Below are positions 1 through 64,000 of a DNA stretch of 64,000 nucleotides, piece after piece. Source of the DNA: an uncultured bacterium (GTDB lineage Bacteria; Omnitrophota; Gorgyraeia; Duberdicusellales; CBEUCJ01). The DNA is taken from NCBI GenBank assembly GCA_965541615.1, contig CBEUCJ010000004.1:21167-85166 (forward strand). Direction: 5' to 3'. Positions within the stretch are counted from its first letter, which is position 1, and every line of letters begins with the position of its first letter. The position numbers were made by a program, and so were the translations under genes. A model generated the notes under the pieces. The model searched no databases. It was given only the letters and a program-made list of their open reading frames with translations, and was not told the DNA's origin.

Positions 1-709
1 ACCTATTGCTCAAAAATGTGCAGAAGTATTTATGAAGAGGCATCCTGAAGCAAACATTTCAGTGCGTGGTGGAGGTTCAGGGGTAGGCATTGCTGCTTTA
101 ATTGATGGGATATGTGACATTGCTGATTCTTCCCGTCCTATGAAAGATAAGGAAATTAAGAAAGCTTTAGAAAAAGGAGTTAATCCTGTTGCTCACGTCA
201 TAGCTATGGATGGGATTGCAGTAATTGTTCATCCTTCAAATCCAGTTAATGAACTTACACTCACTCAACTTAAAGATATCTATACTGGCAAAATATCTAA
301 CTGGGCTGAATTAGGAGGAAAAAACCAAAAAATAGTTGTTATATCGCGTGATGTTGCTTCAGGAACATTTGAATGTTTTAAAAAGTTAGTTTTAAAAAAA
401 GAACGTGTGCGTCCAGATGCTCTGCTTCAGGCTTCAAATGCAGCAGTCCTTTCAGTTGTTAAACGAACAGAAGGAGCTATTGGTTATGTGGGATTGGGGT
501 ATTTGAATTCAGAAGTTAAAGCTTTAAAGATTGAGGGGGTTTTTCCTTCAGAAGATACTGTATTAAAAGGCACCTATCCTATCTCAAGACCCTTATTTAT
601 GTATACCAACGGCAAACCAAAAGGATTAGCAAAAGATTTTATTGATTTTGTTTTAAGTAAAGAAGGACAAAAAATAGTTAAAGAACAGGGTTTTATTCCT
701 TTAAAGTAA
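1..709 (+). CDS. pstS: Phosphate ABC transporter substrate-binding protein PstS (5' end cut by window edge)
   Basis: PstS/PBP family sequence (…GGGSGVGI…RPM…); followed by pstC/pstA/pstB/phoU in canonical order. Confidence 0.85.
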   Translation, partial: PIAQKCAEVFMKRHPEANISVRGGGSGVGIAALIDGICDIADSSRPMKDKEIKKALEKGVNPVAHVIAMDGIAVIVHPSNPVNELTLTQLKDIYTGKISNWAELGGKNQKIVVISRDVASGTFECFKKLVLKKERVRPDALLQASNAAVLSVVKRTEGAIGYVGLGYLNSEVKALKIEGVFPSEDTVLKGTYPISRPLFMYTNGKPKGLAKDFIDFVLSKEGQKIVKEQGFIPLK

Positions 710-711
710 GT

Positions 712-1587
712 ATGAGGAAAGTAAAAGAAAATTTAATTAAAGGATTTTTTTGTCTGTTTGCTTCTCTTTCCATTTTCTTTCTTTTAGGGATCGTTATAGT
801 TTTATTTAAAGAAGGGTTGCCAATTTTTAAAGTTACTTCTCTTAAAAAATTTCTATTTGGTAAATTCTGGTATCCTACTTCTGAGCCTCCTGAATTTGGG
901 ATATTACCTCTTATTTTAGGCTCTTTCTTAGTCACATTTGGAGCATTAGTTATTTCTGTGCCTTTAGGGGTAGCTTCTGCTATCTACATCTCAGAAATAG
1001 CTTCTCCTAAAATTAAGGAATTTATAAAACCTGTAATTGAACTTCTTGCAGGTATTCCTTCTGTAGTCTATGGATTTTTTGGAATGGTAGTTGTAGCACC
1101 TCAGATAGCAAAAATCTTTAATTTAGCTGTAGGATTAAACGCTTTTACAGCTTCTTTGATTTTGGGTATTATGGCAATCCCTACTATTACAAGTATCTCT
1201 GAAGATGCAATTTCAGCAGTCCCCAAAAGATTTAAAGAAGCTTCTTACGCTTTAGGAGCAAATAAATGGGAGACTGTTATAAAAGTAACTCTTCCTGCTG
1301 CAGGAGGAGGAATAACTACAGCTATTATTCTGGGTATAGCAAGAGTTATTGGTGAGACAATGACAGTGTTAATGGTTGCAGGAGGAGCTCCTGTTATTCC
1401 ACACTCTTTTTTTGAACCTGTGAGAACCATGACAGCTACTATTGCTGCTGAGATGGGAGAGACAGTTGTAGGAAGTGCGCATTTCTGTGCCCTTTTTGCT
1501 ATTGCTATAGTTCTTTTTTTAATTACTTTAAGTTTTAATATCCTTGCTGATGTTTTATCTCAAAGATTTAGAAAAAGATTGGGATGA
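712..1587 (+). CDS. pstC: Phosphate ABC transporter permease PstC
   Basis: 6-TM permease; EAS-Y-ALGA motif region; operon context. Confidence 0.85.
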   Translation: MRKVKENLIKGFFCLFASLSIFFLLGIVIVLFKEGLPIFKVTSLKKFLFGKFWYPTSEPPEFGILPLILGSFLVTFGALVISVPLGVASAIYISEIASPKIKEFIKPVIELLAGIPSVVYGFFGMVVVAPQIAKIFNLAVGLNAFTASLILGIMAIPTITSISEDAISAVPKRFKEASYALGANKWETVIKVTLPAAGGGITTAIILGIARVIGETMTVLMVAGGAPVIPHSFFEPVRTMTATIAAEMGETVVGSAHFCALFAIAIVLFLITLSFNILADVLSQRFRKRLG

Positions 1588-2435
1588 ATTTAAGAAAGAT
1601 TAAAGAATTTATTGGCTTTACGATTTTAAGATTAGCTACTTTTACTATTCTTTTTTCTCTTTTTACTATTTTTTACTTTATAAGCATCAGGGGAATAAAA
1701 GTAATAAACTGGCAGTTTTTAACTCAAGTGCCTTCTCAAGGAATGACTTCTGGAGGAATTTTTCCTGCAATTTTGGGAACATTTTATTTAACTCTTTGTG
1801 CGGTTTGTTTTTCTTTACCTTTAGGAGTTGCAGCAGCTATATATTTAGCTGAATACGCAAAAGAAGGAAAGTTGGTAAGAATAATTCGCATTGGAATAAA
1901 TAATCTTGCTGGTGTTCCTTCTATAGTATTTGGGCTTTTTGGATTAGCAGTCTTTGTTAAATATCTTGGTTTTGGTGTATCAATTTTATCTGGTGGACTT
2001 ACTTTGGGGATATTGATTTTGCCTGTGATTATTCGTGCTTCTGAAGAAGCAATATTGGCTGTTCCAAAGTTTTTAAGAGAAGCCTCATTAGCTTTAGGAG
2101 CAACTAAATGGCAGACTATTTACAGAGTCGTTTTACCAAATGCTCTTCCAGGAATTTTGACTGGTGCAATATTAGGAATTGGAAGAGCTGCAGGTGAGAC
2201 TGCTCCTATACTTTTTACTGCAGTTACATTTTATTCAGCAAAGCTTCCTACTTCAATCTTTAGTGAAGTTCAGGCGCTTCCATATCACATTTATGCTTTA
2301 ATGACTGAAGGCACACACCCTGAGCTTCAGGTCCCTATTGCTTATGGAACAGCTTTAGTTTTACTCTTTTTAGTTTTGGGTATAGATTTGGTTGCTATTG
2401 TTATACGTAAAAGAGCGAGAAAAAGAAAATGGTAG
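1584..2435 (+). CDS. pstA: Phosphate ABC transporter permease PstA
   Basis: Paralogous permease with EAxxALGAT motif; overlaps pstC stop (translational coupling). Confidence 0.85.
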
Positions 2436-3205
2436 AAAAAATCACCAGTAAAAAAGATGTTAAAATCTCTATTCGTAATTTAAATATCTGGTATCAAGAT
2501 ACACATGTAATAAAGAATGTAAATCTTGATATTGAGAAGAATAAAGTTACAGCAATTATTGGTCCTTCAGGTTGTGGTAAATCCACACTTATAAAATCAA
2601 TAAATAGAATGCTGGATATAATACCTGAGGCAAAAGTAAAGGGTACAATTTTATTAGATGGTCAAAATATTTATGATATTGATGAGACAATTTTAAGAAA
2701 AAGAATAGGGATGGTATTTCAGATGCCTAATCCTTTTCCTAAATCTATATTTGAGAATGTTGCTTATGGATTAAAGATTCATAAGATGTTTAAAGATAAA
2801 CAAGATCTTTATTTTAAAGTTGAAAAGGCATTGAAACAAGCTGCTTTATGGGATGAGGTTAAAGATAATCTTGATAAATTTGCTTTAGATTTATCTGGAG
2901 GCCAACAGCAGAGATTATGTATTGCTCGGTGTATTGCTCTTGAACCAGAAGTTATATTATTTGATGAACCATGTTCTGCTTTGGATCCGGTTGCTACTGC
3001 AAAGATTGAGGAGTTGATTGAAAATTTAAAGAGAAATTATACAATAGTAATCGTTACTCACAATATGCAACAGGCAGCCAGGATTTCAGATTACACTGCT
3101 TTTTTATACTTGGGGAATTTGGTTGAATTTGGTCCTACACAAAAAATATTTACTACTCCTCAAAATAAATTGACTGAGAGGTATTTAACAGGTAGATTTG
3201 GATAA
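2429..3205 (+). CDS. pstB: Phosphate ABC transporter ATP-binding protein PstB
   Basis: Walker [18 protein letters not shown] signature; context. Confidence 0.9.
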
Positions 3206-3217
3206 AAAGGAGAGGTT

Positions 3218-3868
3218 ATGTTAGAAGAAAAATTAAACGAATTAAAGAAAAAATTAATTGAGGAAGCAAACTTAGCTCAAGATATGGTTAAAAAATCAAT
3301 TGAGGGGCTTATTAAAAAAAGAAAAGAAATTTTAGAAAAGGTAACTAAAGAATATGAACCTAAAATGAATGAGTTAGAAATAGAATTAGATGAATTATGC
3401 ACAAATTTAATTGCTCTTTATCAGCCAGAAGCAGGAGATTTAAGGACCATTCTTATGATTTTAAAGATGAATAATGATTTAGAAAGGATTGGAGATTTAG
3501 CAGTAAATATATCTGAAAGTGCTTTATATTTAATAGAAAAACCACCCGTTAAACCTTTAATTGACATTCCCAGAATGGCAGAAGAATCTATAGATATGTT
3601 AAAAAATGCAATTAACTCTTTTATAAATAAAGATGCAAATTTAGCAAAATCTGTATGTGAGAAAGATAGTGTTGTTGACAATTTAAGAGACCAGATTTTA
3701 AGAGAATTGATCACTTACATGAGTTCTGATCCTTCTACCATTGAGCGCTCAATCCACCTAATAAGAATCTCACGCTGTTTAGAACGCATAGCTGATTTAT
3801 CCACAAATATCTGTGAAGATGTAATATTTATGGTAGAAGGAAAAATTATAAAGCACCATAAAGAATAA
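3218..3868 (+). CDS. phoU: Phosphate uptake regulator PhoU
   Basis: Two PhoU repeats; follows pstB; RBS GGAGAGG upstream. Confidence 0.85.
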   Translation: MLEEKLNELKKKLIEEANLAQDMVKKSIEGLIKKRKEILEKVTKEYEPKMNELEIELDELCTNLIALYQPEAGDLRTILMILKMNNDLERIGDLAVNISESALYLIEKPPVKPLIDIPRMAEESIDMLKNAINSFINKDANLAKSVCEKDSVVDNLRDQILRELITYMSSDPSTIERSIHLIRISRCLERIADLSTNICEDVIFMVEGKIIKHHKE

Positions 3869-4030
3869 AGGATAAAAAAAGACTTTTGAATTTTGGTTTT
3901 GCTCTGTTTGTTATATAATAAGTTATGAAGTCGGTATTGATGAAGGAGCAGATGATAGCATTGAACATACATATCTAACTTTTGTGCTTGATACTCTATT
4001 CAAATTCAGTCTAAAGGTTAAAGTTTAAAT

Positions 4031-4051
4031 ATGCTTAGATTAGTTAAGCAT
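4031..4051. repeat. Perfect 7-bp inverted repeat ATGCTTA-N7-TAAGCAT between phoU and the methyltransferase gene
   Basis: Seen directly in sequence; no clear U-tract, so either weak terminator or operator. Confidence 0.3.
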
Positions 4052-4054
4052 TAG

Positions 4055-4939
4055 TTGAAGATAGTTTTTATGAGTGAGACAAACAGAAAAATAAAAGTGG
4101 AGGCGAATCTAACTAATACAGAATTACTGCAAATAAAAAAGGGAAGTGTATTCTTTGAAGCAAAAGAAGGAAAGATTAAGATAATTCATGACGATTTTTT
4201 AATGACAAACTTGATTAAAGAAAATTCAATCGATTTAATAGTAACTTCTCCTCCATATAATGTGGATATTCATTATAATTCATTTCAAGATGATATTCCT
4301 TATGAGAGATACCTTGAATTTACAGAAAAATGGTTAAAAAAGGCATTTACTTTAACAAAACCAGATGGAAGGATGTGTCTAAATATACCTTTAGATAAAA
4401 GCAAAGGTAGAAAAGGAGCAGGGTTTCAGACAGTTTATGCTGATATAGTAAATATTGCTAAAAAAGTAGGTTGGAAGTATTTTTCAACAATAATATGGAA
4501 TGAAGGGAATATATCCAGAAGAACTGCTTGGGGATCTTGGTTAAGTGCCAGAGCTCCTTATGTTATTGCTCCTGTGGAAGTAATTATAATTTTTTATAAA
4601 GAAAGATGGCAAAGGATAAAAAATGGGGAATCAGATATAAAAAGAGAGGAGTTTGTGGAATGGACTAATGGATTATGGACATTTCCAGGAGAAAGTAAGA
4701 AAAAAGTCGGACATCCTGCACCTTTTCCCGTCGAATTACCCAAAAGATGTATTAAACTCTTCAGTTTTGTAGGTGATACTGTATTAGATCCATTCTTAGG
4801 AAGCGGAAGTACTTTAATTGCATGTGCTTTATTAGACAGAAAGGGGATTGGAGTGGAGATAGATAAAAATTATTGCAAATTAGCTAAAAATAGATTGATA
4901 AAGGAATGTAAGATAAACCAGAAAAAGTTATGGGAATAA
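4055..4939 (+). CDS. DNA methyltransferase, beta-class amino-MTase (SPPY motif IV before FxGSG motif I), probably N4-cytosine
   Basis: Motifs SPPY (cat.) and DPFLGSGST (SAM binding) in beta-class order; ORF opens with TTG at 4055, first ATG at 4070. Confidence 0.75.
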   Translation: MKIVFMSETNRKIKVEANLTNTELLQIKKGSVFFEAKEGKIKIIHDDFLMTNLIKENSIDLIVTSPPYNVDIHYNSFQDDIPYERYLEFTEKWLKKAFTLTKPDGRMCLNIPLDKSKGRKGAGFQTVYADIVNIAKKVGWKYFSTIIWNEGNISRRTAWGSWLSARAPYVIAPVEVIIIFYKERWQRIKNGESDIKREEFVEWTNGLWTFPGESKKKVGHPAPFPVELPKRCIKLFSFVGDTVLDPFLGSGSTLIACALLDRKGIGVEIDKNYCKLAKNRLIKECKINQKKLWE

Positions 4940-5210
4940 TCAAATAAGAAAAGGATTTAAATGTAAAAAAGAAATATTAGAAAAATTAAAAGAGTGTTAC
5001 AATAGTATAGTAAGAAATAAATTCAGAGGAAGTTTCTTAGATGCGCTAAAAAATTTTGATTCTTTAGCTGAAAAGGAACTTCGTAAAATACTTATAAATT
5101 ATTATTCGAACCAGCGTAGTCAGGATCAAGCATGGAAAACATGTAAAGGTTCACTATACGAATATGCAGTTTTTAAATATATACAAAATGTTGTAGAAAA
5201 AGATAAAAAA

Positions 5211-5687
5211 TTGAAAAACAAGATTATAGCTATAATGGGAGAAGAGGCTTTAAATGCATATAAAGATCAGATAGTTATTAAAAACTGGTGCGATATTTTC
5301 CCTGATGTAGACATTCTTGTAATCGAAAAACAGACCAATTCAGTAATAGCTATTTTATCATGTAAAACCAGCTTAAGAGAAAGATTGACAGAGACAGCTT
5401 TTTGGAGAAGAGAACTTGAAAAGAAAAGGAGTACGAAAAAAATAAAGTTAGTTTTTATAACTACAGACAAGGATAATGAATTAAAGACAGAAACAAATCG
5501 TTATGTCCTCTTACATGTAGTTGACCATACTTTTATAACAGATCCAAAGAAATATAATGAATTGATAGAAGCATATAAAAAGAAATATGGTAATCGAGAT
5601 GATTTCTATAAACTTCTTATAAAAATTGAATTTATAGATAAAATAAAGGGCTTTATAGAGCTTCTTCTAAATAGGCAAAATAATTGA
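5211..5687 (+). CDS. Putative restriction endonuclease partner of the MTase (start unresolved; the same frame is open from 4917 with no start codon)
   Basis: Adjacent and co-oriented with MTase; D…(D/E)xK-like segment (DVDILVIEKQ); about 98 stop-free upstream codons in an AT-rich genome. Confidence 0.35.
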   Translation: MKNKIIAIMGEEALNAYKDQIVIKNWCDIFPDVDILVIEKQTNSVIAILSCKTSLRERLTETAFWRRELEKKRSTKKIKLVFITTDKDNELKTETNRYVLLHVVDHTFITDPKKYNELIEAYKKKYGNRDDFYKLLIKIEFIDKIKGFIELLLNRQNN

Positions 5688-5768
5688 ATATAATGCGACT
5701 GCTTTAGCCTGTGTTTTATTAACACTTACTTTTCTCACAAGATAGTTTAGAATAAAAAGTAAATCTTA

Positions 5769-8700
5769 TTACTCTGAGAATATTTCTTTAAATATCTTTT
5801 TCTTCCATTTTTTGTATATCTTTTCCCACAGTTGCATCCATACTCCATGGACAGAGATTTGTTTGGTAACTTCATTGTTAGTTTCATTTACTTCACCTAT
5901 TTGGTTTTCAGGGTCTACTATTACTTTAAAGATCAGAGGTCCTGGTGTTTGTGGAGTATAAGAGAATGAGAAAGAAGATGAAGAGTTAGCTTTAAGTCTT
6001 GGTAAAATTTTGGTATGAATAGGAGTATTGTTTGCTTTGACCAGAACTTTAACATTGTTTAAGTCTATTTTCCCTGCGTTATGTACAGTTATAAATAAAT
6101 TAACAGGTTCTCTCACATTTACTTTCAGAGAAGGCTTTAAGATAAAATCTTGAGGATAAATGCTTAAATCTGCTCCTTTTTCTTGGAAATAGTAAGGAGG
6201 ATACTCTCCTCCTTTTACATAAAAATAACTCTCCTTTGTTATTTCTCTTACTATCTTACCAAAATATACTTGAGCAGTAGCGCGAATCTTAAATTTCCCT
6301 GGATATACTGCTTTATAAGGAAAAGTAACTTGGAACTCTCCTTTATTTACAACAGATGGCCAAACTTTTACATAACTTGCATATCCAAATTTAGGATCTC
6401 TTTCTTTTTCAACATTGATGATCTCTATTTTTACCACAATATTTCTTAAACTCCTTCCAGAGATGTTTTTAAATTGCGCACCTATACTTTTAGTTTCTCC
6501 TACTTTTATAGGAGTATCAGTTCCCCAAAATTTTGTAACCATAAGAGGAATTCTTTTCTGTATTTCTTTTTCTTTCTGCTTTCTTTTATATGCTTGTTGG
6601 ACTGCTTTTTCAAAATTTCCATAAGTATAAGTTACTTCATTGTTATCTTCATTTACTTCTCTTACTCTATTATAGGGATCAACACTGATCACCATTTTAA
6701 AAGGAGGCTTTTGTGAGTAATTTATAGAAAAATCACGATACTTTTTTGCAGGTATTATTCTTGCAAAACTTGCCAAAACTTTAGATTTTACTTCATTTTC
6801 TTCTATATAAAAAACTTTAAATTTAACCAAAGCAGTTGCAGATTTGGTACCTCTATTAAACACTCTAACTTTACAGCTCTTTCTATCAAGCTTGACATCT
6901 TCTTTTCTTAATACAAAATCGACTCCTTTAACAGGTAGAAATTCTGGAACAGATATTTTTTTGGAGATAACATTATCTTTTTCATTTAGATCTTTGTATC
7001 CTTTTGTTTTAAGAATAGCTTTTATTATGTGAGTTCCACTCTCAGCTTTCCATACAATTAAGTCATTTTCTGGTTTACCATCACCAATTATTATCTTTTC
7101 TCCTGCAGGAATCTTTGTAGAGATATGTTTTATTAATGCAGAATCTACATAAACAAAAATATCTACAGGAGCTTTTGCCTTTCCTTTATTACTAACATTG
7201 ATAAGAAATTTAACTTCATCTTTAGCTTGAAAAGATTCAGGATTAAATTCTAATGAATCTATAGATAAATCATACTCAGGTAAACCAACCTCAACAGTAA
7301 AATAAATACTATTGTTTGATTCATTAAGTTCAGATATTGAATTGTGGGGGTCTACTGTAACTTTAAATGTATATTTGCGAGCTTTATCGAAAGTATATTG
7401 AATACTCGCTATTCTATAAGAGTTTCTTTTAATATAAGGAATGAAAACAGAAGTTATAGGTTTACCATCCTTTTCAAATAAAACATGCACATTTTTTGCA
7501 GGTCTATTTCCAAAGTTATAAACTTTCACCCATATTCTGGTTGGAACTCCTATTTGAGGAGCACCTCCTTTTTCAGATTCTACTCCAAAACCAGGTTCTG
7601 CCAATTTTCCAGAGATTTCTTCAGTTTGTAATAAAAGGTCAGGTTCTGGTGCTATATATACAGACTCATAAGCAGAATTGTTATTTTCCTTAAGTTCATC
7701 GATCTTATTTTCAGAGTCGACTATAGCAACAAATTTGTGTTTACCTGTTCTTTTTATATTGTATGCAGTTTCAATAGCTATAGATTCCTCTTTTTTTAAT
7801 TCTTTTATTATCTGCTTAAAGATAATTTTCCCTCCACATTTGATAACAAAAGGAATTTCTGAAGCATCTATTGCTCCTTTATTTTCAATCACAGCTTTAA
7901 TATTTATTGATTCATCTAATTTAGGTTTTGAAGGAGTAATATCTATAGATTTTACAGTTAAATCAGGACGATTAGGGCCTACTCCTATAGGATAAGGAAG
8001 TCCTTCAGGTATCTCAATACTCACCTCTTTTATTCCTATCCCCCACTTACGTAGCTTTGGAACACTTTCACCTGAGAAACAACTTTTATGTTTATAAAAA
8101 TTTATACAAGCTCCTGCTTCGTTTACGGCTGCTCCTGCTGCAACTACAAGAGAATCAAGTGACACATAAACTCTATAAGTTTTTCCTGCCTCCACAGGTA
8201 CATTTTTAAATTCATACGTTATTTCTTTTGAAATTACTTCATCTGCATCTAAAGCATCTACAGTGTAATCTACAACATCTAATATAGTTCCTATACCTAC
8301 TACTCCTGTTGCTTCTTCTATAGCTTCACTTGCAACTGTTTGAGCGACTTCTTCAGCCCAATCTACCCATTCTTTTTTATTCGTTTTAGCCCAAATAACT
8401 TTTTCTACTATTGGTGAGTTTAAAGGACCTGTAGCTCCTTCATGGACTCCTACACTTATCTTTGCTTTATAAAAATTCTGACCACCAGCAAAAGAACTGG
8501 CATTAATTACTCCAAAAAGAGAGACTTTAAATCTAATATTTACTTTGAATTTTGTTCCAGGTTTTATATTAACGAAACCAAAGGTTTTATAATGATATGT
8601 TCTTAGAGAAGCACGGGCTCCACCTATCCAGGCAGTTGCTGAGCACCAGGATTTTATTCCTGGACTTCTTTGTTTCCATGCAAATTCAGCTGTAGCTTGA

Positions 8701-8843
8701 GCCCCAGATGGATCTTTTTTCTTTGATTCTTTATCTATGTAAACTCCTCCTCCATAAATTTCTGCTTTTTGAATAGGTTCTTTGGCATATATAAAAGGGA
8801 TGAAGATGATTATTAAGAATAAAATTACAGCTTTTTTCTTCAT
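5769..8843 (-). CDS. Large secreted surface protein with N-terminal signal peptide and at least 4-5 CARDB-like repeats
   Basis: Signal peptide MKKKAVILFLIIIFIPFIYA; repeated DP.N.I.E.NE.NN motifs typical of CARDB domains; only minus-strand gene in window. Confidence 0.7.
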   Translation of the reverse strand: MKKKAVILFLIIIFIPFIYAKEPIQKAEIYGGGVYIDKESKKKDPSGAQATAEFAWKQRSPGIKSWCSATAWIGGARASLRTYHYKTFGFVNIKPGTKFKVNIRFKVSLFGVINASSFAGGQNFYKAKISVGVHEGATGPLNSPIVEKVIWAKTNKKEWVDWAEEVAQTVASEAIEEATGVVGIGTILDVVDYTVDALDADEVISKEITYEFKNVPVEAGKTYRVYVSLDSLVVAAGAAVNEAGACINFYKHKSCFSGESVPKLRKWGIGIKEVSIEIPEGLPYPIGVGPNRPDLTVKSIDITPSKPKLDESINIKAVIENKGAIDASEIPFVIKCGGKIIFKQIIKELKKEESIAIETAYNIKRTGKHKFVAIVDSENKIDELKENNNSAYESVYIAPEPDLLLQTEEISGKLAEPGFGVESEKGGAPQIGVPTRIWVKVYNFGNRPAKNVHVLFEKDGKPITSVFIPYIKRNSYRIASIQYTFDKARKYTFKVTVDPHNSISELNESNNSIYFTVEVGLPEYDLSIDSLEFNPESFQAKDEVKFLINVSNKGKAKAPVDIFVYVDSALIKHISTKIPAGEKIIIGDGKPENDLIVWKAESGTHIIKAILKTKGYKDLNEKDNVISKKISVPEFLPVKGVDFVLRKEDVKLDRKSCKVRVFNRGTKSATALVKFKVFYIEENEVKSKVLASFARIIPAKKYRDFSINYSQKPPFKMVISVDPYNRVREVNEDNNEVTYTYGNFEKAVQQAYKRKQKEKEIQKRIPLMVTKFWGTDTPIKVGETKSIGAQFKNISGRSLRNIVVKIEIINVEKERDPKFGYASYVKVWPSVVNKGEFQVTFPYKAVYPGKFKIRATAQVYFGKIVREITKESYFYVKGGEYPPYYFQEKGADLSIYPQDFILKPSLKVNVREPVNLFITVHNAGKIDLNNVKVLVKANNTPIHTKILPRLKANSSSSFSFSYTPQTPGPLIFKVIVDPENQIGEVNETNNEVTKQISVHGVWMQLWEKIYKKWKKKIFKEIFSE

Positions 8844-8889
8844 TTTTGAATATTATTTTAACATAATTTTTTGTATAATTAAAATTACC

Positions 8890-9624
8890 ATGATGGAGAG
8901 AGAAGTGCATATTACTGCACGAGATTTGCTTAATTTTTTGCAATTTAAAGATGGTGATTTTGGAGAAATAGCTATCGTTAGTGGACAACCTCAAAGAGCT
9001 AAGATGATTTTAGAAAAATTAGAAAGACCTAAAAAGAATTTTACTTTTCTGACTTACACTTTTTGGACAGGTTTTTATAAAGAAAAAAGAGTTACAGTGG
9101 GAAACGCAGGATTTTATGCTCCAGATTCAGCGTTCTTAACTGAGATGCTATGTGAAGGAGGAGTAGAGGTTCTTATTAGGGTAGGGTCTTGTGGAGCTTT
9201 AAAAAGAGAGATAAAAATAGGTGATTTTATAATTGTAGATAAAGTATTAAGAGGAGATGGAGTAACTAAATATTATGTAGATGAAGATTTTTCTCCTATC
9301 TTAGATAAAGAGTTAATGCAGAATCTAAAATTAATCTTTGAAAGAGTAGGAAATGTGTATGTAGGTGGTGTATGGACTACAGATGCTTTACTTAGAGAGA
9401 AAAAAGAGATTGTAAATTTTTATATAGAAAAAGGAGCTATTAGTGTAGATATGGTAAGTAGCCCTTTTGTTGTAGTTTCTAATCTTTATAAAAAGAGAGT
9501 AGGAGTGGTTTTAATCGTTTCTGATAATCTTATTACTGGTGAGTTTGGTTTTAGAGATAATAGATTTTTTGAAGCTCAAAAAAAAGCAGCTGAAAACATT
9601 TTGAGAATAGTAGAACTCATATAA
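8890..9624 (+). CDS. Nucleoside phosphorylase family I protein (PNP/MTA phosphorylase-like)
   Basis: PNP_UDP_1-type sequence (…VSGQPQRAKM…GSCGAL…IGDFIIVD…); start taken at ATGATG 8890, not the upstream ATG at 8782. Confidence 0.7.
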   Translation: MMEREVHITARDLLNFLQFKDGDFGEIAIVSGQPQRAKMILEKLERPKKNFTFLTYTFWTGFYKEKRVTVGNAGFYAPDSAFLTEMLCEGGVEVLIRVGSCGALKREIKIGDFIIVDKVLRGDGVTKYYVDEDFSPILDKELMQNLKLIFERVGNVYVGGVWTTDALLREKKEIVNFYIEKGAISVDMVSSPFVVVSNLYKKRVGVVLIVSDNLITGEFGFRDNRFFEAQKKAAENILRIVELI

Positions 9625-9630
9625 ATAAAG

Positions 9631-10626
9631 ATGCAAAAGGATAAAATAAAAAAAGAGATAATCTATTGGGCAAAGCTCTTAAATCAAAAAAATTTAGTAA
9701 GTGCAAGGAGTGGAAATATTTCTTATAAACTTTCTGAAGACAAAATTCTAATCACTTCTCATGATTGTTATTTAGGAGATTTGAAAGAAGAAGATATTCT
9801 TTTAATCAGCAAGGAGGGAGAGATTTTAGAAGGAGAAAAAGAGATTACCAGTGAAAAAAAATTACATTTAGATATCTATAAAGAGATTGAAGATGCAAAG
9901 GTAATCTTACACGCACACCCTCCTTATACAGTAGCTTTCTTTCACTATTTTGACAAGTTAGATATATTTTCATTTGAAGCAAGATTCTATTTGGGAAATG
10001 TTAAAGTAATTTTACAGGAGACTCCAACAGTAATAGATACCAAACCTGTAATAGAAGCTTTGAAAGCAGTAAATATCGTCGTTTTGAAAGAACATGGAGT
10101 AGTAAGCATAGGTAGAGATTTTAGAGAAGCTTTAAGTTTAATAGAGCTTCTTGAAGAGCAGAGCAAGATAAATCTTTTAATAAGATCAGGTTTTTTAAAA
10201 GAAGAAAAAGAGTTTTTTAAAGATGAAGATAACCAAAAAGAGGTTAAGACTAAGTATAAGTTACTTTCATCAGAACATATCAAAAGATTAGTTGAGTTAG
10301 TAAATAATGACAGACAGACTCAAGAATTGGGAGAAAAATACGACTTAACTTGCACTTTAGCTATAAAAAATCAGGATTCTAAAAGAACAATCTGCTTTTA
10401 TTACAAAAAAGGAAAGATTACAAAAGTAGACAACAATGAATATGCTGAAATTTTGATTACTGGAAAAGAGGAGATTTTAAAAAAGATCTTTAATCAGGAT
10501 TTAGATCCTTTTGTAGCTGCAACTCACAGAAAGATAGAAATAAAAGGAAATTTCTCTAAGATAAGTATGTGGTATCAGGTTTTAGCAAGGATATTTACAA
10601 TATGGAAAAGAGCACCAGTAGAATAA
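9631..10626 (+). CDS. Class II aldolase/adducin-domain protein (MtnB/FucA-like) fused to a C-terminal SCP2 sterol-carrier-like domain
   Basis: N-terminal ARSGNIS…HAHPPYTVAF (class II aldolase metal-binding His); C-terminal …DPFVAATHRKIEIKGNFSKISMW… matches the SCP2 pattern. Confidence 0.6.
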   Translation: MQKDKIKKEIIYWAKLLNQKNLVSARSGNISYKLSEDKILITSHDCYLGDLKEEDILLISKEGEILEGEKEITSEKKLHLDIYKEIEDAKVILHAHPPYTVAFFHYFDKLDIFSFEARFYLGNVKVILQETPTVIDTKPVIEALKAVNIVVLKEHGVVSIGRDFREALSLIELLEEQSKINLLIRSGFLKEEKEFFKDEDNQKEVKTKYKLLSSEHIKRLVELVNNDRQTQELGEKYDLTCTLAIKNQDSKRTICFYYKKGKITKVDNNEYAEILITGKEEILKKIFNQDLDPFVAATHRKIEIKGNFSKISMWYQVLARIFTIWKRAPVE

Positions 10627-10678
10627 AAATTAAAAGTAAAGCTTATCTTCAATTTAGAACTTAAATAAGCTAACCATT

Positions 10679-10707
10679 CTTGACAAAGAGGTTAAAGGTG
10701 TTAATAT
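10679..10707 (+). promoter_or_regulatory. Sigma70-like promoter TTGACA-17-TAATAT upstream of the lpt genes
   Basis: Near-consensus hexamers with 17-bp spacer, 14 nt upstream of ATG 10721. Confidence 0.35.
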
Positions 10708-10720
10708 AGATTAGTTTTTG

Positions 10721-11476
10721 ATGAAAAAATTTTTAGAATTATTTATCTTACTTTTAATTTTAGGAGCTTCACCTCAGAGAGTCATAAAAGATTTTCATCT
10801 TTTAGGTTTTGATAAAAATGGGAATAGAAATTATGAGCTTTGGGCACAAAGAGCAGAGATTTTTGAGAAGAAAGTAAAGATGCACAAGATCACAGCAAAT
10901 CTCTATGGAGAGAAAACTGTTCTCATAAAAGCAGAAAAAGCTTTCTTAGATGAAGATGCACAAAATTTAAAATTAGAGAAAAATGTAAATATAACTTCAG
11001 AAGATAAACTTTTGCTCACTCAAAGTCTGGATTGGGATATAAAAGAGAATAAAGCAAAAACCTCTTCACAAGTAGAGATTGAAGAACCTGAGTTCACAAT
11101 TAAAGCTACAGGTTTAGAAGCAGATTTAAATAATAAAAAAACTATTTTAAAAAATAAAGTTAGTCTCTCTTTTAAAAAAAGAGTGTTTACATCTGTTAGT
11201 TGCCAAGGTCCTATGGAGATAGATTACAAAAATAATATAGCTATTCTTTATAATAAAGTCAAAGTAGATGATACAGAAGGTCAAATTTTTTCAGATAAAA
11301 TGGAAGTTTATTTTGATCCTGAAAGCAAAAAGATAAAAAAAATTAGAGCTTTAGGCAATGTAAAGATAGTAAGAACAGATTCAGTAACTTATGCCAAAGA
11401 AGCTGAGTTCGATGTTAATTCAAAAAAACTAACTTTAAAAGGGAACCCTAGATTATTAATAATCTCTGAGAGATGA
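10721..11476 (+). CDS. LptC/LptA-family (OstA-like) LPS transport protein, N-terminally anchored
   Basis: Signal/anchor helix; OstA-like beta-jellyroll sequence; immediately upstream of lptB. Confidence 0.6.
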   Translation: MKKFLELFILLLILGASPQRVIKDFHLLGFDKNGNRNYELWAQRAEIFEKKVKMHKITANLYGEKTVLIKAEKAFLDEDAQNLKLEKNVNITSEDKLLLTQSLDWDIKENKAKTSSQVEIEEPEFTIKATGLEADLNNKKTILKNKVSLSFKKRVFTSVSCQGPMEIDYKNNIAILYNKVKVDDTEGQIFSDKMEVYFDPESKKIKKIRALGNVKIVRTDSVTYAKEAEFDVNSKKLTLKGNPRLLIISER

Positions 11477-12195
11477 AGCTTTTAGAGGTCAAAGATTTAA
11501 GAAAAAGTTTTGATTCAAAACCTGTAGTAGATGGAGTGAGTTTATATGTAAGGAGGGGAGAGATTGTAGGTTTGTTAGGACCTAATGGAGCTGGAAAGAC
11601 TACTTGCTTTTATATGATAATGGGTATAATAAATCCTGATGGAGGGAAAGTTCTGTTTGATAATCAAGATATAACTTATTTACCTATCCATGAGAGGTGC
11701 AGATTAGGGATAGGTTATTTATCTCAGGAACCTTCTATTTTCAGAAAGTTAACTGTAGAAGAGAACATTATGGCGATTTTGGAAACTTTACCTCTGAGTA
11801 GGTCTCAAAGAAAAGAGAGATTAGAAGAGTTATTAAGAGAGTTAAATATTGAACATTTAAGAAAGAAAAAAGCCTATCTTTTGTCAGGTGGAGAAAAAAG
11901 GAGATTAGAGATTACAAGAAGTCTGGTTACTAATCCTTCCTTTTTACTTTTGGATGAACCTTTTTCAGGAGTAGATCCAATAGTAGTAAATGAGATTCAA
12001 GATATAGTAAGATCACTTACAAAGAAAGGGATAGGTATTCTTCTTACAGATCACAATGTGAGAGAGACTTTAGAGATTACAGATAGAGCTTATCTAATAT
12101 ATGAAGGGAAGATATTAATGAGTGGATGTTCAGAAGATTTAATAAATTCACCAGAAGCCAAAAGAATATACTTAGGTGAAGATTTCAGAATGTAG
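11473..12195 (+). CDS. lptB: LPS export ABC transporter ATPase LptB
   Basis: Walker A GPNGAGKTT, LSGGEKRRLEI, about 240 aa, follows OstA-like gene. Confidence 0.8.
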   Translation: MKLLEVKDLRKSFDSKPVVDGVSLYVRRGEIVGLLGPNGAGKTTCFYMIMGIINPDGGKVLFDNQDITYLPIHERCRLGIGYLSQEPSIFRKLTVEENIMAILETLPLSRSQRKERLEELLRELNIEHLRKKKAYLLSGGEKRRLEITRSLVTNPSFLLLDEPFSGVDPIVVNEIQDIVRSLTKKGIGILLTDHNVRETLEITDRAYLIYEGKILMSGCSEDLINSPEAKRIYLGEDFRM

Positions 12196-12198
12196 AAA

Positions 12199-13098
12199 AT
12201 GAGAGCAGAGATAAAAAAAATAGATGCTACTAAAAGAGAGATATTAATAGAATTAGAGAAAGATTCTTTAGAAAAAGAATGGGATAGAGTTTACAAGGAA
12301 ATTTCTCAGGAAGTAAAAATACCAGGTTTTAGACCTGGAAAAGCTCCTCGTGAGATTTTAGAAAAGAATTACAAAGATTTGGCAAAAAAGAAATTAGCTG
12401 AATCACTAATCCCCAAATTATATGAAGAAGTTATAAAAAAAGAGAATCTAAAACCTTTGAGTTTACCTGAATTTAAAGATCTAAAGATAGAAGATGATTA
12501 TCTTAAATTTTCAGCTTTTGTGGAGGTAAAACCCCAGATTTCAATAAAAGATTATTATGGAATCTCTTTAAAATTTGAAGATATAGAAGTAAAGGATTCT
12601 GAAATAGAAGCAGCTTTAAAAAATTTGAGAGAATATTTTAAAAAAGAGCAGACTTTAGAGCTACCTCAAGATGCAGAAGAGAGAGCTTTATGCAAAAATT
12701 TTTATTGTAAAAACATAGAAGAATTAAAAGAGTGGATAAAAGCTCAAATTTATTTGCAAAAATATGAATCTAGGAAGAGAAGGATCCAATCCCAAATAGA
12801 AGAAAAGTTATTAAAAGAAAATAAAGTAGAGGTTCCTAAAAAAGCATTAGAAGCTCACCATCAGAGATTAGTAGAAGAAGCAATTTCAAATTTAAGATTT
12901 CAAGGAGTGCCTGAAGAAGAGATAGAAAAAAGAAAAAAGGATATAAAAGAAAAATTAAAACCTGTAGCTGAAAAACAACTCAAAATTTATTTCCTTTTAG
13001 AAACGATAGCTGAAAAAGAAGGAATTAAAATAGATGAGTCTGAAGATTTGATAGAGAAAGTTCTTTCATTTTTAGTGAGCAAGAGTAAATCAGAGTAA
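12199..13098 (+). CDS. tig: Trigger factor-like chaperone lacking the PPIase domain (N-terminal ribosome-binding and C-terminal arm only)
   Basis: TF signature GFRPGKAP at about residue 43; only 299 aa; located immediately upstream of clpP as in canonical tig-clpP. Confidence 0.65.
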   Translation: MRAEIKKIDATKREILIELEKDSLEKEWDRVYKEISQEVKIPGFRPGKAPREILEKNYKDLAKKKLAESLIPKLYEEVIKKENLKPLSLPEFKDLKIEDDYLKFSAFVEVKPQISIKDYYGISLKFEDIEVKDSEIEAALKNLREYFKKEQTLELPQDAEERALCKNFYCKNIEELKEWIKAQIYLQKYESRKRRIQSQIEEKLLKENKVEVPKKALEAHHQRLVEEAISNLRFQGVPEEEIEKRKKDIKEKLKPVAEKQLKIYFLLETIAEKEGIKIDESEDLIEKVLSFLVSKSKSE

Positions 13099-13126
13099 AA
13101 TTTTATTAAAATGAGGAGGTAATTTT

Positions 13127-13729
13127 ATGAAGATGCAAACTTTAATCCCTATAGTTATTGAACAGACAGGAAGAGCAGAACGTGCTTATGATATATACTC
13201 AAGATTATTAAAGGATAGAATAATTTTTATTGGCACCCCTATAGATGATCATGTAGCAAATTTGGTAATAGCTCAACTTTTATTCTTACAGATGGAAGAT
13301 GCTACAAAAGATATTCATGTTTATATTAACTCTCCTGGAGGGTCGGTAACTGCAGGATTAGCTATTTATGATACGATTCAGTTTGTTAAATGTGATGTAG
13401 CTACCTATTGTGTAGGACAAGCTTCGAGTATGGGAGCAGTGCTTTTAGCTGCAGGAAAAAAAGGAAAAAGATACGCTCTCCCTAATTCCAGAATTTTAAT
13501 TCATCAACCTTGGGGAGGAGTGCAAGGACAAGCTGAAGACATCTCTCGTCAAGCAAAGGAAATTTTAAGATTAAGAGATAAAATCATAGAGATATTAGCT
13601 TATCATACCAATCAACCTGTAGAAAAGATAAGAGCAGATACTGACCGTGACTTTTTTATGTCTGCTTATGAGGCAAAAGAGTACGGTATAATAGATGAGG
13701 TTATAGAACCTTTAAAAGAAAAAAAATGA
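13127..13729 (+). CDS. clpP: ATP-dependent Clp protease proteolytic subunit
   Basis: Catalytic motifs GQASSMGA (Ser), IHQP (His); RBS GGAGG. Confidence 0.95.
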
Positions 13730-14844
13730 GACATATTCTTCTCACTCCAGGACCTACTCCTTTACCTCCAGAAATTTTAGAGATCTTATCTAAACCTATA
13801 ATCCATCACAGAACTTCAGAGTTTAAAAAGATTTTAAATAGAGTTAGAGAAAAGATAAAGAAAGTATTTTTTACAGACTCAGAAGTCTTAATATTTGCAT
13901 CTTCAGGAACAGGAGCAATGGAAGCTGCTGTTGCTAATTTTTTTAAAGAAGGAGATAAAGTTTTGGTAATAGAGGGAGGAAAATTTGGTCAAAGATGGTC
14001 AGAGATTTGTAAAAGTTTTAGATTACAGGTTTTAAAAGAAGAAGTTGAATGGGGAAAATCTCTTTCTAAAGAAAGATTATCTGAGATTTTAGATTCTAAT
14101 CCAGATATTAAGGGAGTGTTTTCTACTCTATGTGAGACATCTACAGGAACAGTCTTTGATATAAAAGGATATGGAGAGTTATTAAAGGATAAAGAGTGTT
14201 TGTTAATAGTAGATGCTATCAGTGGTTTGGCTTCAGAGGTATTTTACCAAGATGAATGGGGAGCAGATGTTGTAGTATCTGCTTCACAAAAAGGATTGAT
14301 GCTGCCACCTGGTTTAGGTTTTTTAAGTTTTAGTAAGAAAGCTGAAAAATTTTTAGAAAGTTCAGATTTGCCAAAATATTATTTTGATGTGAAAAAATAC
14401 TATAAAAGTATCTTATCAGATGATACTCCTTTTACACCAGCTATTAATCTGGTAATAGCTTTAGATAAAGCTTTAGATATTCTTTTAGAAGAAGGTATGG
14501 AAAATGTTTTTAAAAAATTTGAGAAGATGAGCCAAGCTGTGAGAAAAGCAATTTCAGCTTTAGGGCTTAAGTTATTTTCAGAATCTCCTTCTCAGAGTGT
14601 AACAGCTGTAATTTCACCTGTAGATTCTGTAAAGTTAGTAAATCTTTTAAGGACTAAATATAAAGTGAGTATAGCTGGAGGTCAAGCTCATTTAAAAGGA
14701 AAGATTTTTAGGATAGCTCACATGGGATACATAAGTTATCAAGATTTGTTTTTAGGATTTTTGTATTTAGAAAAAGCATTAAAAGAATTAGGATTTGAGT
14801 TAAAAGAACTCTCCTCTCTCAATAAATTAAAAGAATATATGTAA
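13726..14844 (+). CDS. Class V aminotransferase (AGXT/SGAT family; probable phosphoserine aminotransferase given serA neighbour)
   Basis: N-terminal [10 protein letters not shown]; PLP-fold sequence; adjacent serA. Confidence 0.7.
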
Positions 14845-14846
14845 TT

Positions 14847-16430
14847 ATGAAGATTTTAGTATGTGATAAATTAGCCCCTCCAGGTATAGAAGTTTTAAAA
14901 AAAGCAGGTCTCCAAGTAATTGAAAAAACAAAACTTAGCTTAGAGGAATTAAAAAAAGAGATAGCAGATGTCGAAGCTGTGATTGTGAGGAGTCAAACCA
15001 AACTCACAAAAGAGGTCTTAGAATGTGCAAAAAATTTGAAAGTAATAGGAAGAGCAGGAGTAGGTTTAGATAATATAGATGTAGAGACTGCCACAAGATT
15101 AGGAATAATAGTAATGAATGCTCCAGGAGCTAATACGATTTCAACAGCTGAACATACTTTTGGATTGATATTAAGTATGATGAGAAATATCCCCCAAAGT
15201 TTTAATTCTCTTTTACAAGGAAAATGGGAAAGATCCAAATTTTTAGGAGAGGAATTATATGGAAAGACATTAGGAATAATAGGATTAGGAAGAATAGGTT
15301 CAGAAGTAGCTAAGCGCGCTTTAAGTTTTAAAATGAGAGTTTTAGCTTATGATCCTTTTATTTCTGAAGAAGTAGTAAAGAAGATAGAAGTACAACTGAC
15401 AGATTTTGAGACCCTTTTGAGAGAATCAGATATCATTACAATTCATGTTCCTTTAACCCCTGAAACCAAAAATATGATATCAGAAAAAGAATTTTCTCTA
15501 ATGAAAGATGGTGTAAAAATAGTTAACTGTGCAAGAGGAGGCATAGTAAATGAAGAGGCTTTGATTAAAGCTTTAGAATCTGGTAAAGTAAAGAAATGTG
15601 CTTTAGATGTTTTTGAAACTGAACCTTTACCTGCTTCTCACCCTATACTTAAATTTTCTGACAGAGTAGTTTTGACTCCTCACTTAGGAGCTTCTACCCA
15701 AGAAGCCCAAGTAAATGTAGCAATAGAAATAGCTAAAAATGTTGTAGATGCTTTAATGGGAAGACAGATAAGAAATGCTATAAATATTGTATCTTTGGAT
15801 TTTAAGACTTATAAAGTATTAGAGCCTTATATAAAGTTAGCTGAAAAGATGGGGATTATGAGTTCACAGTTAGTTCCTTTCAGAGTTAACAAAATAAGGA
15901 TTACATTTTCTGGTCTTCTTACAGAATACAAACTAGATCCTTTAAGTTCTGCTTTTCTAAAAGGATTTTTAACTCCCATTATAGAAGAAAATGTTAATTA
16001 CATAAATGCTAAAGAGATCTGTAAAGAGAGAGGAATAGAAACAGAGATCGTTACTTCCTCTAAGAAAAGTGAGTTTCTCAATACTATTCAAGCAGAGTTA
16101 ATTTCAGATAAAGAAGAAAAAAAGATCACAGGTACAGTTTTTGGTAAAGAGAGTTTAAGGATAGTAAGAATAGATGAATTTTATGTGGAAATAATTCCTC
16201 AAGGATATTTGTTATTCATCCTTAATATGGATAAACCTGGTGTAATAGGAAATATAGGCACTATATTAGGAAAAAAGAATATAAACATAGGTGGTATGAG
16301 TTTAGGGAGAGAATCTCCAGGTGGCAAAGCTCTTACTGTGCTTAATATAGATCAAAAAGTTTCTAAAGAAGTTTTAGAAGAGTTAAAGAGTTTAGATAAT
16401 GTTTTAGATGTAAGGTTTCTTGAATTATAG
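14847..16430 (+). CDS. serA: D-3-phosphoglycerate dehydrogenase with C-terminal ACT domain
   Basis: 2-hydroxyacid DH NAD motif GIIGLGRIGSEVA, catalytic R/E/H, 527 aa with ASB/ACT tail. Confidence 0.9.
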   Translation: MKILVCDKLAPPGIEVLKKAGLQVIEKTKLSLEELKKEIADVEAVIVRSQTKLTKEVLECAKNLKVIGRAGVGLDNIDVETATRLGIIVMNAPGANTISTAEHTFGLILSMMRNIPQSFNSLLQGKWERSKFLGEELYGKTLGIIGLGRIGSEVAKRALSFKMRVLAYDPFISEEVVKKIEVQLTDFETLLRESDIITIHVPLTPETKNMISEKEFSLMKDGVKIVNCARGGIVNEEALIKALESGKVKKCALDVFETEPLPASHPILKFSDRVVLTPHLGASTQEAQVNVAIEIAKNVVDALMGRQIRNAINIVSLDFKTYKVLEPYIKLAEKMGIMSSQLVPFRVNKIRITFSGLLTEYKLDPLSSAFLKGFLTPIIEENVNYINAKEICKERGIETEIVTSSKKSEFLNTIQAELISDKEEKKITGTVFGKESLRIVRIDEFYVEIIPQGYLLFILNMDKPGVIGNIGTILGKKNINIGGMSLGRESPGGKALTVLNIDQKVSKEVLEELKSLDNVLDVRFLEL

Positions 16431-17507
16431 ATGAAGAAGATCTTTATAGCTGCTACTCAACAGAATGATGGAAAGACTACAATAGCTTTAGGGTTAATTT
16501 TGAATTTAAAAGAAAAGGTTAAAAGAGTTGGTTACTTTAAGCCTATAGGTCAAAGGTTTTTAGAAGAAGAAGGGAGTTCTGTTAGTAAAGATACAGTTTT
16601 AATAGAGAAAGTATGCAAATTAAGGACAAAAAGCACAGATACGAATCCAATCGTAGTAAAAAGAGGCTTTACAGAAAAATACATACAAAATCCTAAAAAA
16701 GAAGAGATAACTCACAGAATATTAAAATCTTTTAAAAAAATATCTAAAAACAGAAAAATAATGATAATTGAAGGTACTGGACACGCAGGAGTAGGAGCGG
16801 TCTTTGATCATTCAAATGCAGAAGTTGCCAAAATTTTAGGAGCACAAGTAATAATAGTTTCTTCTGGAGGTATAGGTAAACCCATAGATGAGATATTTTT
16901 AAACCATAATCTCTTTAAATCTGTAGGAGTGAAAGTTTTAGGAGTAATAATTAATAAAGTCTTATTTGATAAACTTGAAAAAGTCAGTCATTATGTAAAA
17001 AAAGGATTAGAAAGAAAGAATATAAAAGTTTTAGGAGTTTTACCTTTTTATGAAGAGTTAAATACTCCTACCTTAGAACAGATATTAGAAGAGACCAATT
17101 ACGAGTTAATAAGTGGAAACAGATTTCTGAATAATAAAGTAACTAACATTATAGTAGGAGCTATGCCCACTTCAGATGCATTGAATCTCTTGAAAGCTGG
17201 GAGTTTAATTATTACTCCAGGAGATAGAGATGATATAATTCTGGCTGTGATAAGTTCAGTCTTATCAGGGATTAAAATTTCAGGGTTGATTTTAACTCAA
17301 GGGATTCTGCCTCATTTCAGAATCTTAGGTTTTCTTAAAAGAGCAGATTTTCCAGTAATCTTAGCTAAAGAAGATATATTTACTGTAGCTACAAAGATAA
17401 AGGATATAACGGTAAAAATAAGACCCAAAGATAAAGATAAGATTTTTTTAATTAAAGAGATGGTTAAAAAATACATAAATATTAAAGAGATAATAGAAAG
17501 CAATTAG
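16431..17507 (+). CDS. Phosphotransacetylase N-terminal regulatory domain (P-loop/DRTGG) encoded as a separate gene
   Basis: CobQ/MinD-like P-loop plus DRTGG region as in the N-terminal ~350 aa of long Pta; directly precedes pta catalytic gene. Confidence 0.65.
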   Translation: MKKIFIAATQQNDGKTTIALGLILNLKEKVKRVGYFKPIGQRFLEEEGSSVSKDTVLIEKVCKLRTKSTDTNPIVVKRGFTEKYIQNPKKEEITHRILKSFKKISKNRKIMIIEGTGHAGVGAVFDHSNAEVAKILGAQVIIVSSGGIGKPIDEIFLNHNLFKSVGVKVLGVIINKVLFDKLEKVSHYVKKGLERKNIKVLGVLPFYEELNTPTLEQILEETNYELISGNRFLNNKVTNIIVGAMPTSDALNLLKAGSLIITPGDRDDIILAVISSVLSGIKISGLILTQGILPHFRILGFLKRADFPVILAKEDIFTVATKIKDITVKIRPKDKDKIFLIKEMVKKYINIKEIIESN

Positions 17508-17518
17508 GAGGTTTGAAA

Positions 17519-18454
17519 ATGCATCCAGTAATAGAGATGATTAGAAAACAAGCCCAGAGAAATCCAAAGAGGATTATTCTTCCTGAAGCAGATGATGACA
17601 GGGTAAAAAAAGCAGCTGATATTATCTTAAAAGAAAAAATCGCAGATTTAATTCTTTTAGACAGAAAAAGTTTAGATCCCAAAAAACAGAAAGAATTCGC
17701 TTTAAAACTCTACGAGTTAAGAAAACAAAAAGGCTTAGATTTAGATACTGCTACTGAGTTTTTAAAAAATCCAGTATTTTATGCAGCTATGATGGTGAGA
17801 GAAAATCAAGCAGATGGTTTTGTAGCAGGAGCAGTTAATACTACATCTTTGGTAGCAAGGAGTGCTATATGGTGCTTAGAACCTCAGATCAAAGGAGGGG
17901 TGATTTCATCTGCTTTTATAATGATAGTTCCTAATTGTGAATATGGAGAAAAAGGTGTATTTATTTATGCTGATTGTGGAATCGTACCACAACCTACTCC
18001 TCAACAGTTAGCTCAAATAGCTGTTTACTCTGCAGAATTAGGAGAGAAAGTTTTGAATCTTTCTCCAAAGATAGCTTTTTTGAGTTATTCTACTAAAATG
18101 AGTGCAGAAGGTGTTTCTGTGAGTAAAGTAAGAGAGGCAGTAAAGATAGTAAAAGAAATTGCTCCTCATTTAAATGTGGATGGAGAACTGCAAGCTGATG
18201 CTGCTATAGTTCCAGAAGTGGCAAAGATTAAATGTCCTGATTCTAATGTAGCAGGAAAAGCTAATATTTTAATCTTTCCAAATTTAGATGCAGGTAATAT
18301 CTGTTATAAGTTAACCGAACGCTTAGCAAAAGCAAAAGCCATAGGACCTTTGTTTATGGGATTGAAAAACCCCTGTTCAGACCTATCAAGAGGTTGTAGT
18401 GTAGAAGATATCGTAGATTGTGTGGCAGTAACAGTAATAAGAGCTCAAAAATGA
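17519..18454 (+). CDS. pta: Phosphate acetyltransferase (catalytic PTA domain)
   Basis: PTA_PTB family sequence; RBS AGGAGG 17505-17510; followed by ackA. Confidence 0.85.
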   Translation: MHPVIEMIRKQAQRNPKRIILPEADDDRVKKAADIILKEKIADLILLDRKSLDPKKQKEFALKLYELRKQKGLDLDTATEFLKNPVFYAAMMVRENQADGFVAGAVNTTSLVARSAIWCLEPQIKGGVISSAFIMIVPNCEYGEKGVFIYADCGIVPQPTPQQLAQIAVYSAELGEKVLNLSPKIAFLSYSTKMSAEGVSVSKVREAVKIVKEIAPHLNVDGELQADAAIVPEVAKIKCPDSNVAGKANILIFPNLDAGNICYKLTERLAKAKAIGPLFMGLKNPCSDLSRGCSVEDIVDCVAVTVIRAQK

Positions 18455-19554
18455 AGATATTAACAGTTAATGCAGGTAGTTCTTCTGTAAAGTATAAGTT
18501 ATTTGAGATGCCAAAAGGCACCCTTATTAGCAGAGGCATAATTGAAAGGATAGGTGAACCACAATCTAAAGTGAAAGATCATGCACAAGCTATTAAGTTG
18601 ATGTTTGATGAATTAAAGAGTATTTTGAAAGATTTAAAAGAGATTGGAGGTATAGGACACAGAGTTGTGCATGGAGGAGAGGATTACAAGAATCCTGTAA
18701 TAATAGACAAAAAAGTTTTAAAAGTTATAGAGAAAAATATAGAGTTAGCTCCACTCCACAATCCTGCAAATTTAGCAGGTATTAAAGCTTGTCTTAAATA
18801 TTTGCCTCAAGTAAAGCAAGTTGCAGTCTTTGATACAGCTTTTCATCAAACTTTACCAGAGTATGCTTTTATATATGCAATTCCTTATCAATACTATGAG
18901 AAATATAAATTAAGAAAGTATGGTTTTCATGGGACTTCTCATCAATATGTAGCAATGCAAGCTTCTAAGATTTTGAAGAAGCCATTAAGTAAATTAAAAT
19001 TGATTACTTGCCATTTGGGAAATGGAGCAAGTATTACAGCTATTAAGAATGGAAGATCAGTTGACACCAGTATGGGTTTTACTCCTTTAGAAGGGTTAGT
19101 TATGGGCACAAGATGTGGAGATATAGATCCTGCTATAATCTTTTATTTAATGGAAAAAGAAAACCTTTCTCCACAACAAGTTTATGAGTTATTGAATAAA
19201 AAATCAGGCTTATTAGGAGTTAGCAAAATAAGTAACGATGTTAGGGTGTTAAAATCTGAAAGAAAAAAACAGAGGTTAGCTGACCTTTCTTTAAAAATCT
19301 TTCTTTATAGAATTAAAAAATATATAGGTGCATATATAAGTGTGTTAGGAGGAGTTGATGCTATAATATTTACCGCAGGCATTGGAGAGAATAATCCTGA
19401 TTTAGTAAAAGAGGTAACAAAAGATCTGGGTAAATTTTTAAAGAAAAAACCAAAAATTTTAATTATTCCCACAGATGAAGAAAAAATGATAGCTTATTTG
19501 ACTTATAAACTCTTGTTAAGCAAAGGAAAAAGAAAAAAGGAGGTTAAGAAATGA
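18451..19554 (+). CDS. ackA: Acetate kinase
   Basis: N-terminal MKILTVNAGSSSVKYKLF, acetate/propionate kinase signatures; start at ATG 18451. Confidence 0.9.
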   Translation: MKILTVNAGSSSVKYKLFEMPKGTLISRGIIERIGEPQSKVKDHAQAIKLMFDELKSILKDLKEIGGIGHRVVHGGEDYKNPVIIDKKVLKVIEKNIELAPLHNPANLAGIKACLKYLPQVKQVAVFDTAFHQTLPEYAFIYAIPYQYYEKYKLRKYGFHGTSHQYVAMQASKILKKPLSKLKLITCHLGNGASITAIKNGRSVDTSMGFTPLEGLVMGTRCGDIDPAIIFYLMEKENLSPQQVYELLNKKSGLLGVSKISNDVRVLKSERKKQRLADLSLKIFLYRIKKYIGAYISVLGGVDAIIFTAGIGENNPDLVKEVTKDLGKFLKKKPKILIIPTDEEKMIAYLTYKLLLSKGKRKKEVKK

Positions 19555-20120
19555 AGAAGATATTATTATGGAGTTTGTTTTTGAGTTTAATGTCTTTACA
19601 AGTTTTAGCACAACAAAAGTCAATAGCTATGATTATTGCTTTTGATAATTTTAGAGACGAAGAATTATTTACACCAAAAAAAATCTTTGAGAATGCAGGA
19701 TATAAAGTAGAGATTTTTTCATGGGAAACAGGCACAGCTAAAGGTATGTTAGGAGGAAAAGTTAAAGTTAAATATCTTCTAAAGGATTTGAATGTAGATG
19801 ATTTTGAAGCTATAGTATTTGTGGGAGGGATTGGAGCTCAAAAATATTGGTATGATGAGAAAGCTTTAGAGATCGCTAAAAAAGCTGTTGAAAGAGGAAA
19901 AGTTGTAGGTGCTATTTGTATTGCCCCTGTAATATTAGCAAATGCTCAAGTTTTAGAAGGTAAGAAAGCTACCAGTTGGTTTTCAGTTAGGAGTATGTTA
20001 ATGAGTAAAGGTGCTCAGTACACAAATAAAGGTGTGGAGACAGATGGCAAAATAATTACTGCACAAGGTCCTCAGTATGCTGAAAGATTTGCTTTAAAAA
20101 TATTAGAGGCATTAAAATGA
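19551..20120 (+). CDS. DJ-1/PfpI family protein with N-terminal signal peptide
   Basis: Signal peptide; nucleophile elbow AICIAP. Confidence 0.7.
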   Translation: MKKILLWSLFLSLMSLQVLAQQKSIAMIIAFDNFRDEELFTPKKIFENAGYKVEIFSWETGTAKGMLGGKVKVKYLLKDLNVDDFEAIVFVGGIGAQKYWYDEKALEIAKKAVERGKVVGAICIAPVILANAQVLEGKKATSWFSVRSMLMSKGAQYTNKGVETDGKIITAQGPQYAERFALKILEALK

Positions 20121-20479
20121 TGAGGATAATTTTAGCTTCAAAAATAAGTATAGCTACAGTAACTAGTAAAGAGTTATTTTACGAAGGAAGCATTACAATA
20201 GATAAAGAGATTATAGAGAAAGCAGATTTAAAACCAGGAGAAAAAGTAGAAGTTTTAAATTTAAATAATGGTGCAAGGATTCAGACCTATGTAATAGAAG
20301 GAGAAAGAAATTCAGGCATAATCTGTTTAAATGGACCTGCTGCCAGATTCTTTGAGGTGGGAGATAAGGTAATAATTCTGTGTTATAGATTAGTAGATGA
20401 GTCTGAAGTTCAAAATCACAAAGTTAGGTTTGTAAAGTTAGATGAAAAAAATAGAGTTATCTCTACAACTTTACGGTAG
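20117..20479 (+). CDS. panD: Aspartate 1-decarboxylase
   Basis: Canonical PanD sequence (…ASKISIATVT…GSITID…). Confidence 0.9.
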   Translation: MMRIILASKISIATVTSKELFYEGSITIDKEIIEKADLKPGEKVEVLNLNNGARIQTYVIEGERNSGIICLNGPAARFFEVGDKVIILCYRLVDESEVQNHKVRFVKLDEKNRVISTTLR

Positions 20480-20975
20480 TTCTGTTTTAAGGAAGAAAGC
20501 TAAAGAAGTAGATATAATAGATTCTGAAATAGAAAGTTATTTGGATGAGATGCTTAAGATTATGTACAAATATAATGGAATAGGTTTAGCTGCAAATCAG
20601 GCAGGTTTATTAAAAAAATTGGTAGTAATAGATTTGGGAAGATCACCTTTAAAATTAATTAACCCTAGGATAGTTAAAAGAAGTGGAAAAGTTGAATTTG
20701 AAGAAGGATGTCTAAGTCTACCAGGTTTAAGGGTAAAAGTGAGAAGATCAGCTGAAGTAACAGTAGAAGCTTTAGATACAAAAGGACATCCTTTGAAGAT
20801 TTCAGCTCAAGGATTATTAGCTATATGCCTTCAGCATGAGATAGACCATTTAGAAGGAAGGTTGATTTTGGATTATTTGCCTTTCATTAAAAGAGCAAGA
20901 GAAAAAAGGAAATTGATGGAGGTGGTAAAGAATGTCAAATTGTCCCAACAGGGAGAAAAATTTGAAAAGATGTAA
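20442..20975 (+). CDS. def: Peptide deformylase
   Basis: Motifs [24 protein letters not shown]; exact start uncertain (overlaps panD). Confidence 0.85.
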
Positions 20976-21144
20976 TTGTTCTTATGAACCTTGTGATAAA
21001 AAAGGTATCTGTTGTGAGTGTTTAAGATATCATTTAAAAAGAGGAGAGTTACCTGCCTGTTTTTTTCCTCCAGAGGTAGAAAAGACATACGATAGAAGTA
21101 TTCAAAGATTTTTATCTATTCATAAAGAAAATTTTTCTTCTTAA
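20932..21144 (+). CDS. Small cysteine-rich protein (CxC/CC cluster), unknown function
   Basis: Strong RBS GGAGGTGG 8 nt upstream; 9 Cys in first 45 aa. Confidence 0.45.
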
Positions 21145-21151
21145 AAACAAG

Positions 21152-22048
21152 ATGCCAGAATTAATAATTATAGGAGCAGGAGTAGCAGGTATTAGCTGTG
21201 CTATATACGCAAAAAGAGCTAATTTAGATTTTTTAATATTTGAAAAAGGACTTGTAGGTGGTCAACTAAATTTAATCCCCAAAATAGATAATTTCCCGGG
21301 TTTTAAAGAGATTTCTGGACATCAATTAATAGAAAGATTGAAAGAACATTTAAAAGCTTTAGATATTAAGATCAATACTGAAGAAGTTAAATCTTTAAAA
21401 AAAGAGAATGAATTTTTTAGAGTAGAGACAGATAAAAAAACATATTTTTCAAAGAGTGTGGTGGTAGCTACGGGTTCTGTAGAAAGAAAATTAGGTATAG
21501 AAGGAGAAGAAGAGTTTTTGGGTAAAGGAGTCTCTTATTGTGCTATTTGTGATGGATACTTTTTTAAAGATAAATATGTGTGTGTTATAGGTGGAGGGAA
21601 TACAGCTTTGGAAAGTGCTTTGTATCTTTCTAATTTAGCTAAAAAAGTTTACATAATCCATCGCCGAGATAGATTCAGAGGGTTTGAGAGTTTAGCCAGA
21701 CAAATTGCTGAAAAAAATAATATTGAAGTAATCTTTAACCATATTCTATTGAAAATAAAAGGAACTCAAGTTGTAGAGAGTGTTTTTATAAAAGATACTC
21801 AAACCCAAAGTGTTAAGGAATTACCTGTAGATGGAGTGTTTGTATGTGTGGGAAGGAAAGGTGTTACTGAATTTATCAACAAAAGTTTAATAGAAACAGA
21901 CCCTTTAGGTTTTATAAAGGAAGCTAAAACATCAGGTTTTTTCTTTTGCGGAGATGTTATTTCAAAGCCTCATAGACAGATAGGTTTAAGTCTTGGTGAA
22001 GGCATACAAGCTTTTTTTAAAGCCTATGAATTTTTGAGAGGTTTTTAA
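21152..22048 (+). CDS. Thioredoxin reductase-like FAD/NAD(P)-dependent disulfide oxidoreductase
   Basis: GAGVAG FAD motif, redox CAICDG, GGGNTA NAD motif. Confidence 0.75.
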   Translation: MPELIIIGAGVAGISCAIYAKRANLDFLIFEKGLVGGQLNLIPKIDNFPGFKEISGHQLIERLKEHLKALDIKINTEEVKSLKKENEFFRVETDKKTYFSKSVVVATGSVERKLGIEGEEEFLGKGVSYCAICDGYFFKDKYVCVIGGGNTALESALYLSNLAKKVYIIHRRDRFRGFESLARQIAEKNNIEVIFNHILLKIKGTQVVESVFIKDTQTQSVKELPVDGVFVCVGRKGVTEFINKSLIETDPLGFIKEAKTSGFFFCGDVISKPHRQIGLSLGEGIQAFFKAYEFLRGF

Positions 22049-22071
22049 AAAGATTAGGTTTTCTTAAAAAA

Positions 22072-23049
22072 GTGTCTTCTTTCTTGAAAAATAAAAAAAA
22101 TTTAATTTTTCTTCTAAGAATAGGTGTAAGTATAAGTGTAATTTTGTTTTTATTTAAAAAAATACATTTTGCGCAGATTTTAGAAATTTTAAAAAAAAGC
22201 AATCTTTTTTTAATTTTGGTCGCCTTTTTATTCTGTATTCTGCTTCATTTTTTAGGAGTACTGAGATGGAAGGTATTAATAAGTTGCAATATGAAAACGA
22301 GTTTTTTTCATTTGGCTTTTCCTTTTTTTAGCGGGTTGTTCTTTAATCTATTTTTTCCTAGTGTTTTAGCAGGAGATCTTTTTAGAGGAGCGATTCTGTT
22401 TAATGAAAAAAGATCTGCTCCTTTTATTCTGACATCTGTTCTTTTAGATAGGATCATTGGTTTTTTAGCATTAGCGAGTGTATGTTTGATATCTTTTTTG
22501 CTTAATCCTAAATTGATGAGAGAAAAAGATGTTTTGGGAATAGTTTTAATATTCTTTTTTGGATTAATATTTACTTTATTGGTTATTTTTTCAAAAAAAG
22601 TTTTAAATATTTTTTCAAAGATATGTAAAAAATTATCTTTTAACTTTGAAAATTGGAAAAAAAGCTTAATTTTTTTTAGAGAAAATCCTAAAGTTATATT
22701 AAAAGCTTTGGGTATTTCTTATTTAATTCAAATAGGAAGCATTTTAAGCATATGGCTTGTTTTTTTATCATTTGGAAAGAGTTTAAATATCTTAGATGTA
22801 TTTACTTTAGGTACTATTTCTACATTTATAAGTCTGTTACCTGTTAGTATAGCAGGTTTGGGGATAAGAGACTTAAGTTTTATATTCTTTTTTTCAAAAG
22901 TAGGTGTTGAGAGTTCAGTTTCTTTTTCAGCATCTCTTTTAATATTCACTTACAATGTAATTATGAGTTTAACAGGAGGTGTTATCTTTGCTTTATTATA
23001 TAATAGATGGTTACAACTTAATAAACAGTTTACCTCTCTTAAAGAATAA
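22072..23049 (+). CDS. Polytopic membrane protein, lysylphosphatidylglycerol-synthase-TM-region-like (UPF0104) family
   Basis: About 8 TM helices, family-like topology; function unknown. Confidence 0.5.
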   Translation: MSSFLKNKKNLIFLLRIGVSISVILFLFKKIHFAQILEILKKSNLFLILVAFLFCILLHFLGVLRWKVLISCNMKTSFFHLAFPFFSGLFFNLFFPSVLAGDLFRGAILFNEKRSAPFILTSVLLDRIIGFLALASVCLISFLLNPKLMREKDVLGIVLIFFFGLIFTLLVIFSKKVLNIFSKICKKLSFNFENWKKSLIFFRENPKVILKALGISYLIQIGSILSIWLVFLSFGKSLNILDVFTLGTISTFISLLPVSIAGLGIRDLSFIFFFSKVGVESSVSFSASLLIFTYNVIMSLTGGVIFALLYNRWLQLNKQFTSLKE

Positions 23050-23467
23050 ATCTTCATTAGAAGAAAAAAGACGCAGTCTCATAAATTTGATATCTAAATA
23101 TAAGCTGACAGGGAGCCCTCATAATAAAGTAATGATAGTCTTTGATGGAAAAGATGAATTTACAAGATTTCAGAAAGTATTTGATTTTGAAGTAGTCTTT
23201 ACAAATAATAAAGAAAAGGCAGATGATTTTATTATAAAAAAAGTAGAGGAATCAAAAAATCCACGCATAATAATTGTAGTTTCAGATGATAGAGAGTTAT
23301 GTTTTAAAGTAAAAAGACGCAGAGCTTTAACTCTTTCTGTAAAAGATTTTTTTGCTCCTTTATTTAGAAAGAATGAAAAAAGAGTTCCTGATAAATTTAT
23401 GTTGAGTCCTAAACAAATAAAGATGATAAATCAGGAATTAAAAAGATTATGGCTCAGAGAAGATTAA
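22979..23467 (+). CDS. NYN-domain (YacP-like) putative RNase
   Basis: N-terminal LYYIIDGYNLIN and …VMIVFDG… acidic residues of NYN fold. Confidence 0.6.
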   Translation: MLSLLYYIIDGYNLINSLPLLKNKSSLEEKRRSLINLISKYKLTGSPHNKVMIVFDGKDEFTRFQKVFDFEVVFTNNKEKADDFIIKKVEESKNPRIIIVVSDDRELCFKVKRRRALTLSVKDFFAPLFRKNEKRVPDKFMLSPKQIKMINQELKRLWLRED

Positions 23468-23480
23468 AATATCCTTTTCT

Positions 23481-23933
23481 ATGATTGAAAAAGTATTTGT
23501 GAGTTCATGTTTGGTAGGGATTAAGACCAGATACAATAAAAAATCTGCTTATAATGAGAAGGTATTAGATTTTTTAAAGGATAAGATAGCAATAATAGGA
23601 TGCCCAGAAGTTTTAGCAGGTTTAAAGATACCTCGCCTTCCTTTAGAGATCAAAGGTAAAGTCCAAGATTTATTGAGAGGAGAAGCCAAAATAATAAACA
23701 AAAGAGGAAAGGACCTTACTCCAAAAATATTTACAGCGTGTTTAGAAATAGTTTTCATTTTGAAAAAATTGAAAGTAAAAACAGCTATCTTAAAGTCTTT
23801 AAGCCCTGTATGTGGGAGTGGTAAAATTTATGATGGGAGTTTTAAAGGTAGAATTATTAAAGGAGATGGATTATTAGCTTACTTATTAAAGAAAAACAAA
23901 ATAAGAGTTATAACAGATGCAGAATTTAGATAG
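23481..23933 (+). CDS. DUF523 family protein (TudS-like Fe-S thiouracil desulfidase family)
   Basis: Conserved Cys pattern SSCLVG…GCPE…C typical of DUF523. Confidence 0.55.
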   Translation: MIEKVFVSSCLVGIKTRYNKKSAYNEKVLDFLKDKIAIIGCPEVLAGLKIPRLPLEIKGKVQDLLRGEAKIINKRGKDLTPKIFTACLEIVFILKKLKVKTAILKSLSPVCGSGKIYDGSFKGRIIKGDGLLAYLLKKNKIRVITDAEFR

Positions 23934-24987
23934 AGCTTTAAAAGTTTTAGGTAGTCTTTCTTATTTTGAATCTACAGGTTACCATCTAAAAAACAGTGAT
24001 TTTTTAGATTTTATTTACCCTGCTAAAGCAGGTTCAAAAATTTTTAGATTATTTAAAATTTTACAGACTAATTTTTGCGAAGGAGATTGTAAGTATTGTA
24101 TTAACAGAAAGTATAGGAACACACAAAGGTATTATCTTTCTCCTAAAAGATTAGCCTCAGTATTTATGGAGTATTATAAAAAAAGAAAAGTAGATGGTCT
24201 ATTTTTATCTTCTGGAGTATTTAAATCTCCAAATTTTATGCAAGAAAAAATGTTAGAGACGATTTTGATATTAAGAAAGAAATTTTTCTATAAAGGCTTT
24301 ATTCATCTTAAAATATTACCAGGAGCAGATTTAGAACTGATAAAGAAATTTATAGGTTTGGTAGATAGAGTTTCTATAAATATAGAAGCTCCTACTCAAA
24401 ATCTGTTTAATACATTGACCTCTACCAAAAATTTTAAAGAAGATATTTTAAAAAGGCTTAAATTCTTATCAGAGTTAAATAAGAAAAAAGTATTCAAAAA
24501 AGGAGTGACTACTCAAATGATAGTTGGAATCTCAAATGAAAAAGACATTAATGTCTTAAAATCAGCTTATTTTCTTTACAAAAATTTCAATTTAAGTAGA
24601 GTCTATTACAGTGGCTTTATTCCTGTAAAAAATACGCCTTTAGAGAATCTTCCTATGTGTTCTTTAAAGAGAGAGTTGAGAATTTATCAAGCAGATATTT
24701 TATTAAGAAAGTATGGTTTTTCTGTTGAGGATTTAGTCTTTGATAAAGAAGGAAATCTTCCTTTACATACAGATCCTAAAACTTTATATGCTTTAAATCA
24801 TCCAGAATTATTTCCTATTAATATTAATAAAGCTAGTTTTAAAGAACTGTTGAAAATCCCTGGAGTAGGACCTATTAGTGCAAAAAGGATTTTATTTTTG
24901 AGAAAAGAAAAAAAGATATCTAAATTGACTGAATTAGAAAAAATAGGAGTAAACCTTAAAAGAGCCAAAGACTATGTTAAGTTCTAA
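23917..24987 (+). CDS. Radical SAM protein with C-terminal helix-hairpin-helix (putative DNA modification/repair radical SAM family)
   Basis: CEGDCKYC (CxxxCxxC) motif; C-terminal IPGVGPISAKRI HhH. Confidence 0.65.
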   Translation: MQNLDRALKVLGSLSYFESTGYHLKNSDFLDFIYPAKAGSKIFRLFKILQTNFCEGDCKYCINRKYRNTQRYYLSPKRLASVFMEYYKKRKVDGLFLSSGVFKSPNFMQEKMLETILILRKKFFYKGFIHLKILPGADLELIKKFIGLVDRVSINIEAPTQNLFNTLTSTKNFKEDILKRLKFLSELNKKKVFKKGVTTQMIVGISNEKDINVLKSAYFLYKNFNLSRVYYSGFIPVKNTPLENLPMCSLKRELRIYQADILLRKYGFSVEDLVFDKEGNLPLHTDPKTLYALNHPELFPININKASFKELLKIPGVGPISAKRILFLRKEKKISKLTELEKIGVNLKRAKDYVKF

Positions 24988-25759
24988 AGACTGGATAAAG
25001 TTTTTAGGGACAGCTGGTGCTAGATTTGTGATGATAAAACAATTAAGATTTTCAGGTGGTATTTGGTTACATCTAAAAGGAAAAAATATTATCTTAGATC
25101 CAGGACCTGGAAGTCTTTTAAGATGTGCAAAATCAAAACCTCCTTTAGATGCCACAAAATTAGATGCTATAATTTTAACTCATAAACATTTAGATCACTC
25201 TTGTGATGTAAACGTAATGATTGAAGCTATGACTGAAGGAGGTTTTAAAAAGAGAGGAGTTCTTTTTTGTCCAAGAGATTGCTTAGATACAGATCCAGTA
25301 GTTTTAAATTATTTGAGACCTCATTTAGAAAAGATAGAGATTTTAGAAGAGAATAAGAGTTTCAGACTTAAAGATTTAGAGTTTTTTTGTCCATTTAGAA
25401 ATATCCACCCTGTAGAGACCTATGGAATAGTATTCAAATTAAATAATATTAAAATTTCTTTTGTTTCAGATACTGCTTTTTGTCCTGAGATCATAGAGAA
25501 ATATAAAGCTGAGGTTATGGTATTAAATGTAGTTTTTTTTAAAAAGAGACCTGAATTTCAGCATTTAAGTTGCGAGGATGCAGAAGAGATTATAAAAAGA
25601 GCAAAACCTAAACTTACAATCTTAACTCACTTTGGTATGACTATGCTAAGAAATAACCCTGAAAAAATAGCCAGAACTTTGTCTCAAGCTACAAATCTGA
25701 AAGTTATAAGTGCTTGGGATGGGATGAGTATAGATTTGGAAAATATAGAAAATATTTAA
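24974..25759 (+). CDS. MBL-fold metallo-hydrolase
   Basis: THKHLDHSCD metal-binding motif. Confidence 0.7.
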   Translation: MLSSKDWIKFLGTAGARFVMIKQLRFSGGIWLHLKGKNIILDPGPGSLLRCAKSKPPLDATKLDAIILTHKHLDHSCDVNVMIEAMTEGGFKKRGVLFCPRDCLDTDPVVLNYLRPHLEKIEILEENKSFRLKDLEFFCPFRNIHPVETYGIVFKLNNIKISFVSDTAFCPEIIEKYKAEVMVLNVVFFKKRPEFQHLSCEDAEEIIKRAKPKLTILTHFGMTMLRNNPEKIARTLSQATNLKVISAWDGMSIDLENIENI

Positions 25760-26130
25760 AAATTATGTGTGCAGATTACAAATTTCAGGAAAAAAGAAGA
25801 TGTGGTAGATGGAAGATAGGAGGTTTAGTTTTTATTAAGAAAGGGGATGAAGAAATAAGAGGATTTTGTGAAGATGTAAGTTTTAAAGGAATTAGAATCA
25901 TTGTGTTTAGAGATTTAGATTTATCAGAAATTTTTGAATTAACATTGACTTTTCCTGAAAGAAGACCTATAAAGACTATATGTAAAGTAATATGGAAAAA
26001 AGAGATTTCAAATAATAAATTGCGAGCAGGTTTATCATTTTTAAAGATCTCAGATGCAGATAAAGAAGAGATATTTGATTATGTGTTAAAGACAGATCCT
26101 CTTCAACTTTCAAATTCCTGGTGGAGGTAA
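25714..26130 (+). CDS. PilZ-domain protein (c-di-GMP receptor-like)
   Basis: RRCGR…(RxxxR) and DVSFKGI (D/NxSxxG) PilZ motifs. Confidence 0.55.
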   Translation: MGWDEYRFGKYRKYLKIMCADYKFQEKRRCGRWKIGGLVFIKKGDEEIRGFCEDVSFKGIRIIVFRDLDLSEIFELTLTFPERRPIKTICKVIWKKEISNNKLRAGLSFLKISDADKEEIFDYVLKTDPLQLSNSWWR

Positions 26131-26136
26131 ATCTTT

Positions 26137-26487
26137 ATGGAAGAAAATTTTTCTGAGATTTGTTTAAAATGTATGAAATGCTGCAAAGGAGAAGGCTTTG
26201 TGTTTTTGAAAGAATCTGAGATTAAACAGATTTCAGATTTTTTAGGTATAAAGCCTGAAGTTTTTTTAGAAAAATTTTGTGAAAATAAAATGGGCAGAGT
26301 AGTTTTAAAATCAAAACCCAATTCAGAATGTATTTTTTTAACCAAGTCAGGATGTAAGATTTATCCTGTAAGACCTGAACAATGCAAAACTTTTCCTTTT
26401 AAATGGAAATATCCAGGAGCAGAATCTGAATGCCTTTTGTTAAGATTGAAATTAGTTTCTCCAGTTGATTCAAACTCAGATTCTTAA
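26137..26487 (+). CDS. YkgJ-family (UPF0153) Cys-cluster zinc/iron-binding protein
   Basis: CLKCMKCCKGEG … C…C pattern of the family. Confidence 0.55.
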   Translation: MEENFSEICLKCMKCCKGEGFVFLKESEIKQISDFLGIKPEVFLEKFCENKMGRVVLKSKPNSECIFLTKSGCKIYPVRPEQCKTFPFKWKYPGAESECLLLRLKLVSPVDSNSDS

Positions 26488-27316
26488 AAAAATAGTTCAG
26501 GTTCCAAAGGATATAATAATCTTAGGAGAAACAGATACTGGCAAAAGCTATTTAGCTTTTGAAATCTTAAAAGTTTTAAAAGAAAGAAATTTAAATTTTG
26601 GATATTTGAATTCAGATGTAGGACAATCTCAAATTGGGGTGCCATCTGTTTTGAGTTCGGTCTACTTTAAAAAGAAGATATTTAAAAAAATTAATCCTGA
26701 GTTAAAAATATTTTTTGGGGATATCACACCTTCTTCTAATATTGAATGGTTTTTATTGTGTTTTTTAAAACTTTACAAAGAATCAAAAAAATTTATGCAA
26801 AATTTAATTATTGACACAACAGGTTTCATAAAGCAACCTGCAGCACATCTTCTAAAATTATTAAAAGTAAATATCCTTGAAGACTGCTACATTATATGCA
26901 TAGGAGAATCAAAGAAATTTGAATTTCTGAATGGAGTTAAAAAAGAAAAGATTTTTTTAAAGCCACATTTTAGAGTTAAGAAAAAAAGTGCCAAAAAAAG
27001 AGAGATATACAGACAATTCAGATTTAAAAATTATTTTAAAAATTTTAAAAAAATTTCTTTAAGATTTAAAACTAAAAAGAAAATAATAGAAAATCAACTT
27101 ATAGGTTTCCAAAATTCAGATGGATTTTTAGAATATTTAGGAGTAGTAGATAAGATTAAGAAAGGTCATTTGGAGATTTTAGTTCCTCATTATTTTGATT
27201 TCAAAAGAATTAACAGTATTATTTTAGGAAATTTAATTTTAGATGTTAAAAAAGGAACTCATCAAAGAATATCTTCTCATTTTATGCCTACAAAGTTACT
27301 TTGTATGATAAAATAA
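26465..27316 (+). CDS. Clp1/Grc3-like P-loop polynucleotide kinase with Lys-rich C-terminal tail
   Basis: GETDTGKSYL Walker A in Clp1-like context, followed by …NSDVGQ…. Confidence 0.5.
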   Translation: MIQTQILKKIVQVPKDIIILGETDTGKSYLAFEILKVLKERNLNFGYLNSDVGQSQIGVPSVLSSVYFKKKIFKKINPELKIFFGDITPSSNIEWFLLCFLKLYKESKKFMQNLIIDTTGFIKQPAAHLLKLLKVNILEDCYIICIGESKKFEFLNGVKKEKIFLKPHFRVKKKSAKKREIYRQFRFKNYFKNFKKISLRFKTKKKIIENQLIGFQNSDGFLEYLGVVDKIKKGHLEILVPHYFDFKRINSIILGNLILDVKKGTHQRISSHFMPTKLLCMIK

Positions 27317-27352
27317 AAAAATGAGATTGATTTGTGAGGTAAAAATTGTGAA

Positions 27353-28198
27353 ATGAATTGTAAAAAAGAATTAGAAACCTTAAAAAAGTATTTCCAAAAA
27401 GAAAATGAAGTAATATTAGCTTTCCTTTTTGGTTCTCATGCAGAGGAGAGAGCGAGAAGCTTTTCTGATTGGGATATAGGAGTTTATTTTAAGCCAAAAG
27501 AATATTTAGAATTAGTTTCATCTTGTAGATACCCAAAAGAAGAAAAAATCTGGTCTGATTTGGTAGAGATATTAAAAACAGATAATATTGATTTTGTAGT
27601 ATTAAACAGAGCCTCTCCTGATTTAGTTTATAAAGTGTTAAAAGATGGGATCCCTTTAACAATTAAAGATGAAAAATTGTATTATGATCTTTTATGTAAA
27701 GCAAGTTATGAATCAATAGATTGGTGGCAATTTGTAGATGAATACTGGAGAATAAGAGAAAATGCAAAGTCTTTGAGTCCTCAGGCAAAAGCGCAGGTTC
27801 AGAAAAGGCTTATTTTTTTAGAAGAACAATTTCAGGATTTTGAATATTTTAAAAAATTAACTTTTTCTGTTTATTCTACAGATAGAAAGGAACGCAGAAA
27901 TGTAGAAAGATGGATAGAGAATTTGGTAATTTCAGCTATAGATATTGCTCAGATTTTTTTAGCTTCAGATAAAAAAGAGATTCCTCAAACTTACAAAGAG
28001 ATTTTAAAAGTATTCACCACTATTTACCTTAACTTTCCTCCTGAATCTGCTGAGAAATTTTCTGATTTTGTAAAATTGAGAAATATAATTACCCATGAAT
28101 ATTTAGATATTAGATGGCAAAAGATAAAAGATTTTATTGACCAAGGCTATTTTTTATATTCCCAGTTTATAGAAAAAGTAAAAGCTAAATTATTGTAA
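27353..28198 (+). CDS. Fused MntA-like nucleotidyltransferase / HepT-like (DUF86) HEPN protein
   Basis: N-terminal LFGSHAEERARSFSDWDIG (NTase GS…D.D); C-terminal RNIITHEY (Rx4HxY HEPN motif). Confidence 0.65.
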   Translation: MNCKKELETLKKYFQKENEVILAFLFGSHAEERARSFSDWDIGVYFKPKEYLELVSSCRYPKEEKIWSDLVEILKTDNIDFVVLNRASPDLVYKVLKDGIPLTIKDEKLYYDLLCKASYESIDWWQFVDEYWRIRENAKSLSPQAKAQVQKRLIFLEEQFQDFEYFKKLTFSVYSTDRKERRNVERWIENLVISAIDIAQIFLASDKKEIPQTYKEILKVFTTIYLNFPPESAEKFSDFVKLRNIITHEYLDIRWQKIKDFIDQGYFLYSQFIEKVKAKLL

Positions 28199-28248
28199 TA
28201 ACCTGTAATTATATAGCACTCTCTTCAGCGAAGCACAGAAAAGTAATT

Positions 28249-28638
28249 TTGAGAAAGTATGGTATAATAGGAAATGTGAAAGAAGAGCAATTGAAAACAA
28301 AAATCATAGAAATTTTTGACAAATATTTAGGAGAAGAATATATATTATTTCTTTTTGGCTCTTCTTCTAAAAAAACTTCTGATATTACTTCAGATATAGA
28401 TTTGGCAGTTTATTGTGATTATACTATTTCTCCTCTTTTAGTTCTTAAAATAAAAGAAGAACTTGAGCATAAACTACATACTCTAAAGGATATAGATTTG
28501 ATAAACCTCACTGATACCACTATAAATAAAAATTTGTTAGAAAGCATCCTAAGGGAGAGCATTTTATGGAAGAAAGGCAAAAATTATCAAGAACTTTTGA
28601 AAAGTTTGAGAGAGCGTTTAGAAAATTTGAAGAGGTAG
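28249..28638 (+). CDS. Minimal nucleotidyltransferase (MNT) antitoxin-like
   Basis: LFGSSS…SDIDLAV NTase motif. Confidence 0.7.
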   Translation: MRKYGIIGNVKEEQLKTKIIEIFDKYLGEEYILFLFGSSSKKTSDITSDIDLAVYCDYTISPLLVLKIKEELEHKLHTLKDIDLINLTDTTINKNLLESILRESILWKKGKNYQELLKSLRERLENLKR

Positions 28639-28994
28639 TAAGATCACCCTATCTTTTTGAGTTTTTAAATGAAGAATTAATAATTGAAATATCTACTAAG
28701 AGATTTGAATATACTTTTGAAAGCCTATGGAAGACATTGAAAGAATTTTTGAGAGTAGAAGGAGTAATTTGTTCTACACCTTTGCAGTGCTTTAAAGAAG
28801 CTTTTAAAAGAGGACTTATAAAAGAAGAAGATGAGAGTATATTTGCTCAAATGATAGAAAAAAGAAATAGGATAGTTCATATATGTGGACTCGAAGAAGC
28901 AAAAGAGATTTATGAATTTATAAAGAAAGAAGAAGTGTATTCTGCTCTCCAGAATATTTATGAGAAACTAAAGGACACAATAAAATCTTCTTAA
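28566..28994 (+). CDS. HEPN-domain protein (HI0074-like NTase substrate-binding), toxin-like partner of preceding MNT
   Basis: RNRIVH (Rx4H) motif; overlaps MNT gene. Confidence 0.7.
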   Translation: MEERQKLSRTFEKFERAFRKFEEVVRSPYLFEFLNEELIIEISTKRFEYTFESLWKTLKEFLRVEGVICSTPLQCFKEAFKRGLIKEEDESIFAQMIEKRNRIVHICGLEEAKEIYEFIKKEEVYSALQNIYEKLKDTIKSS

Positions 28995-29040
28995 TCTAAG
29001 AATTTTGAATATTAAAAAATAGATCAACATTTAGTATTAG

Positions 29041-29060
29041 AAACAATAGCCTATTGTTTT
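29041..29060 (+). terminator. Hairpin AAACAATAG-C-CTATTGTTTT downstream of the HEPN gene (candidate intrinsic terminator)
   Basis: 9-bp inverted repeat ending in T-run, seen directly. Confidence 0.4.
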
Positions 29061-29211
29061 AGCTATATTCTGATAAGTAAGATTCTTTTGAGCAGATAAT
29101 TTTGGTATATAGGCTTTTTAACTTTTTAAATATACTATGTGCCTTTACTTTTCTTGACAATAAAAATAAAAGATTAACAAAAAGATGAAGTAATGTATAA
29201 TAATTTAAATA

Positions 29212-30447
29212 ATGAAAAGAAAATTTGTAATTACAGGAATTGGAGTGGTAAGTTCAGTTGGAATTGGAAAAGAAGAATTTTGGAATGCATTAAAAGAAGG
29301 CAGACAAGGAGTAAAAGAAATAGAATATCCTGAGTTAAAAGAATTAAAAGTAAGAAAAGCTTACCAAGTTTCAGATTTAGAACCTGCTAAGTTTTTAGGT
29401 CATAAAGGATTAAGGAATTTAGATAAGCCAACTAAATTACTGCTAATTTCTGCAAAGTTAGCTTTAGAGGATGCAAATTTAGAAATTACAGAAAAAAATA
29501 CAGATTGTGTAGGAGTAGTTACAGGCACAACTTTAGGGAGTATTCCTTCTATAACTGAGTTTAATAAAGAAGTTCTTTTGGAGGGAATAGAATTTTCAAA
29601 CCCTGCACTTTTTCCTAACACAGTAATAAATGCTCCCTCTTCTCAAATTTCTATAAGATTTGGTATTCAAGGGTTTAATACTACCATTTCTACAGGTTTT
29701 ACTTCAAGTTTAGATGCGTTAAAATACGCTTTAGATTTTCTGGAATTAGAAAAAGCTCAACAGATTTTAGTAGGAGCTGTAGAGAGTTTAGATTTTTCTA
29801 TTTACTTTGGATTTTATAAATTGGGGTATTTAGCAGGAATAAGAGGACCTGAGATTATGTGTCCTTTTGATAGAAGAAGAAATGGAGTAATTTTAGGAGA
29901 AGGAGCAGTGAGTTTAATTTTAGAGACAGAATCTGAAGCAAAAAAAAGAAAGGCGAAGATTTATGCTGAGGTCAAAAGTTGTGTCCAATTTTTTGATGGA
30001 TTTAGGTTAGGCAAAATTCATCCTCAAGGAGAAGGTTTAGAAAGAGCTATAAAGAAAGCTGTGGAGATATCAGGATTAGATTTAAAAGATTTTGATTATG
30101 TAAACTGTTCTGCAAACTCCACAAAAGATTTAGATAAGATTGAACTTAATGTTTTAGAAAAAACTTTTGGGAAAAGATTATTAAAAAAAATTCCAATAAC
30201 TTCTATAAAATCTATGATCGGTGAGACTTATTCAGCTTCTGGAGCTTTTCAGATAGCAAGTTGCGTAGGAAGTTTTGTAAAGGGATTTATTCCAAGAACT
30301 TTAAATTATAAAGAAAAAGATCCTCAGCTTCCAGAGGTTAACATAGTAACTGATGATATGATAAAAAGTAAAATAAATAATATTTTAATTTCATGTTTTG
30401 GTCCGGGAGGATACAACTCAGCTTGCGTAATAAGTAGATATTCTTAA
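29212..30447 (+). CDS. Beta-ketoacyl synthase-like protein with all three catalytic residues substituted (CLF/KS-beta-like, Cys>Phe, His>Asn, His>Glu)
   Basis: Thiolase-fold KS sequence, but TGFTSSLDAL where TACSSSL is expected, CSANST where HGTGT is expected, IGETYSASGA where IGHxxGAAG is expected. Confidence 0.75.
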   Translation: MKRKFVITGIGVVSSVGIGKEEFWNALKEGRQGVKEIEYPELKELKVRKAYQVSDLEPAKFLGHKGLRNLDKPTKLLLISAKLALEDANLEITEKNTDCVGVVTGTTLGSIPSITEFNKEVLLEGIEFSNPALFPNTVINAPSSQISIRFGIQGFNTTISTGFTSSLDALKYALDFLELEKAQQILVGAVESLDFSIYFGFYKLGYLAGIRGPEIMCPFDRRRNGVILGEGAVSLILETESEAKKRKAKIYAEVKSCVQFFDGFRLGKIHPQGEGLERAIKKAVEISGLDLKDFDYVNCSANSTKDLDKIELNVLEKTFGKRLLKKIPITSIKSMIGETYSASGAFQIASCVGSFVKGFIPRTLNYKEKDPQLPEVNIVTDDMIKSKINNILISCFGPGGYNSACVISRYS

Positions 30448-30454
30448 AATTCTT

Positions 30455-31189
30455 ATGCAGGAATTTAAAAATAAGGTAGTAATTATTACTGGTGGAACAA
30501 GAGGAATAGGAAAAGAATTAGTAATAAAATTTTCACAACAAGGAGCAGATGTAATTTTTACTTATTTAAAAAATAAGAGTTTGGCAAATAAGATGAAAAA
30601 AGAATTTAAAAATGTTCTACCTATCCAAGCAGATGTAAAAAAATATGAAGATTGCAAAAAAGTAGTTGAGAAGGTTTTAAAAAAGTTTAAAAAAATAGAT
30701 ATTCTTGTAAATAATGCAGGAATAAGAAGAGATAAATCATTATTAATGATGGATTTAGAGGATTGGAGAGAAGTTTTAGATACAAATTTAAATGGTGTTT
30801 TTAATATGTGTAAAGCAAGCATAGTCTGGTTTATGAAGCAGAAGTTTGGTTGTATAATAAATATAAGTTCAGTAAGTGGAATAATGGGGTTAGTAGGACA
30901 AACAAATTACTCAGCTTCTAAAGCTGGAATTATTGGTTTTTCTAAAGCTTTAGCAAAAGAATTAGCCTCTTACAACATAAGAGTAAATGTAGTAGCTCCT
31001 GGGTTTATAGAAACAGATATGACCAAAGATTTAAGAGAAGAGTTTAAGAAAGAAATGGTTAAATTAATTCCTATGAAAAGATTTGGAACTCCTTCTGAAG
31101 TAGCTGAGCTATGTTTATTTTTAGCAAGTAATAAAGCAAGTTATATTACAGGAGAAATTATAAAAGTAGATGGAGGTTTGTGTATATAA
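30455..31189 (+). CDS. fabG: 3-oxoacyl-ACP reductase (SDR)
   Basis: TGGTRGIG, NNAG, YxxxK (YSASKAG) motifs. Confidence 0.85.
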   Translation: MQEFKNKVVIITGGTRGIGKELVIKFSQQGADVIFTYLKNKSLANKMKKEFKNVLPIQADVKKYEDCKKVVEKVLKKFKKIDILVNNAGIRRDKSLLMMDLEDWREVLDTNLNGVFNMCKASIVWFMKQKFGCIINISSVSGIMGLVGQTNYSASKAGIIGFSKALAKELASYNIRVNVVAPGFIETDMTKDLREEFKKEMVKLIPMKRFGTPSEVAELCLFLASNKASYITGEIIKVDGGLCI

Positions 31190-31204
31190 AAAAGGAGAAA
31201 AGTC

Positions 31205-31462
31205 GTGGGTAAAAGAAAAGAAGTAGGAGATATTAAAAAAGAGATAAAAAAAGTTGTTTCAGAGATTGTAGAGGTTCCAGAATCAGAATTAAAAGAAGAT
31301 GCAGATTTCCAGGATTTGGGTGTTGATTCTATGATGGCTTTGGAGATTGTAGCTACTATTGAGAAAAAATTTAAGATAGTCATTCCTGAAGAGGAAATTC
31401 CAAAGGCTACTAACTTAAAAAAGATTTACGAGTTAGTAGAAAGACTTAAAAAGAAAAAATAA
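31205..31462 (+). CDS. Acyl carrier protein
   Basis: LGVDSM phosphopantetheine site; GTG start with AAAGGAG RBS. Confidence 0.8.
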   Translation: MGKRKEVGDIKKEIKKVVSEIVEVPESELKEDADFQDLGVDSMMALEIVATIEKKFKIVIPEEEIPKATNLKKIYELVERLKKKK

Positions 31463-31912
31463 GTGCAAGATATTAAAATAAAAAAAATTCTTCCTCACAG
31501 GTATCCTTTCATTTTTATAGACAAAGTAGAAGAGGTAGATTTAAAGAATAAAAAAATAATTTGCAAAAAGAAATTCAGCATCAGCGAGTATTTTTTCAAG
31601 GGTCATTTTCCACAGAATCCTGTCGCCCCAGGAGTTTTATTGATAGAAAGTATGGCTCAAAGTGCAATAATTTTATATGCAAGTATTTATCCTGAAATAG
31701 CTAAATTAAAACCAGATTATTATTTAGGAAAAGTATCTGCAAAGTTTTTGAATCCAGTTAAGATAGGAGATGTGCTAAAAATAGAAGTAAAAATGATCAA
31801 GTCTTTAAAAAATGCAGGTATTGTAGAAGCTGAATGTTTTGTTGAAGACAAAAAAGTATGTGAAGGTGTGTTAAGTTTTGGAGTAAAAGTAAATTCAACA
31901 TCAACTACTTAG
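31463..31912 (+). CDS. 3-hydroxyacyl-ACP dehydratase, FabZ-like hotdog
   Basis: LPHRYPFIFIDKV and HFP…PVAPGVL catalytic His motif; abuts ACP stop. Confidence 0.8.
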   Translation: MQDIKIKKILPHRYPFIFIDKVEEVDLKNKKIICKKKFSISEYFFKGHFPQNPVAPGVLLIESMAQSAIILYASIYPEIAKLKPDYYLGKVSAKFLNPVKIGDVLKIEVKMIKSLKNAGIVEAECFVEDKKVCEGVLSFGVKVNSTSTT

Positions 31913-31930
31913 CTAATTCTAATTTTTATT

Positions 31931-33151
31931 ATGAAAAGAAGGGTAGTAATTACAGGGTTAGGAGTAGTGAGTCCTATAGGGATTGGCAAAGAGGAATTCT
32001 GGAAAAATTTAATAAAAGGTAAAAGTGGAGTAAGAAAAATAACTCTGTTTGATACTTCTAAATTTAAAAGACATTATGCAGCAGAAGTTAAAAATTTTAA
32101 CCCTTCTCAATTCATAGATAAAAGAAAACTTAAATTTTTAGGGCGTTCATCTCAACTTTCAATCGTAGCTACAATTTTAGCTTTAAAAGATGCTAATATA
32201 AATTTCAAAGATGTAAATGGAGTATTAATAGGAACTACAATGGCTGAACATCAACAAGTAGAAGTGCTTTTGAAAGAGTGGTTTAAAGGAGATAAAAAAA
32301 TAGAGAAAAATAGAGTAGTTTTATCTCCTGCAAGTAATTTGAGTGCGAATACAGCTCAAAGTTTAAAAATAAAAGGTTTAAATATGCTTATTCCCACAGC
32401 TTGCTCAGCTGGAAATTATACTATTAGTTATGGATTTGATTTAATTAAAAAAGGTGATGCTGATTGCATAATAGTAGGAGGAGCTGATGCTTTGTCATTC
32501 ATTGCTTTTTCAGGATTTCAAAGATTATACGCAATGGCTCCTAAAGTCTGTCAGCCTTTTGATAAGAATAGAAAAGGTATGATATTAGGAGAAGGAGCAG
32601 GAGTTTTGGTTTTAGAATCTTTAGAGAAAGCTTTAAAAAGGAAAGCAAAAATTTATGCAGAAATTTTAGGGTATGGGTTATCTTGTGATGCTTATCATAT
32701 GACGATCCCTCATTATAAAGGAATAGAAAAAGCAATAAAAAAAGCTTTAGATTCAGCAAATGTTAGTCCTGAGGACATAGATTACATATGTGCCCATGGA
32801 ACAGGAACTATTCAAAATGATAAAGCTGAATGCAAAGCTATAAAAAATGTGTTTGGCAGAAGATATAAAAAGATTCCTGTGAGTTCTATAAAATCTATGA
32901 TTGGACATTGTATGGGAGCAGCATCTAGTATAGAAGCAGTAGCTTGTTGTTTGGCAATTGAAAATGGAGTTATCCCCCCTACCATCAATTTCCAAACACC
33001 TGATCCTGAATGTGATATAGATTGCGTTCCTAACAAATCAAGAAAAGCAAATTTAAGAATAGTCCTAAACAATGGATTTGCTTTTGGTGGAAATAATTGT
33101 TGTGTGGTTTTAGGAAAAGTCAATGATCAAACTTATAAATTGCATCATTAA
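31931..33151 (+). CDS. Beta-ketoacyl-ACP synthase (active KS; Cys-His-His intact)
   Basis: IPTACSAG (Cys), CAHGTGT (His), KSMIGHCMGAAS (His). Confidence 0.85.
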   Translation: MKRRVVITGLGVVSPIGIGKEEFWKNLIKGKSGVRKITLFDTSKFKRHYAAEVKNFNPSQFIDKRKLKFLGRSSQLSIVATILALKDANINFKDVNGVLIGTTMAEHQQVEVLLKEWFKGDKKIEKNRVVLSPASNLSANTAQSLKIKGLNMLIPTACSAGNYTISYGFDLIKKGDADCIIVGGADALSFIAFSGFQRLYAMAPKVCQPFDKNRKGMILGEGAGVLVLESLEKALKRKAKIYAEILGYGLSCDAYHMTIPHYKGIEKAIKKALDSANVSPEDIDYICAHGTGTIQNDKAECKAIKNVFGRRYKKIPVSSIKSMIGHCMGAASSIEAVACCLAIENGVIPPTINFQTPDPECDIDCVPNKSRKANLRIVLNNGFAFGGNNCCVVLGKVNDQTYKLHH

Positions 33152-33235
33152 GAAAAATAAAAAATAAGTAGTTCCTCGCATTTTTTAAAAATTTTTACTT
33201 TTAAATTTCTTTAAAAAACTTTTTAAATGAATACA

Positions 33236-33258
33236 GAAATCAGAGCTGTGATATAATA
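33236..33258 (+). promoter_or_regulatory. Candidate extended -10 promoter (TGaTATAAT) upstream of reductase gene
   Basis: TGnTATAAT seen about 10 nt upstream of ATG 33268; weak -35. Confidence 0.25.
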
Positions 33259-33267
33259 ATATAAAAA

Positions 33268-34380
33268 ATGGAAGAAAATAAAGTAGCCCTCCTTACAGGT
33301 TCTACAGGATTTTTAGGAAGTTTTTTAGCAAAAGAATTACTTGATAAAAATTATTTTCTTTATCTATTGGCTCGCCCTAAGAAAAATAAATCTGCATTTG
33401 AAAGAGTGATAGAAAGTTTGAAATTTGTTTATGAAGATGAATGGACTGATAAATTGTTATCTCGAATAAAAGTAATTTCAGGTGATATTACACAAGATAA
33501 TCTTGGGATTCATTCTAAAAAAGAAATAGAGGAACTCATTAAAGAGGTAGAGATTATATTTCATTCTGCTGCTTTAGCTGAGTTAAGGGTTCCTTTAGAG
33601 AAAATTAGAAAAATAAATGTGGAGGGAACAAGAAATATATTAAAGTTCGCTTTAAAATGTAAAGAAAAAGGGAGATTAAAAAAGGTAAATCATATAAGTA
33701 CAGCTTATGTAGTAGGTAAAAAAATAACTAATTTTAGTGAAGATATGTTAGATTTGGGTCAAGAATTTAATAATACATATGAGCAATCCAAATTTGAAGC
33801 AGAGCTTTTAATAAATGAATTTAGAGAAAAAGGTTTAAAGATTTCTATTTTTAGACCAAGTATGATAATGGGAGATTCCAAAACTGGAAAGACAAATAAA
33901 TTTAAAATATTTTATCAACTATTACATGCTTTTTCTTTAGAAATCTATAAAAAATTTCCAGCAAATTTAAAATCTACACAGAATCTAATAAATATAGATA
34001 CTGTAGCAAAAGCTGTAAGTATTTTAGGCGAAATAGAAGAAAATTCCACTTATCATATTGTGAGTCCAGAAGATACTTCTGTTGAATTTTTTATGAAATT
34101 AGTTTCAGATTATTTTGGATTTAAATTGCCAGAATTTATTCCTGTGGAAGAATTTAATTTTGACGAATGGAGTCCTGTTCAAAAAGCGTTGGCTGAGCCT
34201 TACATTCCTTATTTTAATTTTAAAACAAAATTTTTATCACAGAAAACTCAGCAGGCTCTTAAAAAATATAATTTTATTTATCCTAAGATTGATAAGAATA
34301 ATTTTTTTAATATTTTTGAATACTGGCATAAAAAAAGTTTCGTCAGGAAAAGCTTACATGGACCTCTTGCAATTAATTAG
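33268..34380 (+). CDS. Stand-alone thioester reductase-domain protein (fatty acyl-ACP/CoA reductase-like SDR)
   Basis: TGSTGFLGSFL (TGxTGFLG R-domain motif), YEQSK catalytic YxxxK. Confidence 0.7.
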   Translation: MEENKVALLTGSTGFLGSFLAKELLDKNYFLYLLARPKKNKSAFERVIESLKFVYEDEWTDKLLSRIKVISGDITQDNLGIHSKKEIEELIKEVEIIFHSAALAELRVPLEKIRKINVEGTRNILKFALKCKEKGRLKKVNHISTAYVVGKKITNFSEDMLDLGQEFNNTYEQSKFEAELLINEFREKGLKISIFRPSMIMGDSKTGKTNKFKIFYQLLHAFSLEIYKKFPANLKSTQNLINIDTVAKAVSILGEIEENSTYHIVSPEDTSVEFFMKLVSDYFGFKLPEFIPVEEFNFDEWSPVQKALAEPYIPYFNFKTKFLSQKTQQALKKYNFIYPKIDKNNFFNIFEYWHKKSFVRKSLHGPLAIN

Positions 34381-34941
34381 GTATCGTAGAACCATAAGAA
34401 AATATAAAGATAAATCACTTTCAAAAAAAATAATAAAAAGGATTATTATAGCTGGAAAATGGGCTCCTTCTCCTCATAATTCTCAACCATGGTTATTTGT
34501 GATAATAAGGAATGATAAGCTTAAGGAGGAACTTTTAAATTTGTTAAATAGATCTTCAAAAGAATTTTTGGTAGGCGTTAGAGTATTATTCAAGAATACT
34601 ATACAAATAATAAAAGAAGCTCCACTTATAATTTTAGTATACAATACAAAATCTCTCTCTCAAAAAGTTAAAAAATTAGGGAACCTTATTTTTCTAATGC
34701 TTATATTTCAGAAATACAAGGAATATCTTCTGCCATACAAAATATGTATTTGATGGCTACTTCTTTAGGCATAGGTATGGCTTGGTTGATGTTCCCATTG
34801 TTGGTTAAGGGAAAGATCAATAGATTACTTAAGATAAAAAAATATGAATTAGTTGCAATTTTAACATTAGGTTATCCTGCTGAAAGAGGAAAACGTTTAA
34901 AAAGGAAATCTTTATCTGAAATAGTAAAATTTATAGAATGA
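34358..34941 (+). pseudogene. Nitroreductase-family gene interrupted by a -1 frameshift in an A6 run near 34670-34676
   Basis: N-terminal part (RRTIRKY…PSPHNSQPW) and C-terminal part (AIQNMYLMATSLGIGMAW) are in different frames; one extra A restores …VKKIREPYFSNAY…. Confidence 0.6.
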
Positions 34942-34955
34942 GAAAAATAGAACTC

Positions 34956-35150
34956 TATGCAAGAAAGCACGATGCAATAATAAATAATAAATTGAAATGA
35001 AGATTAGAAGTTTAGTTGATGAATGTTATTTAGCAGAGACAGAATTGAAGGGTTCTTGATTGTTGAAAGAATGATAAGCTAGGAGGATAGTGGCACTTCT
35101 TTTGAAAGAGATGGATGTAAGGTTTATTGTAGAAGATTTATTAATCGTGT
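34956..35150 (+). pseudogene. Decayed ~190-nt duplicate of the 5' end (including ATG) of the CrtI-like gene at 36613
   Basis: By-eye alignment to 36612-36775 about 75-85% identical; frame contains stops (MQESTMQ*). Confidence 0.6.
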
Positions 35151-35170
35151 AAGACAAAAATAATTTGCTT

Positions 35171-36460
35171 ATGGAATTTGATTATATTATTGTAGGAGCT
35201 GGTTTAAGCGGATTAAATTTAGCAAAAGAGTTAGTAAATAGAAAAAAGAAGGTTCTAATATTAGAGAAGGGACAATTCTTAAATAGAGTAGGTAGAATTT
35301 TTTACGCAGCAGCTTTTTATGATAAATGTGCTCTGGCAAAAAGTAAAGAAGGAGTTCTTATTTATAGAGTCTTTGGTGTAGGAGGAACTAGTATAGTAAG
35401 TTGTGCCAATGCTGTAGAGCCCTCTCAGGATATAAAAGAAAAGTTTAAAAAGTTTGGTATAGAGTTTGAAAAAGAGATAAAGGAAGTGAAGAGAGAATAC
35501 CAAGTAAGTGTTAAAAATTTACCGGTAGGAAAAGTTTCTTTAAAGATCATGGAGATTGCTAACAAATTAGGATATGAAACGAAAATTATGCCTAAATTCG
35601 GTGCTTCAGGAGAGTGCAGATTATGTGGGAGATGTGTTTTGGGATGTAGATGGGGGGTAAAGTGGACAGCGTTAAAATTTTTAGAGGATATAGATGAGAA
35701 GAATTTTAAAATAGTTACTAATTTCAATGTTAAAAAGATAATTATCTCCAATGGGAAAGCAAAGGGGGTGGAAGGAAGCTATTTAAAGATAAGAAAAAAG
35801 AAGTTTTATGCTGATAGAATAATTCTAGCTGCAGGAGGAATAGGAACACCTGTTATATTGCAAAATTCAGGAATTGAGGCAGGTAATAACTTATTTGTGG
35901 ATTACTTTAATGTAACTTATGGAATTCATCCTTCGCTTACTCAGAAAAAGGAGCCATGTATGTCTGTGATATGTGATAAGTTCCATCAAAATGAAGGATT
36001 TATATTATCTCCTTTTGTGGATAATTTTGTAGGTTTTCTTTCGTCTGTAAAAAAGAAATATTTTTTTAGAGTTTTTAAACTGAATCAAATTTTAGGAATT
36101 ATGACTAAGATTAAGGATGAAGAAAATGGTAAAGTTTTTAAAAATGGAGTAATAAAAAAGGAGCCTACTCAAAGAGATTTAGAAAAGTTGGAAAAGGGCA
36201 GTAAAATTGCTAAAGAAATTTTGATTAAATGTGGAGTAATTCCTCATAGTATAATTGTAACCAAACCCCGTGGTGCTCATCCTGGAGGAACTGCAAGAAT
36301 AGGTGAAGTAGTTAACAATAAATTGGAGACACAAATAAAAAATTTATTTGTATGTGACGCAAGTGTTTTGCCAACATCTTTAGGGATTCCCCCAATGCTA
36401 ACATTAATTGCTTTAGGAAAATGGTTTGTGAAAAATGTTTTAATAGAGGGAGTTAAATGA
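35171..36460 (+). CDS. GMC-family FAD-dependent oxidoreductase (short form)
   Basis: DYIIVGAGLSG N-terminal FAD motif; C-terminal GAHPGGTARIG…CDASVLP GMC signature. Confidence 0.65.
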   Translation: MEFDYIIVGAGLSGLNLAKELVNRKKKVLILEKGQFLNRVGRIFYAAAFYDKCALAKSKEGVLIYRVFGVGGTSIVSCANAVEPSQDIKEKFKKFGIEFEKEIKEVKREYQVSVKNLPVGKVSLKIMEIANKLGYETKIMPKFGASGECRLCGRCVLGCRWGVKWTALKFLEDIDEKNFKIVTNFNVKKIIISNGKAKGVEGSYLKIRKKKFYADRIILAAGGIGTPVILQNSGIEAGNNLFVDYFNVTYGIHPSLTQKKEPCMSVICDKFHQNEGFILSPFVDNFVGFLSSVKKKYFFRVFKLNQILGIMTKIKDEENGKVFKNGVIKKEPTQRDLEKLEKGSKIAKEILIKCGVIPHSIIVTKPRGAHPGGTARIGEVVNNKLETQIKNLFVCDASVLPTSLGIPPMLTLIALGKWFVKNVLIEGVK

Positions 36461-36612
36461 GTTTTCTAAAAACACTAATATTTAATGTGGAAGACTTTAA
36501 GAAAGTATAAAATAGACAAGTTTCAAAATTAGATATTTTGCGAAAAAGAATGTTAGAAAAGTAAAATAATAAAAAAAGTGGTGAGGTAAAATTTGTATAT
36601 TATAAAAAACAC

Positions 36613-38052
36613 ATGCAAAAGAAATACGATGTAGTAATAATTGGAGCAGGAATTGGAGGTTTGGTTTGTGGATGCTATTTGGCAAAGGCAGGATTGAAGG
36701 TTTTGATTGTTGAGAAAAATGATAAGCCAGGAGGATATTGTACTTCTTTTGAAAGAGATGGGTATAGATTTGATGTGGGAGTGCATTATTTGGGAGGTAT
36801 AAAGAGAGGAACGTTAGGAAGAATTTTAGAAGAATTAGAAGTAAAGGATAATATAAAGTTTCGCCAGTTTGATCCTACAGATAAGATAGTTATGCCTGAG
36901 AATATAACTTATATAAGAGCGAACCCTTATGATACTATCAAAGAATTTAAAAAAAGTTTTCCTAATGAGAGAAAGAATATTGAAAGATTTTTTAAATTTG
37001 TGATGCAGAGGAATTTTTTAGAGATTTATAAAAAAATAAGAAAATTAACTTTTAAACAGATTTTAGATGCATTTTTCAACGATTATAAACTGAAAGGAGC
37101 ATTGAATGTATTATTAGGAAACATTGGAGTTCATGCAAGTATAGCTCCAGCTTTAAGTGGAGTGATTTTGTATAGAGAGTTTATTCTTGATCCAGGCTAT
37201 TATCCTGAAGGAGGGATGCAAAGTTTTTCTGATGCACTGGCTAAGAAATTTAAAGAGTACGGAGGAGAAATAATGTTTTCTGAAGAAGTGAAAAGGATTT
37301 TAGTGAAAAAGAAAAAAGTAGATAAAATTCTATTAAAGGGAAATAAGGAGATCTGTGGTAAAATAGTAATTTCTAATAATGATCCAAGACAAACCTTCTG
37401 TAGATTAATAAATATAAAGACTAAAGAATCTTATATTGTAAAGAAATTGCAATTAAGCCCTTCTATTTTTGGAATATATTTAGGAATAAATTTCAACCGA
37501 AAGAATGAGGTAAAAACATATCCCTGTGTGTGGATTTCTAGGATTTATGATTTAAATACCTCCTTTGTTCCTTCTATAGAAAGAATTGTAAAAGGTAAGT
37601 TTCTTTTATCAATGTTTACATTTTTCCCTATTTTACAAACCAAAGTTTCTATTGAAATATTTACATTAGTTCCTTTTGTTTCACATAGTTTTTGGAAGAA
37701 TCCACCAATGAGATTAGTAGAAGAGTTGATAAAAGCTGCCCAAAGAGAATTCGGTTTTAAAAAAAACAACTTAGAGATAAAGGAAATAGCTACTCCTGTA
37801 ACTTTTGAAAAATTCACTTCAAATACTCAAGGAGTAGCTTTTGGTTGGAAATCTACATTAAACCAAATAAAACTTTCTACATTTCCTTTAGAGACTTCTA
37901 TTAGAGGACTTTTTATAGCAAGTCAATGGGGGACTGTGGGGAGTGGACAAGGAGGGATTCCTAAAGTAGCTTTTTGTGGAAGAAAAACAGCTTATTTGGT
38001 ACTAAGTAAGTTAAAGAAAGAATGGCCATATTCTACACATTTGATAATGTAA
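36613..38052 (+). CDS. FAD-dependent oxidoreductase of the phytoene-desaturase (CrtI/CrtD-like) family
   Basis: YDVVIIGAGIGGL…VLIVEKNDKPGGY amine-oxidase/CrtI-type N-terminus. Confidence 0.65.
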   Translation: MQKKYDVVIIGAGIGGLVCGCYLAKAGLKVLIVEKNDKPGGYCTSFERDGYRFDVGVHYLGGIKRGTLGRILEELEVKDNIKFRQFDPTDKIVMPENITYIRANPYDTIKEFKKSFPNERKNIERFFKFVMQRNFLEIYKKIRKLTFKQILDAFFNDYKLKGALNVLLGNIGVHASIAPALSGVILYREFILDPGYYPEGGMQSFSDALAKKFKEYGGEIMFSEEVKRILVKKKKVDKILLKGNKEICGKIVISNNDPRQTFCRLINIKTKESYIVKKLQLSPSIFGIYLGINFNRKNEVKTYPCVWISRIYDLNTSFVPSIERIVKGKFLLSMFTFFPILQTKVSIEIFTLVPFVSHSFWKNPPMRLVEELIKAAQREFGFKKNNLEIKEIATPVTFEKFTSNTQGVAFGWKSTLNQIKLSTFPLETSIRGLFIASQWGTVGSGQGGIPKVAFCGRKTAYLVLSKLKKEWPYSTHLIM

Positions 38053-40206
38053 ATGATGAGTCTAAATTTATTTAGTATTTCTTCTTTTCTAATTTTCATT
38101 TTTAGTATTTCTTTGGGTATTTTTACTTTTTTAAAGAATAGAGAAAGAATAGGAAAAATATGGATTTCTTTTTGTTTTCTTGCTTCTATTTGGGGGTTTG
38201 GGGGATACAAGTTCTCTACGGTTTCTAACTACGACGATGCTTTTTTTTGGTGGCAGGTTGCATATATATGTGTAATTCTCTCTCCTGTGGTGTACACTCA
38301 TTTTGTATTTGTTTTTCTTGAAATAAAGAAGAAGTTTTTTTTGTGTTGTTTTTATATCTTAGCAGGAATATTTTTAGGACTTAATTTTTTTGCTCCTAAA
38401 CTTTTCTTAGGAGATTTAAGGTTCATATTTAATCAATTTTGGTGGCATGATTGGGTTAAGAGAAAAAATGTAGTATGGTTAATTTTTTATTTTTGTTTTT
38501 ACTGGTATCTTTTGGTATATTGCTTTTTTCTATTGATAAAATATTATAAGAGAACTTCTGGTGTAAAAAAGTTTCAGTTAAAATATTTTATATTAGCTTC
38601 AGTTTTTGGGTGGATAGGTCCAATTGTAGATTATCTTCCCGTTTTTCGGATCGATATTTATCCTTATGCTAATTTTTTAACAATTCTTTATCCCTTTCTT
38701 ATTACGTATGCCGTTGTCAAGTATCGTCTTATGGACATTCGCATTACGATTACTCAAACAGGCATTTTTGGTTTAGTTTATGCTTTGATATTGGCTATCC
38801 CTTTTGCAATAACTTTCTGGGGAAGAGGACATTTATATCCTTATTTTGGAGAATTCTGGTGGGTGCCTTCATTTATACTTTTAGCAGTTTTAGCTTCTAC
38901 AGGTCCTTTTATTTATATGTATTTACAAAAGAAAGCAACAGATTTTTTATTAAGAGAAGAGAGGAAGTATCAAGAGGCGCTTTTGGCTTTGGCAAAAGAA
39001 ATGGTGAATGAGAAAGATTTAGATAGATTATTGAGGATTATAGTTTTAAGAGTTTACAGATTAATGAAGTTAAAATTTACAGGAGTCTATTTATGTGAAA
39101 AAGAAGATAGTTTTGCTGTTTTGAAATATAAATGGCCTAAAAAAGAAAATCCATTGCCCCAAAGACTTCACTTACACACATCTTCTCTAATAAAAGCTAT
39201 TAAGGAAAAGAAATCTCCTTTTGGTTTAGATGAAGCAGAAGTCGATAAAGAATCAGAAGGTTTACCTGATTACGGAGCAATAATTCCTTCTTTTATGGAT
39301 GATACCTTAATTGGTTTTTTATTTTTAGGTCCTAAAAAGAAAGGAGATTTTTCGCCAAGAGACTATGAAGTATTTGAGACTTTAAGTTTACAAGCAGCTT
39401 TAGCTATTGAGAATGCTTTATATTTAGAAGAGTACAAAAAGACTCAAGAAGCTTTGTTTCAAGCTGAAAAATTAGCAAATATAGGTGTGATGGCTTCAGG
39501 GATGAGTCATCAGATGAATAACAGATTGCAGGTCATAAGTCTAATAGCAGGAGATATAAAAGATGAGATAAATTTCTTAAAGGAAACCGACCCTGAAACT
39601 CTAAAAACTTTCATTGCTCATGTAAAAGAAAATATGGAAAGATTAGAAGAAGAGATAAAGCATGGAAGAGAAGTGATAAGAGGTCTTTTAGATTATTCAA
39701 AGAAAAGACAGATAAGGTTTATGCTTGTAAATTTTGAAAAGGACATCTTGCAAGATGCTTTAAAACTTTTGTATACCAAGCAAAAAATAGAAGATGCAGA
39801 ACTCAACTTTGAGATTCAAAAAGATTTACCTTCTATTTGGGCAGAACCTACTCAGATGGCAGAAGTCGTGTTTAACTTATTAGACAACGCTTACGAAGCT
39901 GTAATTATGAAAAAGAATCATCTAAATGATTCAAATTTTAAAGGGAGAATAACATTGAAAGCCTACAGTATAAATGAATTTTTTAGAATAGATGTAGAGG
40001 ACAATGGAATAGGAATTAAAGAAGAAGATAAAAAGAAAATTTTTATCCCCTTTTTCACAACAAAATCTTCTACAAAATCAGGTTTTGGATTAGGTATGTA
40101 TGTAGTAAAGAGGATAATAGAATCTCATAAAGGTAAAATCTGGTTTGAATCTAAATATTTAGAAGGAACCAAATTCCATATAGAACTCCCCTTACCTCAA
40201 TTTTAA
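38053..40206 (+). CDS. Sensor histidine kinase with large multi-TM N-terminal sensor, no adjacent response regulator
   Basis: About 10 TM helices, then HisKA (SHQMNNRL) and HATPase_c (DNGIGI…GFGLGM) motifs. Confidence 0.75.
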   Translation: MMSLNLFSISSFLIFIFSISLGIFTFLKNRERIGKIWISFCFLASIWGFGGYKFSTVSNYDDAFFWWQVAYICVILSPVVYTHFVFVFLEIKKKFFLCCFYILAGIFLGLNFFAPKLFLGDLRFIFNQFWWHDWVKRKNVVWLIFYFCFYWYLLVYCFFLLIKYYKRTSGVKKFQLKYFILASVFGWIGPIVDYLPVFRIDIYPYANFLTILYPFLITYAVVKYRLMDIRITITQTGIFGLVYALILAIPFAITFWGRGHLYPYFGEFWWVPSFILLAVLASTGPFIYMYLQKKATDFLLREERKYQEALLALAKEMVNEKDLDRLLRIIVLRVYRLMKLKFTGVYLCEKEDSFAVLKYKWPKKENPLPQRLHLHTSSLIKAIKEKKSPFGLDEAEVDKESEGLPDYGAIIPSFMDDTLIGFLFLGPKKKGDFSPRDYEVFETLSLQAALAIENALYLEEYKKTQEALFQAEKLANIGVMASGMSHQMNNRLQVISLIAGDIKDEINFLKETDPETLKTFIAHVKENMERLEEEIKHGREVIRGLLDYSKKRQIRFMLVNFEKDILQDALKLLYTKQKIEDAELNFEIQKDLPSIWAEPTQMAEVVFNLLDNAYEAVIMKKNHLNDSNFKGRITLKAYSINEFFRIDVEDNGIGIKEEDKKKIFIPFFTTKSSTKSGFGLGMYVVKRIIESHKGKIWFESKYLEGTKFHIELPLPQF

Positions 40207-40470
40207 ATAAATTAGCTTTCTTAAAATAAACTTTTTAATACATGTAACACCTAATGCCATTTATTCAGCACTAAACTTTGGGGTTAGAAGATAATGTAAT
40301 AATTTTTTAGATATTAAAAATGGGGCATTTTATAAGGACTCTTTTTGTTTCAATACTTTTGTTAGAAAATAAAGAATATTTGCTTTTTGTATAATGATAT
40401 GTGATAATTTATTGATTTTAGAAAAAAGAAAAAAAATATTTTGAGAGTTATTTAAAATTTGCAAGATTAA

Positions 40471-40737
40471 TTAAGAAAAAAAGCCAATCACATTTTTGGA
40501 GAGGTTAAAGTATTAGTTTTTGGCTCAGTTGTAAAAGGAGACTATCTTTCAAATAGGGATATAGACATTTTAATCATAACTGAAAATTTGCCTCAAGAAT
40601 TTTTTGAGCAAGTTAAATTAAAACAAAAATTATTAGAAGGTTTAGAAGAGAATCCTTTCCAGATACATCTTGCTGCTCCTCAAATGTATCAAAGATGGTA
40701 TAAGAATTTTATAAAAGATAATTATTTAGAAGTTTAA
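40471..40737 (+). pseudogene. N-terminally truncated nucleotidyltransferase (MNT) paralogue of the gene at 41139; no start codon in frame
   Basis: …VLVFGSVVKGDY…DIDILIITENLP…FQIHLAAP…, about 55% aa identity to 41139 product; frame opens right after a TAA. Confidence 0.5.
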
Positions 40738-40747
40738 GAGGTGTCAA

Positions 40748-41142
40748 ATGGACATTGGATTCTTGAAAGAGAGAGCAAATGAATTTTTTGAAGAAGCGCA
40801 AGAATTATTAAAGAAAAAGAAGTATAATCTTTCAGTTTTCAATTTAGAGCAAGCAATTCAATTATGGATAAAATACTTGATTGGCAAGAAAATAGGAGAT
40901 TGGCCTAAGACGCATTTTTTTCAGAATTAATTCCTCAATTAGCTCAGGTTTATGAGGAAGAAAAGATTTTAGAATTTTATAAAGAAAATGAACTATTTTT
41001 TGATAGTTTAGAAGATGCTCATTTTACTTCTCGGTATTTTCCAAAAAAATTCACTGAAAATGTTATATTAAAACTTTTTGAATATTCTAAAAAATTTTTT
41101 AAATTGATTAAAGAGACTATTAATGAAGATTTTTCCCTATGA
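40748..41142 (+). pseudogene. HEPN-domain gene with -1 frameshift in a T7 run (about 40912-40918)
   Basis: Two consecutive ORF pieces; T8 would give …KTHFFSELIPQLAQV… continuing to HFTSRYFP HEPN motif. Confidence 0.55.
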
Positions 41143-41495
41143 AGAAAAGTCTGGTCGATATAATTTTACCTATACATAAAAAAAAGGAGATGTACTTTAG
41201 GAATTATAAGTCTTATTGTCAAGAAATTAAAAGAATAGCAAAATGTTCTTTGAAAGAAGTAAGAGTGTTAGTGTTTGGTTCAGTGGTAAAAGATAAACAT
41301 ACTCCAAGTAGTGATATCGATGTTTTAATAATTTCTAATAACCTTCCTGAAGAATTTGAAGAGAGAGAAAAGATCAAGACAAATATTAAGTCAAAAATAG
41401 ACCCCTTTTCTCCATTTCAGCTCCATTTAGCCACACCTAAGGAATTTAAAGAATGGTATGAAAACTTTTTGAAAGGTAATTATCTAGAAATATAA
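41139..41495 (+). CDS. Minimal nucleotidyltransferase (MNT)
   Basis: VLVFGSVVKDKHTPSSDIDVLII NTase motif. Confidence 0.7.
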   Translation: MKKSLVDIILPIHKKKEMYFRNYKSYCQEIKRIAKCSLKEVRVLVFGSVVKDKHTPSSDIDVLIISNNLPEEFEEREKIKTNIKSKIDPFSPFQLHLATPKEFKEWYENFLKGNYLEI

Positions 41496-41546
41496 TTTTT
41501 TTAAAAAAATTTCAACTTGACAAAATACAGATTATAGTATATATTT

Positions 41547-41565
41547 GAAAATGAAAATCATTATC
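41547..41565 (+). promoter_or_regulatory. Fur box upstream of fur (17/19 match to GATAATGATAATCATTATC)
   Basis: GAAAATGAAAATCATTATC, 16 nt upstream of fur ATG; overlaps likely -10 region. Confidence 0.6.
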
Positions 41566-41580
41566 AATAAGGAGTGATCA

Positions 41581-42069
41581 ATGCCACACAGAAGGCATAG
41601 AAAAGGAATGATGTGGTGGCATATGAGGTTTATAGATGCAGGTTTTAGAATGACTTTGCCAAGACAAGCAATTATGGAGGTTTTAAGTAACACTACAGAG
41701 CATTTGAGTGCTGAAGAAATATACCTTAAAGTGCGCAAAAGATATCCTGGAATAGGACTTACAACTGTGTACAGAACTTTAGATATTCTAGTTAACATGG
41801 GACTCATATCTAAATTTGATTTTGGAGATGGCAGAGCACGTTATGAATTATCAGAGACTTCAAAGGGTGCAAAACCTCATCATCATCATTTGGTATGTAG
41901 AGAGTGTGGGAAAATAATAGATTATACAGAGTTTATAGATGATGAAGTAGAATTAATTAACAACATTCAGAAAAAACTTTCAGAAAAATATAACTTTAAG
42001 ATAACAAATCACATTATTCAATTTTATGGATTGTGTGATAAATGTCAGCAGAAGAATAAAGTAACGTAA
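41581..42069 (+). CDS. fur: Ferric uptake regulator family transcriptional regulator (Fur/Zur/PerR)
   Basis: Winged-helix N-terminus; HHHHLVCRECG and CDKC metal sites. Confidence 0.8.
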   Translation: MPHRRHRKGMMWWHMRFIDAGFRMTLPRQAIMEVLSNTTEHLSAEEIYLKVRKRYPGIGLTTVYRTLDILVNMGLISKFDFGDGRARYELSETSKGAKPHHHHLVCRECGKIIDYTEFIDDEVELINNIQKKLSEKYNFKITNHIIQFYGLCDKCQQKNKVT

Positions 42070-42088
42070 ATTTTTTTCTTTGGTAAAT

Positions 42089-42107
42089 GAAAATGATTAT
42101 CATTATT
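42089..42107 (+). promoter_or_regulatory. Second Fur-box-like site (16/19) immediately upstream of the aromatic small-protein operon
   Basis: GAAAATGATTATCATTATT, 21 nt upstream of ATG 42128. Confidence 0.5.
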
Positions 42108-42127
42108 AATAAAAGGGGGTGAGAAAA

Positions 42128-42355
42128 ATGAGAGGAAGAAATTTTTGGGGACCAGGATTTTGGAAATTTGGGTATTTAGGATATCCTTATTATCCAAGCT
42201 ATTTTGGATTTCCTTTTTTCTGGGGTAGAGGAAGAGGGAATCCATTTCCTTTTTGTAGATGGTTTCCATTTTTACCTCGTGGATGGTGGGCGATGCCATT
42301 CTTTTTAAGTATGTGGCAAAATATTTATCCATATCAAGGAGGAACTACAAAATGA
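42128..42355 (+). CDS. Small W/F/Y/P/G-rich protein 1 (75 aa; no coiled-coil tail)
   Basis: RBS GGGGGTG; about 45% aromatic+Pro+Gly; ORF-track start 42119 (GTG) replaced by ATG 42128. Confidence 0.55.
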   Translation: MRGRNFWGPGFWKFGYLGYPYYPSYFGFPFFWGRGRGNPFPFCRWFPFLPRGWWAMPFFLSMWQNIYPYQGGTTK

Positions 42356-42519
42356 TTTTTAGAGAAAGCTTTTTAAAATTTATTGATTCTAAATCTTTGC
42401 ATAATGATTCTGCTTACTTTGCTATACATTGGCCCTATTTTTGGAATAGGACTCTTATAGGAAAGAATGTTCAAAAAAAGAAAGAAGGAATAAAAGAAAA
42501 AGTTAAAAAAAGGAGGTGA
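42352..42519 (+). CDS. Small ORF (55 aa) with strong RBS, aromatic/basic
   Basis: GGAGG 8 nt upstream of ATG 42352; fills gap between neighbours. Confidence 0.35.
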   Translation: MIFRESFLKFIDSKSLHNDSAYFAIHWPYFWNRTLIGKNVQKKKEGIKEKVKKRR

Positions 42520-42755
42520 TAGTTATGCCTTTCGGAATGGGACCAGCTGGTTGGTTTTTAGCACCATACATTTATCCTCAGATTTTAAATTTTTATCAAA
42601 ATTTTCTAAGAATGTGGGGTTATCCATTTTATGGATTCTCAATGCCCTTTTATGGAGGTGATGAATTAAGTTACTTAAAACAATTAAAGCAGAATTTAGA
42701 ACTTCAGTTACAAGACATTGAAAGAAGGATTAAAGAATTAGAATCTACTACTTAA
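42516..42755 (+). CDS. Small W/F/Y/P/G-rich protein 2 with C-terminal coiled-coil (…LELQLQDIERRIKELEST)
   Basis: RBS GGAGGTGA; MPFGMGPAGWF… N-terminus; heptad-like C-terminus. Confidence 0.65.
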   Translation: MIVMPFGMGPAGWFLAPYIYPQILNFYQNFLRMWGYPFYGFSMPFYGGDELSYLKQLKQNLELQLQDIERRIKELESTT

Positions 42756-42777
42756 TAAAATAAGGAGGTGAGGGGAT

Positions 42778-43080
42778 ATGAGAGGTTATAGACATAGAAA
42801 TATGTATTATTTAACAGGATTACCTGGTTGGATGAGATTTGGATTTAGTCCTGGGTGGGGAGGTTTACCTCCTGGAGCTCAATATATGTTTACAGGAAAT
42901 TGGCCTACTCTGCAGGCAAATTCTTTATGGTCAAATATTTCTCAAAATGCAACATTTGATCCTTATAAAGTCTCTCAGATTAGTAAAGAGCAAGAGTTGC
43001 AGCTTTTAAAGCAACAGGCAGAAGCTTTAAAAGCTCAGCTTGAAAGAATAGAAAAAAGAGTTCAAGAGTTAGAGTCTTAA
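42778..43080 (+). CDS. Small W/F/Y/P/G-rich protein 3 with C-terminal coiled-coil (…LKAQLERIEKRVQELES)
   Basis: RBS GGAGGTGA; paralogue of the preceding two genes. Confidence 0.65.
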   Translation: MRGYRHRNMYYLTGLPGWMRFGFSPGWGGLPPGAQYMFTGNWPTLQANSLWSNISQNATFDPYKVSQISKEQELQLLKQQAEALKAQLERIEKRVQELES

Positions 43081-43115
43081 AAAGTTGTAAGTTTGTTTAA
43101 TAAAGGAGGGAGTTT

Positions 43116-43634
43116 ATGAAAATTTGCGTAACAGCTCAAGGAAATACTTTAGAATCTTTGGTAGATCCCAGATTTGGAAGAGCTCAATATTTTATAATTT
43201 ATGATACTGAGACTGATTCTTTTGAAAGTATCTTAAATCCAAATTTAAATCTATTTTCAGGAGCAGGAATTCAAAGTGCACAACTTATAGTACAAAAAGG
43301 AGTTCAAGTTTTAATTACAGGAAACGTGGGACCCAATGCTTTTAATGTATTAACAGCTGCTGGAATAAATATAATAACAGGTATAATGGGAGTATCAGTA
43401 AAGGAAGCTATAGAAAGATTTAAGAGAGGAGAGTTGAATTTTACTTTTTCTCCAACAGTCTCTAAACACTTTGGAGCTCAAATGTATCCACCAAACTTTG
43501 GGACGATGCCATATCAATTTCAAACTTCTAAAGCACAAGAACTTAATATGTTAAAACAACAACTTCAATTTTTAAAACAGCAGATCGAGATGATAAACCA
43601 GAGAATAAAGGAGTTAGAAAAAAATGAGCAATAA
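43116..43634 (+). CDS. NifB/NifX-fold protein ('dinitrogenase FeMo-cofactor-binding' domain) with a C-terminal aromatic+coiled-coil extension homologous to the preceding small proteins
   Basis: …DPRFGRAQYFIIYD…ITGNVGPNAF…; tail GAQMYPPNFGTMPYQF…LKQQLQFLKQQIEMINQRIKELE. Confidence 0.65.
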   Translation: MKICVTAQGNTLESLVDPRFGRAQYFIIYDTETDSFESILNPNLNLFSGAGIQSAQLIVQKGVQVLITGNVGPNAFNVLTAAGINIITGIMGVSVKEAIERFKRGELNFTFSPTVSKHFGAQMYPPNFGTMPYQFQTSKAQELNMLKQQLQFLKQQIEMINQRIKELEKNEQ

Positions 43635-43914
43635 AGCTACAGTCCTTAAAGAAATTTGTAGAGGATGTGGACTTTGTGCTTTTAGTTGTCCTCAGAATGC
43701 TATAACTATCATCTTTGGAAAAGCTGAAGTAGATAAATCTAAGTGTATAGGATGCAGAAGATGCATCCAAGTATGTCCTGTAAAAGCTATTGTAATCACT
43801 CCTTCTGTAAATAAAGAAGAAGTAGAGATTTTTAAAAAACAGGTTAGAAGATTAAAGGAGAGAATAACGACTGTTAACAGAAAGATAAAAGATTTATTAG
43901 AAAAAAGGAGGTGA
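43624..43914 (+). CDS. 2x[4Fe-4S] ferredoxin with C-terminal basic coiled-coil tail
   Basis: CRGCGLCAFSCP and CIGCRRCIQVCP; tail …RRLKERITTVNRKIKDLLEKRR. Confidence 0.75.
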   Translation: MSNKATVLKEICRGCGLCAFSCPQNAITIIFGKAEVDKSKCIGCRRCIQVCPVKAIVITPSVNKEEVEIFKKQVRRLKERITTVNRKIKDLLEKRR

Positions 43915-43917
43915 TTT

Positions 43918-44625
43918 TTGAAAGTAGCTATAGCTGTAGATAAAGGTAAAGTTTCAGCTCATTTTGGAAGATGTGAAGAGTTTGTCTTATTAGAAATAGA
44001 AGATTCAAAAGTAATCAGTAAAAAAATGATTAAAAATCCAGGACATAAACCTGGATTTCTACCTCAATTTTTAAAGGAGCTAAAAGTAGATGTAATAATC
44101 ACAGGAGGGATGGGTAAAAAAGCTTTAGAATTGTTTGAGAAAGCGCAAATAAAAGTTATTTTGGGGATCACAGGAGAAGTTGAAGACGTAATAAATGAGT
44201 TTTTGAAAGGTAATTTAAAAAGTAAGGAAAGTTTATGTACACGAGATACATTTAAAGAAACTGAAGTTAAGTATTATAAAGAAAAAGGTAGTAAGATTTG
44301 TATTACTTCTAAAGGAGATAGTTTAGATTCAGAGTTAGATCCTAATTTTGGAAGGTGCAACTATTTTATCATTTTTGATTTAGAGAGTTCAGATTACGAA
44401 GCTATAGAAAACCCTTATAAAGATTTACCTCAAGGAGCAGGGATAAGGAGCGCTCAATTTGTTATAGAAAAAAATGTAGATACTCTTTTAACAGGAGAAG
44501 TAGGTCCTCATGCTCAGGAAGTTTTACAGAAAGGCGGGGTTAATTTAATAAAAAGAATTTCAGGAAGAGTAAGAGAAGTAATTGAAGCGTTTAAAAAAGG
44601 AGGACCTAATTATGTGGGGCAATAG
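43918..44625 (+). CDS. Tandem NifB/NifX-fold domain protein (two 'FeMo-cofactor-binding'-like domains)
   Basis: Two repeats of …FGR(C)..F…D…ITGG/TGEVGP… pattern; TTG start with RBS GGAGGTGA. Confidence 0.6.
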   Translation: MKVAIAVDKGKVSAHFGRCEEFVLLEIEDSKVISKKMIKNPGHKPGFLPQFLKELKVDVIITGGMGKKALELFEKAQIKVILGITGEVEDVINEFLKGNLKSKESLCTRDTFKETEVKYYKEKGSKICITSKGDSLDSELDPNFGRCNYFIIFDLESSDYEAIENPYKDLPQGAGIRSAQFVIEKNVDTLLTGEVGPHAQEVLQKGGVNLIKRISGRVREVIEAFKKGGPNYVGQ

Positions 44626-44800
44626 AGAAGAAGATATCAATAGAATTCAGAGAGGACAAGGAAGGATGGGTAGAAGAGGTTTAGGTCCTGGAGGATTTTG
44701 TAAATGCTTAAGATGTGGCACAAGAATTCCTCATCAAAGAGGAACCCCTTGTTATACTTTAACTTGTCCTAACTGTGGGGCAAGGATGGTTAGAGAATAA
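44612..44800 (+). CDS. Small Gly/Arg-rich zinc-ribbon protein (CxC…CG…CPNCG)
   Basis: GRMGRRGLGPGGFCKCLRCG…CPNCG; ORF-track start 44582 would overlap upstream gene, ATG 44612 preferred. Confidence 0.5.
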   Translation: MWGNREEDINRIQRGQGRMGRRGLGPGGFCKCLRCGTRIPHQRGTPCYTLTCPNCGARMVRE

Positions 44801-44821
44801 TTTTGAAGTTTTTTGAAAAAA

Positions 44822-45673
44822 ATGAAAATATCTGTTGCCAGTGGAAAAGGAGGAGTAGGCAAAACCACAGTAGCTGTAGCTTTAGCAGATGTTTTGGTTT
44901 CATCAAAAAATGTGAATGTTTTGTTCTTAGATTGTGATGTAGAAGAACCAAATTCTTATTTTTTTATAAAACCTCAAATAACCCAAAAAATTCCAATCTA
45001 TACTCAGATTCCTCAGGTAGATAAAAATAAGTGTAATTTTTGTGCAAAATGTAGTAAAATTTGTGCTTATAATGCTATAGCAGTGGTGAAAACAGAGGTC
45101 TTAATATTTGATAATCTTTGTCATGGATGTGGAGCTTGTAGTTTTTTTTGTCCTCAAAAAGCAATAAAAGAAGTGAACAAAGAAATAGGATTTATTGAAA
45201 TAGGAGAAAAAGAAAATTTAAAATTTATTCATGGCAAATTGAAAATAGGACAAGCAATACCTACACCTTTAATTAAAGCTGTAAAAAGCTATATAAATGG
45301 TTTTGATTTTACTATAATAGATGCTCCTCCAGGAGCAAACTGTAGTGTAGTAGAATCTGTTAAGAACACAGATTTTTGTATTGTAGTTACAGAGCCTACC
45401 CCTTTTGGTTTAAGTGATATGATTCAGTTGACGCAGCTTTTAAAAAGGCTTGGTATTAAATTTGGAGTGATTATAAATAAAGAGAATTTAGGAGATGAAA
45501 GAGTTGAAAAGTTTTGCAAAGAAAATGATATTCCTATTCTACTAAAGATTCCTTTTCTGAGAGAAGTGAGTTTTCAAAGTGCAAAAGGTCAAATTTTAAC
45601 AAAAATCCTACCTGAGTATAAAAGAGAGTTTGACAAAGTTATAGAAAGAATTAAAGTTCTAAACTCAAATTAG
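44822..45673 (+). CDS. MinD/ParA-superfamily P-loop ATPase with inserted 2x[4Fe-4S] ferredoxin domain
   Basis: SGKGGVGKTT; CNFCAKCSKIC and CHGCGACSFFCP. Confidence 0.8.
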   Translation: MKISVASGKGGVGKTTVAVALADVLVSSKNVNVLFLDCDVEEPNSYFFIKPQITQKIPIYTQIPQVDKNKCNFCAKCSKICAYNAIAVVKTEVLIFDNLCHGCGACSFFCPQKAIKEVNKEIGFIEIGEKENLKFIHGKLKIGQAIPTPLIKAVKSYINGFDFTIIDAPPGANCSVVESVKNTDFCIVVTEPTPFGLSDMIQLTQLLKRLGIKFGVIINKENLGDERVEKFCKENDIPILLKIPFLREVSFQSAKGQILTKILPEYKREFDKVIERIKVLNSN

Positions 45674-45687
45674 GAGGGGGGTAGAGT

Positions 45688-47034
45688 ATGTTTATTAATA
45701 CTGATATTCTAATAATTGGCGCAGGTCCTGCTGGAATAGTAACAGCAACTACTGCACGTAAATACTATCCTGAGAAGAAAATTTTGATAGTAAAAAATGT
45801 AGAAAGAGGAGTAATCCCTTGTGGAATTCCTTACATGTTTTATAGTTTAAAGAATCCTGAGGAAAATGAGTTAAAGATTACTCCTTTAGAAAAGAAAAAT
45901 ATTCAGGTAATTATAGATGAAGTAGTAAACATAGATAGAATTCAGAAGATAGCCTATACAAAGAATGGAGATATGATAAATTATGAGAAATTAATAATGG
46001 CAACAGGCTCTCTTCCTCAAAGTTTGCCTATTCCTGGAATAGAGAAAGAAGGAGTTTATTTGATTTATAAAGATATGGAATATCTCAGAAAAGTGGTAGA
46101 AAAAGTAAAGAATTCAAAGAATGTCTTAATAATAGGAGGAGGGTTCATTGGATGTGAAGTGGCAGATGAGATTTCCAAAATAGAAGGAGTAAATGTGTAT
46201 TTAGTAGAAGTTTTACCTAATTTGTTAGCAAATTCTTTTGATCCTGAATTTTCTAAAATCGTAGAAGAAAAGTTAGTTTCAGAAGGTGTCAAGGTCTTAA
46301 CTAATACTAAAGTAGTAGAGATTATAGGTAAAGAAAAGGTCGAAGAAGTCCTGTTATCTGATGGAAGAAAAATAAAAGTAGATGTGGTGATTTTAGGGAT
46401 AGGTTCTGTTCCTAATACAGAGTTAGCTCAAAAAATAGGTTTAGAGATAGGTAAAAGAAAGGGGATAAGAGTAGATGAATACATGAGGACTTCAGATCCA
46501 AACATATTTGCAGTCGGAGACTGTGCAGAAAAAAGAGATTTTTTTACACGTAAACCTGTTCAAGTAATGTTAGCTTCTACTGCTACAGCTGAAAGCAGAA
46601 TCTGTGGAGCAAATATTTATAAATTAAAAGTAATCCGTGAAAATAAAGGTACAATCGCTATCTATTCAACATTTATAAATGGAGTAGTTTTAGGTTCTGC
46701 AGGTTTAACTGAAAAAACTGCAAATTTAGAAGGATTTGAGATTATAACAGGCATTGCAGAAGCTCCAGACAAACACCCTAAAACTTTACCTTCAGCAAAC
46801 AAAATAAAAGTAAAGCTTATTTTCTCAAAACATTCAGGGATTATTTTAGGAGGACAGGTTGCAGGAGGCATGAGTTGTGGAGAGTTAATAAATTTAATAG
46901 GTGTAGCTATTCAAAAAAGAATGTCTTTTACAGAATTAGAGACTTTACAGATGGCTACACACCCTTATTTAACACCAGCACCTACAATGTATCCTGTAGT
47001 TTTAGCTGCTCAAGATGCAGCGAATAAGATTTAG
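45688..47034 (+). CDS. Pyridine nucleotide-disulfide oxidoreductase of the CoA-disulfide reductase / NADH oxidase (single-Cys) family
   Basis: IIGAGPAG FAD motif, redox PCGIPY Cys, IIGGGFIGCE NAD motif. Confidence 0.75.
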   Translation: MFINTDILIIGAGPAGIVTATTARKYYPEKKILIVKNVERGVIPCGIPYMFYSLKNPEENELKITPLEKKNIQVIIDEVVNIDRIQKIAYTKNGDMINYEKLIMATGSLPQSLPIPGIEKEGVYLIYKDMEYLRKVVEKVKNSKNVLIIGGGFIGCEVADEISKIEGVNVYLVEVLPNLLANSFDPEFSKIVEEKLVSEGVKVLTNTKVVEIIGKEKVEEVLLSDGRKIKVDVVILGIGSVPNTELAQKIGLEIGKRKGIRVDEYMRTSDPNIFAVGDCAEKRDFFTRKPVQVMLASTATAESRICGANIYKLKVIRENKGTIAIYSTFINGVVLGSAGLTEKTANLEGFEIITGIAEAPDKHPKTLPSANKIKVKLIFSKHSGIILGGQVAGGMSCGELINLIGVAIQKRMSFTELETLQMATHPYLTPAPTMYPVVLAAQDAANKI

Positions 47035-47040
47035 AGAGAG

Positions 47041-47916
47041 ATGAATCCAAAAGAGTTAGTTATAATTAGTGGAAAAGGTGGCACAGGTAAAACTACTCTT
47101 GCTTTGGGTTTAGTTTCCATTTTTAAAAATATAGTAATTGCAGATTGTGATGTAGATACTCCTGATTTACATTTGGTATTAAAGCCTTATAAGACAGAAG
47201 AAAAAGGAATATTCAAAGAGAGGTTTACAGCTTTCATAAATAAAGACAGATGTATAGAATGCGGAAAGTGTAGACAAGTTTGTAGATTTGAAGCTATAAG
47301 CAAAGATTTAGTGGTGAACTCTTTAGAATGTCAGGGTTGTAGATTTTGTGAATTAGTGTGTCCTCAAAAAGCAATAGAGATGAGAGAAGAGATTACAGGA
47401 AACTGGCAGATTTCTCAAACAAGATTTGGTCCTTTTGTTTGGGCTCAACTTACTAATTTAGGTGAGAATTCAGGAAAATTGGTAAGTTTAATAAGAGAGA
47501 AGGCAAGAAATCTTGCTAAAAAAATAGGTTCAGAATTAGTCATCATAGATGGTTCACCAGGTATTGGATGTCCAGTAATAGCTTCTATAACTGGTGCAAA
47601 TTTTTGCGTAGTAGTCACAGAGCCTAGCTTATCAGCTTTACATGATGCTGAGAGAGTTATAAGACTTACTGAACATTTTAGAATAAAAGCGGGTTTAGTG
47701 ATAAATAAATACGATTTAAATCCAGAGTTAACTCAAAAGATCCAAGATTGGGCTCAAAAAGAAGAGGTTGCTATTTTAGGAAAAATAAAGTTTAAAGAGT
47801 CAGTAATAAAAGCTATGTTGGAGTTAAAAACCGTAATAGAATTTCCAGATCAAGAAATAAAATCTACTTTTTACGAGATTGCATCTAAAATAAAAGAAAG
47901 ATTAGAAGCTAGTTAA
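47041..47916 (+). CDS. Second MinD-type ATPase with inserted 2x[4Fe-4S] ferredoxin domain
   Basis: SGKGGTGKTT; CIECGKCRQVC and CQGCRFCELVCP. Confidence 0.8.
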   Translation: MNPKELVIISGKGGTGKTTLALGLVSIFKNIVIADCDVDTPDLHLVLKPYKTEEKGIFKERFTAFINKDRCIECGKCRQVCRFEAISKDLVVNSLECQGCRFCELVCPQKAIEMREEITGNWQISQTRFGPFVWAQLTNLGENSGKLVSLIREKARNLAKKIGSELVIIDGSPGIGCPVIASITGANFCVVVTEPSLSALHDAERVIRLTEHFRIKAGLVINKYDLNPELTQKIQDWAQKEEVAILGKIKFKESVIKAMLELKTVIEFPDQEIKSTFYEIASKIKERLEAS

Positions 47917-47930
47917 TTGGAATAATTATT

Positions 47931-48755
47931 ATGCAAGGAGTAGATAATTTTTCCCAAATAAAAATGCAGATAAAAGAAAATCTTTCTCAAGTAAAATATA
48001 AATTACTTATTATCAGTGGAAAAGGAGGGGTAGGCAAAACCACAGTAGCTGTAAATTTAGGATATAGTTTAGCTGTTAAAAAATATAAAGTTGGAATATT
48101 AGATGTAGATATTCATGGTCCAAATGTGCCTAAAATGTTAGGGATAGAAAATCAAAGACTTACAGCCTCTGAAAGTGGAAGAATAGAACCCGTTCAGGTT
48201 TTACCTAACTTAAAAGTAGTGAGTTTAGCTTTAGTAGGTGAGGATCCTGAAAAACCAGTCATATGGCGAGGACCTTTAAAAACAGCAGTAATTAGACAGT
48301 TTTTAGCTGAAAGTAATTGGCAAGATTTAGATTTCTTAATTGTAGACTCTCCTCCTGGAACAGGAGATGAACCTTTAAGTGTTTGTCAATTGATCTGTGA
48401 GTTAGATGGAGCAATAGTAGTAGCTACTCCTCAAGAAGTAGCTCTTTTAGATGTTAAAAAGAGTATTTTATTTGCTAAAGAGTTAGGTGTCCCAATAATT
48501 GGAATAGTTGAGAATATGAGTTTCTTTATATGTCCTCATTGCCAAAAAAAGATAGATTTACTCACAACACAAAAAATTGAAGAAATTATTCAAAAGACTG
48601 GTATTCAGATTTTAGGAAGACTTCCTTTTGATATTGATGTGTTAAGATTTCAAGATAGAGGAAGACCTTTTGTTTATTTTAATAAAGATTCAGAAGCAGC
48701 CAAAATTATGGATAGAATTACAGATAAAATTGTAGATTTTTTAGTAAAAAAATGA
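47931..48755 (+). CDS. Mrp/ApbC/NBP35-family Fe-S cluster carrier ATPase
   Basis: SGKGGVGKTT plus C-terminal CPHC motif. Confidence 0.8.
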   Translation: MQGVDNFSQIKMQIKENLSQVKYKLLIISGKGGVGKTTVAVNLGYSLAVKKYKVGILDVDIHGPNVPKMLGIENQRLTASESGRIEPVQVLPNLKVVSLALVGEDPEKPVIWRGPLKTAVIRQFLAESNWQDLDFLIVDSPPGTGDEPLSVCQLICELDGAIVVATPQEVALLDVKKSILFAKELGVPIIGIVENMSFFICPHCQKKIDLLTTQKIEEIIQKTGIQILGRLPFDIDVLRFQDRGRPFVYFNKDSEAAKIMDRITDKIVDFLVKK

Positions 48756-49651
48756 GAACGTATTTAGATTGTATTCCTTGTTTTTTTAAGCAAGCATTAG
48801 AAGCTTCAAGGATTTCTGGAGCGAGCAGAATAACACAAAAAAAAGTGTTAGATGAATTAGCAAAAATTTTGCCTAAGTTTTCTTTAAACACACCTCCTCC
48901 TTTGATGGGTAGAGTTATTTATAAATTGGTTAGTAAACTTACTAAAAATTTAGATCCTTATCGTGAGATAAAAATAAAAAGTAATGAATTAGCTTTAAAT
49001 ATTTATCCAAAGTTAAAGAGAAAAGTAGCACTTTCAAAAGATAGATTAAAAAAAGCTATAGAGTTAGCTATTGCAGCAAATTCTATAGATTATGGAGTAA
49101 GAAACTCTTTGAATATAGAAGAAGAATTAAAAAGAATTTTAAGAGAAGAAGAAAAGACTATTAAAGTGGAAAATAAAAGATTTTTTGAGTATGAGGAATT
49201 TAAAAAAGCTTTAAATAAAGCAAAGACTATTCTTTATTTAGGTGATAATGCAGGAGAGGTGGTTTTTGATAGAGTTTTGATTGAAGAGATTAAAAAAATA
49301 GATAAGAATAAAAAAATAATTTATGCAGTAAAATCTAAACCTATTATAAATGATGCTTTAGTTGAAGATGCTTTACAAGCAGGCATTCATAAAGTAGCTG
49401 AGATAATCCTTTCAGGAGTAGATGCTCCAGGCACTATTCTTTCTTTATGTTCAAAAGAATTTTTAAAAGTTTATAAAAATGCAGATCTAATAATCAGTAA
49501 AGGACAAGGAAACTTTGAAGCTTTATCAGACAAAAAGCATCCAATATTCTATTTGTTTATGGCAAAGTGTAAAACTGTGGCCAACCACTTAGGATGTAAA
49601 CTTAGAGATATAATTCTGTTTCATAATTTAAATAATAAAGTGTTAAAATAA
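48752..49651 (+). CDS. DUF89 (ARMT1-like damage-control phosphatase) family protein
   Basis: N-terminal DCIPCFF motif and overall DUF89-like sequence. Confidence 0.55.
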   Translation: MRTYLDCIPCFFKQALEASRISGASRITQKKVLDELAKILPKFSLNTPPPLMGRVIYKLVSKLTKNLDPYREIKIKSNELALNIYPKLKRKVALSKDRLKKAIELAIAANSIDYGVRNSLNIEEELKRILREEEKTIKVENKRFFEYEEFKKALNKAKTILYLGDNAGEVVFDRVLIEEIKKIDKNKKIIYAVKSKPIINDALVEDALQAGIHKVAEIILSGVDAPGTILSLCSKEFLKVYKNADLIISKGQGNFEALSDKKHPIFYLFMAKCKTVANHLGCKLRDIILFHNLNNKVLK

Positions 49652-49666
49652 AAAGGAGGTAGAACT

Positions 49667-49927
49667 ATGCCTACATATGAATATGAATGCCAAAATTGTA
49701 AGTTTAAATTTGAAAAATTTCAAAATATGACAGATACTCCTTTAGAAACTTGTCCTAAGTGTGGAGGAAGATTAAAAAGGGTAATAAGTGGAGGGGCAGG
49801 GGTTATTTTTAAAGGACCAGGTTTTTATGCAACAGATTACAAAAATACTTCTGTTAGAACTTGCTGTGGTAGAACAGAACCTTGTGAAAAACCTCCTTGT
49901 GCAGATGATGGAGTTTGCAAACGTTAA
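49667..49927 (+). CDS. FmdB-family zinc-ribbon protein
   Basis: MPTYEYECQNC…CPKCGG; RBS AAGGAGG. Confidence 0.65.
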   Translation: MPTYEYECQNCKFKFEKFQNMTDTPLETCPKCGGRLKRVISGGAGVIFKGPGFYATDYKNTSVRTCCGRTEPCEKPPCADDGVCKR

Positions 49928-49936
49928 TTTAGAGAA

Positions 49937-50971
49937 ATGATAGGAGAAGTAATACTTCACAATTTTAAACATGCAGGAATGATAACAGTCTTTGTCTTCA
50001 TAATGATGATATTTACAGATTATCTTAATGTTTTAACAAAAGGCAGAATGAGTAAGATGATAAAAGGAGGTTTATTTAGACAATATCTTATAACTTCATT
50101 TTTAGGAGCAACACCTGGGTGTTTAGGGTCTTTTATGAATGTGTCTTTTTATGTACATGGATTAATCTCTTTTGGAGCAATAGTAGGGGGAATGATTGCT
50201 ACTTGTGGAGACGAAGCTTTTGTAATGCTAGCAGTTATTCCTAAACAAGCTTTGATATTATTTGGTATCCTTTTTGTTTTAGGAGTAATCTCTGCATACA
50301 TTGTAGATAAAATAGTTCCTCTTTTAAAGATTAAGCCTTGTAAAGTGTGTGAACTTTCAAATTTACATCTGCAACCTGAATGTAGATGTCTTGAATTTAA
50401 AGAAATAATCGAGCACATAAAAAAGATGTCTTTACAAAGATTTTTACTTTTGTTCCTTTTGTTTATATTTCTTTATGGATTTGTTGGAGGGATAATTGGT
50501 CCTTCTGAATGGAATTGGAAGAGGATTACTTTTGTTTCTCTATTGAGTTTAGCTATTTTTATAGTAATTACAGTTCCTGACCATTATTTAGAAGAACATA
50601 TTTATTCTCATATTTTTAAAACGCATATTTGGAAAGTATTCTTGTGGAGTTTTGGGGCATTAGTTTTGACAGATTTAGGTTTACATTTCTGGGATTTAAA
50701 GGCATTTATAAGTCAGCATATGATATGGGTGCTTTTAATTGCAACTTTTGTAGGAATAATTCCAGAATCTGGACCAAATTTAGTTTTTGTTATGATGTTC
50801 TCAAAAGGATTAATACCTTTTTCTGTGCTTTTGGCAAATTCAATAGTTCAGGATGGTCACGGTATGTTACCTTTGTTATCTTATACAATAAAAGATTCAA
50901 TGTTGGTAAAATTGTTTAATTTAATTATTGGTTTAGGAGTAGGAACTTTTTTATACTTTCTGGGATTTTAA
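49937..50971 (+). CDS. Polytopic membrane protein with internal two-fold repeat (putative permease)
   Basis: About 10 TM helices; halves share G(L/I)(I/P)xFxxxxAxxIxxxG pattern. Confidence 0.45.
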   Translation: MIGEVILHNFKHAGMITVFVFIMMIFTDYLNVLTKGRMSKMIKGGLFRQYLITSFLGATPGCLGSFMNVSFYVHGLISFGAIVGGMIATCGDEAFVMLAVIPKQALILFGILFVLGVISAYIVDKIVPLLKIKPCKVCELSNLHLQPECRCLEFKEIIEHIKKMSLQRFLLLFLLFIFLYGFVGGIIGPSEWNWKRITFVSLLSLAIFIVITVPDHYLEEHIYSHIFKTHIWKVFLWSFGALVLTDLGLHFWDLKAFISQHMIWVLLIATFVGIIPESGPNLVFVMMFSKGLIPFSVLLANSIVQDGHGMLPLLSYTIKDSMLVKLFNLIIGLGVGTFLYFLGF

Positions 50972-50997
50972 TTTTTAATTAAAAAGGAGGTGTAGCT

Positions 50998-51639
50998 TTG
51001 AAGATAACCATAATTTCTGATAATACTACAGCTTTTAGAGATTTAAAATCTGAATGGGGGTTTTCTGCTTTAATTGAAGTAGAAAACACTCCTTTAATAC
51101 TCTTTGATACAGGAGCTGATAGTCAAATTCTTTTACATAATATGGAGAAGTTAAAGATTTCACCTACAAGTATTCAATGCGTTTTTATCTCTCATTCACA
51201 TTGGGATCATACAGGAGGTTTAAGAGACTTTTTAAAGTTGAATCCAGAAGTAAAATTATATGTACCTGAGGATTTTTCTGATGATGTTAGAGCAAAAGAA
51301 GTAATAAAAGTTAAAGATTCTACAAAAATATATGAAAATGTATTCTCAACAGGAACTCTCAAAGGAATAGAGCAGTCTCTGGTAATAAAAAAAGGAGAAG
51401 AGGTAGTAATAATTGTAGGATGTTCTCACAGTGGAGTAGGAGAGATTTTAAAAGAGAGTAAAAAATTTGGAAGACCCAAAGCTTTGATAGGAGGTTTACA
51501 TGGATTTTCTGAGTTTTCTTTAATTAAAGATTTAGATTTAATATGCGCTACCCATTGCACTCAATATAAAGATAAAATAAGAGAGTTGTATCCAGAAAAA
51601 TTTATAGAAGGAGGAGCAGGCAGAGTTATAGAGATATAA
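50998..51639 (+). CDS. MBL-fold metallo-hydrolase
   Basis: SHSHWDHTGG motif; TTG start with RBS AGGAGGTG. Confidence 0.65.
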   Translation: MKITIISDNTTAFRDLKSEWGFSALIEVENTPLILFDTGADSQILLHNMEKLKISPTSIQCVFISHSHWDHTGGLRDFLKLNPEVKLYVPEDFSDDVRAKEVIKVKDSTKIYENVFSTGTLKGIEQSLVIKKGEEVVIIVGCSHSGVGEILKESKKFGRPKALIGGLHGFSEFSLIKDLDLICATHCTQYKDKIRELYPEKFIEGGAGRVIEI

Positions 51640-51658
51640 AGAGGAGGTGTTAAAATCT

Positions 51659-51976
51659 ATGAGTATTAATCTTACAGATTCTAATTTTGAGTCTGAAGTC
51701 TTAAAATCTGAACTCCCAGTTTTGGTAGATTTTTGGGCTGAGTGGTGTATGCCCTGTCAAATTTTAGCACCTGTTATTGAAGAAATAGCTACAGAGTATC
51801 AAGGGAAGTTGAAAGTGTGTAAATTAAATGTAGATCAAGCTCCACAAATAGCTGCTAAATACCAAATTATGGGTATACCTACTTTAATTCTTTTTAAAGA
51901 TGGTCAAATTAAAGAAAAAATTGTAGGAGTAGTTCCAAAAGAAATAATTAAAGAAAAAATTTCACCTTATATTTAA
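51659..51976 (+). CDS. Thioredoxin with non-canonical WCMPC active site
   Basis: VLVDFWAEWCMPCQ in place of WCGPCK; thioredoxin fold sequence otherwise canonical. Confidence 0.75.
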   Translation: MSINLTDSNFESEVLKSELPVLVDFWAEWCMPCQILAPVIEEIATEYQGKLKVCKLNVDQAPQIAAKYQIMGIPTLILFKDGQIKEKIVGVVPKEIIKEKISPYI

Positions 51977-51992
51977 AAAGGGGGGATAGATT

Positions 51993-52208
51993 ATGCCAAT
52001 CTATACTTTTGTCTGTAAAGATTGCAAAGAAAAATTTGATTTATTGATAGGAGTAACTATGGATAAACCTGAACTTAAATGTAAAAAGTGCGGTAGTAAA
52101 AATATTGAAAGAATAATAAGTAGTTTTAATGTAGGTGAATCTTCTAAAAATACTCAGACATCTTCTGGTTCAGGGTGTCCAGGAGGAGTGTGTCCAACTT
52201 GCTTTTAA
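51993..52208 (+). CDS. FmdB-family zinc-ribbon protein (paralogue 2)
   Basis: MPIYTFVCKDC…CKKCG…C-rich tail. Confidence 0.6.
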   Translation: MPIYTFVCKDCKEKFDLLIGVTMDKPELKCKKCGSKNIERIISSFNVGESSKNTQTSSGSGCPGGVCPTCF

Positions 52209-52217
52209 AAATTAATT

Positions 52218-52535
52218 GTGTTTGAGTTTGAACAAATAGATAAAGCTAGAAGAATCTTAAAGTTAGAAGAATGTGCAACTTTAGAGGAGATAAAAAAAGC
52301 TTACAAAGAATTAGCTAAAAAATACCATCCAGATACCTGCAAAGCTTCTAACAAAGCAAAATGTGAAGAAAAGTTTAAAGAAATAAACTGGGCATATCAA
52401 CTCCTTTTAAAATATTGTCAAAATTATAAATATTCTTTTAAAAAAGAAGATGTAGAAAAACAAAAAATCTCTCCCCAATATTATCAACATTTAAAAAGAT
52501 TCTATGATGGCTGGTGGGCTGATTTAGAAATTTAA
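52218..52535 (+). CDS. J-domain (DnaJ-like) protein
   Basis: KKAYKELAKKYHPD HPD motif; GTG start. Confidence 0.6.
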   Translation: MFEFEQIDKARRILKLEECATLEEIKKAYKELAKKYHPDTCKASNKAKCEEKFKEINWAYQLLLKYCQNYKYSFKKEDVEKQKISPQYYQHLKRFYDGWWADLEI

Positions 52536-52552
52536 TTATTTACTTTTAAAAA

Positions 52553-53182
52553 ATGGGGACGAATAATATATTTGATTTGTATTATGATGAATATGATAGA
52601 TGGTATGAAAAAAATGAGTTTGCTTATCTATCAGAATTGGAAGCACTTAAAAAAGTTTTACCTAAAAAAGGAAGAGGATTAGAGATTGGAGCAGGTACTG
52701 CCAGATTTACTAAGCCTTTAAATATTTGGGTAGGAATCGATCTTTCAAAGAATATGGCAAAGATCGCTAAAGAAAGAGGAGTAAGAATTATTGTGAGTAG
52801 AGCAGAAGAACTACCTTTTAAAGATTCAATTTTTGACTATGTAGCTATTATATTTGCCTTGTGTTTTGTTGATGAGCCTTTGAAGATGTTAAGAGAAGCT
52901 AAAAGAGTTTTGAAAAGAAGAGGTAAAATCATTATAGGTATAATCGATAAAGAAAGTTTTTTAGGAAAAGCTTATCAAATAAAGAAAAGTATTTTTTATA
53001 GCAGAGCAAAATTTTTTAGTGTAAAAGAAGTAACAGATATTTTGCAGACTATGGGTTTTGACAGATTTTCATATTATCAGACTATCTTCAATTTTCCTCA
53101 AGAAATTAAGAACATCCAAAAACCTCAAAAAGGATTTGGTAAAGGAGCTTTTGTTGCAATTTCAGCAGAGCTCATAATATAA
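52553..53182 (+). CDS. Class I SAM-dependent methyltransferase
   Basis: LEIGAGTARF motif I. Confidence 0.65.
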   Translation: MGTNNIFDLYYDEYDRWYEKNEFAYLSELEALKKVLPKKGRGLEIGAGTARFTKPLNIWVGIDLSKNMAKIAKERGVRIIVSRAEELPFKDSIFDYVAIIFALCFVDEPLKMLREAKRVLKRRGKIIIGIIDKESFLGKAYQIKKSIFYSRAKFFSVKEVTDILQTMGFDRFSYYQTIFNFPQEIKNIQKPQKGFGKGAFVAISAELII

Positions 53183-53260
53183 AAATTTTTTTAAGGATTT
53201 AAAAGAAGAAAAAGTTGGATAAAATAAATAATAGAATAATAGTTACTGAAAAATTTAGAG

Positions 53261-53842
53261 ATGTTTACAGGGATTATTCAAGAAGTAGGTACAATAAAAA
53301 ACATTGAAAAGAAAGCTTCTTTTTGGAGGTTAGGAATCTTATCTACAAAAGTTTATAAAGATATTAATTTATCTCAAAGTGTTTGTGTGAATGGGGTATG
53401 CCTTACATTAACAAAAAAAGAAAATAACGTTCTTTTTTTTGAAGTAATTAAACCCACTTTAGAGAATACCAATTTAAAAAGATTAAGACCATTGTGTAAA
53501 GTTAATTTAGAATTGCCTTTAAAACCTGATGATAGATTAGGAGGTCATTTTGTTTTAGGGCATATAGATTGTGAAACTCAAATAAAAAGTATTATAAAAA
53601 AGAACGGATTTTATAGTTTTGAAATAAAAACACCACTTCAATTTAAAAAATTTTTAATAGAAAAAGGCTGCATAGCTATAGAAGGAATAAGTTTAACTGT
53701 GCAAAAAGTCTTAAGTAAAAGTTTTATAGTCAATATAATCCCTTTTACTTTTAATCATACAAATTTAAACACAAAAAGACCAGGTAGTTGGGTAAATTTG
53801 GAATTTGATTATCTTCTTAAAGCAGTTTTGAAAAACACTTAA
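53261..53842 (+). CDS. ribE: Riboflavin synthase alpha subunit
   Basis: MFTGIIQEVG and second lumazine-binding repeat. Confidence 0.85.
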   Translation: MFTGIIQEVGTIKNIEKKASFWRLGILSTKVYKDINLSQSVCVNGVCLTLTKKENNVLFFEVIKPTLENTNLKRLRPLCKVNLELPLKPDDRLGGHFVLGHIDCETQIKSIIKKNGFYSFEIKTPLQFKKFLIEKGCIAIEGISLTVQKVLSKSFIVNIIPFTFNHTNLNTKRPGSWVNLEFDYLLKAVLKNT

Positions 53843-53857
53843 AGAAGAAAAATTTTT

Positions 53858-53933
53858 CGGGGCGTAGCTCAGCCAGGTTTAGAGCACTTGGTTCGGGACC
53901 AAGAGGTCGCAGGTTCAAATCCTGTCGCCCCGA
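53858..53933 (+). tRNA. tRNA-Pro (anticodon CGG), CCA not encoded
   Basis: Hand-folded cloverleaf: 7-bp acceptor CGGGGCG/CGCCCCG, D-arm GCTC…GAGC, anticodon stem CTTGG/CCAAG with loop TTCGGGA, T-loop TTCAAAT; closely resembles E. coli tRNA-Pro(CGG). Confidence 0.85.
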
Positions 53934-53955
53934 GATTACTTGACATACTAAATTA

Positions 53956-54254
53956 TTGATGTTAAAAAAAACTGTTATGGAAAATATTATTCAAGTTCAC
54001 TGTTATTTTTCAGGAATAGTTCAAGGAGTAGGGTTTAGGTTTACTTCAAGATATTTAGCACGCAAACATAATCTAAAAGGATGGGTAAGAAATCTTTATG
54101 ATGGTAGAGTAGAGTTAGTAGCTCAAGGAGAAAAGCAAAATATAATGAATTTTTTAGAAGATTTGAAATCTGAATTTTCAGGATACATAAAAAATATAGA
54201 TTTAGAGTGGCAGACCCCTCAAGAAGAATTTGAAGATTTTGAGATAAGATTTTA

Positions 54255-54255
<1 letters not shown>
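53956..54255 (+). CDS. Acylphosphatase
   Basis: GIVQGVGFR and GWVRN motifs. Confidence 0.8.
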
Positions 54256-57464
<3,209 letters not shown>

Positions 57465-57468
<4 letters not shown>

Positions 57469-58064
57469 ATTTGGAGATAAAAAGATATGTATTAGGAGAT
57501 TTTGAGACTAACACTTATATTTTAAATTTCAAAGAACAGAACAAAGCCATAATAATAGATCCAGCAGATCTCCTCCCTAAAGAAATTAGAGATCTCAATA
57601 TAATTTTTATACTTTTAACTCATGGACATATAGATCACATCAAAGGATTAAAGTATTTAAAAGGAATAAAAGTTTTTTGTTTTAAAGAAGAAGCTGACAT
57701 TATAAAGAATCCTTTTTATAATCTCTCTCATTTTTTAGGAGAAGAGTTTAGTTTTGAATCTGAATTGAATTTTTTAAATGAAGGAGTAAATTCTGTAGAA
57801 GGGATAGACTTTAGAGTACTACACACTCCAGGTCACACTCCTGGGAGCTGTTGTTTTTTATTTAATAATTTCCTTTTTTCAGGAGATACTCTTTTTTATA
57901 GAAGTATAGGAAGGACTGACATCCCTCTTGCAGATACTACTAAGTTAATAAATTCTATAAAGGAGAAGTTATTTAAATTACCTCCAGAGACCAAAGTTTA
58001 TCCAGGTCATGGTCAGTTTACAAGTATAAAAGAAGAGATAGAAGAGAACCCTTTTTTATTATAA
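57465..58064 (+). CDS. MBL-fold hydrolase (glyoxalase II-like)
   Basis: THGHIDH motif. Confidence 0.7.
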
Positions 58065-58065
58065 A

Positions 58066-58956
58066 TTGATGGAGAAATACATAGATTACTTTTTGAATTT
58101 TTTAGAATTAGAGAGAGGTTTATCTAAGAACACGATTATTTCCTATATGAGGGATCTTAAGAAAAAGTATTTACCTTTCTTAGAAAAGAAAGGAATAAAG
58201 AGCTGGTCTCAAGTAACTAAAAGAGATATTCAGGATTTTTTGTTTTATTTGTACAAAAAAGCAGAGCCTGCTTCTGTAATGAGGTATTTAGCAGCTATAA
58301 AGATGTTTCACAGATTTATGGTAAGAGAAGGATTTTTAAAATCTGACCCTTCAAACTTAATAGAGTTTCCTAAATTATGGAGAAAGATCCCGCAGGTTTT
58401 AACTCAAACTGAAGTAAAAAGATTAATGGAAGCGTGTAATCAAAAAAATAAAATAGCTAAAAGAGACAGAGCAATTTTAGAATTGTTATATGCTACAGGA
58501 ATGAGAGTTTCAGAATTAGTAAATTTAAAAATTGAAGATTTATATTTAGATATAGGATTTATAAGGTGCAAAGGAAAAGGCAAAAAAGAAAGGCTACTCC
58601 CTTTAAGTGAACTTTCCAAAAAATTATTAGAAGAATATTTAGAGATCTATAGACCTAAAATTTTAAAGAACAGAAATTCTGAATATGTATTTGTAAATAA
58701 TAGAGCAAAACCTTTAAGTAGACAGAGTATCTGGAAGATGATAAAACACTATGCAAGAAAAGCTGGTATTAACAAAAAAATTACTCCACATACTTTAAGA
58801 CATTCAATAGCTACTCATCTTTTAGAGAGAGGTGCAAACTTGAGGTTCGTTCAAGAGATACTAGGTCACAGAAATCTGAGTACTACTCAAATTTATACTC
58901 ATATAAATAGAATGAGATTGAAAGAAATCCATGAAAAGTTTCATCCACGTGCTTAA
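58066..58956 (+). CDS. xerD: Tyrosine recombinase XerC/XerD family
   Basis: R…HxxR…Y catalytic set (LRHSIATHLL…TQIYTHI). Confidence 0.85.
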   Translation: MMEKYIDYFLNFLELERGLSKNTIISYMRDLKKKYLPFLEKKGIKSWSQVTKRDIQDFLFYLYKKAEPASVMRYLAAIKMFHRFMVREGFLKSDPSNLIEFPKLWRKIPQVLTQTEVKRLMEACNQKNKIAKRDRAILELLYATGMRVSELVNLKIEDLYLDIGFIRCKGKGKKERLLPLSELSKKLLEEYLEIYRPKILKNRNSEYVFVNNRAKPLSRQSIWKMIKHYARKAGINKKITPHTLRHSIATHLLERGANLRFVQEILGHRNLSTTQIYTHINRMRLKEIHEKFHPRA

Positions 58957-58966
58957 AGAAAAACCA

Positions 58967-60235
58967 ATGAATTTTAAAGACGAAATATTAAGTTTAAATA
59001 AAAAAACACTCAATTTAATAAATCTTTTGAGAGAGATTTCTAAAAAGTTGAATATAAAAATTTATTTAGTAGGAGGTAGTGTAAGAGATTTAATTTTAAA
59101 GAAGAGAAATTTTGATTTAGATTTTGTAACAGAAGGTTCAGCCATAAAGGTATGTGAACAGCTTTCAAAAATATTAAATTGTGAATGTATTTATAATTCT
59201 CAATTTTTGACTGCTAAATTGAATTTTGAAGATAAGACTTTAGATTTTGCCACTGCAAGGAGAGAAAAATATCTGTTCCCTGGAGCTTTACCTAAGGTAT
59301 CTATGTCAAATTTGAGAGAGGATCTATTCAGAAGAGATTTTACAATAAATGCTATGGCAATCTCTTTGAATGAATCTGATTTTGGAACACTTTATGATTT
59401 TTACAATGGTTATCAAGATTTAAAAGAGAAGATAATAAGAGTTTTACATCCAAAAAGTTTTTTAGATGACCCTACCAGAATATTTAGAGGAATAAGGTTT
59501 AAAGAGAGATTAAACTTCAATTTTGATAGACTTACTTTTTCACTAATGTTAGATGCAGTTAAAAAAAATGCTCTTTTTACTATAGATGAGCATAGGATAA
59601 AAGATGAGATCTTCTTAATATTGAGAGAAGAAGGAGTAGCAAAGTATTTAAAGAGCATACAAAAAATATGTAGTTTTAGATTTATTAACAAAAAAATAAA
59701 ATTGGATAAAAAAGATTTAGATTTTATAGATAGATTGGAAAAAAACTTAACGAGTTTCTCAAAAAGATTTAAATTAAATTTAGATAAGGCTTCTATAATA
59801 TTAGGAGTAATGTTTTCTAAGCTTAATAAAGAAGAGATTGCAGAGATTTATAAAAGATTTGGATATAAAAAAACTGAACAGAAAATATTTTTAGATATAA
59901 AAAAAATAAACATTTTAAAAAATTACTTGAAAAAAGTCAGTAGCTCTTCTAAACTATATTTTCTTTTAAAATCTCTGAGTAACGAAGCTCTGTATGTTCT
60001 TTATCAAAAGAGTAAAAAGTTTTTGAGAAAAAAGATAGAATTTTATCTTGAGGAACTTAGATTTGTAAAGATTCAAACTACAGGTGATTTTTTAAAAAAA
60101 TTAGGAGTAAAAGAAGGTCCTATTTACTCAGAGATTTTTAAAAAAGTTCTTTTGAAAAAATTGGAAGCCAAAATTAAAGATAGAGCTGAAGAGGAAGCTT
60201 ATATAAAAAAGTTGTTAAAGACTCAAGTTAAATGA
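58967..60235 (+). CDS. CCA-adding enzyme / poly(A) polymerase family nucleotidyltransferase
   Basis: GGSVRDLIL…DLDF head-domain motifs; start at ATG 58967. Confidence 0.75.
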   Translation: MNFKDEILSLNKKTLNLINLLREISKKLNIKIYLVGGSVRDLILKKRNFDLDFVTEGSAIKVCEQLSKILNCECIYNSQFLTAKLNFEDKTLDFATARREKYLFPGALPKVSMSNLREDLFRRDFTINAMAISLNESDFGTLYDFYNGYQDLKEKIIRVLHPKSFLDDPTRIFRGIRFKERLNFNFDRLTFSLMLDAVKKNALFTIDEHRIKDEIFLILREEGVAKYLKSIQKICSFRFINKKIKLDKKDLDFIDRLEKNLTSFSKRFKLNLDKASIILGVMFSKLNKEEIAEIYKRFGYKKTEQKIFLDIKKINILKNYLKKVSSSSKLYFLLKSLSNEALYVLYQKSKKFLRKKIEFYLEELRFVKIQTTGDFLKKLGVKEGPIYSEIFKKVLLKKLEAKIKDRAEEEAYIKKLLKTQVK

Positions 60236-60510
60236 AGATAGGTTTAATGAGATTTCAATTATATATTCCTTATTCTCATTCTTTGAAAAATAAAAGACAG
60301 ATAGTTAACAGATTGAAAGATAAAATAAGGAATAAATTCAATGTTTCTGTTTGTGAAAAACCTTCAAACAATTCCAAATTTTCAGAGATAAATATAGTTT
60401 GTATTAATTATTCTATAGAGGTGATAGAAAATACCTTTAATTGTATTAAAAAATTTGTATTTCAAAACAGAGAATACGAAGTTTTAGATTTTTGTAAAGA
60501 ATTTTTATGA
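60232..60510 (+). CDS. DUF503 (YlxP-like) protein
   Basis: Sequence and position just upstream of rbfA. Confidence 0.6.
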   Translation: MKIGLMRFQLYIPYSHSLKNKRQIVNRLKDKIRNKFNVSVCEKPSNNSKFSEINIVCINYSIEVIENTFNCIKKFVFQNREYEVLDFCKEFL

Positions 60511-60875
60511 GTATAAGGACAGATAAAGTTTCTCAACTTTTGAAAAGAGAGATAGGAAAAATCTTAGAACATAATATATGTGATCCAGATTTAGGATTTG
60601 TAAGTATAGTAGATGTAAAGGTAACTCCTGATTTGAGGTTAGCAAAAGTATACTTTTCTGTCTTAGGAGATAGGATAAGTAAAGAAAAGACAAAGAAAGT
60701 GTTAGAAAAAGCCAAAGGTTATATTAAAAAATTGCTATCTGAGAGGATAAGATTAAAATTTATGCCTGATATTCAATTTTGTTTAGATGAGTCTATAGAA
60801 TATAGTCTTAGAATAGAAAAAATCCTGGAGGAGTTGAATGCTCAAAAAAATAAGCAGGATAATAAAAGAGAATAG
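60507..60875 (+). CDS. rbfA: Ribosome-binding factor A
   Basis: RbfA KH-like sequence. Confidence 0.85.
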   Translation: MSIRTDKVSQLLKREIGKILEHNICDPDLGFVSIVDVKVTPDLRLAKVYFSVLGDRISKEKTKKVLEKAKGYIKKLLSERIRLKFMPDIQFCLDESIEYSLRIEKILEELNAQKNKQDNKRE

Positions 60876-61803
60876 AATTTTTTTAATAGTAACTCACAAA
60901 AATATGGAGGCAGATGCTTTAGGTTCGCAATTAGCTTTAGGAAGACTTTTGAAAAAATTAAAGAAAAAAGTAATTTTAATAAATGCAGATAAAGTCCCTT
61001 CTATTTACCATTTTCTACCTGGAGCTCAAGAGGTTAAAAACACTATTCCTAATAAAAAAATAGATGTGTGTTTTGTTTTGGATTGTTCAGATTTAGAAAG
61101 GACAGGCAGATTAGCACAAAAGATTAAAAATTATTTTATTGTTAATATAGATCACCACATAAGTAACACTAGATTTGGAAATGTGAACTGGATAGATTCT
61201 CATTCTACATCTACTTGTGAGATGATCTATAGACTCTACAAATTTTTAAAAATAAATTTAGATAAAAAATCTGCCTTGTGTATATATGCAGGAATACTTT
61301 CTGATACAGGTTCTTTTTCTTTTATGAATACTACCCCTCAAGCTCACAAGATCTCTTATGAGCTTTTAAAGTTTGGGATAAAGCCTTGGTATGTACATCA
61401 GCAAATTTATAATAATTTTTCTTTAAAAGAGATTAAATTTTGTTCAGAGATTTTGAGAAATATTAAATCTTGTTATAGAGGAAAGATAGTATATTGCCAA
61501 ACAAATAAGTGGAGAGAAAATTTAAAAGGAAGTTCAGAGCTGACTGAATTCATTCTTTCTTTGATGAGAAGTGTTAAGAGCTCAGAAGTAGCAATTTTAT
61601 TTAAATATATGAGAGATAAAGTTAGAATTAATTTAAGATCAAAAGGCAAAGTAGATGTAAATAAAATAGCCTCTTTTTTTGGTGGAGGAGGTCACACTTG
61701 TGCTTCAGCAGTTACTGTGAAAGGAAGTTTAAGAGATGTAAAAAATAAGGTATTAAGTAAAATTGTAAAAGAACTTGCAAAATGGGAGAAAAAAAAGATA
61801 TAG
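60838..61803 (+). CDS. nrnA: DHH-family phosphoesterase (NrnA-like oligoribonuclease/pAp phosphatase)
   Basis: DHH motif NIDHHISN, DHHA1 GGGH. Confidence 0.8.
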   Translation: MLKKISRIIKENRIFLIVTHKNMEADALGSQLALGRLLKKLKKKVILINADKVPSIYHFLPGAQEVKNTIPNKKIDVCFVLDCSDLERTGRLAQKIKNYFIVNIDHHISNTRFGNVNWIDSHSTSTCEMIYRLYKFLKINLDKKSALCIYAGILSDTGSFSFMNTTPQAHKISYELLKFGIKPWYVHQQIYNNFSLKEIKFCSEILRNIKSCYRGKIVYCQTNKWRENLKGSSELTEFILSLMRSVKSSEVAILFKYMRDKVRINLRSKGKVDVNKIASFFGGGGHTCASAVTVKGSLRDVKNKVLSKIVKELAKWEKKKI

Positions 61804-62456
61804 AAGGGATTATAATAGTAAATAAACCTCAAGGGCTTACTTCTTGTAGAGTAGTAGAGATTTTAAGAAAAAAGTTAAAGATAAAAAAGATGGGACATGC
61901 AGGCACTTTAGATCCTATGGCGACAGGTGTTCTTGTAATATTAGTAGGTAAAGCTACAAAGAGATTCCAAGAATTTATAGAATATCCAAAGGAATATTCA
62001 GCTACTTTAAAACTTGGAGAGTCAACCGACACAGGAGACGCTCAAGGCAAAATCATTTCTAAAGGAGATTACAGTAAAGTTTCTTTAGAGATGTTTAAAC
62101 AAGCATTAGAATGTTTTAAGGGAGAAATAGAACAAGTTCCTCCAATGGTGAGTGCTTTAAGATACAAAGGTCAAAGATTATATAAATTAGCGAGAAAAGG
62201 AATAACTGTAGAAAGAAAACCTCGCAAGGTTAAAGTATATGATATAAGGTTAGAGAAATTTTATTTACCATTTGTGGATCTCTACATAAAATGCTCAAAA
62301 GGCACATATATAAGAAAGATAGCTGAAGACTTAGGAAATCTATTAGGTTGTGGAGCTCATATAGTTAAAATTACAAGACTTTCTCAAGGACCATACAGAT
62401 TAGAAGAAGCAAAGTCCTTAGAAGAAATAGATGAAAGTTCTATCATCTCTATCTGA
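61782..62456 (+). CDS. truB: tRNA pseudouridine(55) synthase
   Basis: HAGTLDPMATGVL catalytic Asp motif. Confidence 0.9.
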   Translation: MGEKKDIEGIIIVNKPQGLTSCRVVEILRKKLKIKKMGHAGTLDPMATGVLVILVGKATKRFQEFIEYPKEYSATLKLGESTDTGDAQGKIISKGDYSKVSLEMFKQALECFKGEIEQVPPMVSALRYKGQRLYKLARKGITVERKPRKVKVYDIRLEKFYLPFVDLYIKCSKGTYIRKIAEDLGNLLGCGAHIVKITRLSQGPYRLEEAKSLEEIDESSIISI

Positions 62457-63360
62457 AGTTCCTTTAAAGCCTTTATTTTTTACATTAGGTATTTTTGACT
62501 CTTTTCACTTAGGGCACCAAAAGATATTTAAAAGATTGAATTATTTCAAAGAAAAATATAAGTGCAAAAGTTGTGTTATAACTTTTTATCCCCATCCAGA
62601 AAAAATCTTAAAAAAAAGTTTTTTAGGATACGTATTACCTCTTAAAAAAAGATTAAATTTTTTTAAAAAACAAAATGTAGATTATTGTGTAATTATGAAT
62701 TTTAATAAAAGATTAGCTAAAATCTGTGCTGAAGATTTTTTAAAGAGATTGATAAAAAAAAGTTGTATAAAAGGGATAATAGTAGGAGAAGAATTTAAGT
62801 TAGGTAGAGATCAAAGGTATTTAAGAGAGTTTAAAAATTTTTTTGAGAGAAGAGGAATAATTGCAGAATTTGTTAAAGTTTATAAAAAGAAAAAGAAAAA
62901 AATATCGACTAAATTTATAAAAGCTCTAATAAGAAAGGCAGATTTTAAAAATTTAAAACTTTTGTTAGGAAGAGAGTATAGTATTTGTTCTAAAGTTATA
63001 AAAGGAAAAGGTAGAGGTAAAATTTTAGGCTTTCCTACAGCAAATTTGGATACAAAAGATTTAGTTTTACCTAAAGAGGGAGTTTATATTTCTAAAACTC
63101 TAGTTAATAAGAATATTTACTTTTCTTTATTGAGTGTTGGAAGGAGACCTACTTTTGAGAAAAAAGGAAAGTTATGTTGTGAAGTTTACATTTTGAATTT
63201 TAAAGGTAATTTATATGGAAAAGAGTTAGAAGTGTTTCCTTTAAAGTTCTTGAGAAGACAGGAGAAATTTAAAAATCTGTATTTGTTAAAGAAAAGGATA
63301 AATGAAGATGTAAAAATACTTGAAAAGTTTATGAAAAATTATTATATTAAAAAGTTATGA
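62431..63360 (+). CDS. ribF: Bifunctional riboflavin kinase / FAD synthetase
   Basis: GIFDSFHLGH N-terminal motif, C-terminal GFPTANL kinase motif. Confidence 0.85.
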   Translation: MKVLSSLSEVPLKPLFFTLGIFDSFHLGHQKIFKRLNYFKEKYKCKSCVITFYPHPEKILKKSFLGYVLPLKKRLNFFKKQNVDYCVIMNFNKRLAKICAEDFLKRLIKKSCIKGIIVGEEFKLGRDQRYLREFKNFFERRGIIAEFVKVYKKKKKKISTKFIKALIRKADFKNLKLLLGREYSICSKVIKGKGRGKILGFPTANLDTKDLVLPKEGVYISKTLVNKNIYFSLLSVGRRPTFEKKGKLCCEVYILNFKGNLYGKELEVFPLKFLRRQEKFKNLYLLKKRINEDVKILEKFMKNYYIKKL

Positions 63361-64000
63361 GAGTCTTTTTAATAATAATTTGCATTTGTGTTTATTCTAT
63401 AGCATTTTCTGCATCTGTAGAAGATTATCTTTTAGAATTAGGCAAAACTTATTGGAAAAGGGGTGATTTTAAAAATGCAGAGATAGAATTTAAAAAAGTT
63501 TTGCTAATAAACCCTAACAATCTGGAGGCAAAAGAATACTTAAAAAAAATCTATCAAGCAAAAAAAGGTTCTCTTGGAGAAACTAAATTTGAGAGTATAA
63601 AAAAAGAGGAAAAAAGAAAAAAGAAAAGTAAATTTAAATTAAGAGGAGAGTATCAATTAAGTTTTGGAATAAAAGATAAAGAATTCATTTGGAAAAGAGC
63701 TAATTACGATCTTAATGAAAAAAATTGGAGGTTACTCAGTGAAGATGTTTACAATTACAGAGAAAACACTTATGACCCTCAAATACTTTCTTATTTAAGA
63801 TTTAATTTAGATTGCCTTTCACAAGATGGTTTGAGTTTTTATTCAAGTTTTGATATCAGTCCATACAGTTTTATTGGAAAGACAGATGAAATAACTATTA
63901 GAGGTGTAGGAGGAGATTCAGCAAAGATTCAGTTAAAATACTGGGCAAATACTGGTTATACGATTAATGAGACAGTTTACACTTTAGAGAATGGAGATTC
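63357..64000 (+). CDS. Secreted protein with N-terminal signal peptide and TPR-like repeat (3' end cut by window)
   Basis: Frame open from ATG 63357 to window end; hydrophobic N-terminus. Confidence 0.5.
   Translation, partial: MRVFLIIICICVYSIAFSASVEDYLLELGKTYWKRGDFKNAEIEFKKVLLINPNNLEAKEYLKKIYQAKKGSLGETKFESIKKEEKRKKKSKFKLRGEYQLSFGIKDKEFIWKRANYDLNEKNWRLLSEDVYNYRENTYDPQILSYLRFNLDCLSQDGLSFYSSFDISPYSFIGKTDEITIRGVGGDSAKIQLKYWANTGYTINETVYTLENGD

Follow-up and report, generated by a model that had tools for sequence, protein, structure and literature searches.

The window, by which the whole analysed stretch of 64,000 nt is meant, carries a DNA methylase gene that is directly followed by a co-oriented endonuclease gene. 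The gene order pstSCAB-phoU-M-R-CARDB is common to the window and four closely related metagenome contigs. The features of the locus are as follows.

4070..4939, plus strand: intact beta-class DNA methyltransferase of 289 aa, probably N4-cytosine-specific (Pfam, PADLOC and PDB matches)
4247..4258, plus strand: catalytic motif IV, SPPY, at residue 60 of the methylase (read from the sequence; invariant in 25 of 25 aligned homologues)
4793..4813, plus strand: SAM-binding motif I, FLGSGST, at residue 242 (read from the sequence; C-terminal to motif IV)
4930..4947, plus strand: original endonuclease start, now a 5-codon stub, ATG GGA ATA ATC AAA TAA (homologous ATG in intact alleles)
4942..4944, plus strand: AAA run with a 1-nt deletion, AAAA in the contigs of the relatives (4 of 4; alignment and BLAST gap listing)
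4944..5687, plus strand: body of the CCGG-family endonuclease (Pfam RE_BsaWI), 247 codons plus stop, no further lesion
4944..5210, plus strand: N-terminal helical domain and long connecting helix, missing from the annotated short ORF (conserved residues, predicted model)
5301..5384, plus strand: catalytic and recognition core with P125-D126 (5301-5306), K146 (5364-5366) and R150-E151-R152 (5376-5384), invariant in 33-42 homologues
5235..5687, plus strand: short ORF of the gene callers, beginning at ATG 5235 (150 aa) or TTG 5211 (158 aa), a remnant whose first residue is number 103 or 95, respectively, of the real protein
5769-8843, minus strand: CARDB gene, the sole minus-strand ORF of at least 110 aa in the window

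The first-pass annotation had described the CARDB gene as the only one on the opposite strand, which holds for ORFs of at least 110 aa in the window. It had also regarded the placement of the gene pair as accessory, a view to which the distribution of the cassette across domains lends support but composition does not, as the GC content of the pair (28-32%) shows no anomaly against the 30% of the window. Promoter or terminator signals at the pair did not rise above chance.

The methylase and its probable specificity

The methylase is, as had been recognized beforehand, an intact beta-class enzyme, in which SPPY precedes FLGSGST; this order of motif IV before motif I is the beta permutation, and the SAM-binding and catalytic motifs are invariant in the homologues. 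Compared with the gene of the relatives, the protein is 98.6% identical over its full length, with four differences that are all located at variable positions. The start codon is more probably ATG 4070, which yields 289 aa, the length of the gene call in the relatives, than TTG 4055. Exact-sequence look-ups of the methylase in both versions (289 and 294 aa) and of the 150-aa ORF downstream gave no match.

With PF01555 (N6_N4_Mtase, E 8e-48), the order of motif IV before motif I and SPPY, the methylase shares the hallmarks of beta-class N4-cytosine methyltransferases of the M.PvuII type and of TTHA0409. The latter (2ZIE) is the closest solved relative in the PDB search (E 2e-31); the annotated N4-cytosine methyltransferases 8S9N/8S9M (E 1e-17 to 4e-18) and M.PvuII (1e-7) also match, and PADLOC MTase_II matches at E 4e-94. 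S-P-P-[YF] is the signature of N4-cytosine and D/N-P-P-Y that of N6-adenine methylation. As the N6-adenine beta-class enzymes CcrM, DpnA, M.MboIIA and M.RsrI likewise match (1e-9 to 1e-14), the assignment rests on the serine of SPPY, which is consistent with an enzyme of the m4C type; NCBIfam returned for the methylase only sub-threshold adenine-methylase equivalogs.

The endonuclease reading frame and its family

Downstream of TAA 4914-4916, frame 0 (positions divisible by 3) runs without interruption from 4917 up to its stop codon (5685-5687), and a six-frame ORF scan confirmed the approximately 98 additional codons upstream of the short ORF that the first-pass annotation had reported. The first canonical start in this frame is TTG 5211, as stated there, with no ATG, GTG or TTG earlier, while the first in-frame ATG is located at 5235 and not at 5232. 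A start-less leader of 98 codons compares with at most 24 codons in the other 71 six-frame ORFs of at least 100 aa in the window. At the base composition of the window, 98 codons would be free of stops with a probability of 8e-5 and, given this, free of starts with one of 3e-3, which leaves the previous chance estimate of about 3e-4 at the right order of magnitude.

The gene is, however, not an endonuclease without a start codon. Its start is ATG 4930, which is out of frame and had been missed; read in the +1 frame, ATGGGAATAATCAAATAA encodes MGIIK* and terminates at TAA 4945-4947, whereby the stub overlaps with the methylase stop (4937-4939) by 10 nt. The intact alleles P0001, P0127 and P0128 open with MGIIKIRKGF at the homologous ATG, which in the relatives is the sole canonical start in the open frame. 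Alignment of the junction with the relatives shows 131 of 132 columns identical and one gap, in agreement with the BLAST gap listing: one A is missing at 4942-4944, from the run that spans codons 5-6, and with respect to ATG 4930 the 247 codons after the deletion are shifted to the -1 frame. Among the earlier suggestions, that of a frameshift or a sequencing error, with the check directed at 4917-4960, is therefore borne out, while a non-canonical start is neither required nor supported. In the window, the endonuclease frame has no intact translatable path from its start codon, and the locus represents a disrupted type II restriction-modification system.

The four metagenome contigs, 98-99% identical on the nucleotide level, carry an intact 252-aa endonuclease gene; these close relatives come from metagenomes only, and the four contigs, derived from few related samples, may represent one population. 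The endonuclease body of the window is 99.1% identical to the intact alleles and the upstream 98 codons are 100% conserved, while the intact allele P0128 has the T147, K187 and N222 of the window. Conservation of the upstream extension in homologues, on which the first-pass annotation had made its reading depend, was thus found, and the impression of a protein-like sequence proved correct. Searches recovered 201 endonuclease homologues, and those listed are 240-252 aa long, cover 93-98% of the query and possess invariant residues throughout. The start-less stretch corresponds to the N-terminal 40% of an endonuclease of approximately 250 aa, with Y24, F43, E48, R52, Y59, Q67, A68, W69, K73, G74, Y77 and E78 invariant or near-invariant; among these, Q67 is invariant and E78 (5160-5162) near-invariant.

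The second gene encodes a CCGG-family PD-(D/E)XK endonuclease, an assignment based on the Pfam profile and on the fold. RE_BsaWI (PF18643) matches with E 3e-31, obtained from the short form alone, which retains the whole domain, and with 108.1 bits against a gathering cut-off of 26.2; together with N6_N4_Mtase in the neighbouring gene, the match upholds the proposed restriction-modification (R-M) pair. The predicted model, with helices at residues 9-26, 31-36, 38-52 and 57-86, resembles in a fold comparison the solved CCGG-family members, and NCBI labels homologues of 73% identity 'BsaWI family type II restriction enzyme'. On the other hand, PDB sequences searched with phmmer and in two profile searches (42-sequence profile) at E <= 10 yielded no restriction enzyme, BsaWI itself included, which leaves fold comparison as the only link to solved structures; NCBIfam holds no family and PADLOC no model for it, and the plasmid and phage collections contain no homologue.

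BsaWI, which recognizes W/CCGGW, is among the closest known counterparts of the frameshifted gene of the window and shares with it a two-part plan, in which a domain of three helices at the N-terminus is joined through a long connecting helix to a PD-(D/E)XK core, at 272 aa versus approximately 250 aa. In BsaWI, the N-domain (1-69) makes a swapped dimer and helix H4 bears N81/K84/K85 and the catalytic E92, with the single mutation K85A in this helix abolishing activity (PMC4652773). A permuted PD...K...D/E site with an R-(D/E)R CCGG-recognition motif typifies the CCGG family (PMC6344858). In the window endonuclease, residue roles are assigned by spacing and not by residue-level structural alignment; on this basis the invariant P125-D126, K146 and E155 would form the permuted PD...K...D/E active site, together with E78 on the minor-groove helix. 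R150-E151-R152, which corresponds to the motif with which the recognition helix begins, is invariant in 42 sequences and located at K+4..+6, and the same spacings are found for D145/K165/R169-D170-R171 of BsaWI (D-to-K 20; R(D/E)R at K+4..+6), as is the distance of 11 residues from Q/N to E. The two differ in the candidate for the second acidic residue, which in the window endonuclease is E155 (K+9) and in BsaWI D at K+10, and in that the outer-base reader K85 of BsaWI is replaced by Thr/Ser/Asn at the equivalent position of the window family. PfoI, PspGI, AgeI, Ecl18kI, NgoMIV, Kpn2I, Cfr10I, Bse634I, SgrAI and EcoRII-C are only 13-19% identical to the window endonuclease; of these, PfoI, PspGI and Ecl18kI flip the central base (CCNGG or CCWGG).

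The abundance of candidate targets in the window provides little guidance, as the counts of WCCGGW, CCGG, CCWGG and CCSGG are too small, or deviate in the wrong direction, for assigning specificity. CCGG occurs 4 times versus 10.1 +/- 3.2 expected, a mild depletion based on small counts, and WCCGGW twice versus 4.1 expected, which at such small counts is not significant. CCWGG is over-represented (60 versus 37 expected), a weak argument that the target is a different sequence. A literature search for an m4C TCCGGA methylase found nothing.

Members of the subfamily occur widely among thermophilic Bacteria and Archaea, located behind an SPPY methylase. Of 30 related loci, at least 26 keep the arrangement of methylase followed by endonuclease, and an ordinary in-frame ATG or GTG start is present in all four close relatives as well as in 23 further loci, although start positions and codons drift in the family, with GTG starts and, in L010, an Ile at the usual Met position. 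In another bacterium (L021), the cassette is located inside the pst operon. Disrupted endonuclease homologues occur in three other genomes, by frameshifts in L008 and L030 and an early stop in L025, and remnants in 4 of 30 loci (L031-L034), one of them (L034) beside an intact methylase. A seemingly shortened methylase variant, L041, was discarded as a chimeric contig ending in adapter sequence. The window contains a second decayed accessory pair, MNT/HEPN with in-frame stops. The locus under study is in all probability a standard type IIP R-M operon, methylase then endonuclease, that has been disrupted.

Origin of the missing base

Between positions 1-29004 of the window and the contig k141_97890, approximately 300 substitutions and three indel events are observed. 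Two of the indels, of 3 nt and 12 nt, preserve the frame, while the third, the 1-nt event at 4942-4944, is the only frame-breaker in 29 kb; none of the 998 other homopolymers of at least four bases (189 of at least six and 68 of at least seven) differs over the same distance. As a single frame-breaking indel is accompanied by 998 unchanged homopolymers, a genuine mutation is favoured, and we are fairly confident that the deletion is a genuine loss-of-function event, which is judged to be very recent because the rest of the endonuclease gene is unblemished. The decay of the MNT/HEPN pair in the window and the disrupted or remnant endonuclease homologues in other genomes also speak for a real mutation. 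The dN/dS ratio of the endonuclease body is 0.31, calculated from only seven differences (the R and M genes differ at seven positions each), too few for the ratio to be informative.

Were the missing base instead a sequencing or assembly error, the organism would have AAAA, an intact 252-aa endonuclease and a working R-M pair. A 1-nt homopolymer change is the classic type of such an error, the source is apparently a draft assembly (a contig of 190,618 nt) and the endonuclease gene, so close in identity to the intact alleles, bears no second lesion. However, the affected run is just 3-4 bases long, the 998 other homopolymers are free of 1-nt differences and one random error in 29 kb would fall into the 759-nt gene with a chance of only approximately 2.6%. 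Furthermore, the exact 150-aa truncated product (P0129) is on record from three sources, NCBI, ENA and Logan re-assemblies, for the contig of 190,618 nt, which emerged through cluster membership. An error is consequently regarded as unlikely.

Expression and significance of the disrupted pair

With a genuine deletion, ribosomes starting at ATG 4930 would stop after MGIIK at TAA 4945-4947, leaving the remaining 247 codons in the -1 frame, where the first canonical starts correspond to residues 95 (TTG 5211) and 103 (ATG 5235). The 10-nt overlap would couple translation of the endonuclease to that of the methylase. Products from the internal starts would be inactive, because they have lost one catalytic Glu together with the minor-groove helix and the domain that mediates dimerisation. 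Methylation of the target, probably at N4 of a cytosine within a site that contains CCGG, would continue without restriction. Most likely, the methylase is thus a de facto orphan and its endonuclease partner dead; the earlier proposal of a decaying endonuclease that leaves an orphan methylase is right in this outcome, but wrong in attributing it to a lost start.

Non-canonical translation might still supply the endonuclease in small amounts, resulting in attenuated restriction. Initiation could occur at ATA 4944, which is located 5 nt past the methylase stop and aligned to the Met start of most homologues, or the tRNA-Lys could slip by -1 at C-AAA-TAA and re-read one A to give MGIIKIRKGF. By sequence logic, either route restores a full-length, essentially wild-type protein; the endonuclease body is undamaged, and the drift of starts in the family, including GTG and the Ile of L010, is in line with such a reading. 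Initiation at ATA reaches well under 1% of the efficiency of ATG in tested bacteria, which counts against ATA 4944, as does the position itself, upstream of which a strong Shine-Dalgarno sequence is not evident. A slippery heptamer is absent, slippage during transcription or phase variation would require a tract longer than A3, and the frameshift is not conserved, with the close relatives and 23 other loci being in frame. Non-canonical production of the endonuclease is therefore considered very unlikely.

A programmed frameshift or phase-variable gene was rejected as well, given the site ATC AAA TAA with its A3 run, no slippery site and an arrangement that is not conserved. It is highly improbable that the deletion merely lowers the endonuclease to approximately 1% of its normal level, through occasional re-initiation at ATA 4944 by ribosomes that have completed the methylase or a -1 slip of those stalled at AAA-TAA, and thereby creates a naturally attenuated system; for such a system a connection to phosphate-starvation control might be suggested because the cassette is located just downstream of pstSCAB-phoU, and inside the pst operon in L021. 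Next to no credence is given to the 150/158-aa ORF itself being functional as a stand-alone catalytic domain, as, despite the retention of PD, K146, the R-E-R motif and the whole RE_BsaWI domain, it is without E78 (BsaWI E92), Q67/K70 (BsaWI N81/K84), K73 and the swapped dimer N-domain, all 120 listed homologues run approximately 95 residues further N-terminally with invariant residues there, and an upstream stretch of 98 codons that is open and 100% conserved would be unexpected if non-coding.

An endonuclease that is most likely dead, beside an intact methylase, places the locus with orphan methyltransferases that arise by endonuclease decay. It differs from other orphan methyltransferase cases in that decay has only just begun, with a single lesion and no others, and no regulatory role is implied. 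For annotation, the 150-aa 'hypothetical/BsaWI family' ORF is the tail of a frameshifted 252-aa gene, which should be labelled as a pseudogene or have the base rechecked, while the neighbouring methylase is to be treated as functionally orphan. The current understanding of R-M systems is unchanged by these findings. They do provide a clean, datable first step of restriction-gene decay, with intact and broken alleles coexisting in closely related environmental populations. As the subfamily is without a biochemically characterised member, intact alleles, for example P0128 or P0002, could be a source of a new thermostable enzyme of the CCGG type.

The frameshifted endonuclease gene

The locus is a type II system of standard make-up in all but one respect: a single-base change at codon 5/6 shifts the frame of its BsaWI-family endonuclease gene. 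The methylase beside it is intact. The features concerned are:

4070-4939, + strand: methylase gene, 289 aa, best read from ATG 4070, the start as called in relatives
4930-5687, + strand: endonuclease gene, original start ATG 4930, gene body from 4944
5769-8843, - strand: CARDB surface-protein gene

As the first-pass annotation described, the reading frame whose positions are multiples of three is open from after TAA 4914-4916 to the stop at 5685-5687, with no ATG, GTG or TTG before TTG 5211; the first in-frame ATG, which it placed at 5232, lies at 5235. With the window composition (30% G+C), a run of 98 codons without a stop has a probability of 8e-5, and the absence of start codons from such a run one of 3e-3. 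The six frames of the window contain 72 ORFs that reach 100 aa, and the second-longest start-less leader among them spans 24 codons, which makes this stretch a clear outlier.

The closest homologue, the intact 252-aa allele P0001 (97% identity, N-terminus MGIIKIRKGFKCKKE), is encoded on four metagenome contigs with 98-99% DNA identity to the window, which have in common with it the gene order pstS-C-A-B, phoU, methylase, endonuclease, CARDB (opposite strand) and PNP_UDP_1-family phosphorylase. Across the junction, 131 of 132 columns are identical in the five sequences; the relatives read ATG GGA ATA ATC AAA ATA AGA and the window ATG GGA ATA ATC AAA TAA GA, one A being missing from the AAAA run at 4942-4944. 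Consequently the frame from ATG 4930, whose first 10 nt are shared with the methylase gene up to its stop (4937-4939) in a typical coupled arrangement, ends after five codons, with the other 247 in the -1 frame.

A start codon thus exists but is now out of frame, which overturns the earlier headline of an endonuclease without one. The equivalent of ATG 4930 is the sole canonical start of the open frame in the relatives. Most other family members begin MRRGFKCK, their Met aligning with window ATA 4944, and a few start at a GTG some codons upstream, so that the start position drifts in the family, yet is always canonical. A non-canonical start, as also proposed, is therefore unsupported, and the third option raised, a frameshift or sequencing error near 4917-4960, supplied the mechanism.

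Mutation or sequencing error

The argument that the deletion is a genuine mutation is indirect, but makes this the likely reading. Compared with relative contig k141_97890 over window 1-29004 (L001 plus L035), the window shows about 300 substitutions but no more than three indel events: the 1-nt endonuclease deletion and two that keep the frame, of 3 nt (pstB) and 12 nt (CARDB gene). That AAAA is really present and the missing A a sequencing error is improbable, as none of the other homopolymers in this region (998 with four or more bases, among them 189 with six or more) differs from the relative and the assembly is thus not prone to such errors, while a single random error would be expected to hit the endonuclease gene about 2.6% of the time. 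Moreover, NCBI, Logan and ENA sources record the exact 150-aa product of the short ORF, P0129, its contig being 190,618 nt long; the same base call thus seems to have come out of more than one assembly of the data.

A genuine deletion would be very recent. The remaining endonuclease gene is 99.1% identical to that of P0001, with 3 synonymous and 4 non-synonymous differences and no second lesion in this comparison; the intact allele P0128 has T147, K187 and N222 in common with the window. Identity to relatives varies by region, from 98.1% in the first 11.7 kb (96-98% in the pst genes) to 99.5% over 10-29 kb. One further public sequence (L041:5665-6409; ENA ERZ584659 NODE_1615) matches the window to 4882, inside the methylase, and continues into an unrelated ORF (MEITLKVNQAYPSDSGRGIARLDPD...), which we take to resemble an archaeal CDC48-type ATPase N-domain; with this switch and an apparent Nextera adapter sequence at its terminus, it was rejected as a structural variant and is a chimeric assembly.

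Methylase, endonuclease family and residual activity

The methylase matches Pfam N6_N4_Mtase (E 8e-48) and the PADLOC type II methyltransferase model (E 4e-94), and its SPPY (residue 60) and FLGSGST (residue 242) motifs, both invariant across 25 homologues, follow the beta-class order, so that the intact beta-class enzyme of the first-pass annotation stands. A serine in SPPY is a textbook sign of m4C-type methylases. As the best solved relative, the Thermus putative methylase 2ZIE (E 2e-31), is followed by both annotated N4-cytosine methylases and N6-adenine beta-class enzymes, it is on this serine that the m4C label rests; the enzyme is probably N4-cytosine-specific.

The downstream frame is a match to Pfam RE_BsaWI (E 3e-31), and 201 homologues turned up in a search of 5.8 billion proteins; among the matches listed, lengths are 240-252 aa and coverage of the extended translation (256 codons) is 93-98%. 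Upstream of TTG 5211, Y24, F43, E48, R52, Y59, Q67, A68, W69, K73, G74 and Y77 are invariant in the alignments and E78 nearly so; this conservation goes against the refuting condition set earlier, an upstream extension that homologues do not conserve, and shows that the extension, earlier described as protein-like, is genuine coding sequence.

In BsaWI, the N-domain (residues 1-69) is swapped between subunits and makes the dimer, helix H4 carries the minor-groove/outer-base contacts N81, K84 and K85 plus active-site E92, K85A is inactive, and D145, K165, R169-D170-R171 and D175 are further key residues (PMC4652773). A permuted PD...K...D/E site and an R-(D/E)R CCGG reader define the CCGG family (PMC6344858). 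The window family has P125-D126 and resembles BsaWI in the spacing of 11 in Q67...E78 (N81...E92 in BsaWI), the D-to-K spacing of 20 (K146) and the invariant R150-E151-R152 at K+4 to K+6, and so carries both family-defining features. By profile score, motifs and fold the endonuclease belongs to RE_BsaWI and the structural CCGG family, with no direct similarity to BsaWI or any solved restriction enzyme found by HMMER, even with a 42-sequence profile. Given the R-E-R motif, the target is presumably a CCGG-containing site. In the 64 kb, CCGG occurs 4 times versus 10.1 +/- 3.2 expected and WCCGGW twice versus 4.1; CCWGG is over-represented (60 versus 37).

Products from TTG 5211 (residue 95) or ATG 5235 (residue 103) are without the dimerisation domain, helix H4 and E78, from which we infer inactivity. 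Low-level full-length enzyme, whether from a start at ATA 4944 or from -1 slippage at C-AAA-TAA, is very unlikely; the slippage would recreate the wild-type sequence exactly, but slippery site and long tract are both absent and the broken arrangement is unconserved in relatives.

Distribution, genomic setting and decay

The cassette, in the same order and tight spacing, occurs in MAGs of Archaeoglobales, Thermoplasmata, Geoglobus, Thermoproteota, Caldithrix, Desulfobacteraceae, Caldimicrobium and others, to which named protein matches add Fervidobacterium, with 64-90% methylase and 41-77% endonuclease identity. Its presence in unrelated flanks across such varied hosts supports horizontal spread and speaks for the accessory placement noted earlier. 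The G+C of the pair equals that of the host, and no endonuclease homologues were found in the plasmid or phage collections searched.

In an uncultured bacterium MAG (L021:1423-5475; 42% G+C) the cassette, 75% (methylase) and 56% (endonuclease) identical, is packed tightly between pstA and pstB within a pst operon. In the corresponding region of the window (32-5687), pstSCAB-phoU precedes it on the same strand at a distance of 200 nt, and the gap contains no terminator-like site. The link of the cassette with the phosphate-transport operon is thus recurrent and may reflect Pho-regulated expression.

Strand bias is extreme: of the 66 ORFs that reach 110 aa in window 1-64000, 65 are on the + strand, and the CARDB gene is, as first noted, the sole opposite-strand gene; GC and AT skew are both positive. 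Elsewhere, a 281-aa ORF within 27353-28994 (L035:17237-18878) combines nucleotidyltransferase (Polbeta/NTP_transf_2) and HepT-like domains and is followed by a 142-aa NTase_sub_bind/HepT-like ORF, together possibly a fused MNT-HepT module, near an Apyc1-like metallo-beta-lactamase gene (24974-25759). A Fur-like regulator gene (41581-42069) precedes three small Gly/Pro/aromatic-rich paralogous ORFs (42119-42355, 42516-42755, 42778-43080), two with a coiled-coil tail at the end, and a 172-aa ORF (43116-43634), NifX/NifB-like by eye, has a tail of the same kind.

Two further observations bear on whether the deletion is a mutation or an error. Accessory-gene pseudogenes occur in this genome, since an MNT/HEPN toxin-antitoxin-like pair (40400-41140) is decayed; the MNT copy lacks a start and is interrupted by in-frame stops ahead of 40471, its identity to the intact gene at 41139-41495 (118 aa) being 47%, and the HEPN-like partner occupies two frames, first 40748-40930 and then the +2 frame as far as about 41130. 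Among 30 related loci of other genomes, the endonuclease has a frameshift in two (L008:4001-4727, near residue 217; L030:4001-4700, residues 133-143), has an early stop in one (L025:4001-4714) and is reduced to short remnants in four (L031-L034; methylase intact in L034), while in L006 the methylase is split over two frames; these disruptions are either MAG errors or real decay.

This kind of system is already known, and the window gene is an uncharacterised, here disrupted, member. In P0001 (L001:6001-6759, L002-L004; window 5367-5369), residue 147, directly after the catalytic Lys, is Pro (SCKPSLRER); the window, P0128 and every one of the 40 other aligned homologues have Thr there. The relatives' Pro147 enzyme may thus have reduced activity of its own, or none, and if so the restriction gene would seem to have been relaxed independently in sister lineages.

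Follow-up and report, generated by a model that had tools for sequence, protein, structure and literature searches.

Two adjacent genes on the forward strand were analyzed within a 64-kb window (the whole stretch of DNA studied, 64,000 nucleotides). The features at the locus, including a promoter-like site on either side of the gene pair, are as follows.

8858..8885, + strand: promoter-like site (TTAACA, 16 nt, TAAAAT; 10/12 match), just 5' of the phosphorylase start
8890..9624, + strand: nucleoside phosphorylase gene (244 aa; PNP_UDP_1; hexameric DeoD/Udp/Sulfolobus-MTAP type)
9631..10191, + strand: class II (metal-dependent) aldolase domain, residues 1-187 of the fusion (PF00596)
9853-9855, 9910-9912, 9916-9918 and 10093-10095, + strand: catalytic/metal codons E75, H94, H96 and H155
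10192..10263, + strand: Lys/Glu-rich flexible linker, residues 188-211 of the fusion
10264..10626, + strand: SCP2 (sterol carrier protein 2) domain and stop codon, residues 212-331 of the fusion
10680-10707: second promoter-like site, ahead of the next gene

The preliminary description had placed a gene of the PNP/MTA-phosphorylase family followed by a class II aldolase-SCP2 gene at 8890-10626; these coordinates proved exact, and matches to PF01048 and PF00596 were obtained for the two proteins. The phosphorylase reading frame begins with ATG at 8890 and ends at 9624. A longer version starting with TTG at 8782 is unlikely since phosphorylase homologues begin at the Met of 8890. The gap between the phosphorylase and the fusion gene is 6 bp. 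Promoter-like sites in the region were no more numerous than the shuffled expectation, and the arrangement weakly suggests that the two genes might form a separate operon behind one such site. Rfam gave no riboswitch upstream in the window or in seven loci of relatives.

The phosphorylase is a member of the PNP_UDP_1 superfamily (PF01048, E=1.1e-32; Pfam). The top NCBIfam matches were DeoD models (96 and 90 bits, under the respective cut-offs of 230 and 232, and thus outside curated DeoD), followed by Udp (86 bits). All curated NCBIfam models were missed by wide margins, for this protein and the fusion alike. The nearest PDB entries were Bacillus DeoD-type purine nucleoside phosphorylases (1xe3/2ac7) and Sulfolobus solfataricus MTAP (1jds), at approximately 80 bits each. 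An identity as MtnP was rejected (TIGR01694, 18 bits vs a cut-off of 275), the protein being nearer to the hexameric Sulfolobus enzyme 1jds, as was an identity as HpnG (33 bits). Alignment with the Bacillus cereus enzyme revealed that the phosphate-site Gly and Arg, the R-GSCG motif and the purine-contacting S-D are all retained. In E. coli DeoD numbering, equivalents of Gly20, Arg24, Arg87, Ser90, Met180 and Asp204 are present, while V-D-M-V stands in place of the EME ribose motif and the Arg43 equivalent is missing, both of which are constant in 48 family members. At the position equivalent to Glu181 there is a Val, with an Asp two residues before it, and this too is common to the 48 sequences. 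As judged from sequence, the protein is a member of a divergent Omnitrophota subfamily of hexameric DeoD-type enzymes; the family had 1434 matches, carrying the NCBI name 'hypothetical protein'.

The second gene (9631-10626, + strand) is a single frame of 331 aa, without an internal stop or frameshift, and its product comprises a class II aldolase domain, a disordered linker and an SCP2 domain, in that order. An AlphaFold2 model of the whole protein contained two well-folded domains (pLDDT 89.5). PF00596 (Aldolase_II) matched residues 9-181 with an E value of 1.6e-33 (116.6 bits vs a cut-off of 22.2). The best NCBIfam matches of the domain were archaeal-type models ('aldolase' PRK08660, PRK08333 and FucA_Meth) at approximately 100 bits, all under their cut-offs. 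The top sequence match in the PDB was the 5-deoxyribulose-1-phosphate aldolase DrdA of Bacillus thuringiensis (6BTD/6BTG), although by a small margin: DrdA scored 57 bits, aq_1979 54 bits and FucA 51 bits. Foldseek gave a target-normalised TM (TMt) of approximately 0.8 to FucA, DrdA and Thermus FucA, for a fold that also houses dehydratases, epimerases, decarboxylases and oxygenases. Residues E75, H94, H96, H155 and N29 are invariant in 37 homologues and correspond to E73, H92, H94, H155 and N29 of FucA, so that the catalytic Glu and all three metal-binding His residues are retained, as are T73 and S74. The second phosphate loop reads T-S-H-D vs TPTG in FucA. In the aldehyde pocket, FucA Y113 (within AIHYM) is replaced by F115, beside an invariant E116, and F131 by P132.

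The linker starts where FucA has its C-terminal tail with F206 and Y209; it is disordered in the model (pLDDT <50 at residues 189-198) and variable in length and sequence among homologues. Beyond it lies the domain for which the preliminary description had proposed an SCP2 identity, quoting the peptide DPFVAATHRKIEIKGNFSKISMW, which was found in the translation of the fusion. In the full-length protein, PF02036 (SCP2) matched residues 227-310 with 21.0 bits, vs a gathering cut-off of 21.3. A scan of the last 128 residues by themselves raised this to 23.3 bits, over the cut-off, and SCP2 was matched by 20 of 20 homologous C-terminal domains (best E 7.9e-9). Since a fold search with the full-length model returned aldolases only, the C-terminal domain was modelled separately (pLDDT 94.2). 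Compared with the PDB using Foldseek, this model matched the Thermus SCP2 structure 2cx7 with a TMq of 0.82; the fold matches (40 at E<=1e-3) also included 1wfr, UbiJ-SCP2, the C-terminal domains of alkylsulfatases, and human and insect SCP2. Where the canonical SCP2 signature QGK-K-KG(D/N) is expected, the window protein reads HRKIEIKGN. The score of the isolated domain, the uniform result in homologues and the predicted fold uphold the SCP2 assignment.

The fusion itself is not a mis-joined pair of genes, a possibility raised in the preliminary description, since the same architecture recurs in over 120 full-length homologues, each 320-345 aa long, and relatives of the protein are encoded in 112 GTDB species genomes, from independent assemblies. 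Overall, the aldolase-SCP2 architecture was present in more than 100 species-level genomes, nearly all of Candidatus Omnitrophota. An artefact, whether from erroneous sequencing or assembly that merged two genes or from a weak SCP2 match arising by chance, could appeal to the full-length SCP2 score lying 0.3 bits under the Pfam cut-off; set against the single frame, the more than 120 clusters and 112 species genomes sharing the architecture and the confidently predicted SCP2 fold, its probability is practically negligible. A phmmer search of 1.84 billion representatives with the SCP2 domain retrieved no more than 57 relatives, the majority of them fusions with an aldolase, 320-340 aa in length, and no other fusion partner among them, suggesting that this SCP2 subfamily is essentially confined to the aldolase fusion. 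One 694-aa match (P0125) is apparently chimeric, with a radical SAM gene joined to a truncated aldolase. Three aldolase-only relatives (L049, L052 and L080) are 62-69% identical to the N-terminal domain of the fusion and share its pocket residues, without SCP2; neither a split SCP2 reading frame nor informative neighbours were found beside them, the surrounding genes being housekeeping genes.

Within the window, the phosphorylase and aldolase-SCP2 genes are the only pathway genes. The sequence was searched by tblastn with IF-2B, aldehyde dehydrogenase, ligase, radical SAM, MMPL and 35 other neighbour families, and beyond the two genes the sole matches were housekeeping FAS genes at 29.2-33.1 kb. 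No IF-2B/MtnA-like, aldehyde dehydrogenase or MtnK gene was found in the 64 kb, and the pathway is thus incomplete as far as the window shows. For the 64-kb window, this result covers both mtnA and mtnK, which the preliminary description had recommended seeking elsewhere in the genome.

In order to place the pair in context, gene order was examined in a sample of 75 SCP2-bearing loci from GTDB species genomes. Of 68 loci, 63 have a gene for an MtnA-like IF-2B isomerase no more than 2.5 kb upstream of the fusion. A gene for an aldehyde dehydrogenase follows the fusion within 6 kb in 56 of 64 loci, and 36 of 61 carry a phosphorylase of the same family at most 5 kb upstream, where it usually immediately precedes the isomerase gene. 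Direct adjacency of phosphorylase and aldolase, as in the window, was also observed in L012. The isomerase of relatives matched MtnA models with 165 and 152 bits, vs 76 bits for ribose-1,5-bisphosphate isomerase. By eye, one such isomerase contains the motifs TICN and GADR, in which the catalytic-motif Cys and Asp known from Bacillus subtilis MtnA are retained. Relatives also encode a half-size, non-catalytic isomerase paralogue. Seven loci carry an LsrF-like thiolase (349 bits, cut-off 297) and a Zn-dependent dehydrogenase downstream of the aldolase, both of which would suit the same 5-deoxy-pentulose-1-phosphate intermediate. Some loci encode a class IV aminotransferase of the BCAT/ADC-lyase type. 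Genes for B12-binding radical SAM proteins were present in 24 of 29 loci with long flanks; radical SAM enzymes generate 5'-deoxyadenosine.

Because phosphorylase, isomerase, aldolase and aldehyde dehydrogenase occur in this order in relatives, the locus is read as a route of the DHAP-shunt type; as far as predicted functions indicate, the gene order is that of the DHAP shunt, or 5-deoxyribose salvage, and not that of classical methionine salvage. Of the two routes suggested in the preliminary description, methionine-salvage-like or MTA shunt, it is thus the second that agrees with the relatives. In classical salvage, the aldolase-like domain would be an MtnB dehydratase acting on methylthioribulose-1-phosphate. 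Weak matches to MtnB models, the MtnB-like nature of the second-best PDB match (aq_1979) and the adjacent MtnA-like gene in relatives are in line with this. The scores, however, fall far under the cut-offs (TIGR03328, 61.5 bits vs 137; NF006672, 59 bits vs 226), and an identity as MtnB was rejected. In addition, an aldehyde dehydrogenase comes next in relatives instead of the remaining salvage enzymes, and neither mtnC, mtnD, mtnW and mtnX nor an enolase-phosphatase, dioxygenase or pathway aminotransferase was seen among the conserved neighbour families scanned. The dioxygenase step of methionine salvage requires O2, and Omnitrophota are largely anaerobic. This alternative is considered very improbable.

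Ordinary nucleoside or deoxy-sugar catabolism is a further alternative, in which ribose-1-phosphate would be converted to ribulose-1-phosphate, or fuculose or rhamnulose phosphate would be used, and cleavage would yield DHAP and glycolaldehyde or lactaldehyde for subsequent oxidation. Consistent with it, the phosphorylase is DeoD-like with a purine-contacting Asp, the aldolase domain scored 99 bits against the methanogen FucA model and, weakly, 47 bits against haloarchaeal ribulose-1-phosphate aldolase, and the dehydrogenase of relatives resembles lactaldehyde dehydrogenase, among others. The isomerase, however, is nearer to MtnA than to ribose-1,5-bisphosphate isomerase, the loci are without a ribose-1-phosphate kinase, RuBP phosphatase, fucose or rhamnose isomerase or kinase, or sugar transporter, and the neighbours are radical SAM and lipid/polyketide genes. 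This alternative is decidedly unlikely.

The explanation we favour, and regard as probably correct, is that the two genes encode the enzymes that begin and end a DHAP-shunt-type (5-deoxyribose-salvage-type) route, with SCP2 acquired on the aldolase in Candidatus Omnitrophota. The trio of phosphorylase, isomerase and class II aldolase is the published signature of 5-deoxyribose/DHAP-shunt salvage (PMC6079011), and the same four enzyme types, including an aldehyde dehydrogenase, convert 5'-fluorodeoxyadenosine into fluoroacetate (PMC3999930). In the proposed scheme, for which we infer substrates and reaction direction, the DeoD-type phosphorylase would use phosphate to cleave a 5'-deoxy-5'-substituted purine nucleoside to a 5-substituted ribose-1-phosphate, the nucleoside being 5'-deoxyadenosine or methylthioadenosine (from SAM/radical SAM enzymes) or an analogue. 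An MtnA-like isomerase, whose gene immediately precedes that of the aldolase in nearly every relative, would produce the 5-substituted ribulose-1-phosphate, and the aldolase domain would cut between C3 and C4 to release dihydroxyacetone phosphate and an aldehyde, R-CH2-CHO, which the aldehyde dehydrogenase of relatives would oxidise to the acid. Carried on its flexible linker, the SCP2 domain would occupy the place that in FucA belongs to the C-terminal lid of the aldehyde pocket. Its most likely role would be to bind or channel a hydrophobic 5-substituent or aldehyde, either of which is plausible, or to dock the enzyme to the lipid/polyketide machinery of relatives. A hydrophobic substrate is compatible with the lipid/polyketide neighbourhood of relatives. 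Several observations speak against the DHAP-shunt-type explanation: the window contains no IF-2B/MtnA-like, aldehyde dehydrogenase or MtnK gene; both proteins miss all curated NCBIfam models widely; DrdA leads aq_1979 and FucA by a few bits; the aldolase fold accommodates other chemistries as well; a small aldehyde such as acetaldehyde offers no obvious reason for an SCP2 domain; the aldehyde-pocket residues and the phosphate loop of FucA are changed; and the phosphorylase is without the equivalents of Glu181 and Arg43.

Comparison with known systems revealed both likenesses and differences. The DHAP shunt/5-deoxyribose salvage employs MtnP or MtnN plus MtnK/DrdK, MtnA/DrdI and Ald2/DrdA (Beaudoin 2018, PMC6079011; E. 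coli, PMC10986504). Common ground is the trio of phosphorylase, MtnA-like isomerase and class II aldolase, which relatives encode in a single operon, along with DrdA as the best solved relative of the aldolase domain and the radical SAM link. It differs in that the Omnitrophota aldolase has SCP2 together with another aldehyde pocket and phosphate loop, the phosphorylase is of the DeoD type, not MtnP, relatives have the extra half-size isomerase paralogue and the aldehyde dehydrogenase, their module lies inside a type II PKS-like/lipid-export cluster, and the window is without an isomerase. The fluoroacetate pathway of Streptomyces cattleya and Nocardia brasiliensis (FlB phosphorylase, 5-FDRP isomerase, fuculose-type aldolase and fluoroacetaldehyde dehydrogenase; PMC3999930) has the four enzyme types in the same chemical order, ends in a carboxylic acid and demonstrates that such a route can serve biosynthesis; its phosphorylase, however, is of another type and SCP2 is absent. 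A fluorinase/chlorinase origin of the substrate found no support, as the conserved cluster families scanned included no DUF62-type gene and housekeeping genes make up the outer flanks. E. coli FucA (1fua and mutants) shares the fold (TMt 0.8) and the conserved Zn ligands H92, H94 and H155, catalytic E73 and N29, whereas its lactaldehyde-pocket residues Y113 and F131 and tail residues F206 and Y209 are replaced in the fusion, which has the linker and SCP2 at the tail position and no fucose genes nearby.

The protein is also comparable with known SCP2 enzyme fusions and accessory proteins (alkylsulfatases SdsA1/Pisa1, MFE-2, SCPx, UbiJ/UbiT and Thermus SCP2), the likeness being a C-terminal SCP2 fold attached to a catalytic domain. 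In known cases, SCP2 recruits or holds hydrophobic substrates. The partner here is different, a sugar-phosphate aldolase, and a class II aldolase-SCP2 fusion, which had not been recognised in the preliminary description either, appears to be unreported, as no description was found in a literature search. The adenosylhopane route (HpnH radical SAM, HpnG phosphorylase and HpnN RND exporter) resembles the loci of relatives in combining a radical SAM enzyme, a PNP_UDP_1 protein and an MMPL/RND exporter. Its enzymes act on a lipid-nucleoside adduct. The scores (HpnG 33 bits, HpnN 72 bits) ruled out membership in HpnG/HpnH/HpnN and leave an analogy only; the radical SAM proteins of relatives are B12-binding and BchE/HpnJ-like, and no squalene-hopene cyclase was seen in the loci.

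In relatives, the operon sits inside a conserved cluster of approximately 20 genes, which includes B12 radical SAM proteins, KS and a Cys-less CLF, ACP, cyclases, SRPBCC proteins, DUF1302, a long-chain-fatty-acid-CoA-ligase-like gene (437 bits), an HAE3/MMPL transporter and a LolA-like protein. This content bears on a biosynthetic alternative, in which a radical SAM enzyme would join 5'-deoxyadenosyl to a hydrophobic precursor and the four enzymes would cut the adduct down to R-CH2-COOH, which amounts to an extension by two carbons. The acyl-CoA ligase would then activate the acid for KS/CLF/ACP, with MMPL/LolA-like export, while SCP2 would hold the lipid tail. Attachment of deoxyadenosyl has precedents in HpnH with hopene and MqnE with a chorismate derivative. 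Besides the supercluster itself, the ligase gene argues for such a role, as it adjoins the phosphorylase even where both are remote from the aldolase, and the other SCP2 enzyme fusions among the structural matches (alkylsulfatases, MFE-2 and UbiJ) bind lipid or acyl-CoA. That these enzymes can serve in biosynthesis has a precedent in the fluoroacetate pathway (PMC3999930). Against it, the radical SAM enzymes of the cluster are B12-binding and BchE/HpnJ-like, not HpnH- or MqnE-like; the phosphorylase reached only 33 bits against HpnG; the pocket residues are unchanged in aldolase-only relatives, which carry no SCP2; and in the window, L041, L047 and L048 the fusion is remote from any KS/CLF-radical SAM cluster. 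B12-type radical SAM enzymes are not known to adenosylate their substrates. The biosynthetic module is a possible but rather unlikely explanation. Its more specific form, in which the system would be an 'adenosyl handle' device and not waste recycling, leaving a carboxymethyl extension while SCP2 holds the lipid during the aldolase cut, with an exported outer-membrane lipid or polyketide of Omnitrophota as the product, is unlikely.

The DHAP shunt, which was defined recently and is widespread, removes 5'-deoxyadenosine and MTA, toxic by-products of SAM. The probable variant described here is conserved throughout the sampled part of the phylum, an uncultured and largely host-dependent group. 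Its key aldolase is joined to a lipid-carrier domain, and the genes accompany those for B12 radical SAM proteins, a type II PKS-like KS/CLF/ACP set and a lipid exporter. Read conservatively, the results provide functional names for proteins that hundreds of Omnitrophota genomes now list as 'hypothetical protein' or 'L-fuculose-phosphate aldolase', and bring an uncharacterised conserved cluster of approximately 20 genes to notice. If SCP2 handles a hydrophobic aldehyde, shunt chemistry would reach from small metabolites to lipid-sized substrates, and nucleoside trimming would be tied to lipid/polyketide assembly.

The gene pair is made up of a nucleoside phosphorylase and, 6 bp downstream, a class II aldolase joined by a linker to an SCP2 domain, and the extent reported for it in the preliminary description, 8890-10626, matches the ORF starts and ends exactly.

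8890-9624, + strand: phosphorylase ORF of 244 codons, ATG at 8890, PF01048 PNP_UDP_1 (E=1.1e-32)
9631-10626, + strand: fusion ORF of 331 codons, ATG at 9631, PF00596 Aldolase_II and PF02036 SCP2

Aldolase_II spans residues 9-181 of the fusion (E=1.6e-33) and SCP2 residues 227-310, the latter scoring 21.0 bits in the full-length protein, slightly below the 21.3-bit cut-off, and 23.3 bits when the last 128 residues were scanned alone. SCP2 was also matched by 20 of 20 homologous C-domains (best E 7.9e-9). AlphaFold2, using a 37-sequence alignment, returned a confident two-domain model of the fusion (pLDDT 89.5) with a disordered linker at residues 189-198. Modelled alone (pLDDT 94.2), the C-domain superposed on solved SCP2 structures, among them Thermus thermophilus SCP2 (2cx7, TMq 0.82, and 1wfr), UbiJ-SCP2, AF1534, the C-terminal domains of alkylsulfatases, and the SCP2 proteins of human, yeast and insects. 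The N-domain superposed on FucA, DrdA and related class II aldolases (target-normalised TM, TMt, ~0.8). Because Pfam matches and structural superpositions agree, the C-terminal domain is SCP2, as had been proposed, and the fusion is real and not a pair of mis-joined genes; the probability that it is an artefact is negligible.

Among 5.8 billion proteins searched, 247 were relatives of the fusion. The best 120 of the 247 are nearly all 320-345 aa long (apart from some fragments and a single longer gene call), most have both Pfam domains precomputed, all named sources are Candidatus Omnitrophota (Omnitrophica) MAGs, and database annotation is 'class II aldolase/adducin family protein' or 'L-fuculose-phosphate aldolase'. 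An identical copy of the window protein, with the same neighbours, was found on an independent Logan assembly. GTDB contigs (one genome per species) contained 112 stretches with a relative, and the 80 loci fetched were mostly from Omnitrophota; a few MAGs carried the labels Desulfobacterota, Deferribacterales, Elusimicrobia or Victivallales. A phmmer search with the C-domain against 1.84 billion representatives yielded only 57 proteins, mainly 320-340-aa fusions or fragments, and this SCP2 subfamily appears essentially private to the aldolase fusion. One match, P0125 (694 aa), has a radical SAM-like N-terminal region ahead of a truncated aldolase plus SCP2; rather than a second architecture, it is probably a chimera produced in assembly or gene calling. 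SCP2 is genuinely absent from three close relatives that consist of the aldolase alone (62-69% identity to the N-domain).

Residues E75, H94, H96, H155 and N29 are invariant across the aldolase family (37-sequence alignment) and align with E73, H92, H94, H155 and N29 of FucA, a characterised class II aldolase; the numbering of the FucA sequence used agrees with that of the FucA mutants named in the PDB list. On this alignment, the metal site and general base are intact. The FucA aldehyde pocket is not kept (Y113 is replaced by F115, beside the invariant E116, and F131 by P132), the linker and SCP2 occupy the place of its C-terminal tail (F206, Y209), and the second phosphate loop reads T-S-H-D rather than T-P-T-G. 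None of the curated NCBIfam models reached its cut-off with the aldolase domain; the top scores, ~100 bits, were for the archaeal-type 'aldolase' models PRK08660 and PRK08333 and a methanogen FucA model. The MtnB model scored 61 bits where its cut-off is 137, and methionine salvage of the MtnB type seems very improbable. The closest solved relative by sequence, with a small lead over aq_1979 and FucA, was 6BTD/6BTG, which is DrdA, the 5-deoxyribulose-1-phosphate aldolase of Bacillus thuringiensis (PMC6079011).

By model scores (DeoD 96 bits, Udp 86, MtnP 18) the phosphorylase belongs to the hexameric DeoD/Udp branch, and within the PDB it is closest to DeoD-type PNPs from Bacillus and to the hexameric Sulfolobus MTAP. 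It retains the Gly and Arg of the phosphate site, the R-GSCG segment and the Ser-Asp that contacts the purine. Both in this protein and in 48 family members, the equivalent of the inter-subunit, phosphate-binding Arg43 is absent and the E-M-E ribose-binding motif of DeoD/Udp/MTAN enzymes is D-M-V. The subfamily also has an insert of ~11 residues after the N-terminal His. The family had 1434 matches, labelled 'hypothetical protein' by NCBI.

For the neighbourhood survey, ORFs were called in fetched loci and clustered, representatives were annotated, and counts were drawn from 75 SCP2-bearing loci. An IF-2B-family gene lay <=2.5 kb upstream of the fusion in 63/68 loci, an aldehyde dehydrogenase <=6 kb downstream in 56/64, and a phosphorylase of the window's family <=5 kb upstream in 36/61. 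The IF-2B-family protein, an MtnA-like isomerase, scored 165 and 152 bits with MtnA models vs 76 with ribose-1,5-bisphosphate isomerase, and, read by eye, keeps the catalytic Cys and Asp motifs of MtnA. Between isomerase and fusion, often overlapping their ends, is a half-size isomerase paralogue of ~158 aa (150-165), which lies directly upstream of the fusion in most fetched loci, for example:

L005:9529-9984
L010:6714-7190
L077:9499-9984

This paralogue matched no Pfam or NCBIfam model, is 27% identical to the isomerase's Rossmann-like half and is missing both catalytic residues (Cys, Asp); it may be a non-catalytic partner subunit. In seven loci the fusion is followed by an LsrF-like 3-hydroxy-5-phosphonooxypentane-2,4-dione thiolase (349 bits, cut-off 297) and a Zn-dependent dehydrogenase:

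L024:12459-14334; also L006, L014, L016, L018, L023 and L028

C4 oxidation of 5-deoxyribulose-1-phosphate would yield exactly the substrate of LsrF, so that the thiolase would be a second hint of 5-deoxy-pentulose-1-phosphate as the shared intermediate, and suggests a thiolytic branch giving DHAP and acetyl-CoA (or an acyl-CoA). Phosphorylase, isomerase and class II aldolase together are the published signature of 5-deoxyribose/DHAP-shunt salvage (PMC6079011), and the same set is found in relatives of the fusion. The same series plus aldehyde dehydrogenase makes fluoroacetate from 5'-fluorodeoxyadenosine (PMC3999930), again matching the relatives' operon, aldehyde dehydrogenase included.

With domain identities, catalytic residues and gene order established, the best-supported reading, and probably the correct one, is a four-step route, for which substrates and direction, like the role of SCP2, are inferred. 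A 5'-deoxy-5'-substituted purine nucleoside would undergo phosphorolysis, the product would be isomerised to the ribulose-1-phosphate, metal-dependent aldol cleavage would give DHAP and R-CH2-CHO, and in the relatives the aldehyde would be oxidised to an acid. Use of these enzymes for ordinary nucleoside or deoxy-sugar catabolism is unlikely. In relatives the fusion operon is embedded in a conserved supercluster of ~20 genes, the modules of which are permuted between lineages and still linked:

PadR, long-chain-fatty-acid-CoA-ligase-like gene, often a B12 radical SAM gene, phosphorylase
DUF2621-like gene, unassigned gene, ApbA-like reductase
KS, Cys-less CLF-like KS, ACP, PF04199 cyclase, SRPBCC protein, MFS, SDR
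B12 radical SAM gene (BchE/HpnJ-like), Amidohydro_2, class IV aminotransferase
isomerase, half-size paralogue, fusion, aldehyde dehydrogenase
HAE3/MMPL transporter, LolA-like protein (DUF1329), DUF1302

The hosts are Omnitrophota and a few other phyla (L005, L013, L024, L034, L060, L077, L079, L086), and housekeeping genes flank the supercluster. Where the phosphorylase is apart from the fusion, it still has the ligase on one side and the DUF2621-like and ApbA genes on the other. An Rfam riboswitch search of the regions upstream of the window pair and 7 loci found none. A type II PKS catalogue includes Candidatus Omnitrophica KS-CLF pairs (PMC10132072). The two supercluster radical SAM genes are B12-binding and BchE/HpnJ-like. 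A biosynthetic 'adenosyl-handle' C2-extension module is a further, rather doubtful reading of the gene set.

In the window, the cluster content is the phosphorylase-fusion pair only, behind one promoter-like site; tblastn of the 64 kb was negative for an isomerase, an aldehyde dehydrogenase, a ligase, a radical SAM gene of the cluster type and an exporter. In one other locus (L012) the phosphorylase likewise directly precedes the fusion, and in L018 the isomerase genes are 6 kb away; dispersal of the pathway genes therefore occurs. Upstream of the pair are a pstSCAB-phoU operon, a small restriction-modification pair and an opposite-strand CARDB gene, and downstream are lptC/A-like, lptB, tig and clpP genes:

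4055-4939 and 5211-5687, + strand: N4/N6 DNA methyltransferase and BsaWI-like restriction endonuclease, just upstream of the pair
5769-8843, - strand: 1024-aa CARDB-repeat surface protein, the region's sole large gene on this strand
10718-11476, + strand: 252-aa ORF with LptC and LptA/LptD_N (OstA) domains, directly upstream of lptB
12199-13098, + strand: trigger factor, 299 aa, Trigger_N and Trigger_C (precomputed Pfam, identical gene in L087)

The restriction-modification and CARDB stretch, which separates the pst operon from the pair, may be variable or have been inserted, and the 252-aa ORF is an LptC-LptA fusion. The precomputed Pfam record of the trigger factor has no PPIase domain. The window has a GC content of ~30% (range 27-34%), nearly all genes lie on one strand and its best relatives are 64-72% identical; it therefore comes from a poorly sampled Omnitrophota lineage. 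The + strand carries almost all ORFs >=100 aa, and of the 2-kb bins only that of the CARDB gene does not show positive GC skew; the genome is low in GC and strongly strand-biased, and the window lies inside a single replichore.

The SCP2 domain is tethered at the place of FucA's aldehyde-pocket lid. In other enzymes the SCP2 fold recruits hydrophobic ligands. Given this tether site, such recruitment and neighbours that include the ligase, KS, ACP and exporter genes, it is plausible that the aldehyde or the 5-substituent is hydrophobic. Caution is warranted because the fusion persists off-cluster in the window, L041, L047 and L048, because the pocket residues are no different in the relatives without SCP2, and because the radical SAM genes differ from the known adenosylating kinds (HpnH, MqnE). 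A literature search for 'class II aldolase' together with 'SCP2' found no paper combining both, and the one Omnitrophota paper found to mention methylthioadenosine does not discuss these genes. The pathway type is already known; what appears new is that its aldolase is fused to SCP2, that a half-size isomerase paralogue accompanies it and that the operon sits inside a type II PKS-like/lipid-export cluster.

Follow-up and report, generated by a model that had tools for sequence, protein, structure and literature searches.

The window analysed, a 64-kb stretch of DNA from an uncultured Omnitrophota-like bacterium, contains a real ten-gene operon that adds a reductase, three flavoenzymes and a membrane-bound sensor kinase to a fatty-acid-synthase core. 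The nine genes that the earlier note had placed at 29212–38052 are all found there on the forward strand with strong family matches, but the operon does not end at 38052 as it had supposed, since a tenth gene begins at the next nucleotide.

29174–29201, forward: best promoter-like site of the region, TTAACA-16-TATAAT (11/12), a candidate, in the 217-nt gap 5' of the first gene
29212–30447, forward: dead ketosynthase, chain-length-factor-like, of the amxFabFmut type, with the ketosynthase fold (PF00109/PF02801)
30455–31189, forward: FabG-type 3-oxoacyl-ACP reductase (TIGR01830, 318.7 bits, cut-off 297.75)
31205–31462, forward: dedicated acyl carrier protein, amxACP-like, with the phosphopantetheine Ser in DSM
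31463–31912, forward: FabZ-type dehydratase bearing the tunnel signature of amxFabZ, in which Ile (Ile69 of amxFabZ) takes the place of the Gly of canonical FabZ at catalytic His+21
31931–33151, forward: active ketosynthase of the amxFabF2 type, Cys-His-Lys-His intact
33268–34380, forward: stand-alone thioester reductase, SDR NAD_binding_4 (Pfam E-value 2.4e-62), with TGSTGFLG and YxxxK
34358–34941, forward: nitroreductase-family flavoprotein, interrupted where an A6 run near 34690 carries a −1 frameshift
35165–36460, forward: short GMC-family FAD oxidoreductase, 431 aa, by family match
36613–38052, forward: CrtI-family flavoprotein, homologous to the 'phytoene dehydrogenase' of anammox Cluster I (kuste3607 type)
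36790–38800, no strand, approximate boundaries: hypervariable block relative to the closest relative, covering the CrtI-like protein after its first ~60 residues and the membrane sensor domain of the kinase
38053–40206, forward: 7TM-GAF histidine kinase, 717 aa, its start adjoining the CrtI stop codon

As the total of promoter-like sites in the region does not exceed the expectation from shuffling, the site at 29174–29201 is a candidate only. The GC content of the cluster is in line with that of the surrounding genome. FabD, FabH and FabI are absent from the cluster, as had been noted before; none of them, nor a B12 radical-SAM protein, was found among the roughly 60 scanned ORFs of the window. 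Neither a phosphopantetheinyl transferase nor an enoyl reductase is encoded here.

In the first ketosynthase, Phe-Ser-Glu stands where the Cys-His-His triad would be and the Lys is retained, which bears out its description as a fully dead partner, and all 87 orthologues examined are dead. Its best match in the PDB is chain C of 9s5h (4e-90, 306 bits; 118 bits for ActB). It is 40% identical to the Brocadiaceae amxFabFmut and retains the tunnel residues Phe135 and Val139 of that type. The active ketosynthase matches chain B of the same entry, amxFabF2, best (9.5e-141, 472 bits), ahead of Iga11 (6kxd, 370 bits) and FabF (339 bits). By these scores it groups with amxFabF2 and Iga11 before FabF, and the firm grouping with housekeeping FabF that the earlier note would have taken as a refutation is not seen. 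It is 52.5% identical to the Brocadiaceae amxFabF2 and, with 431.5 bits, falls short of the FabF equivalog cut-off of 493.75. The best match of the pair is thus the solved amxFabF2/amxFabFmut heterodimer. As a KS/CLF pair this heterodimer is functional and decarboxylates malonyl-ACP; it was cross-linked completely by a C8 probe, more slowly and incompletely by a C6 probe and poorly by a C16 probe, and the Val139 position was likened to a residue of the human mitochondrial ketosynthase that limits the binding of longer substrates (bioRxiv 10.64898/2026.05.19.726425). At the level of homology, the dead ketosynthase is shown to be a chain-length-factor-like partner of the active one, the two acting together with the amxACP-like carrier, the FabG reductase and the amxFabZ-type dehydratase.

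The ACP scores under every AcpP cut-off; its three best PDB matches are all anammox ACPs (7qv0_D, 7auf_A, 9s5i_E), and it is 46% identical to the Brocadiaceae amxACP. The dehydratase is 40% identical to the Brocadiaceae amxFabZ, and the His+21 position is occupied by Ile in 57 of 70 members of its family and by Gly in none. The Gly-to-Ile tunnel signature of amxFabZ has been linked to the enzyme's favouring chains no longer than C8 (PMC10139942). Homology likewise shows that 29212–33151 encodes a type II synthase core that is self-contained and of the same kind as anammox 'Cluster I'. Judged from their sequences, its five genes correspond, outside anammox bacteria, to the "ladderane" fatty-acid-synthase cluster of the latter.

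The thioester reductase (370 aa) has the MxaA reductase domain (4u7w, 115.6 bits) as its best PDB match, and scores 174.8 bits against TIGR01746, under the cut-off of 213.35. The NAD_binding_4 SDR fold and the TGxxGxxG and YxxxK motifs are common to this protein, the MxaA domain and the R domains of carboxylic acid reductases. Its gene lies directly 3' of the synthase genes, as with terminal acyl-thioester reductases, but unlike terminal R domains the protein is free-standing, with no carrier or adenylation domain fused to it. The nitroreductase gene reported earlier is present, but its reading frame is broken by the frameshift near 34690; an intact orthologue of 201 aa exists in locus L004, and that of locus L001 is also frameshifted, independently. 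The GMC enzyme likely starts at the ATG at 35171. The CrtI-like protein is 31% identical to its Brocadiaceae homologue over the full length (232 bits), whereas it matches solved CrtI/CrtD with 65 bits and at the FAD end only.

The core is conserved in 339 species-representative genomes that encode the dead ketosynthase, mostly of Omnitrophota and Nitrospirota. Co-occurrence was counted in 44 loci with at least 9.5 kb of downstream sequence. FabZ is present in 43 of these, FabG in 40, the second ketosynthase in 38, the ACP in 37 and the kinase in 34; the CrtI-like gene follows with 23, the thioester reductase with 19, a third ketosynthase with 14, and the GMC enzyme and the nitroreductase with 8 each. 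The thioester reductase and the third ketosynthase are nearly exclusive, being found together in one locus only. The nitroreductase is confined to loci that also hold the thioester reductase, and wherever the GMC enzyme occurs, the CrtI-like gene and the thioester reductase occur too (8/8 loci). In two sister loci that have neither thioester reductase nor third ketosynthase (L027 and L068), the same slot is taken by a non-homologous acyl-ACP reductase, of the type of cyanobacterial AAR and the PigE N-terminal domain. Release enzymes differ across loci, being a thioester reductase, an AAR-type reductase or a third ketosynthase, and a reductase is co-conserved, counting the 19 loci and the two with the substitute. 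No recurrent transporter or acyltransferase was found near related clusters. One MAG has clusters on two scaffolds, and another locus has a tandem duplicate of the core.

The kinase consists of at least seven transmembrane helices (residues 1–291, HisKA_7TM) followed by a GAF domain and a catalytic part with complete motifs, comprising an H-box (H486) and an ATPase domain (N608/N612, DxGxG 650–654, GxGxG 677–681). Its start adjoins or overlaps the previous gene in the window and in L003. The 34 loci that carry it downstream of the cluster span two phyla, and it lies on either side in 29 of the 38 loci with both flanks (~76%). By these gene arrangements it is the most conserved accessory gene, and is predicted to be co-transcribed. 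No response regulator was found near the cluster in the window, and a single-domain regulator adjoins in only 16 of 40 related loci.

Compared with the core, the tailoring enzymes and the membrane sensor domain of the kinase diverge much faster. Between the window and L001, identity is 75–89% in the core and mostly 64–83% in the upstream flanking genes (PilZ, 48%), compared with 41% for the thioester reductase, 35% for the N-terminal part of the nitroreductase and 49% for the CrtI-like protein; in the kinase, it is 40–60% over residues 1–240 and 73–100% over residues 270–717. Across the hypervariable block, the boundaries of which were read from 30-residue windows, identity is 16–60%, against 73–100% in the flanking kinase core and 75–89% in the synthase core. 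Another 36 locus pairs show this trend, as do sliding windows over six pairs. Similarity of the sensor domain does not clearly track the type of accessory gene across loci, and weak constraint alone, without co-evolution with a ligand, can give faster divergence of the membrane domain and tailoring enzymes.

Sequence comparison places anammox Cluster I (antiSMASH 'ladderane' type) as the closest known system, rather than the aryl-polyene systems to which the cluster had been likened. In Kuenenia (kuste3603–3608), Cluster I comprises amxACP, amxFabZ, amxFabF2, amxFabFmut, a phytoene-dehydrogenase homologue and a B12 radical-SAM protein, and structures are available (PDB 9s5h/9s5i, 7qv0, 7auf). 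The two clusters have in common an active and a dead ketosynthase, with the His-to-Glu replacement and the Phe/Val tunnel residues, an amxACP-like carrier, the Gly-to-Ile signature of FabZ, and an adjoining CrtI-family flavoprotein that is far nearer the anammox one than real CrtI. They differ in gene order, in the absence of the B12 radical-SAM protein and the inclusion of FabG here, in the substitute for the catalytic Cys of the dead ketosynthase (Phe or Tyr here, Val or Thr in anammox), and in the host, which is not an anammox bacterium. The thioester reductase, the nitroreductase, the GMC enzyme and the 7TM histidine kinase are additions. The dead ketosynthase is also far nearer amxFabFmut than any solved PKS chain-length factor. 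The ishigamide (Iga11/Iga12) and aryl-polyene (ApeO/ApeC) systems likewise use a KS/CLF heterodimer with discrete KR, DH and ACP and no enoyl reductase, but the starter-unit ligase, thioesterase, exporters and lipid-anchoring enzymes of those systems are missing here, and release is reductive.

It is tentatively proposed, with a probability of about 40%, that the operon encodes a short-chain (~C6–C8) KS/CLF synthase with reductive release, the product of which is possibly read by the kinase. By CHARACTERISED anammox enzymes, the heterodimer would prime itself via decarboxylation of malonyl-ACP, malonyl loading being assumed from a FabD encoded elsewhere, and the core would elongate only to ~C6–C8. 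This limit is expected because the narrowing residues, Phe/Val in the dead ketosynthase and Ile in FabZ, are conserved; the C6–C8 preference itself was measured on the anammox proteins, in assays of cross-linking and dehydration, and not on the present set. The cluster has no enoyl reductase, so the chain would either be an enoyl or polyenoyl thioester or be saturated, whether by a host enzyme or by one of two flavoproteins, the CrtI-like one and the nitroreductase. Domain family and co-occurrence suggest that the thioester reductase releases the chain from the ACP as an aldehyde or alcohol, and that the GMC, nitroreductase and CrtI-like flavoproteins, the last occurring more widely than the other two, may adjust the oxidation state or unsaturation of the product. 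No exporter, acyltransferase or glycosyltransferase accompanies the cluster, which makes a small free lipid the probable product. The interpretation in the earlier note is supported in part: the elongation module with a reductive off-loading enzyme and flavin oxidoreductases is borne out, but the long-chain product is not supported, the two tunnel determinants tied by experiment to C6–C8 in the anammox enzymes being conserved here, and nothing points to the thermophile or ether lipids that it had raised, the relatives being Omnitrophota and Nitrospirota MAGs.

In the most speculative step, the co-transcribed 7TM-GAF kinase would sense the product, or a membrane change caused by it. The operon would then be a unit of lipid-signal synthase and receptor, with a constant core and diversifying parts that set specificity, namely the tailoring enzymes and the sensor domain. 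CqsA/CqsS and RpfF/RpfC are pairs of a lipid-signal synthase and a membrane histidine kinase, and agr is a hypervariable cassette. The analogy with these systems, one of arrangement and not of sequence, lies in a small-lipid gene set beside a kinase with a purely membrane-embedded sensor, and in a variable stretch covering a product-defining enzyme and the kinase sensor, the kinase core being conserved. Unlike in these three systems, no cognate regulator adjoins in the window, nor does anything point to secretion or autoinduction. An alcohol-making reductase beside an alcohol-oxidising GMC enzyme seems redundant, which counts against the proposal. The frameshifted nitroreductases of the window and L001 were also counted against it, as was LipB, which adjoins the cluster in 18 of 80 loci and would imply a different use of the C8 chain.

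It is rather unlikely that the operon instead serves a membrane-lipid pathway, in which an unusual fatty alcohol, aldehyde or unsaturated chain enters the membrane, for example in ether or anaerobically unsaturated lipids, and a DesK-like membrane-state kinase tunes the operon. A core kept in hundreds of species of two phyla fits a role in physiology better than a niche function, the GC content of the cluster is in line with its surroundings, the anammox homologue is thought to make membrane lipids, and the kinase sensor is wholly intramembrane. However, no recurring acyltransferase, PlsX/Y/C or ether-lipid gene lies near the clusters, the tunnel determinants argue for chains of at most C8, too short for bilayer lipids, and the accessory enzymes are highly variable and swapped among close relatives, which is unusual for a core membrane pathway.

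The C8 limit indicated by both tunnel signatures also fits a dedicated supply of octanoyl-ACP to LipB, the reductase and flavoenzymes forming a side branch. Mitochondrial-type short-chain FAS feeding LipB likewise has a predicted C8-limited ketosynthase tunnel, and the Val139 position has been compared with the human mitochondrial residue (bioRxiv 10.64898/2026.05.19.726425). In the 18 loci mentioned above, including that of Ca. Velamenicoccus archaeovorus, a bona fide LipB (TIGR00214, 139 bits against a cut-off of 83.55) is encoded, together with a free-standing lipoyl-domain carrier protein, directly 5' of the dead ketosynthase, on the same strand. This adjacency is seen in loci of Omnitrophota only and could reflect synteny by descent, and no gene for LipB, LipA or a lipoyl-domain protein was found in the window. 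A saturated octanoyl chain needs the enoyl reductase that is absent here, and the third ketosynthase, the kinase, and the reductases and flavoenzymes, which have no role in lipoylation, are left unexplained, so that lipoylation is improbable as the main function.

A pathway to a polyene pigment or antioxidant, resembling aryl-polyene or highly reducing type II PKS systems as the earlier note had suggested, is doubtful to a slightly greater degree. A KS/CLF with KR and DH but no enoyl reductase is a polyene-forming layout, Iga11, the ishigamide polyene ketosynthase, ranks second among solved relatives of the active ketosynthase, MxaA, which releases a polyene chain, is the solved protein closest to the thioester reductase, and the ApeI/ApeP Pfam models also match FabZ proteins of the family. 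Yet the hallmark genes are absent: beyond the adenylation and export genes already remarked on, here an adenylating starter enzyme and a LolA-like or MMPL exporter, there is no second ACP, thioesterase, acyltransferase or glycosyltransferase. Narrow tunnels speak against long conjugated chains, and the hosts are anaerobes of groundwater and sediment.

That the cluster is the housekeeping fatty-acid synthase of the organism is very unlikely. FabG and FabZ pass some NCBIfam equivalog cut-offs, no other fab genes occur among the ~60 ORFs scanned, and the core is very common across the phylum, but the scores of the active ketosynthase and ACP below the FabF and AcpP cut-offs set it apart, as the earlier note had held. 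Housekeeping FAS has neither an obligatory dead ketosynthase partner nor a FabZ tunnel blocked by Ile, the cluster lacks FabD, FabH and FabI, canonical FabF and FabZ exist beside the Cluster I copies in anammox bacteria, and related genomes can hold the cluster on two scaffolds or the core in tandem. Ladderane synthesis, suggested by the antiSMASH class name, is extremely unlikely: anammox Cluster I shares five of its six gene families with this cluster, but the B12 radical-SAM protein is absent from the scanned window ORFs and has weak, non-adjacent matches (24–63 bits) in 4 of 80 related loci, the relatives are Omnitrophota and Nitrospirota, not Brocadiales, and ladderanes are known from anammox bacteria only.

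A short-chain synthase with reductive release is the preferred reading, and the operon offers a route to learning what this enigmatic synthase module makes.

Ten successive genes on the + strand occupy positions 29212-40206, with spacings of 0 to 223 nt and one overlapping pair. The nine genes recognized in the earlier note were all identified with Pfam and NCBIfam models. The boundary that it placed at 38052 has to be moved, however, as a tenth gene that it did not list, encoding a histidine kinase, follows immediately.

Genes of the cluster: position in the window, strand, product and basis of the assignment
29212-30447, +, dead protein of ketosynthase fold (KS1); Pfam, NCBIfam
30455-31189, +, FabG; TIGR01830, 318.7 bits, above the cut-off
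31205-31462, +, ACP; Pfam, NCBIfam
31463-31912, +, FabZ; Pfam, NCBIfam
31931-33151, +, second, active ketosynthase (KS2); Pfam, NCBIfam
33268-34380, +, stand-alone NAD_binding_4 thioester reductase; Pfam, NCBIfam
34358-34941, +, nitroreductase-family protein, frameshifted; Pfam, NCBIfam
35165-36460, +, GMC oxidoreductase, 431 aa; Pfam, NCBIfam
36613-38052, +, CrtI-family flavoprotein (CrtI-like protein); Pfam, NCBIfam
38053-40206, +, histidine kinase, 717 aa, with HisKA_7TM membrane, GAF and ATPase domains; Pfam, NCBIfam

The window has about 30% G+C and a positive GC skew along its entire length, and the + strand holds nearly all its genes. The top promoter-like site of the region is directly upstream of the first cluster gene; the numbers of promoter-like and terminator-like sites in the region do not exceed shuffle expectation. 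No convincing terminator was found in a scan inside the ten-gene set, and Rfam and tRNA scans returned no element within or adjoining the cluster. The nitroreductase reading frame is continuous only after adding back one base in an A6 run near 34690. The nitroreductase gene of the closest relative, locus L001 (GCA_053996315.1; gene at 16572-17155), is frameshifted in another A-run, about 20 codons beyond the site in the window, so that the two events are independent. They reflect either errors of assembly in homopolymers or a decay of the gene in parallel within the lineage.

The other ~60 scanned ORFs of the window are mostly housekeeping genes. They also include the sole large gene of the - strand (5769-8843), which encodes a CARDB protein of 1024 aa with three CARDB repeats, and, adjoining it, a restriction-modification pair (4055-5687) made up of a BsaWI-like restriction endonuclease and a DNA methyltransferase. 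Nucleotidyltransferase/HEPN toxin-antitoxin genes are found on both flanks of the cluster (27353-28994 and 40588-41495, with truncated copies at 40588-40930), and similar modules interrupt or adjoin the cluster in related loci L012, L044, L051, L053 and L070. A Fur regulator (41581-42069) lies beside a run of dinitrogenase FeMo-cofactor-binding-domain proteins, DUF5320 and ferredoxin-fused ParA/MinD-like ATPases (43116-48755), which is typical of anaerobes and has no relation to the cluster.

In the alignment of the two ketosynthases, Phe, Ser and Glu of KS1 face the catalytic Cys, His and His of KS2, while the Lys is retained in KS1, which bears out the dead active site noticed previously. 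By sequence comparison, the closest known system is Cluster I of anammox bacteria (kuste3603-3608). Against all PDB sequences, the best match of KS2 was chain B of entry 9s5h (9.5e-141, 472 bits), ahead of Iga11 (370 bits), a polyene ketosynthase from the ishigamide pathway, and of FabF from Bacillus (339 bits); that of KS1 was chain C of the same entry (4e-90, 306 bits; runner-up 211 bits). Chains B and C are amxFabF2 and amxFabFmut, the active and dead ketosynthases of Brocadia fulgida, and only their heterodimer decarboxylates malonyl-ACP (bioRxiv 10.64898/2026.05.19.726425). The top three PDB matches of the cluster ACP are anammox ACPs (57.1, 52.1 and 50.0 bits; next 40.8), a ranking that indicates an amxACP-type carrier.

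Locus L086, a Brocadiaceae Cluster I, has the gene order ACP, FabZ, FabF2, FabFmut, phytoene-dehydrogenase homologue and B12 radical-SAM; identity to the window proteins is 40% for KS1, 52.5% for KS2, 46% for ACP and 40% for FabZ. In this sequence (CP064969, L086 8724-9949), the annotation splits amxFabF2 into a 340-aa product and a 61-aa ORF, and the gene is apparently frameshifted. The CrtI-like protein aligns over its full length with the product of the L086 gene adjoining amxFabFmut (31% identity across 484 residues, 232 bits), and with solved CrtI/CrtD at the FAD-binding end only (65 bits). The window cluster therefore has, in common with Cluster I, an active ketosynthase adjacent to a triad-less one with Glu in place of the second His, the carrier, an adjacent kuste3607-type phytoene-dehydrogenase homologue, and a bulky Ile in the acyl tunnel of FabZ. 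It is firmly predicted to be a specialised, self-priming type II synthase of the Cluster I kind, composed of a ketosynthase and a chain-length factor (KS/CLF), with a reductive release enzyme.

The residue 21 positions after the catalytic His of FabZ corresponds to Ile69 of amxFabZ; it is Ile in the window, in amxFabZ of L086 and in most of the family (57 of 70), and is taken to be Gly in E. coli FabZ. Ile69 of amxFabZ, compared to Gly in canonical FabZ, blocks chains longer than about C6-C8 (PMC10139942). KS1 retains Phe135 and Val139, which in amxFabFmut line the tunnel close to C8; cross-linking of the anammox heterodimer was complete with a C8 probe, slower and incomplete with C6, and poor with C16 (bioRxiv 10.64898/2026.05.19.726425). 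Rather than the long-chain product proposed in the earlier note, the conserved tunnel residues and, by analogy, the anammox experiments point to a chain of about C6-C8. The cluster contains no gene for an enoyl reductase. As the sole accessory enzyme common with anammox bacteria, the CrtI-like protein is a candidate reductase or desaturase. A carotenoid pathway was rejected on two grounds: a phytoene synthase gene was found neither in the cluster nor among the scanned ORFs of the window, and phytoene is not desaturated by the anammox homologue of the CrtI-like protein (PMC4790861).

Relatives of KS1 number in the thousands. Identity is 51-77% for the best 120, of which the named ones are mostly from Omnitrophota or Nitrospirota. 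When one genome per GTDB species was scanned, 339 genomes had a KS1 relative; the best 80 of these are Omnitrophota and Nitrospirota/Thermodesulfovibrionia. The Omnitrophota among these 80 include Ca. Velamenicoccus archaeovorus (complete genome) and many bins labelled 'uncultured Planctomycetia'. LigA of the window is 55-61% identical to that of Omnitrophota loci with common downstream gene order. Judged by these relatives, the host most likely belongs to Omnitrophota. A census of variants was made by scoring the ORFs of all fetched loci against the window proteins. KS1 orthologues are dead in 87/87 cases, with Glu at the second His and Tyr or Phe at the Cys position in all except one, and the catalytic set of the partner ketosynthase is intact in 61/61.

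Gene counts were taken over the 44 loci with at least 9.5 kb of downstream sequence. The core is nearly constant (FabZ in 43, FabG in 40, active ketosynthase in 38, ACP in 37), and the accessory genes are the 7TM kinase (34), the CrtI-like protein (23), the thioester reductase (19), and the GMC oxidoreductase and nitroreductase (8 each), the last two restricted to loci containing the thioester reductase. A third intact ketosynthase of ~434 aa is present in 14/44 loci and accompanies the thioester reductase in one locus only. Two loci devoid of both have in the thioester reductase slot a non-homologous acyl-ACP reductase of the cyanobacterial AAR/PigE N-terminal type, so that reductive release was apparently recruited at least twice. 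The complete window-type set is present in L001, L004 and six more loci. Six Omnitrophota loci (L057, L066, L067, L075, L078, L081) have only KS1, FabG and FabZ, without active ketosynthase or ACP nearby, between riboflavin genes and a metallophosphoesterase-LigA block; this block lies at 54255-63360 in the window, ~16 kb downstream of the cluster. Two core sets stand in tandem in L010 (9977-21218), and MAG Prado152 has clusters on two separate scaffolds (L022, L079).

The product of the tenth gene has the features of a two-component sensor kinase (Pfam E-values 1.5e-24 for HATPase_c and 2.3e-12 for HisKA_7TM). The H-box His (H486) and the N, G1, F and G2 boxes (N608/N612, D650-G652-G654, F664/F667, G677-G679-G681) are present and kept in 33 orthologues. 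Its membrane part consists of at least seven helices without sizeable external loop. Translational coupling of the kinase gene with the gene before it is seen in the window and in one Nitrospirota locus (L003). The kinase gene is found on either side of the cluster in 29 of the 38 loci with both flanks, and overall co-occurrence is 76-77%. No response regulator was found adjacent to the cluster in the window; a single-domain one is near the cluster in 16/40 related loci, where a second kinase is also a recurrent neighbour. Nitrospirota loci have another kinase, of PAS/GAF type, after the 7TM kinase, and in L003 (18122-21176) next comes a response regulator with an HD/HD_5 output domain, possibly of HD-GYP type, which hints at a cyclic-di-GMP output.

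Identity between the window and L001 varies along the locus. The upstream flanking genes are mostly 64-83% identical (PilZ 48%), the synthase core (KS1, FabG, ACP, FabZ, KS2) 75-89%, and the GMC enzyme 83%. Identity is 41% for the thioester reductase, 35% for the N-terminal part of the nitroreductase, 49% for the CrtI-like protein, and 55% for kinase residues 1-300 vs 89% for the remainder of the kinase. In 30-residue windows, the CrtI-like protein is 83-96% identical for its first 60 residues, then 16-50%, and the kinase rises from 40-60% to 73-100% near residue 250-270, so that the drop and the rise delimit a single contiguous divergent block, roughly 36790-38800. The same ordering was observed in 36 further locus pairs with active ketosynthases 72-82% identical: tailoring enzymes and sensor domain diverge most, then the kinase core, then the synthase core. 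Sharp identity steps occur in six windowed pairs, Nitrospirota pairs included. The similarity of kinase sensors follows the type of release enzyme in a weak trend that is confounded by phylogeny. Weak constraint could also give rise to this divergence pattern.

The probability that the kinase reads a small lipid product of the cluster is put at about one in three. This role is favoured by the constancy of the kinase, the membrane-only sensor, the absence of export and lipid-assembly genes, and the hypervariability that the sensor and the tailoring enzymes have in common. Against it count weak constraint as a possible cause of the divergence and the absence of a regulator next to the cluster in the window. 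Genes for transporters, acyltransferases or glycosyltransferases do not recur near the clusters in the 80 related loci. A wider proposal, which is rather doubtful, is that these Omnitrophota and Nitrospirota loci form a hitherto unrecognized family of lipid-signalling units. The Cluster I-type KS/CLF mini-synthase would make a short fatty aldehyde or alcohol, detected by the co-transcribed 7TM kinase, and strain specificity would be set by an agr-like hypervariable cassette comprising the tailoring flavoenzyme or reductase and the sensor domain.

A role in membrane lipids, with the kinase as a DesK-like sensor, would also account for a membrane-only sensor domain; the lack of lipid-assembly genes and the fact that the sensor and the tailoring enzymes are both hypervariable argue for the small lipid instead. 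Another rival is the supply of C8 chains for lipoylation. In 18/80 loci (L004, L011, L015, L019-L024, L027, L030, L036, L046, L047, L056, L068, L074, L077), genuine LipB and a stand-alone lipoyl-domain protein are encoded directly upstream of KS1 on the same strand, at 0.2-2.5 kb. As the tunnel signatures of the synthase are of C8 type, LipB at its side suggests a connection with lipoylation, but the gene content of the window lends this no support, as neither LipB nor a lipoyl-domain gene was found there.

The likeness to aryl-polyene or CLF-type systems seen in the earlier note would make the product a pigment. The absence of adenylation and export genes that it reported holds: no aryl-polyene starter ligase, thioesterase, LolA-like or MMPL exporter, or acyl- or glycosyltransferase was detected with Pfam among the genes scanned (21152-48755), and no aryl-polyene accessory gene is recurrent across the 80 related loci. 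The closest system, however, is Cluster I and not an aryl-polyene one. In CLFs of aromatic type II PKSs, the defining residue is Gln at the active-site Cys position; this position is Phe in the window and Tyr or Phe in the family, and Pfam found no cyclase domain in the cluster genes, so that such a pathway was rejected. A housekeeping fatty acid synthase is firmly rejected, as KS2 scores below the FabF cut-off (TIGR03150, 431.5 bits vs 493.75) and the ACP below that of AcpP (TIGR00517, 40.6 vs 70.45), and as a dead partner and a blocked FabZ tunnel are foreign to housekeeping enzymes. As the earlier note stated, FabD, FabH and FabI are outside the cluster, and none was found among the ~60 scanned window ORFs either. 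Ladderane synthesis, for which the synthase module would speak, was rejected for the lack of a B12 radical-SAM gene: no kuste3608-type cobalamin radical-SAM was found among the scanned window ORFs, the product of the sole radical-SAM gene there (23917-24987) lacks a B12-binding domain and carries an HhH domain, and the L086 enzyme used as query matched nothing in the window and only weakly, away from the cluster, in four related loci.

Clusters of this kind were already known, as antiSMASH 'ladderane' clusters have been reported in non-anammox MAGs, Omnitrophota among them, by genome-mining papers, and partial synteny with Deltaproteobacteria was noted for other anammox lipid clusters (Rattray et al.). 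In the structural papers of 2023 and 2026, the amxFabF heterodimer is regarded as specific to anammox bacteria, and so are amxACP and amxFabZ. In the literature found on the cluster, there was no description of the residue-level identity of the module beyond anammox bacteria, of the reductive-release variants, of the near-obligate 7TM kinase with hypervariable sensor, or of the LipB association; a search on Omnitrophota fatty-acid synthesis gave nothing usable. The kinase pairing, the hypervariability of sensor and tailoring enzymes, and the LipB adjacency suggest signalling or a dedicated C8 supply, functions for which no proposal concerning 'ladderane-type' clusters of non-anammox MAGs was found in the literature searched for these clusters and enzymes.

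How ladderane lipids are made has long been a problem, and anammox bacteria are genetically intractable. Hundreds of Omnitrophota and Nitrospirota species have the Cluster I module, including its tunnel signatures and CrtI-like partner, but no radical-SAM gene with it. This contradicts the anammox specificity stated in the structural papers, and narrows the ladderane-specific chemistry to the absent B12 radical-SAM enzyme. The compact radical-SAM-free operons would allow the intrinsic product of the module to be determined by heterologous expression. If the lipid-signalling proposal is true, the synthase module of the ladderane cluster, besides not being specific to anammox bacteria, would have been recruited from this older short-chain system, the B12 radical-SAM step being the only part special to ladderanes.
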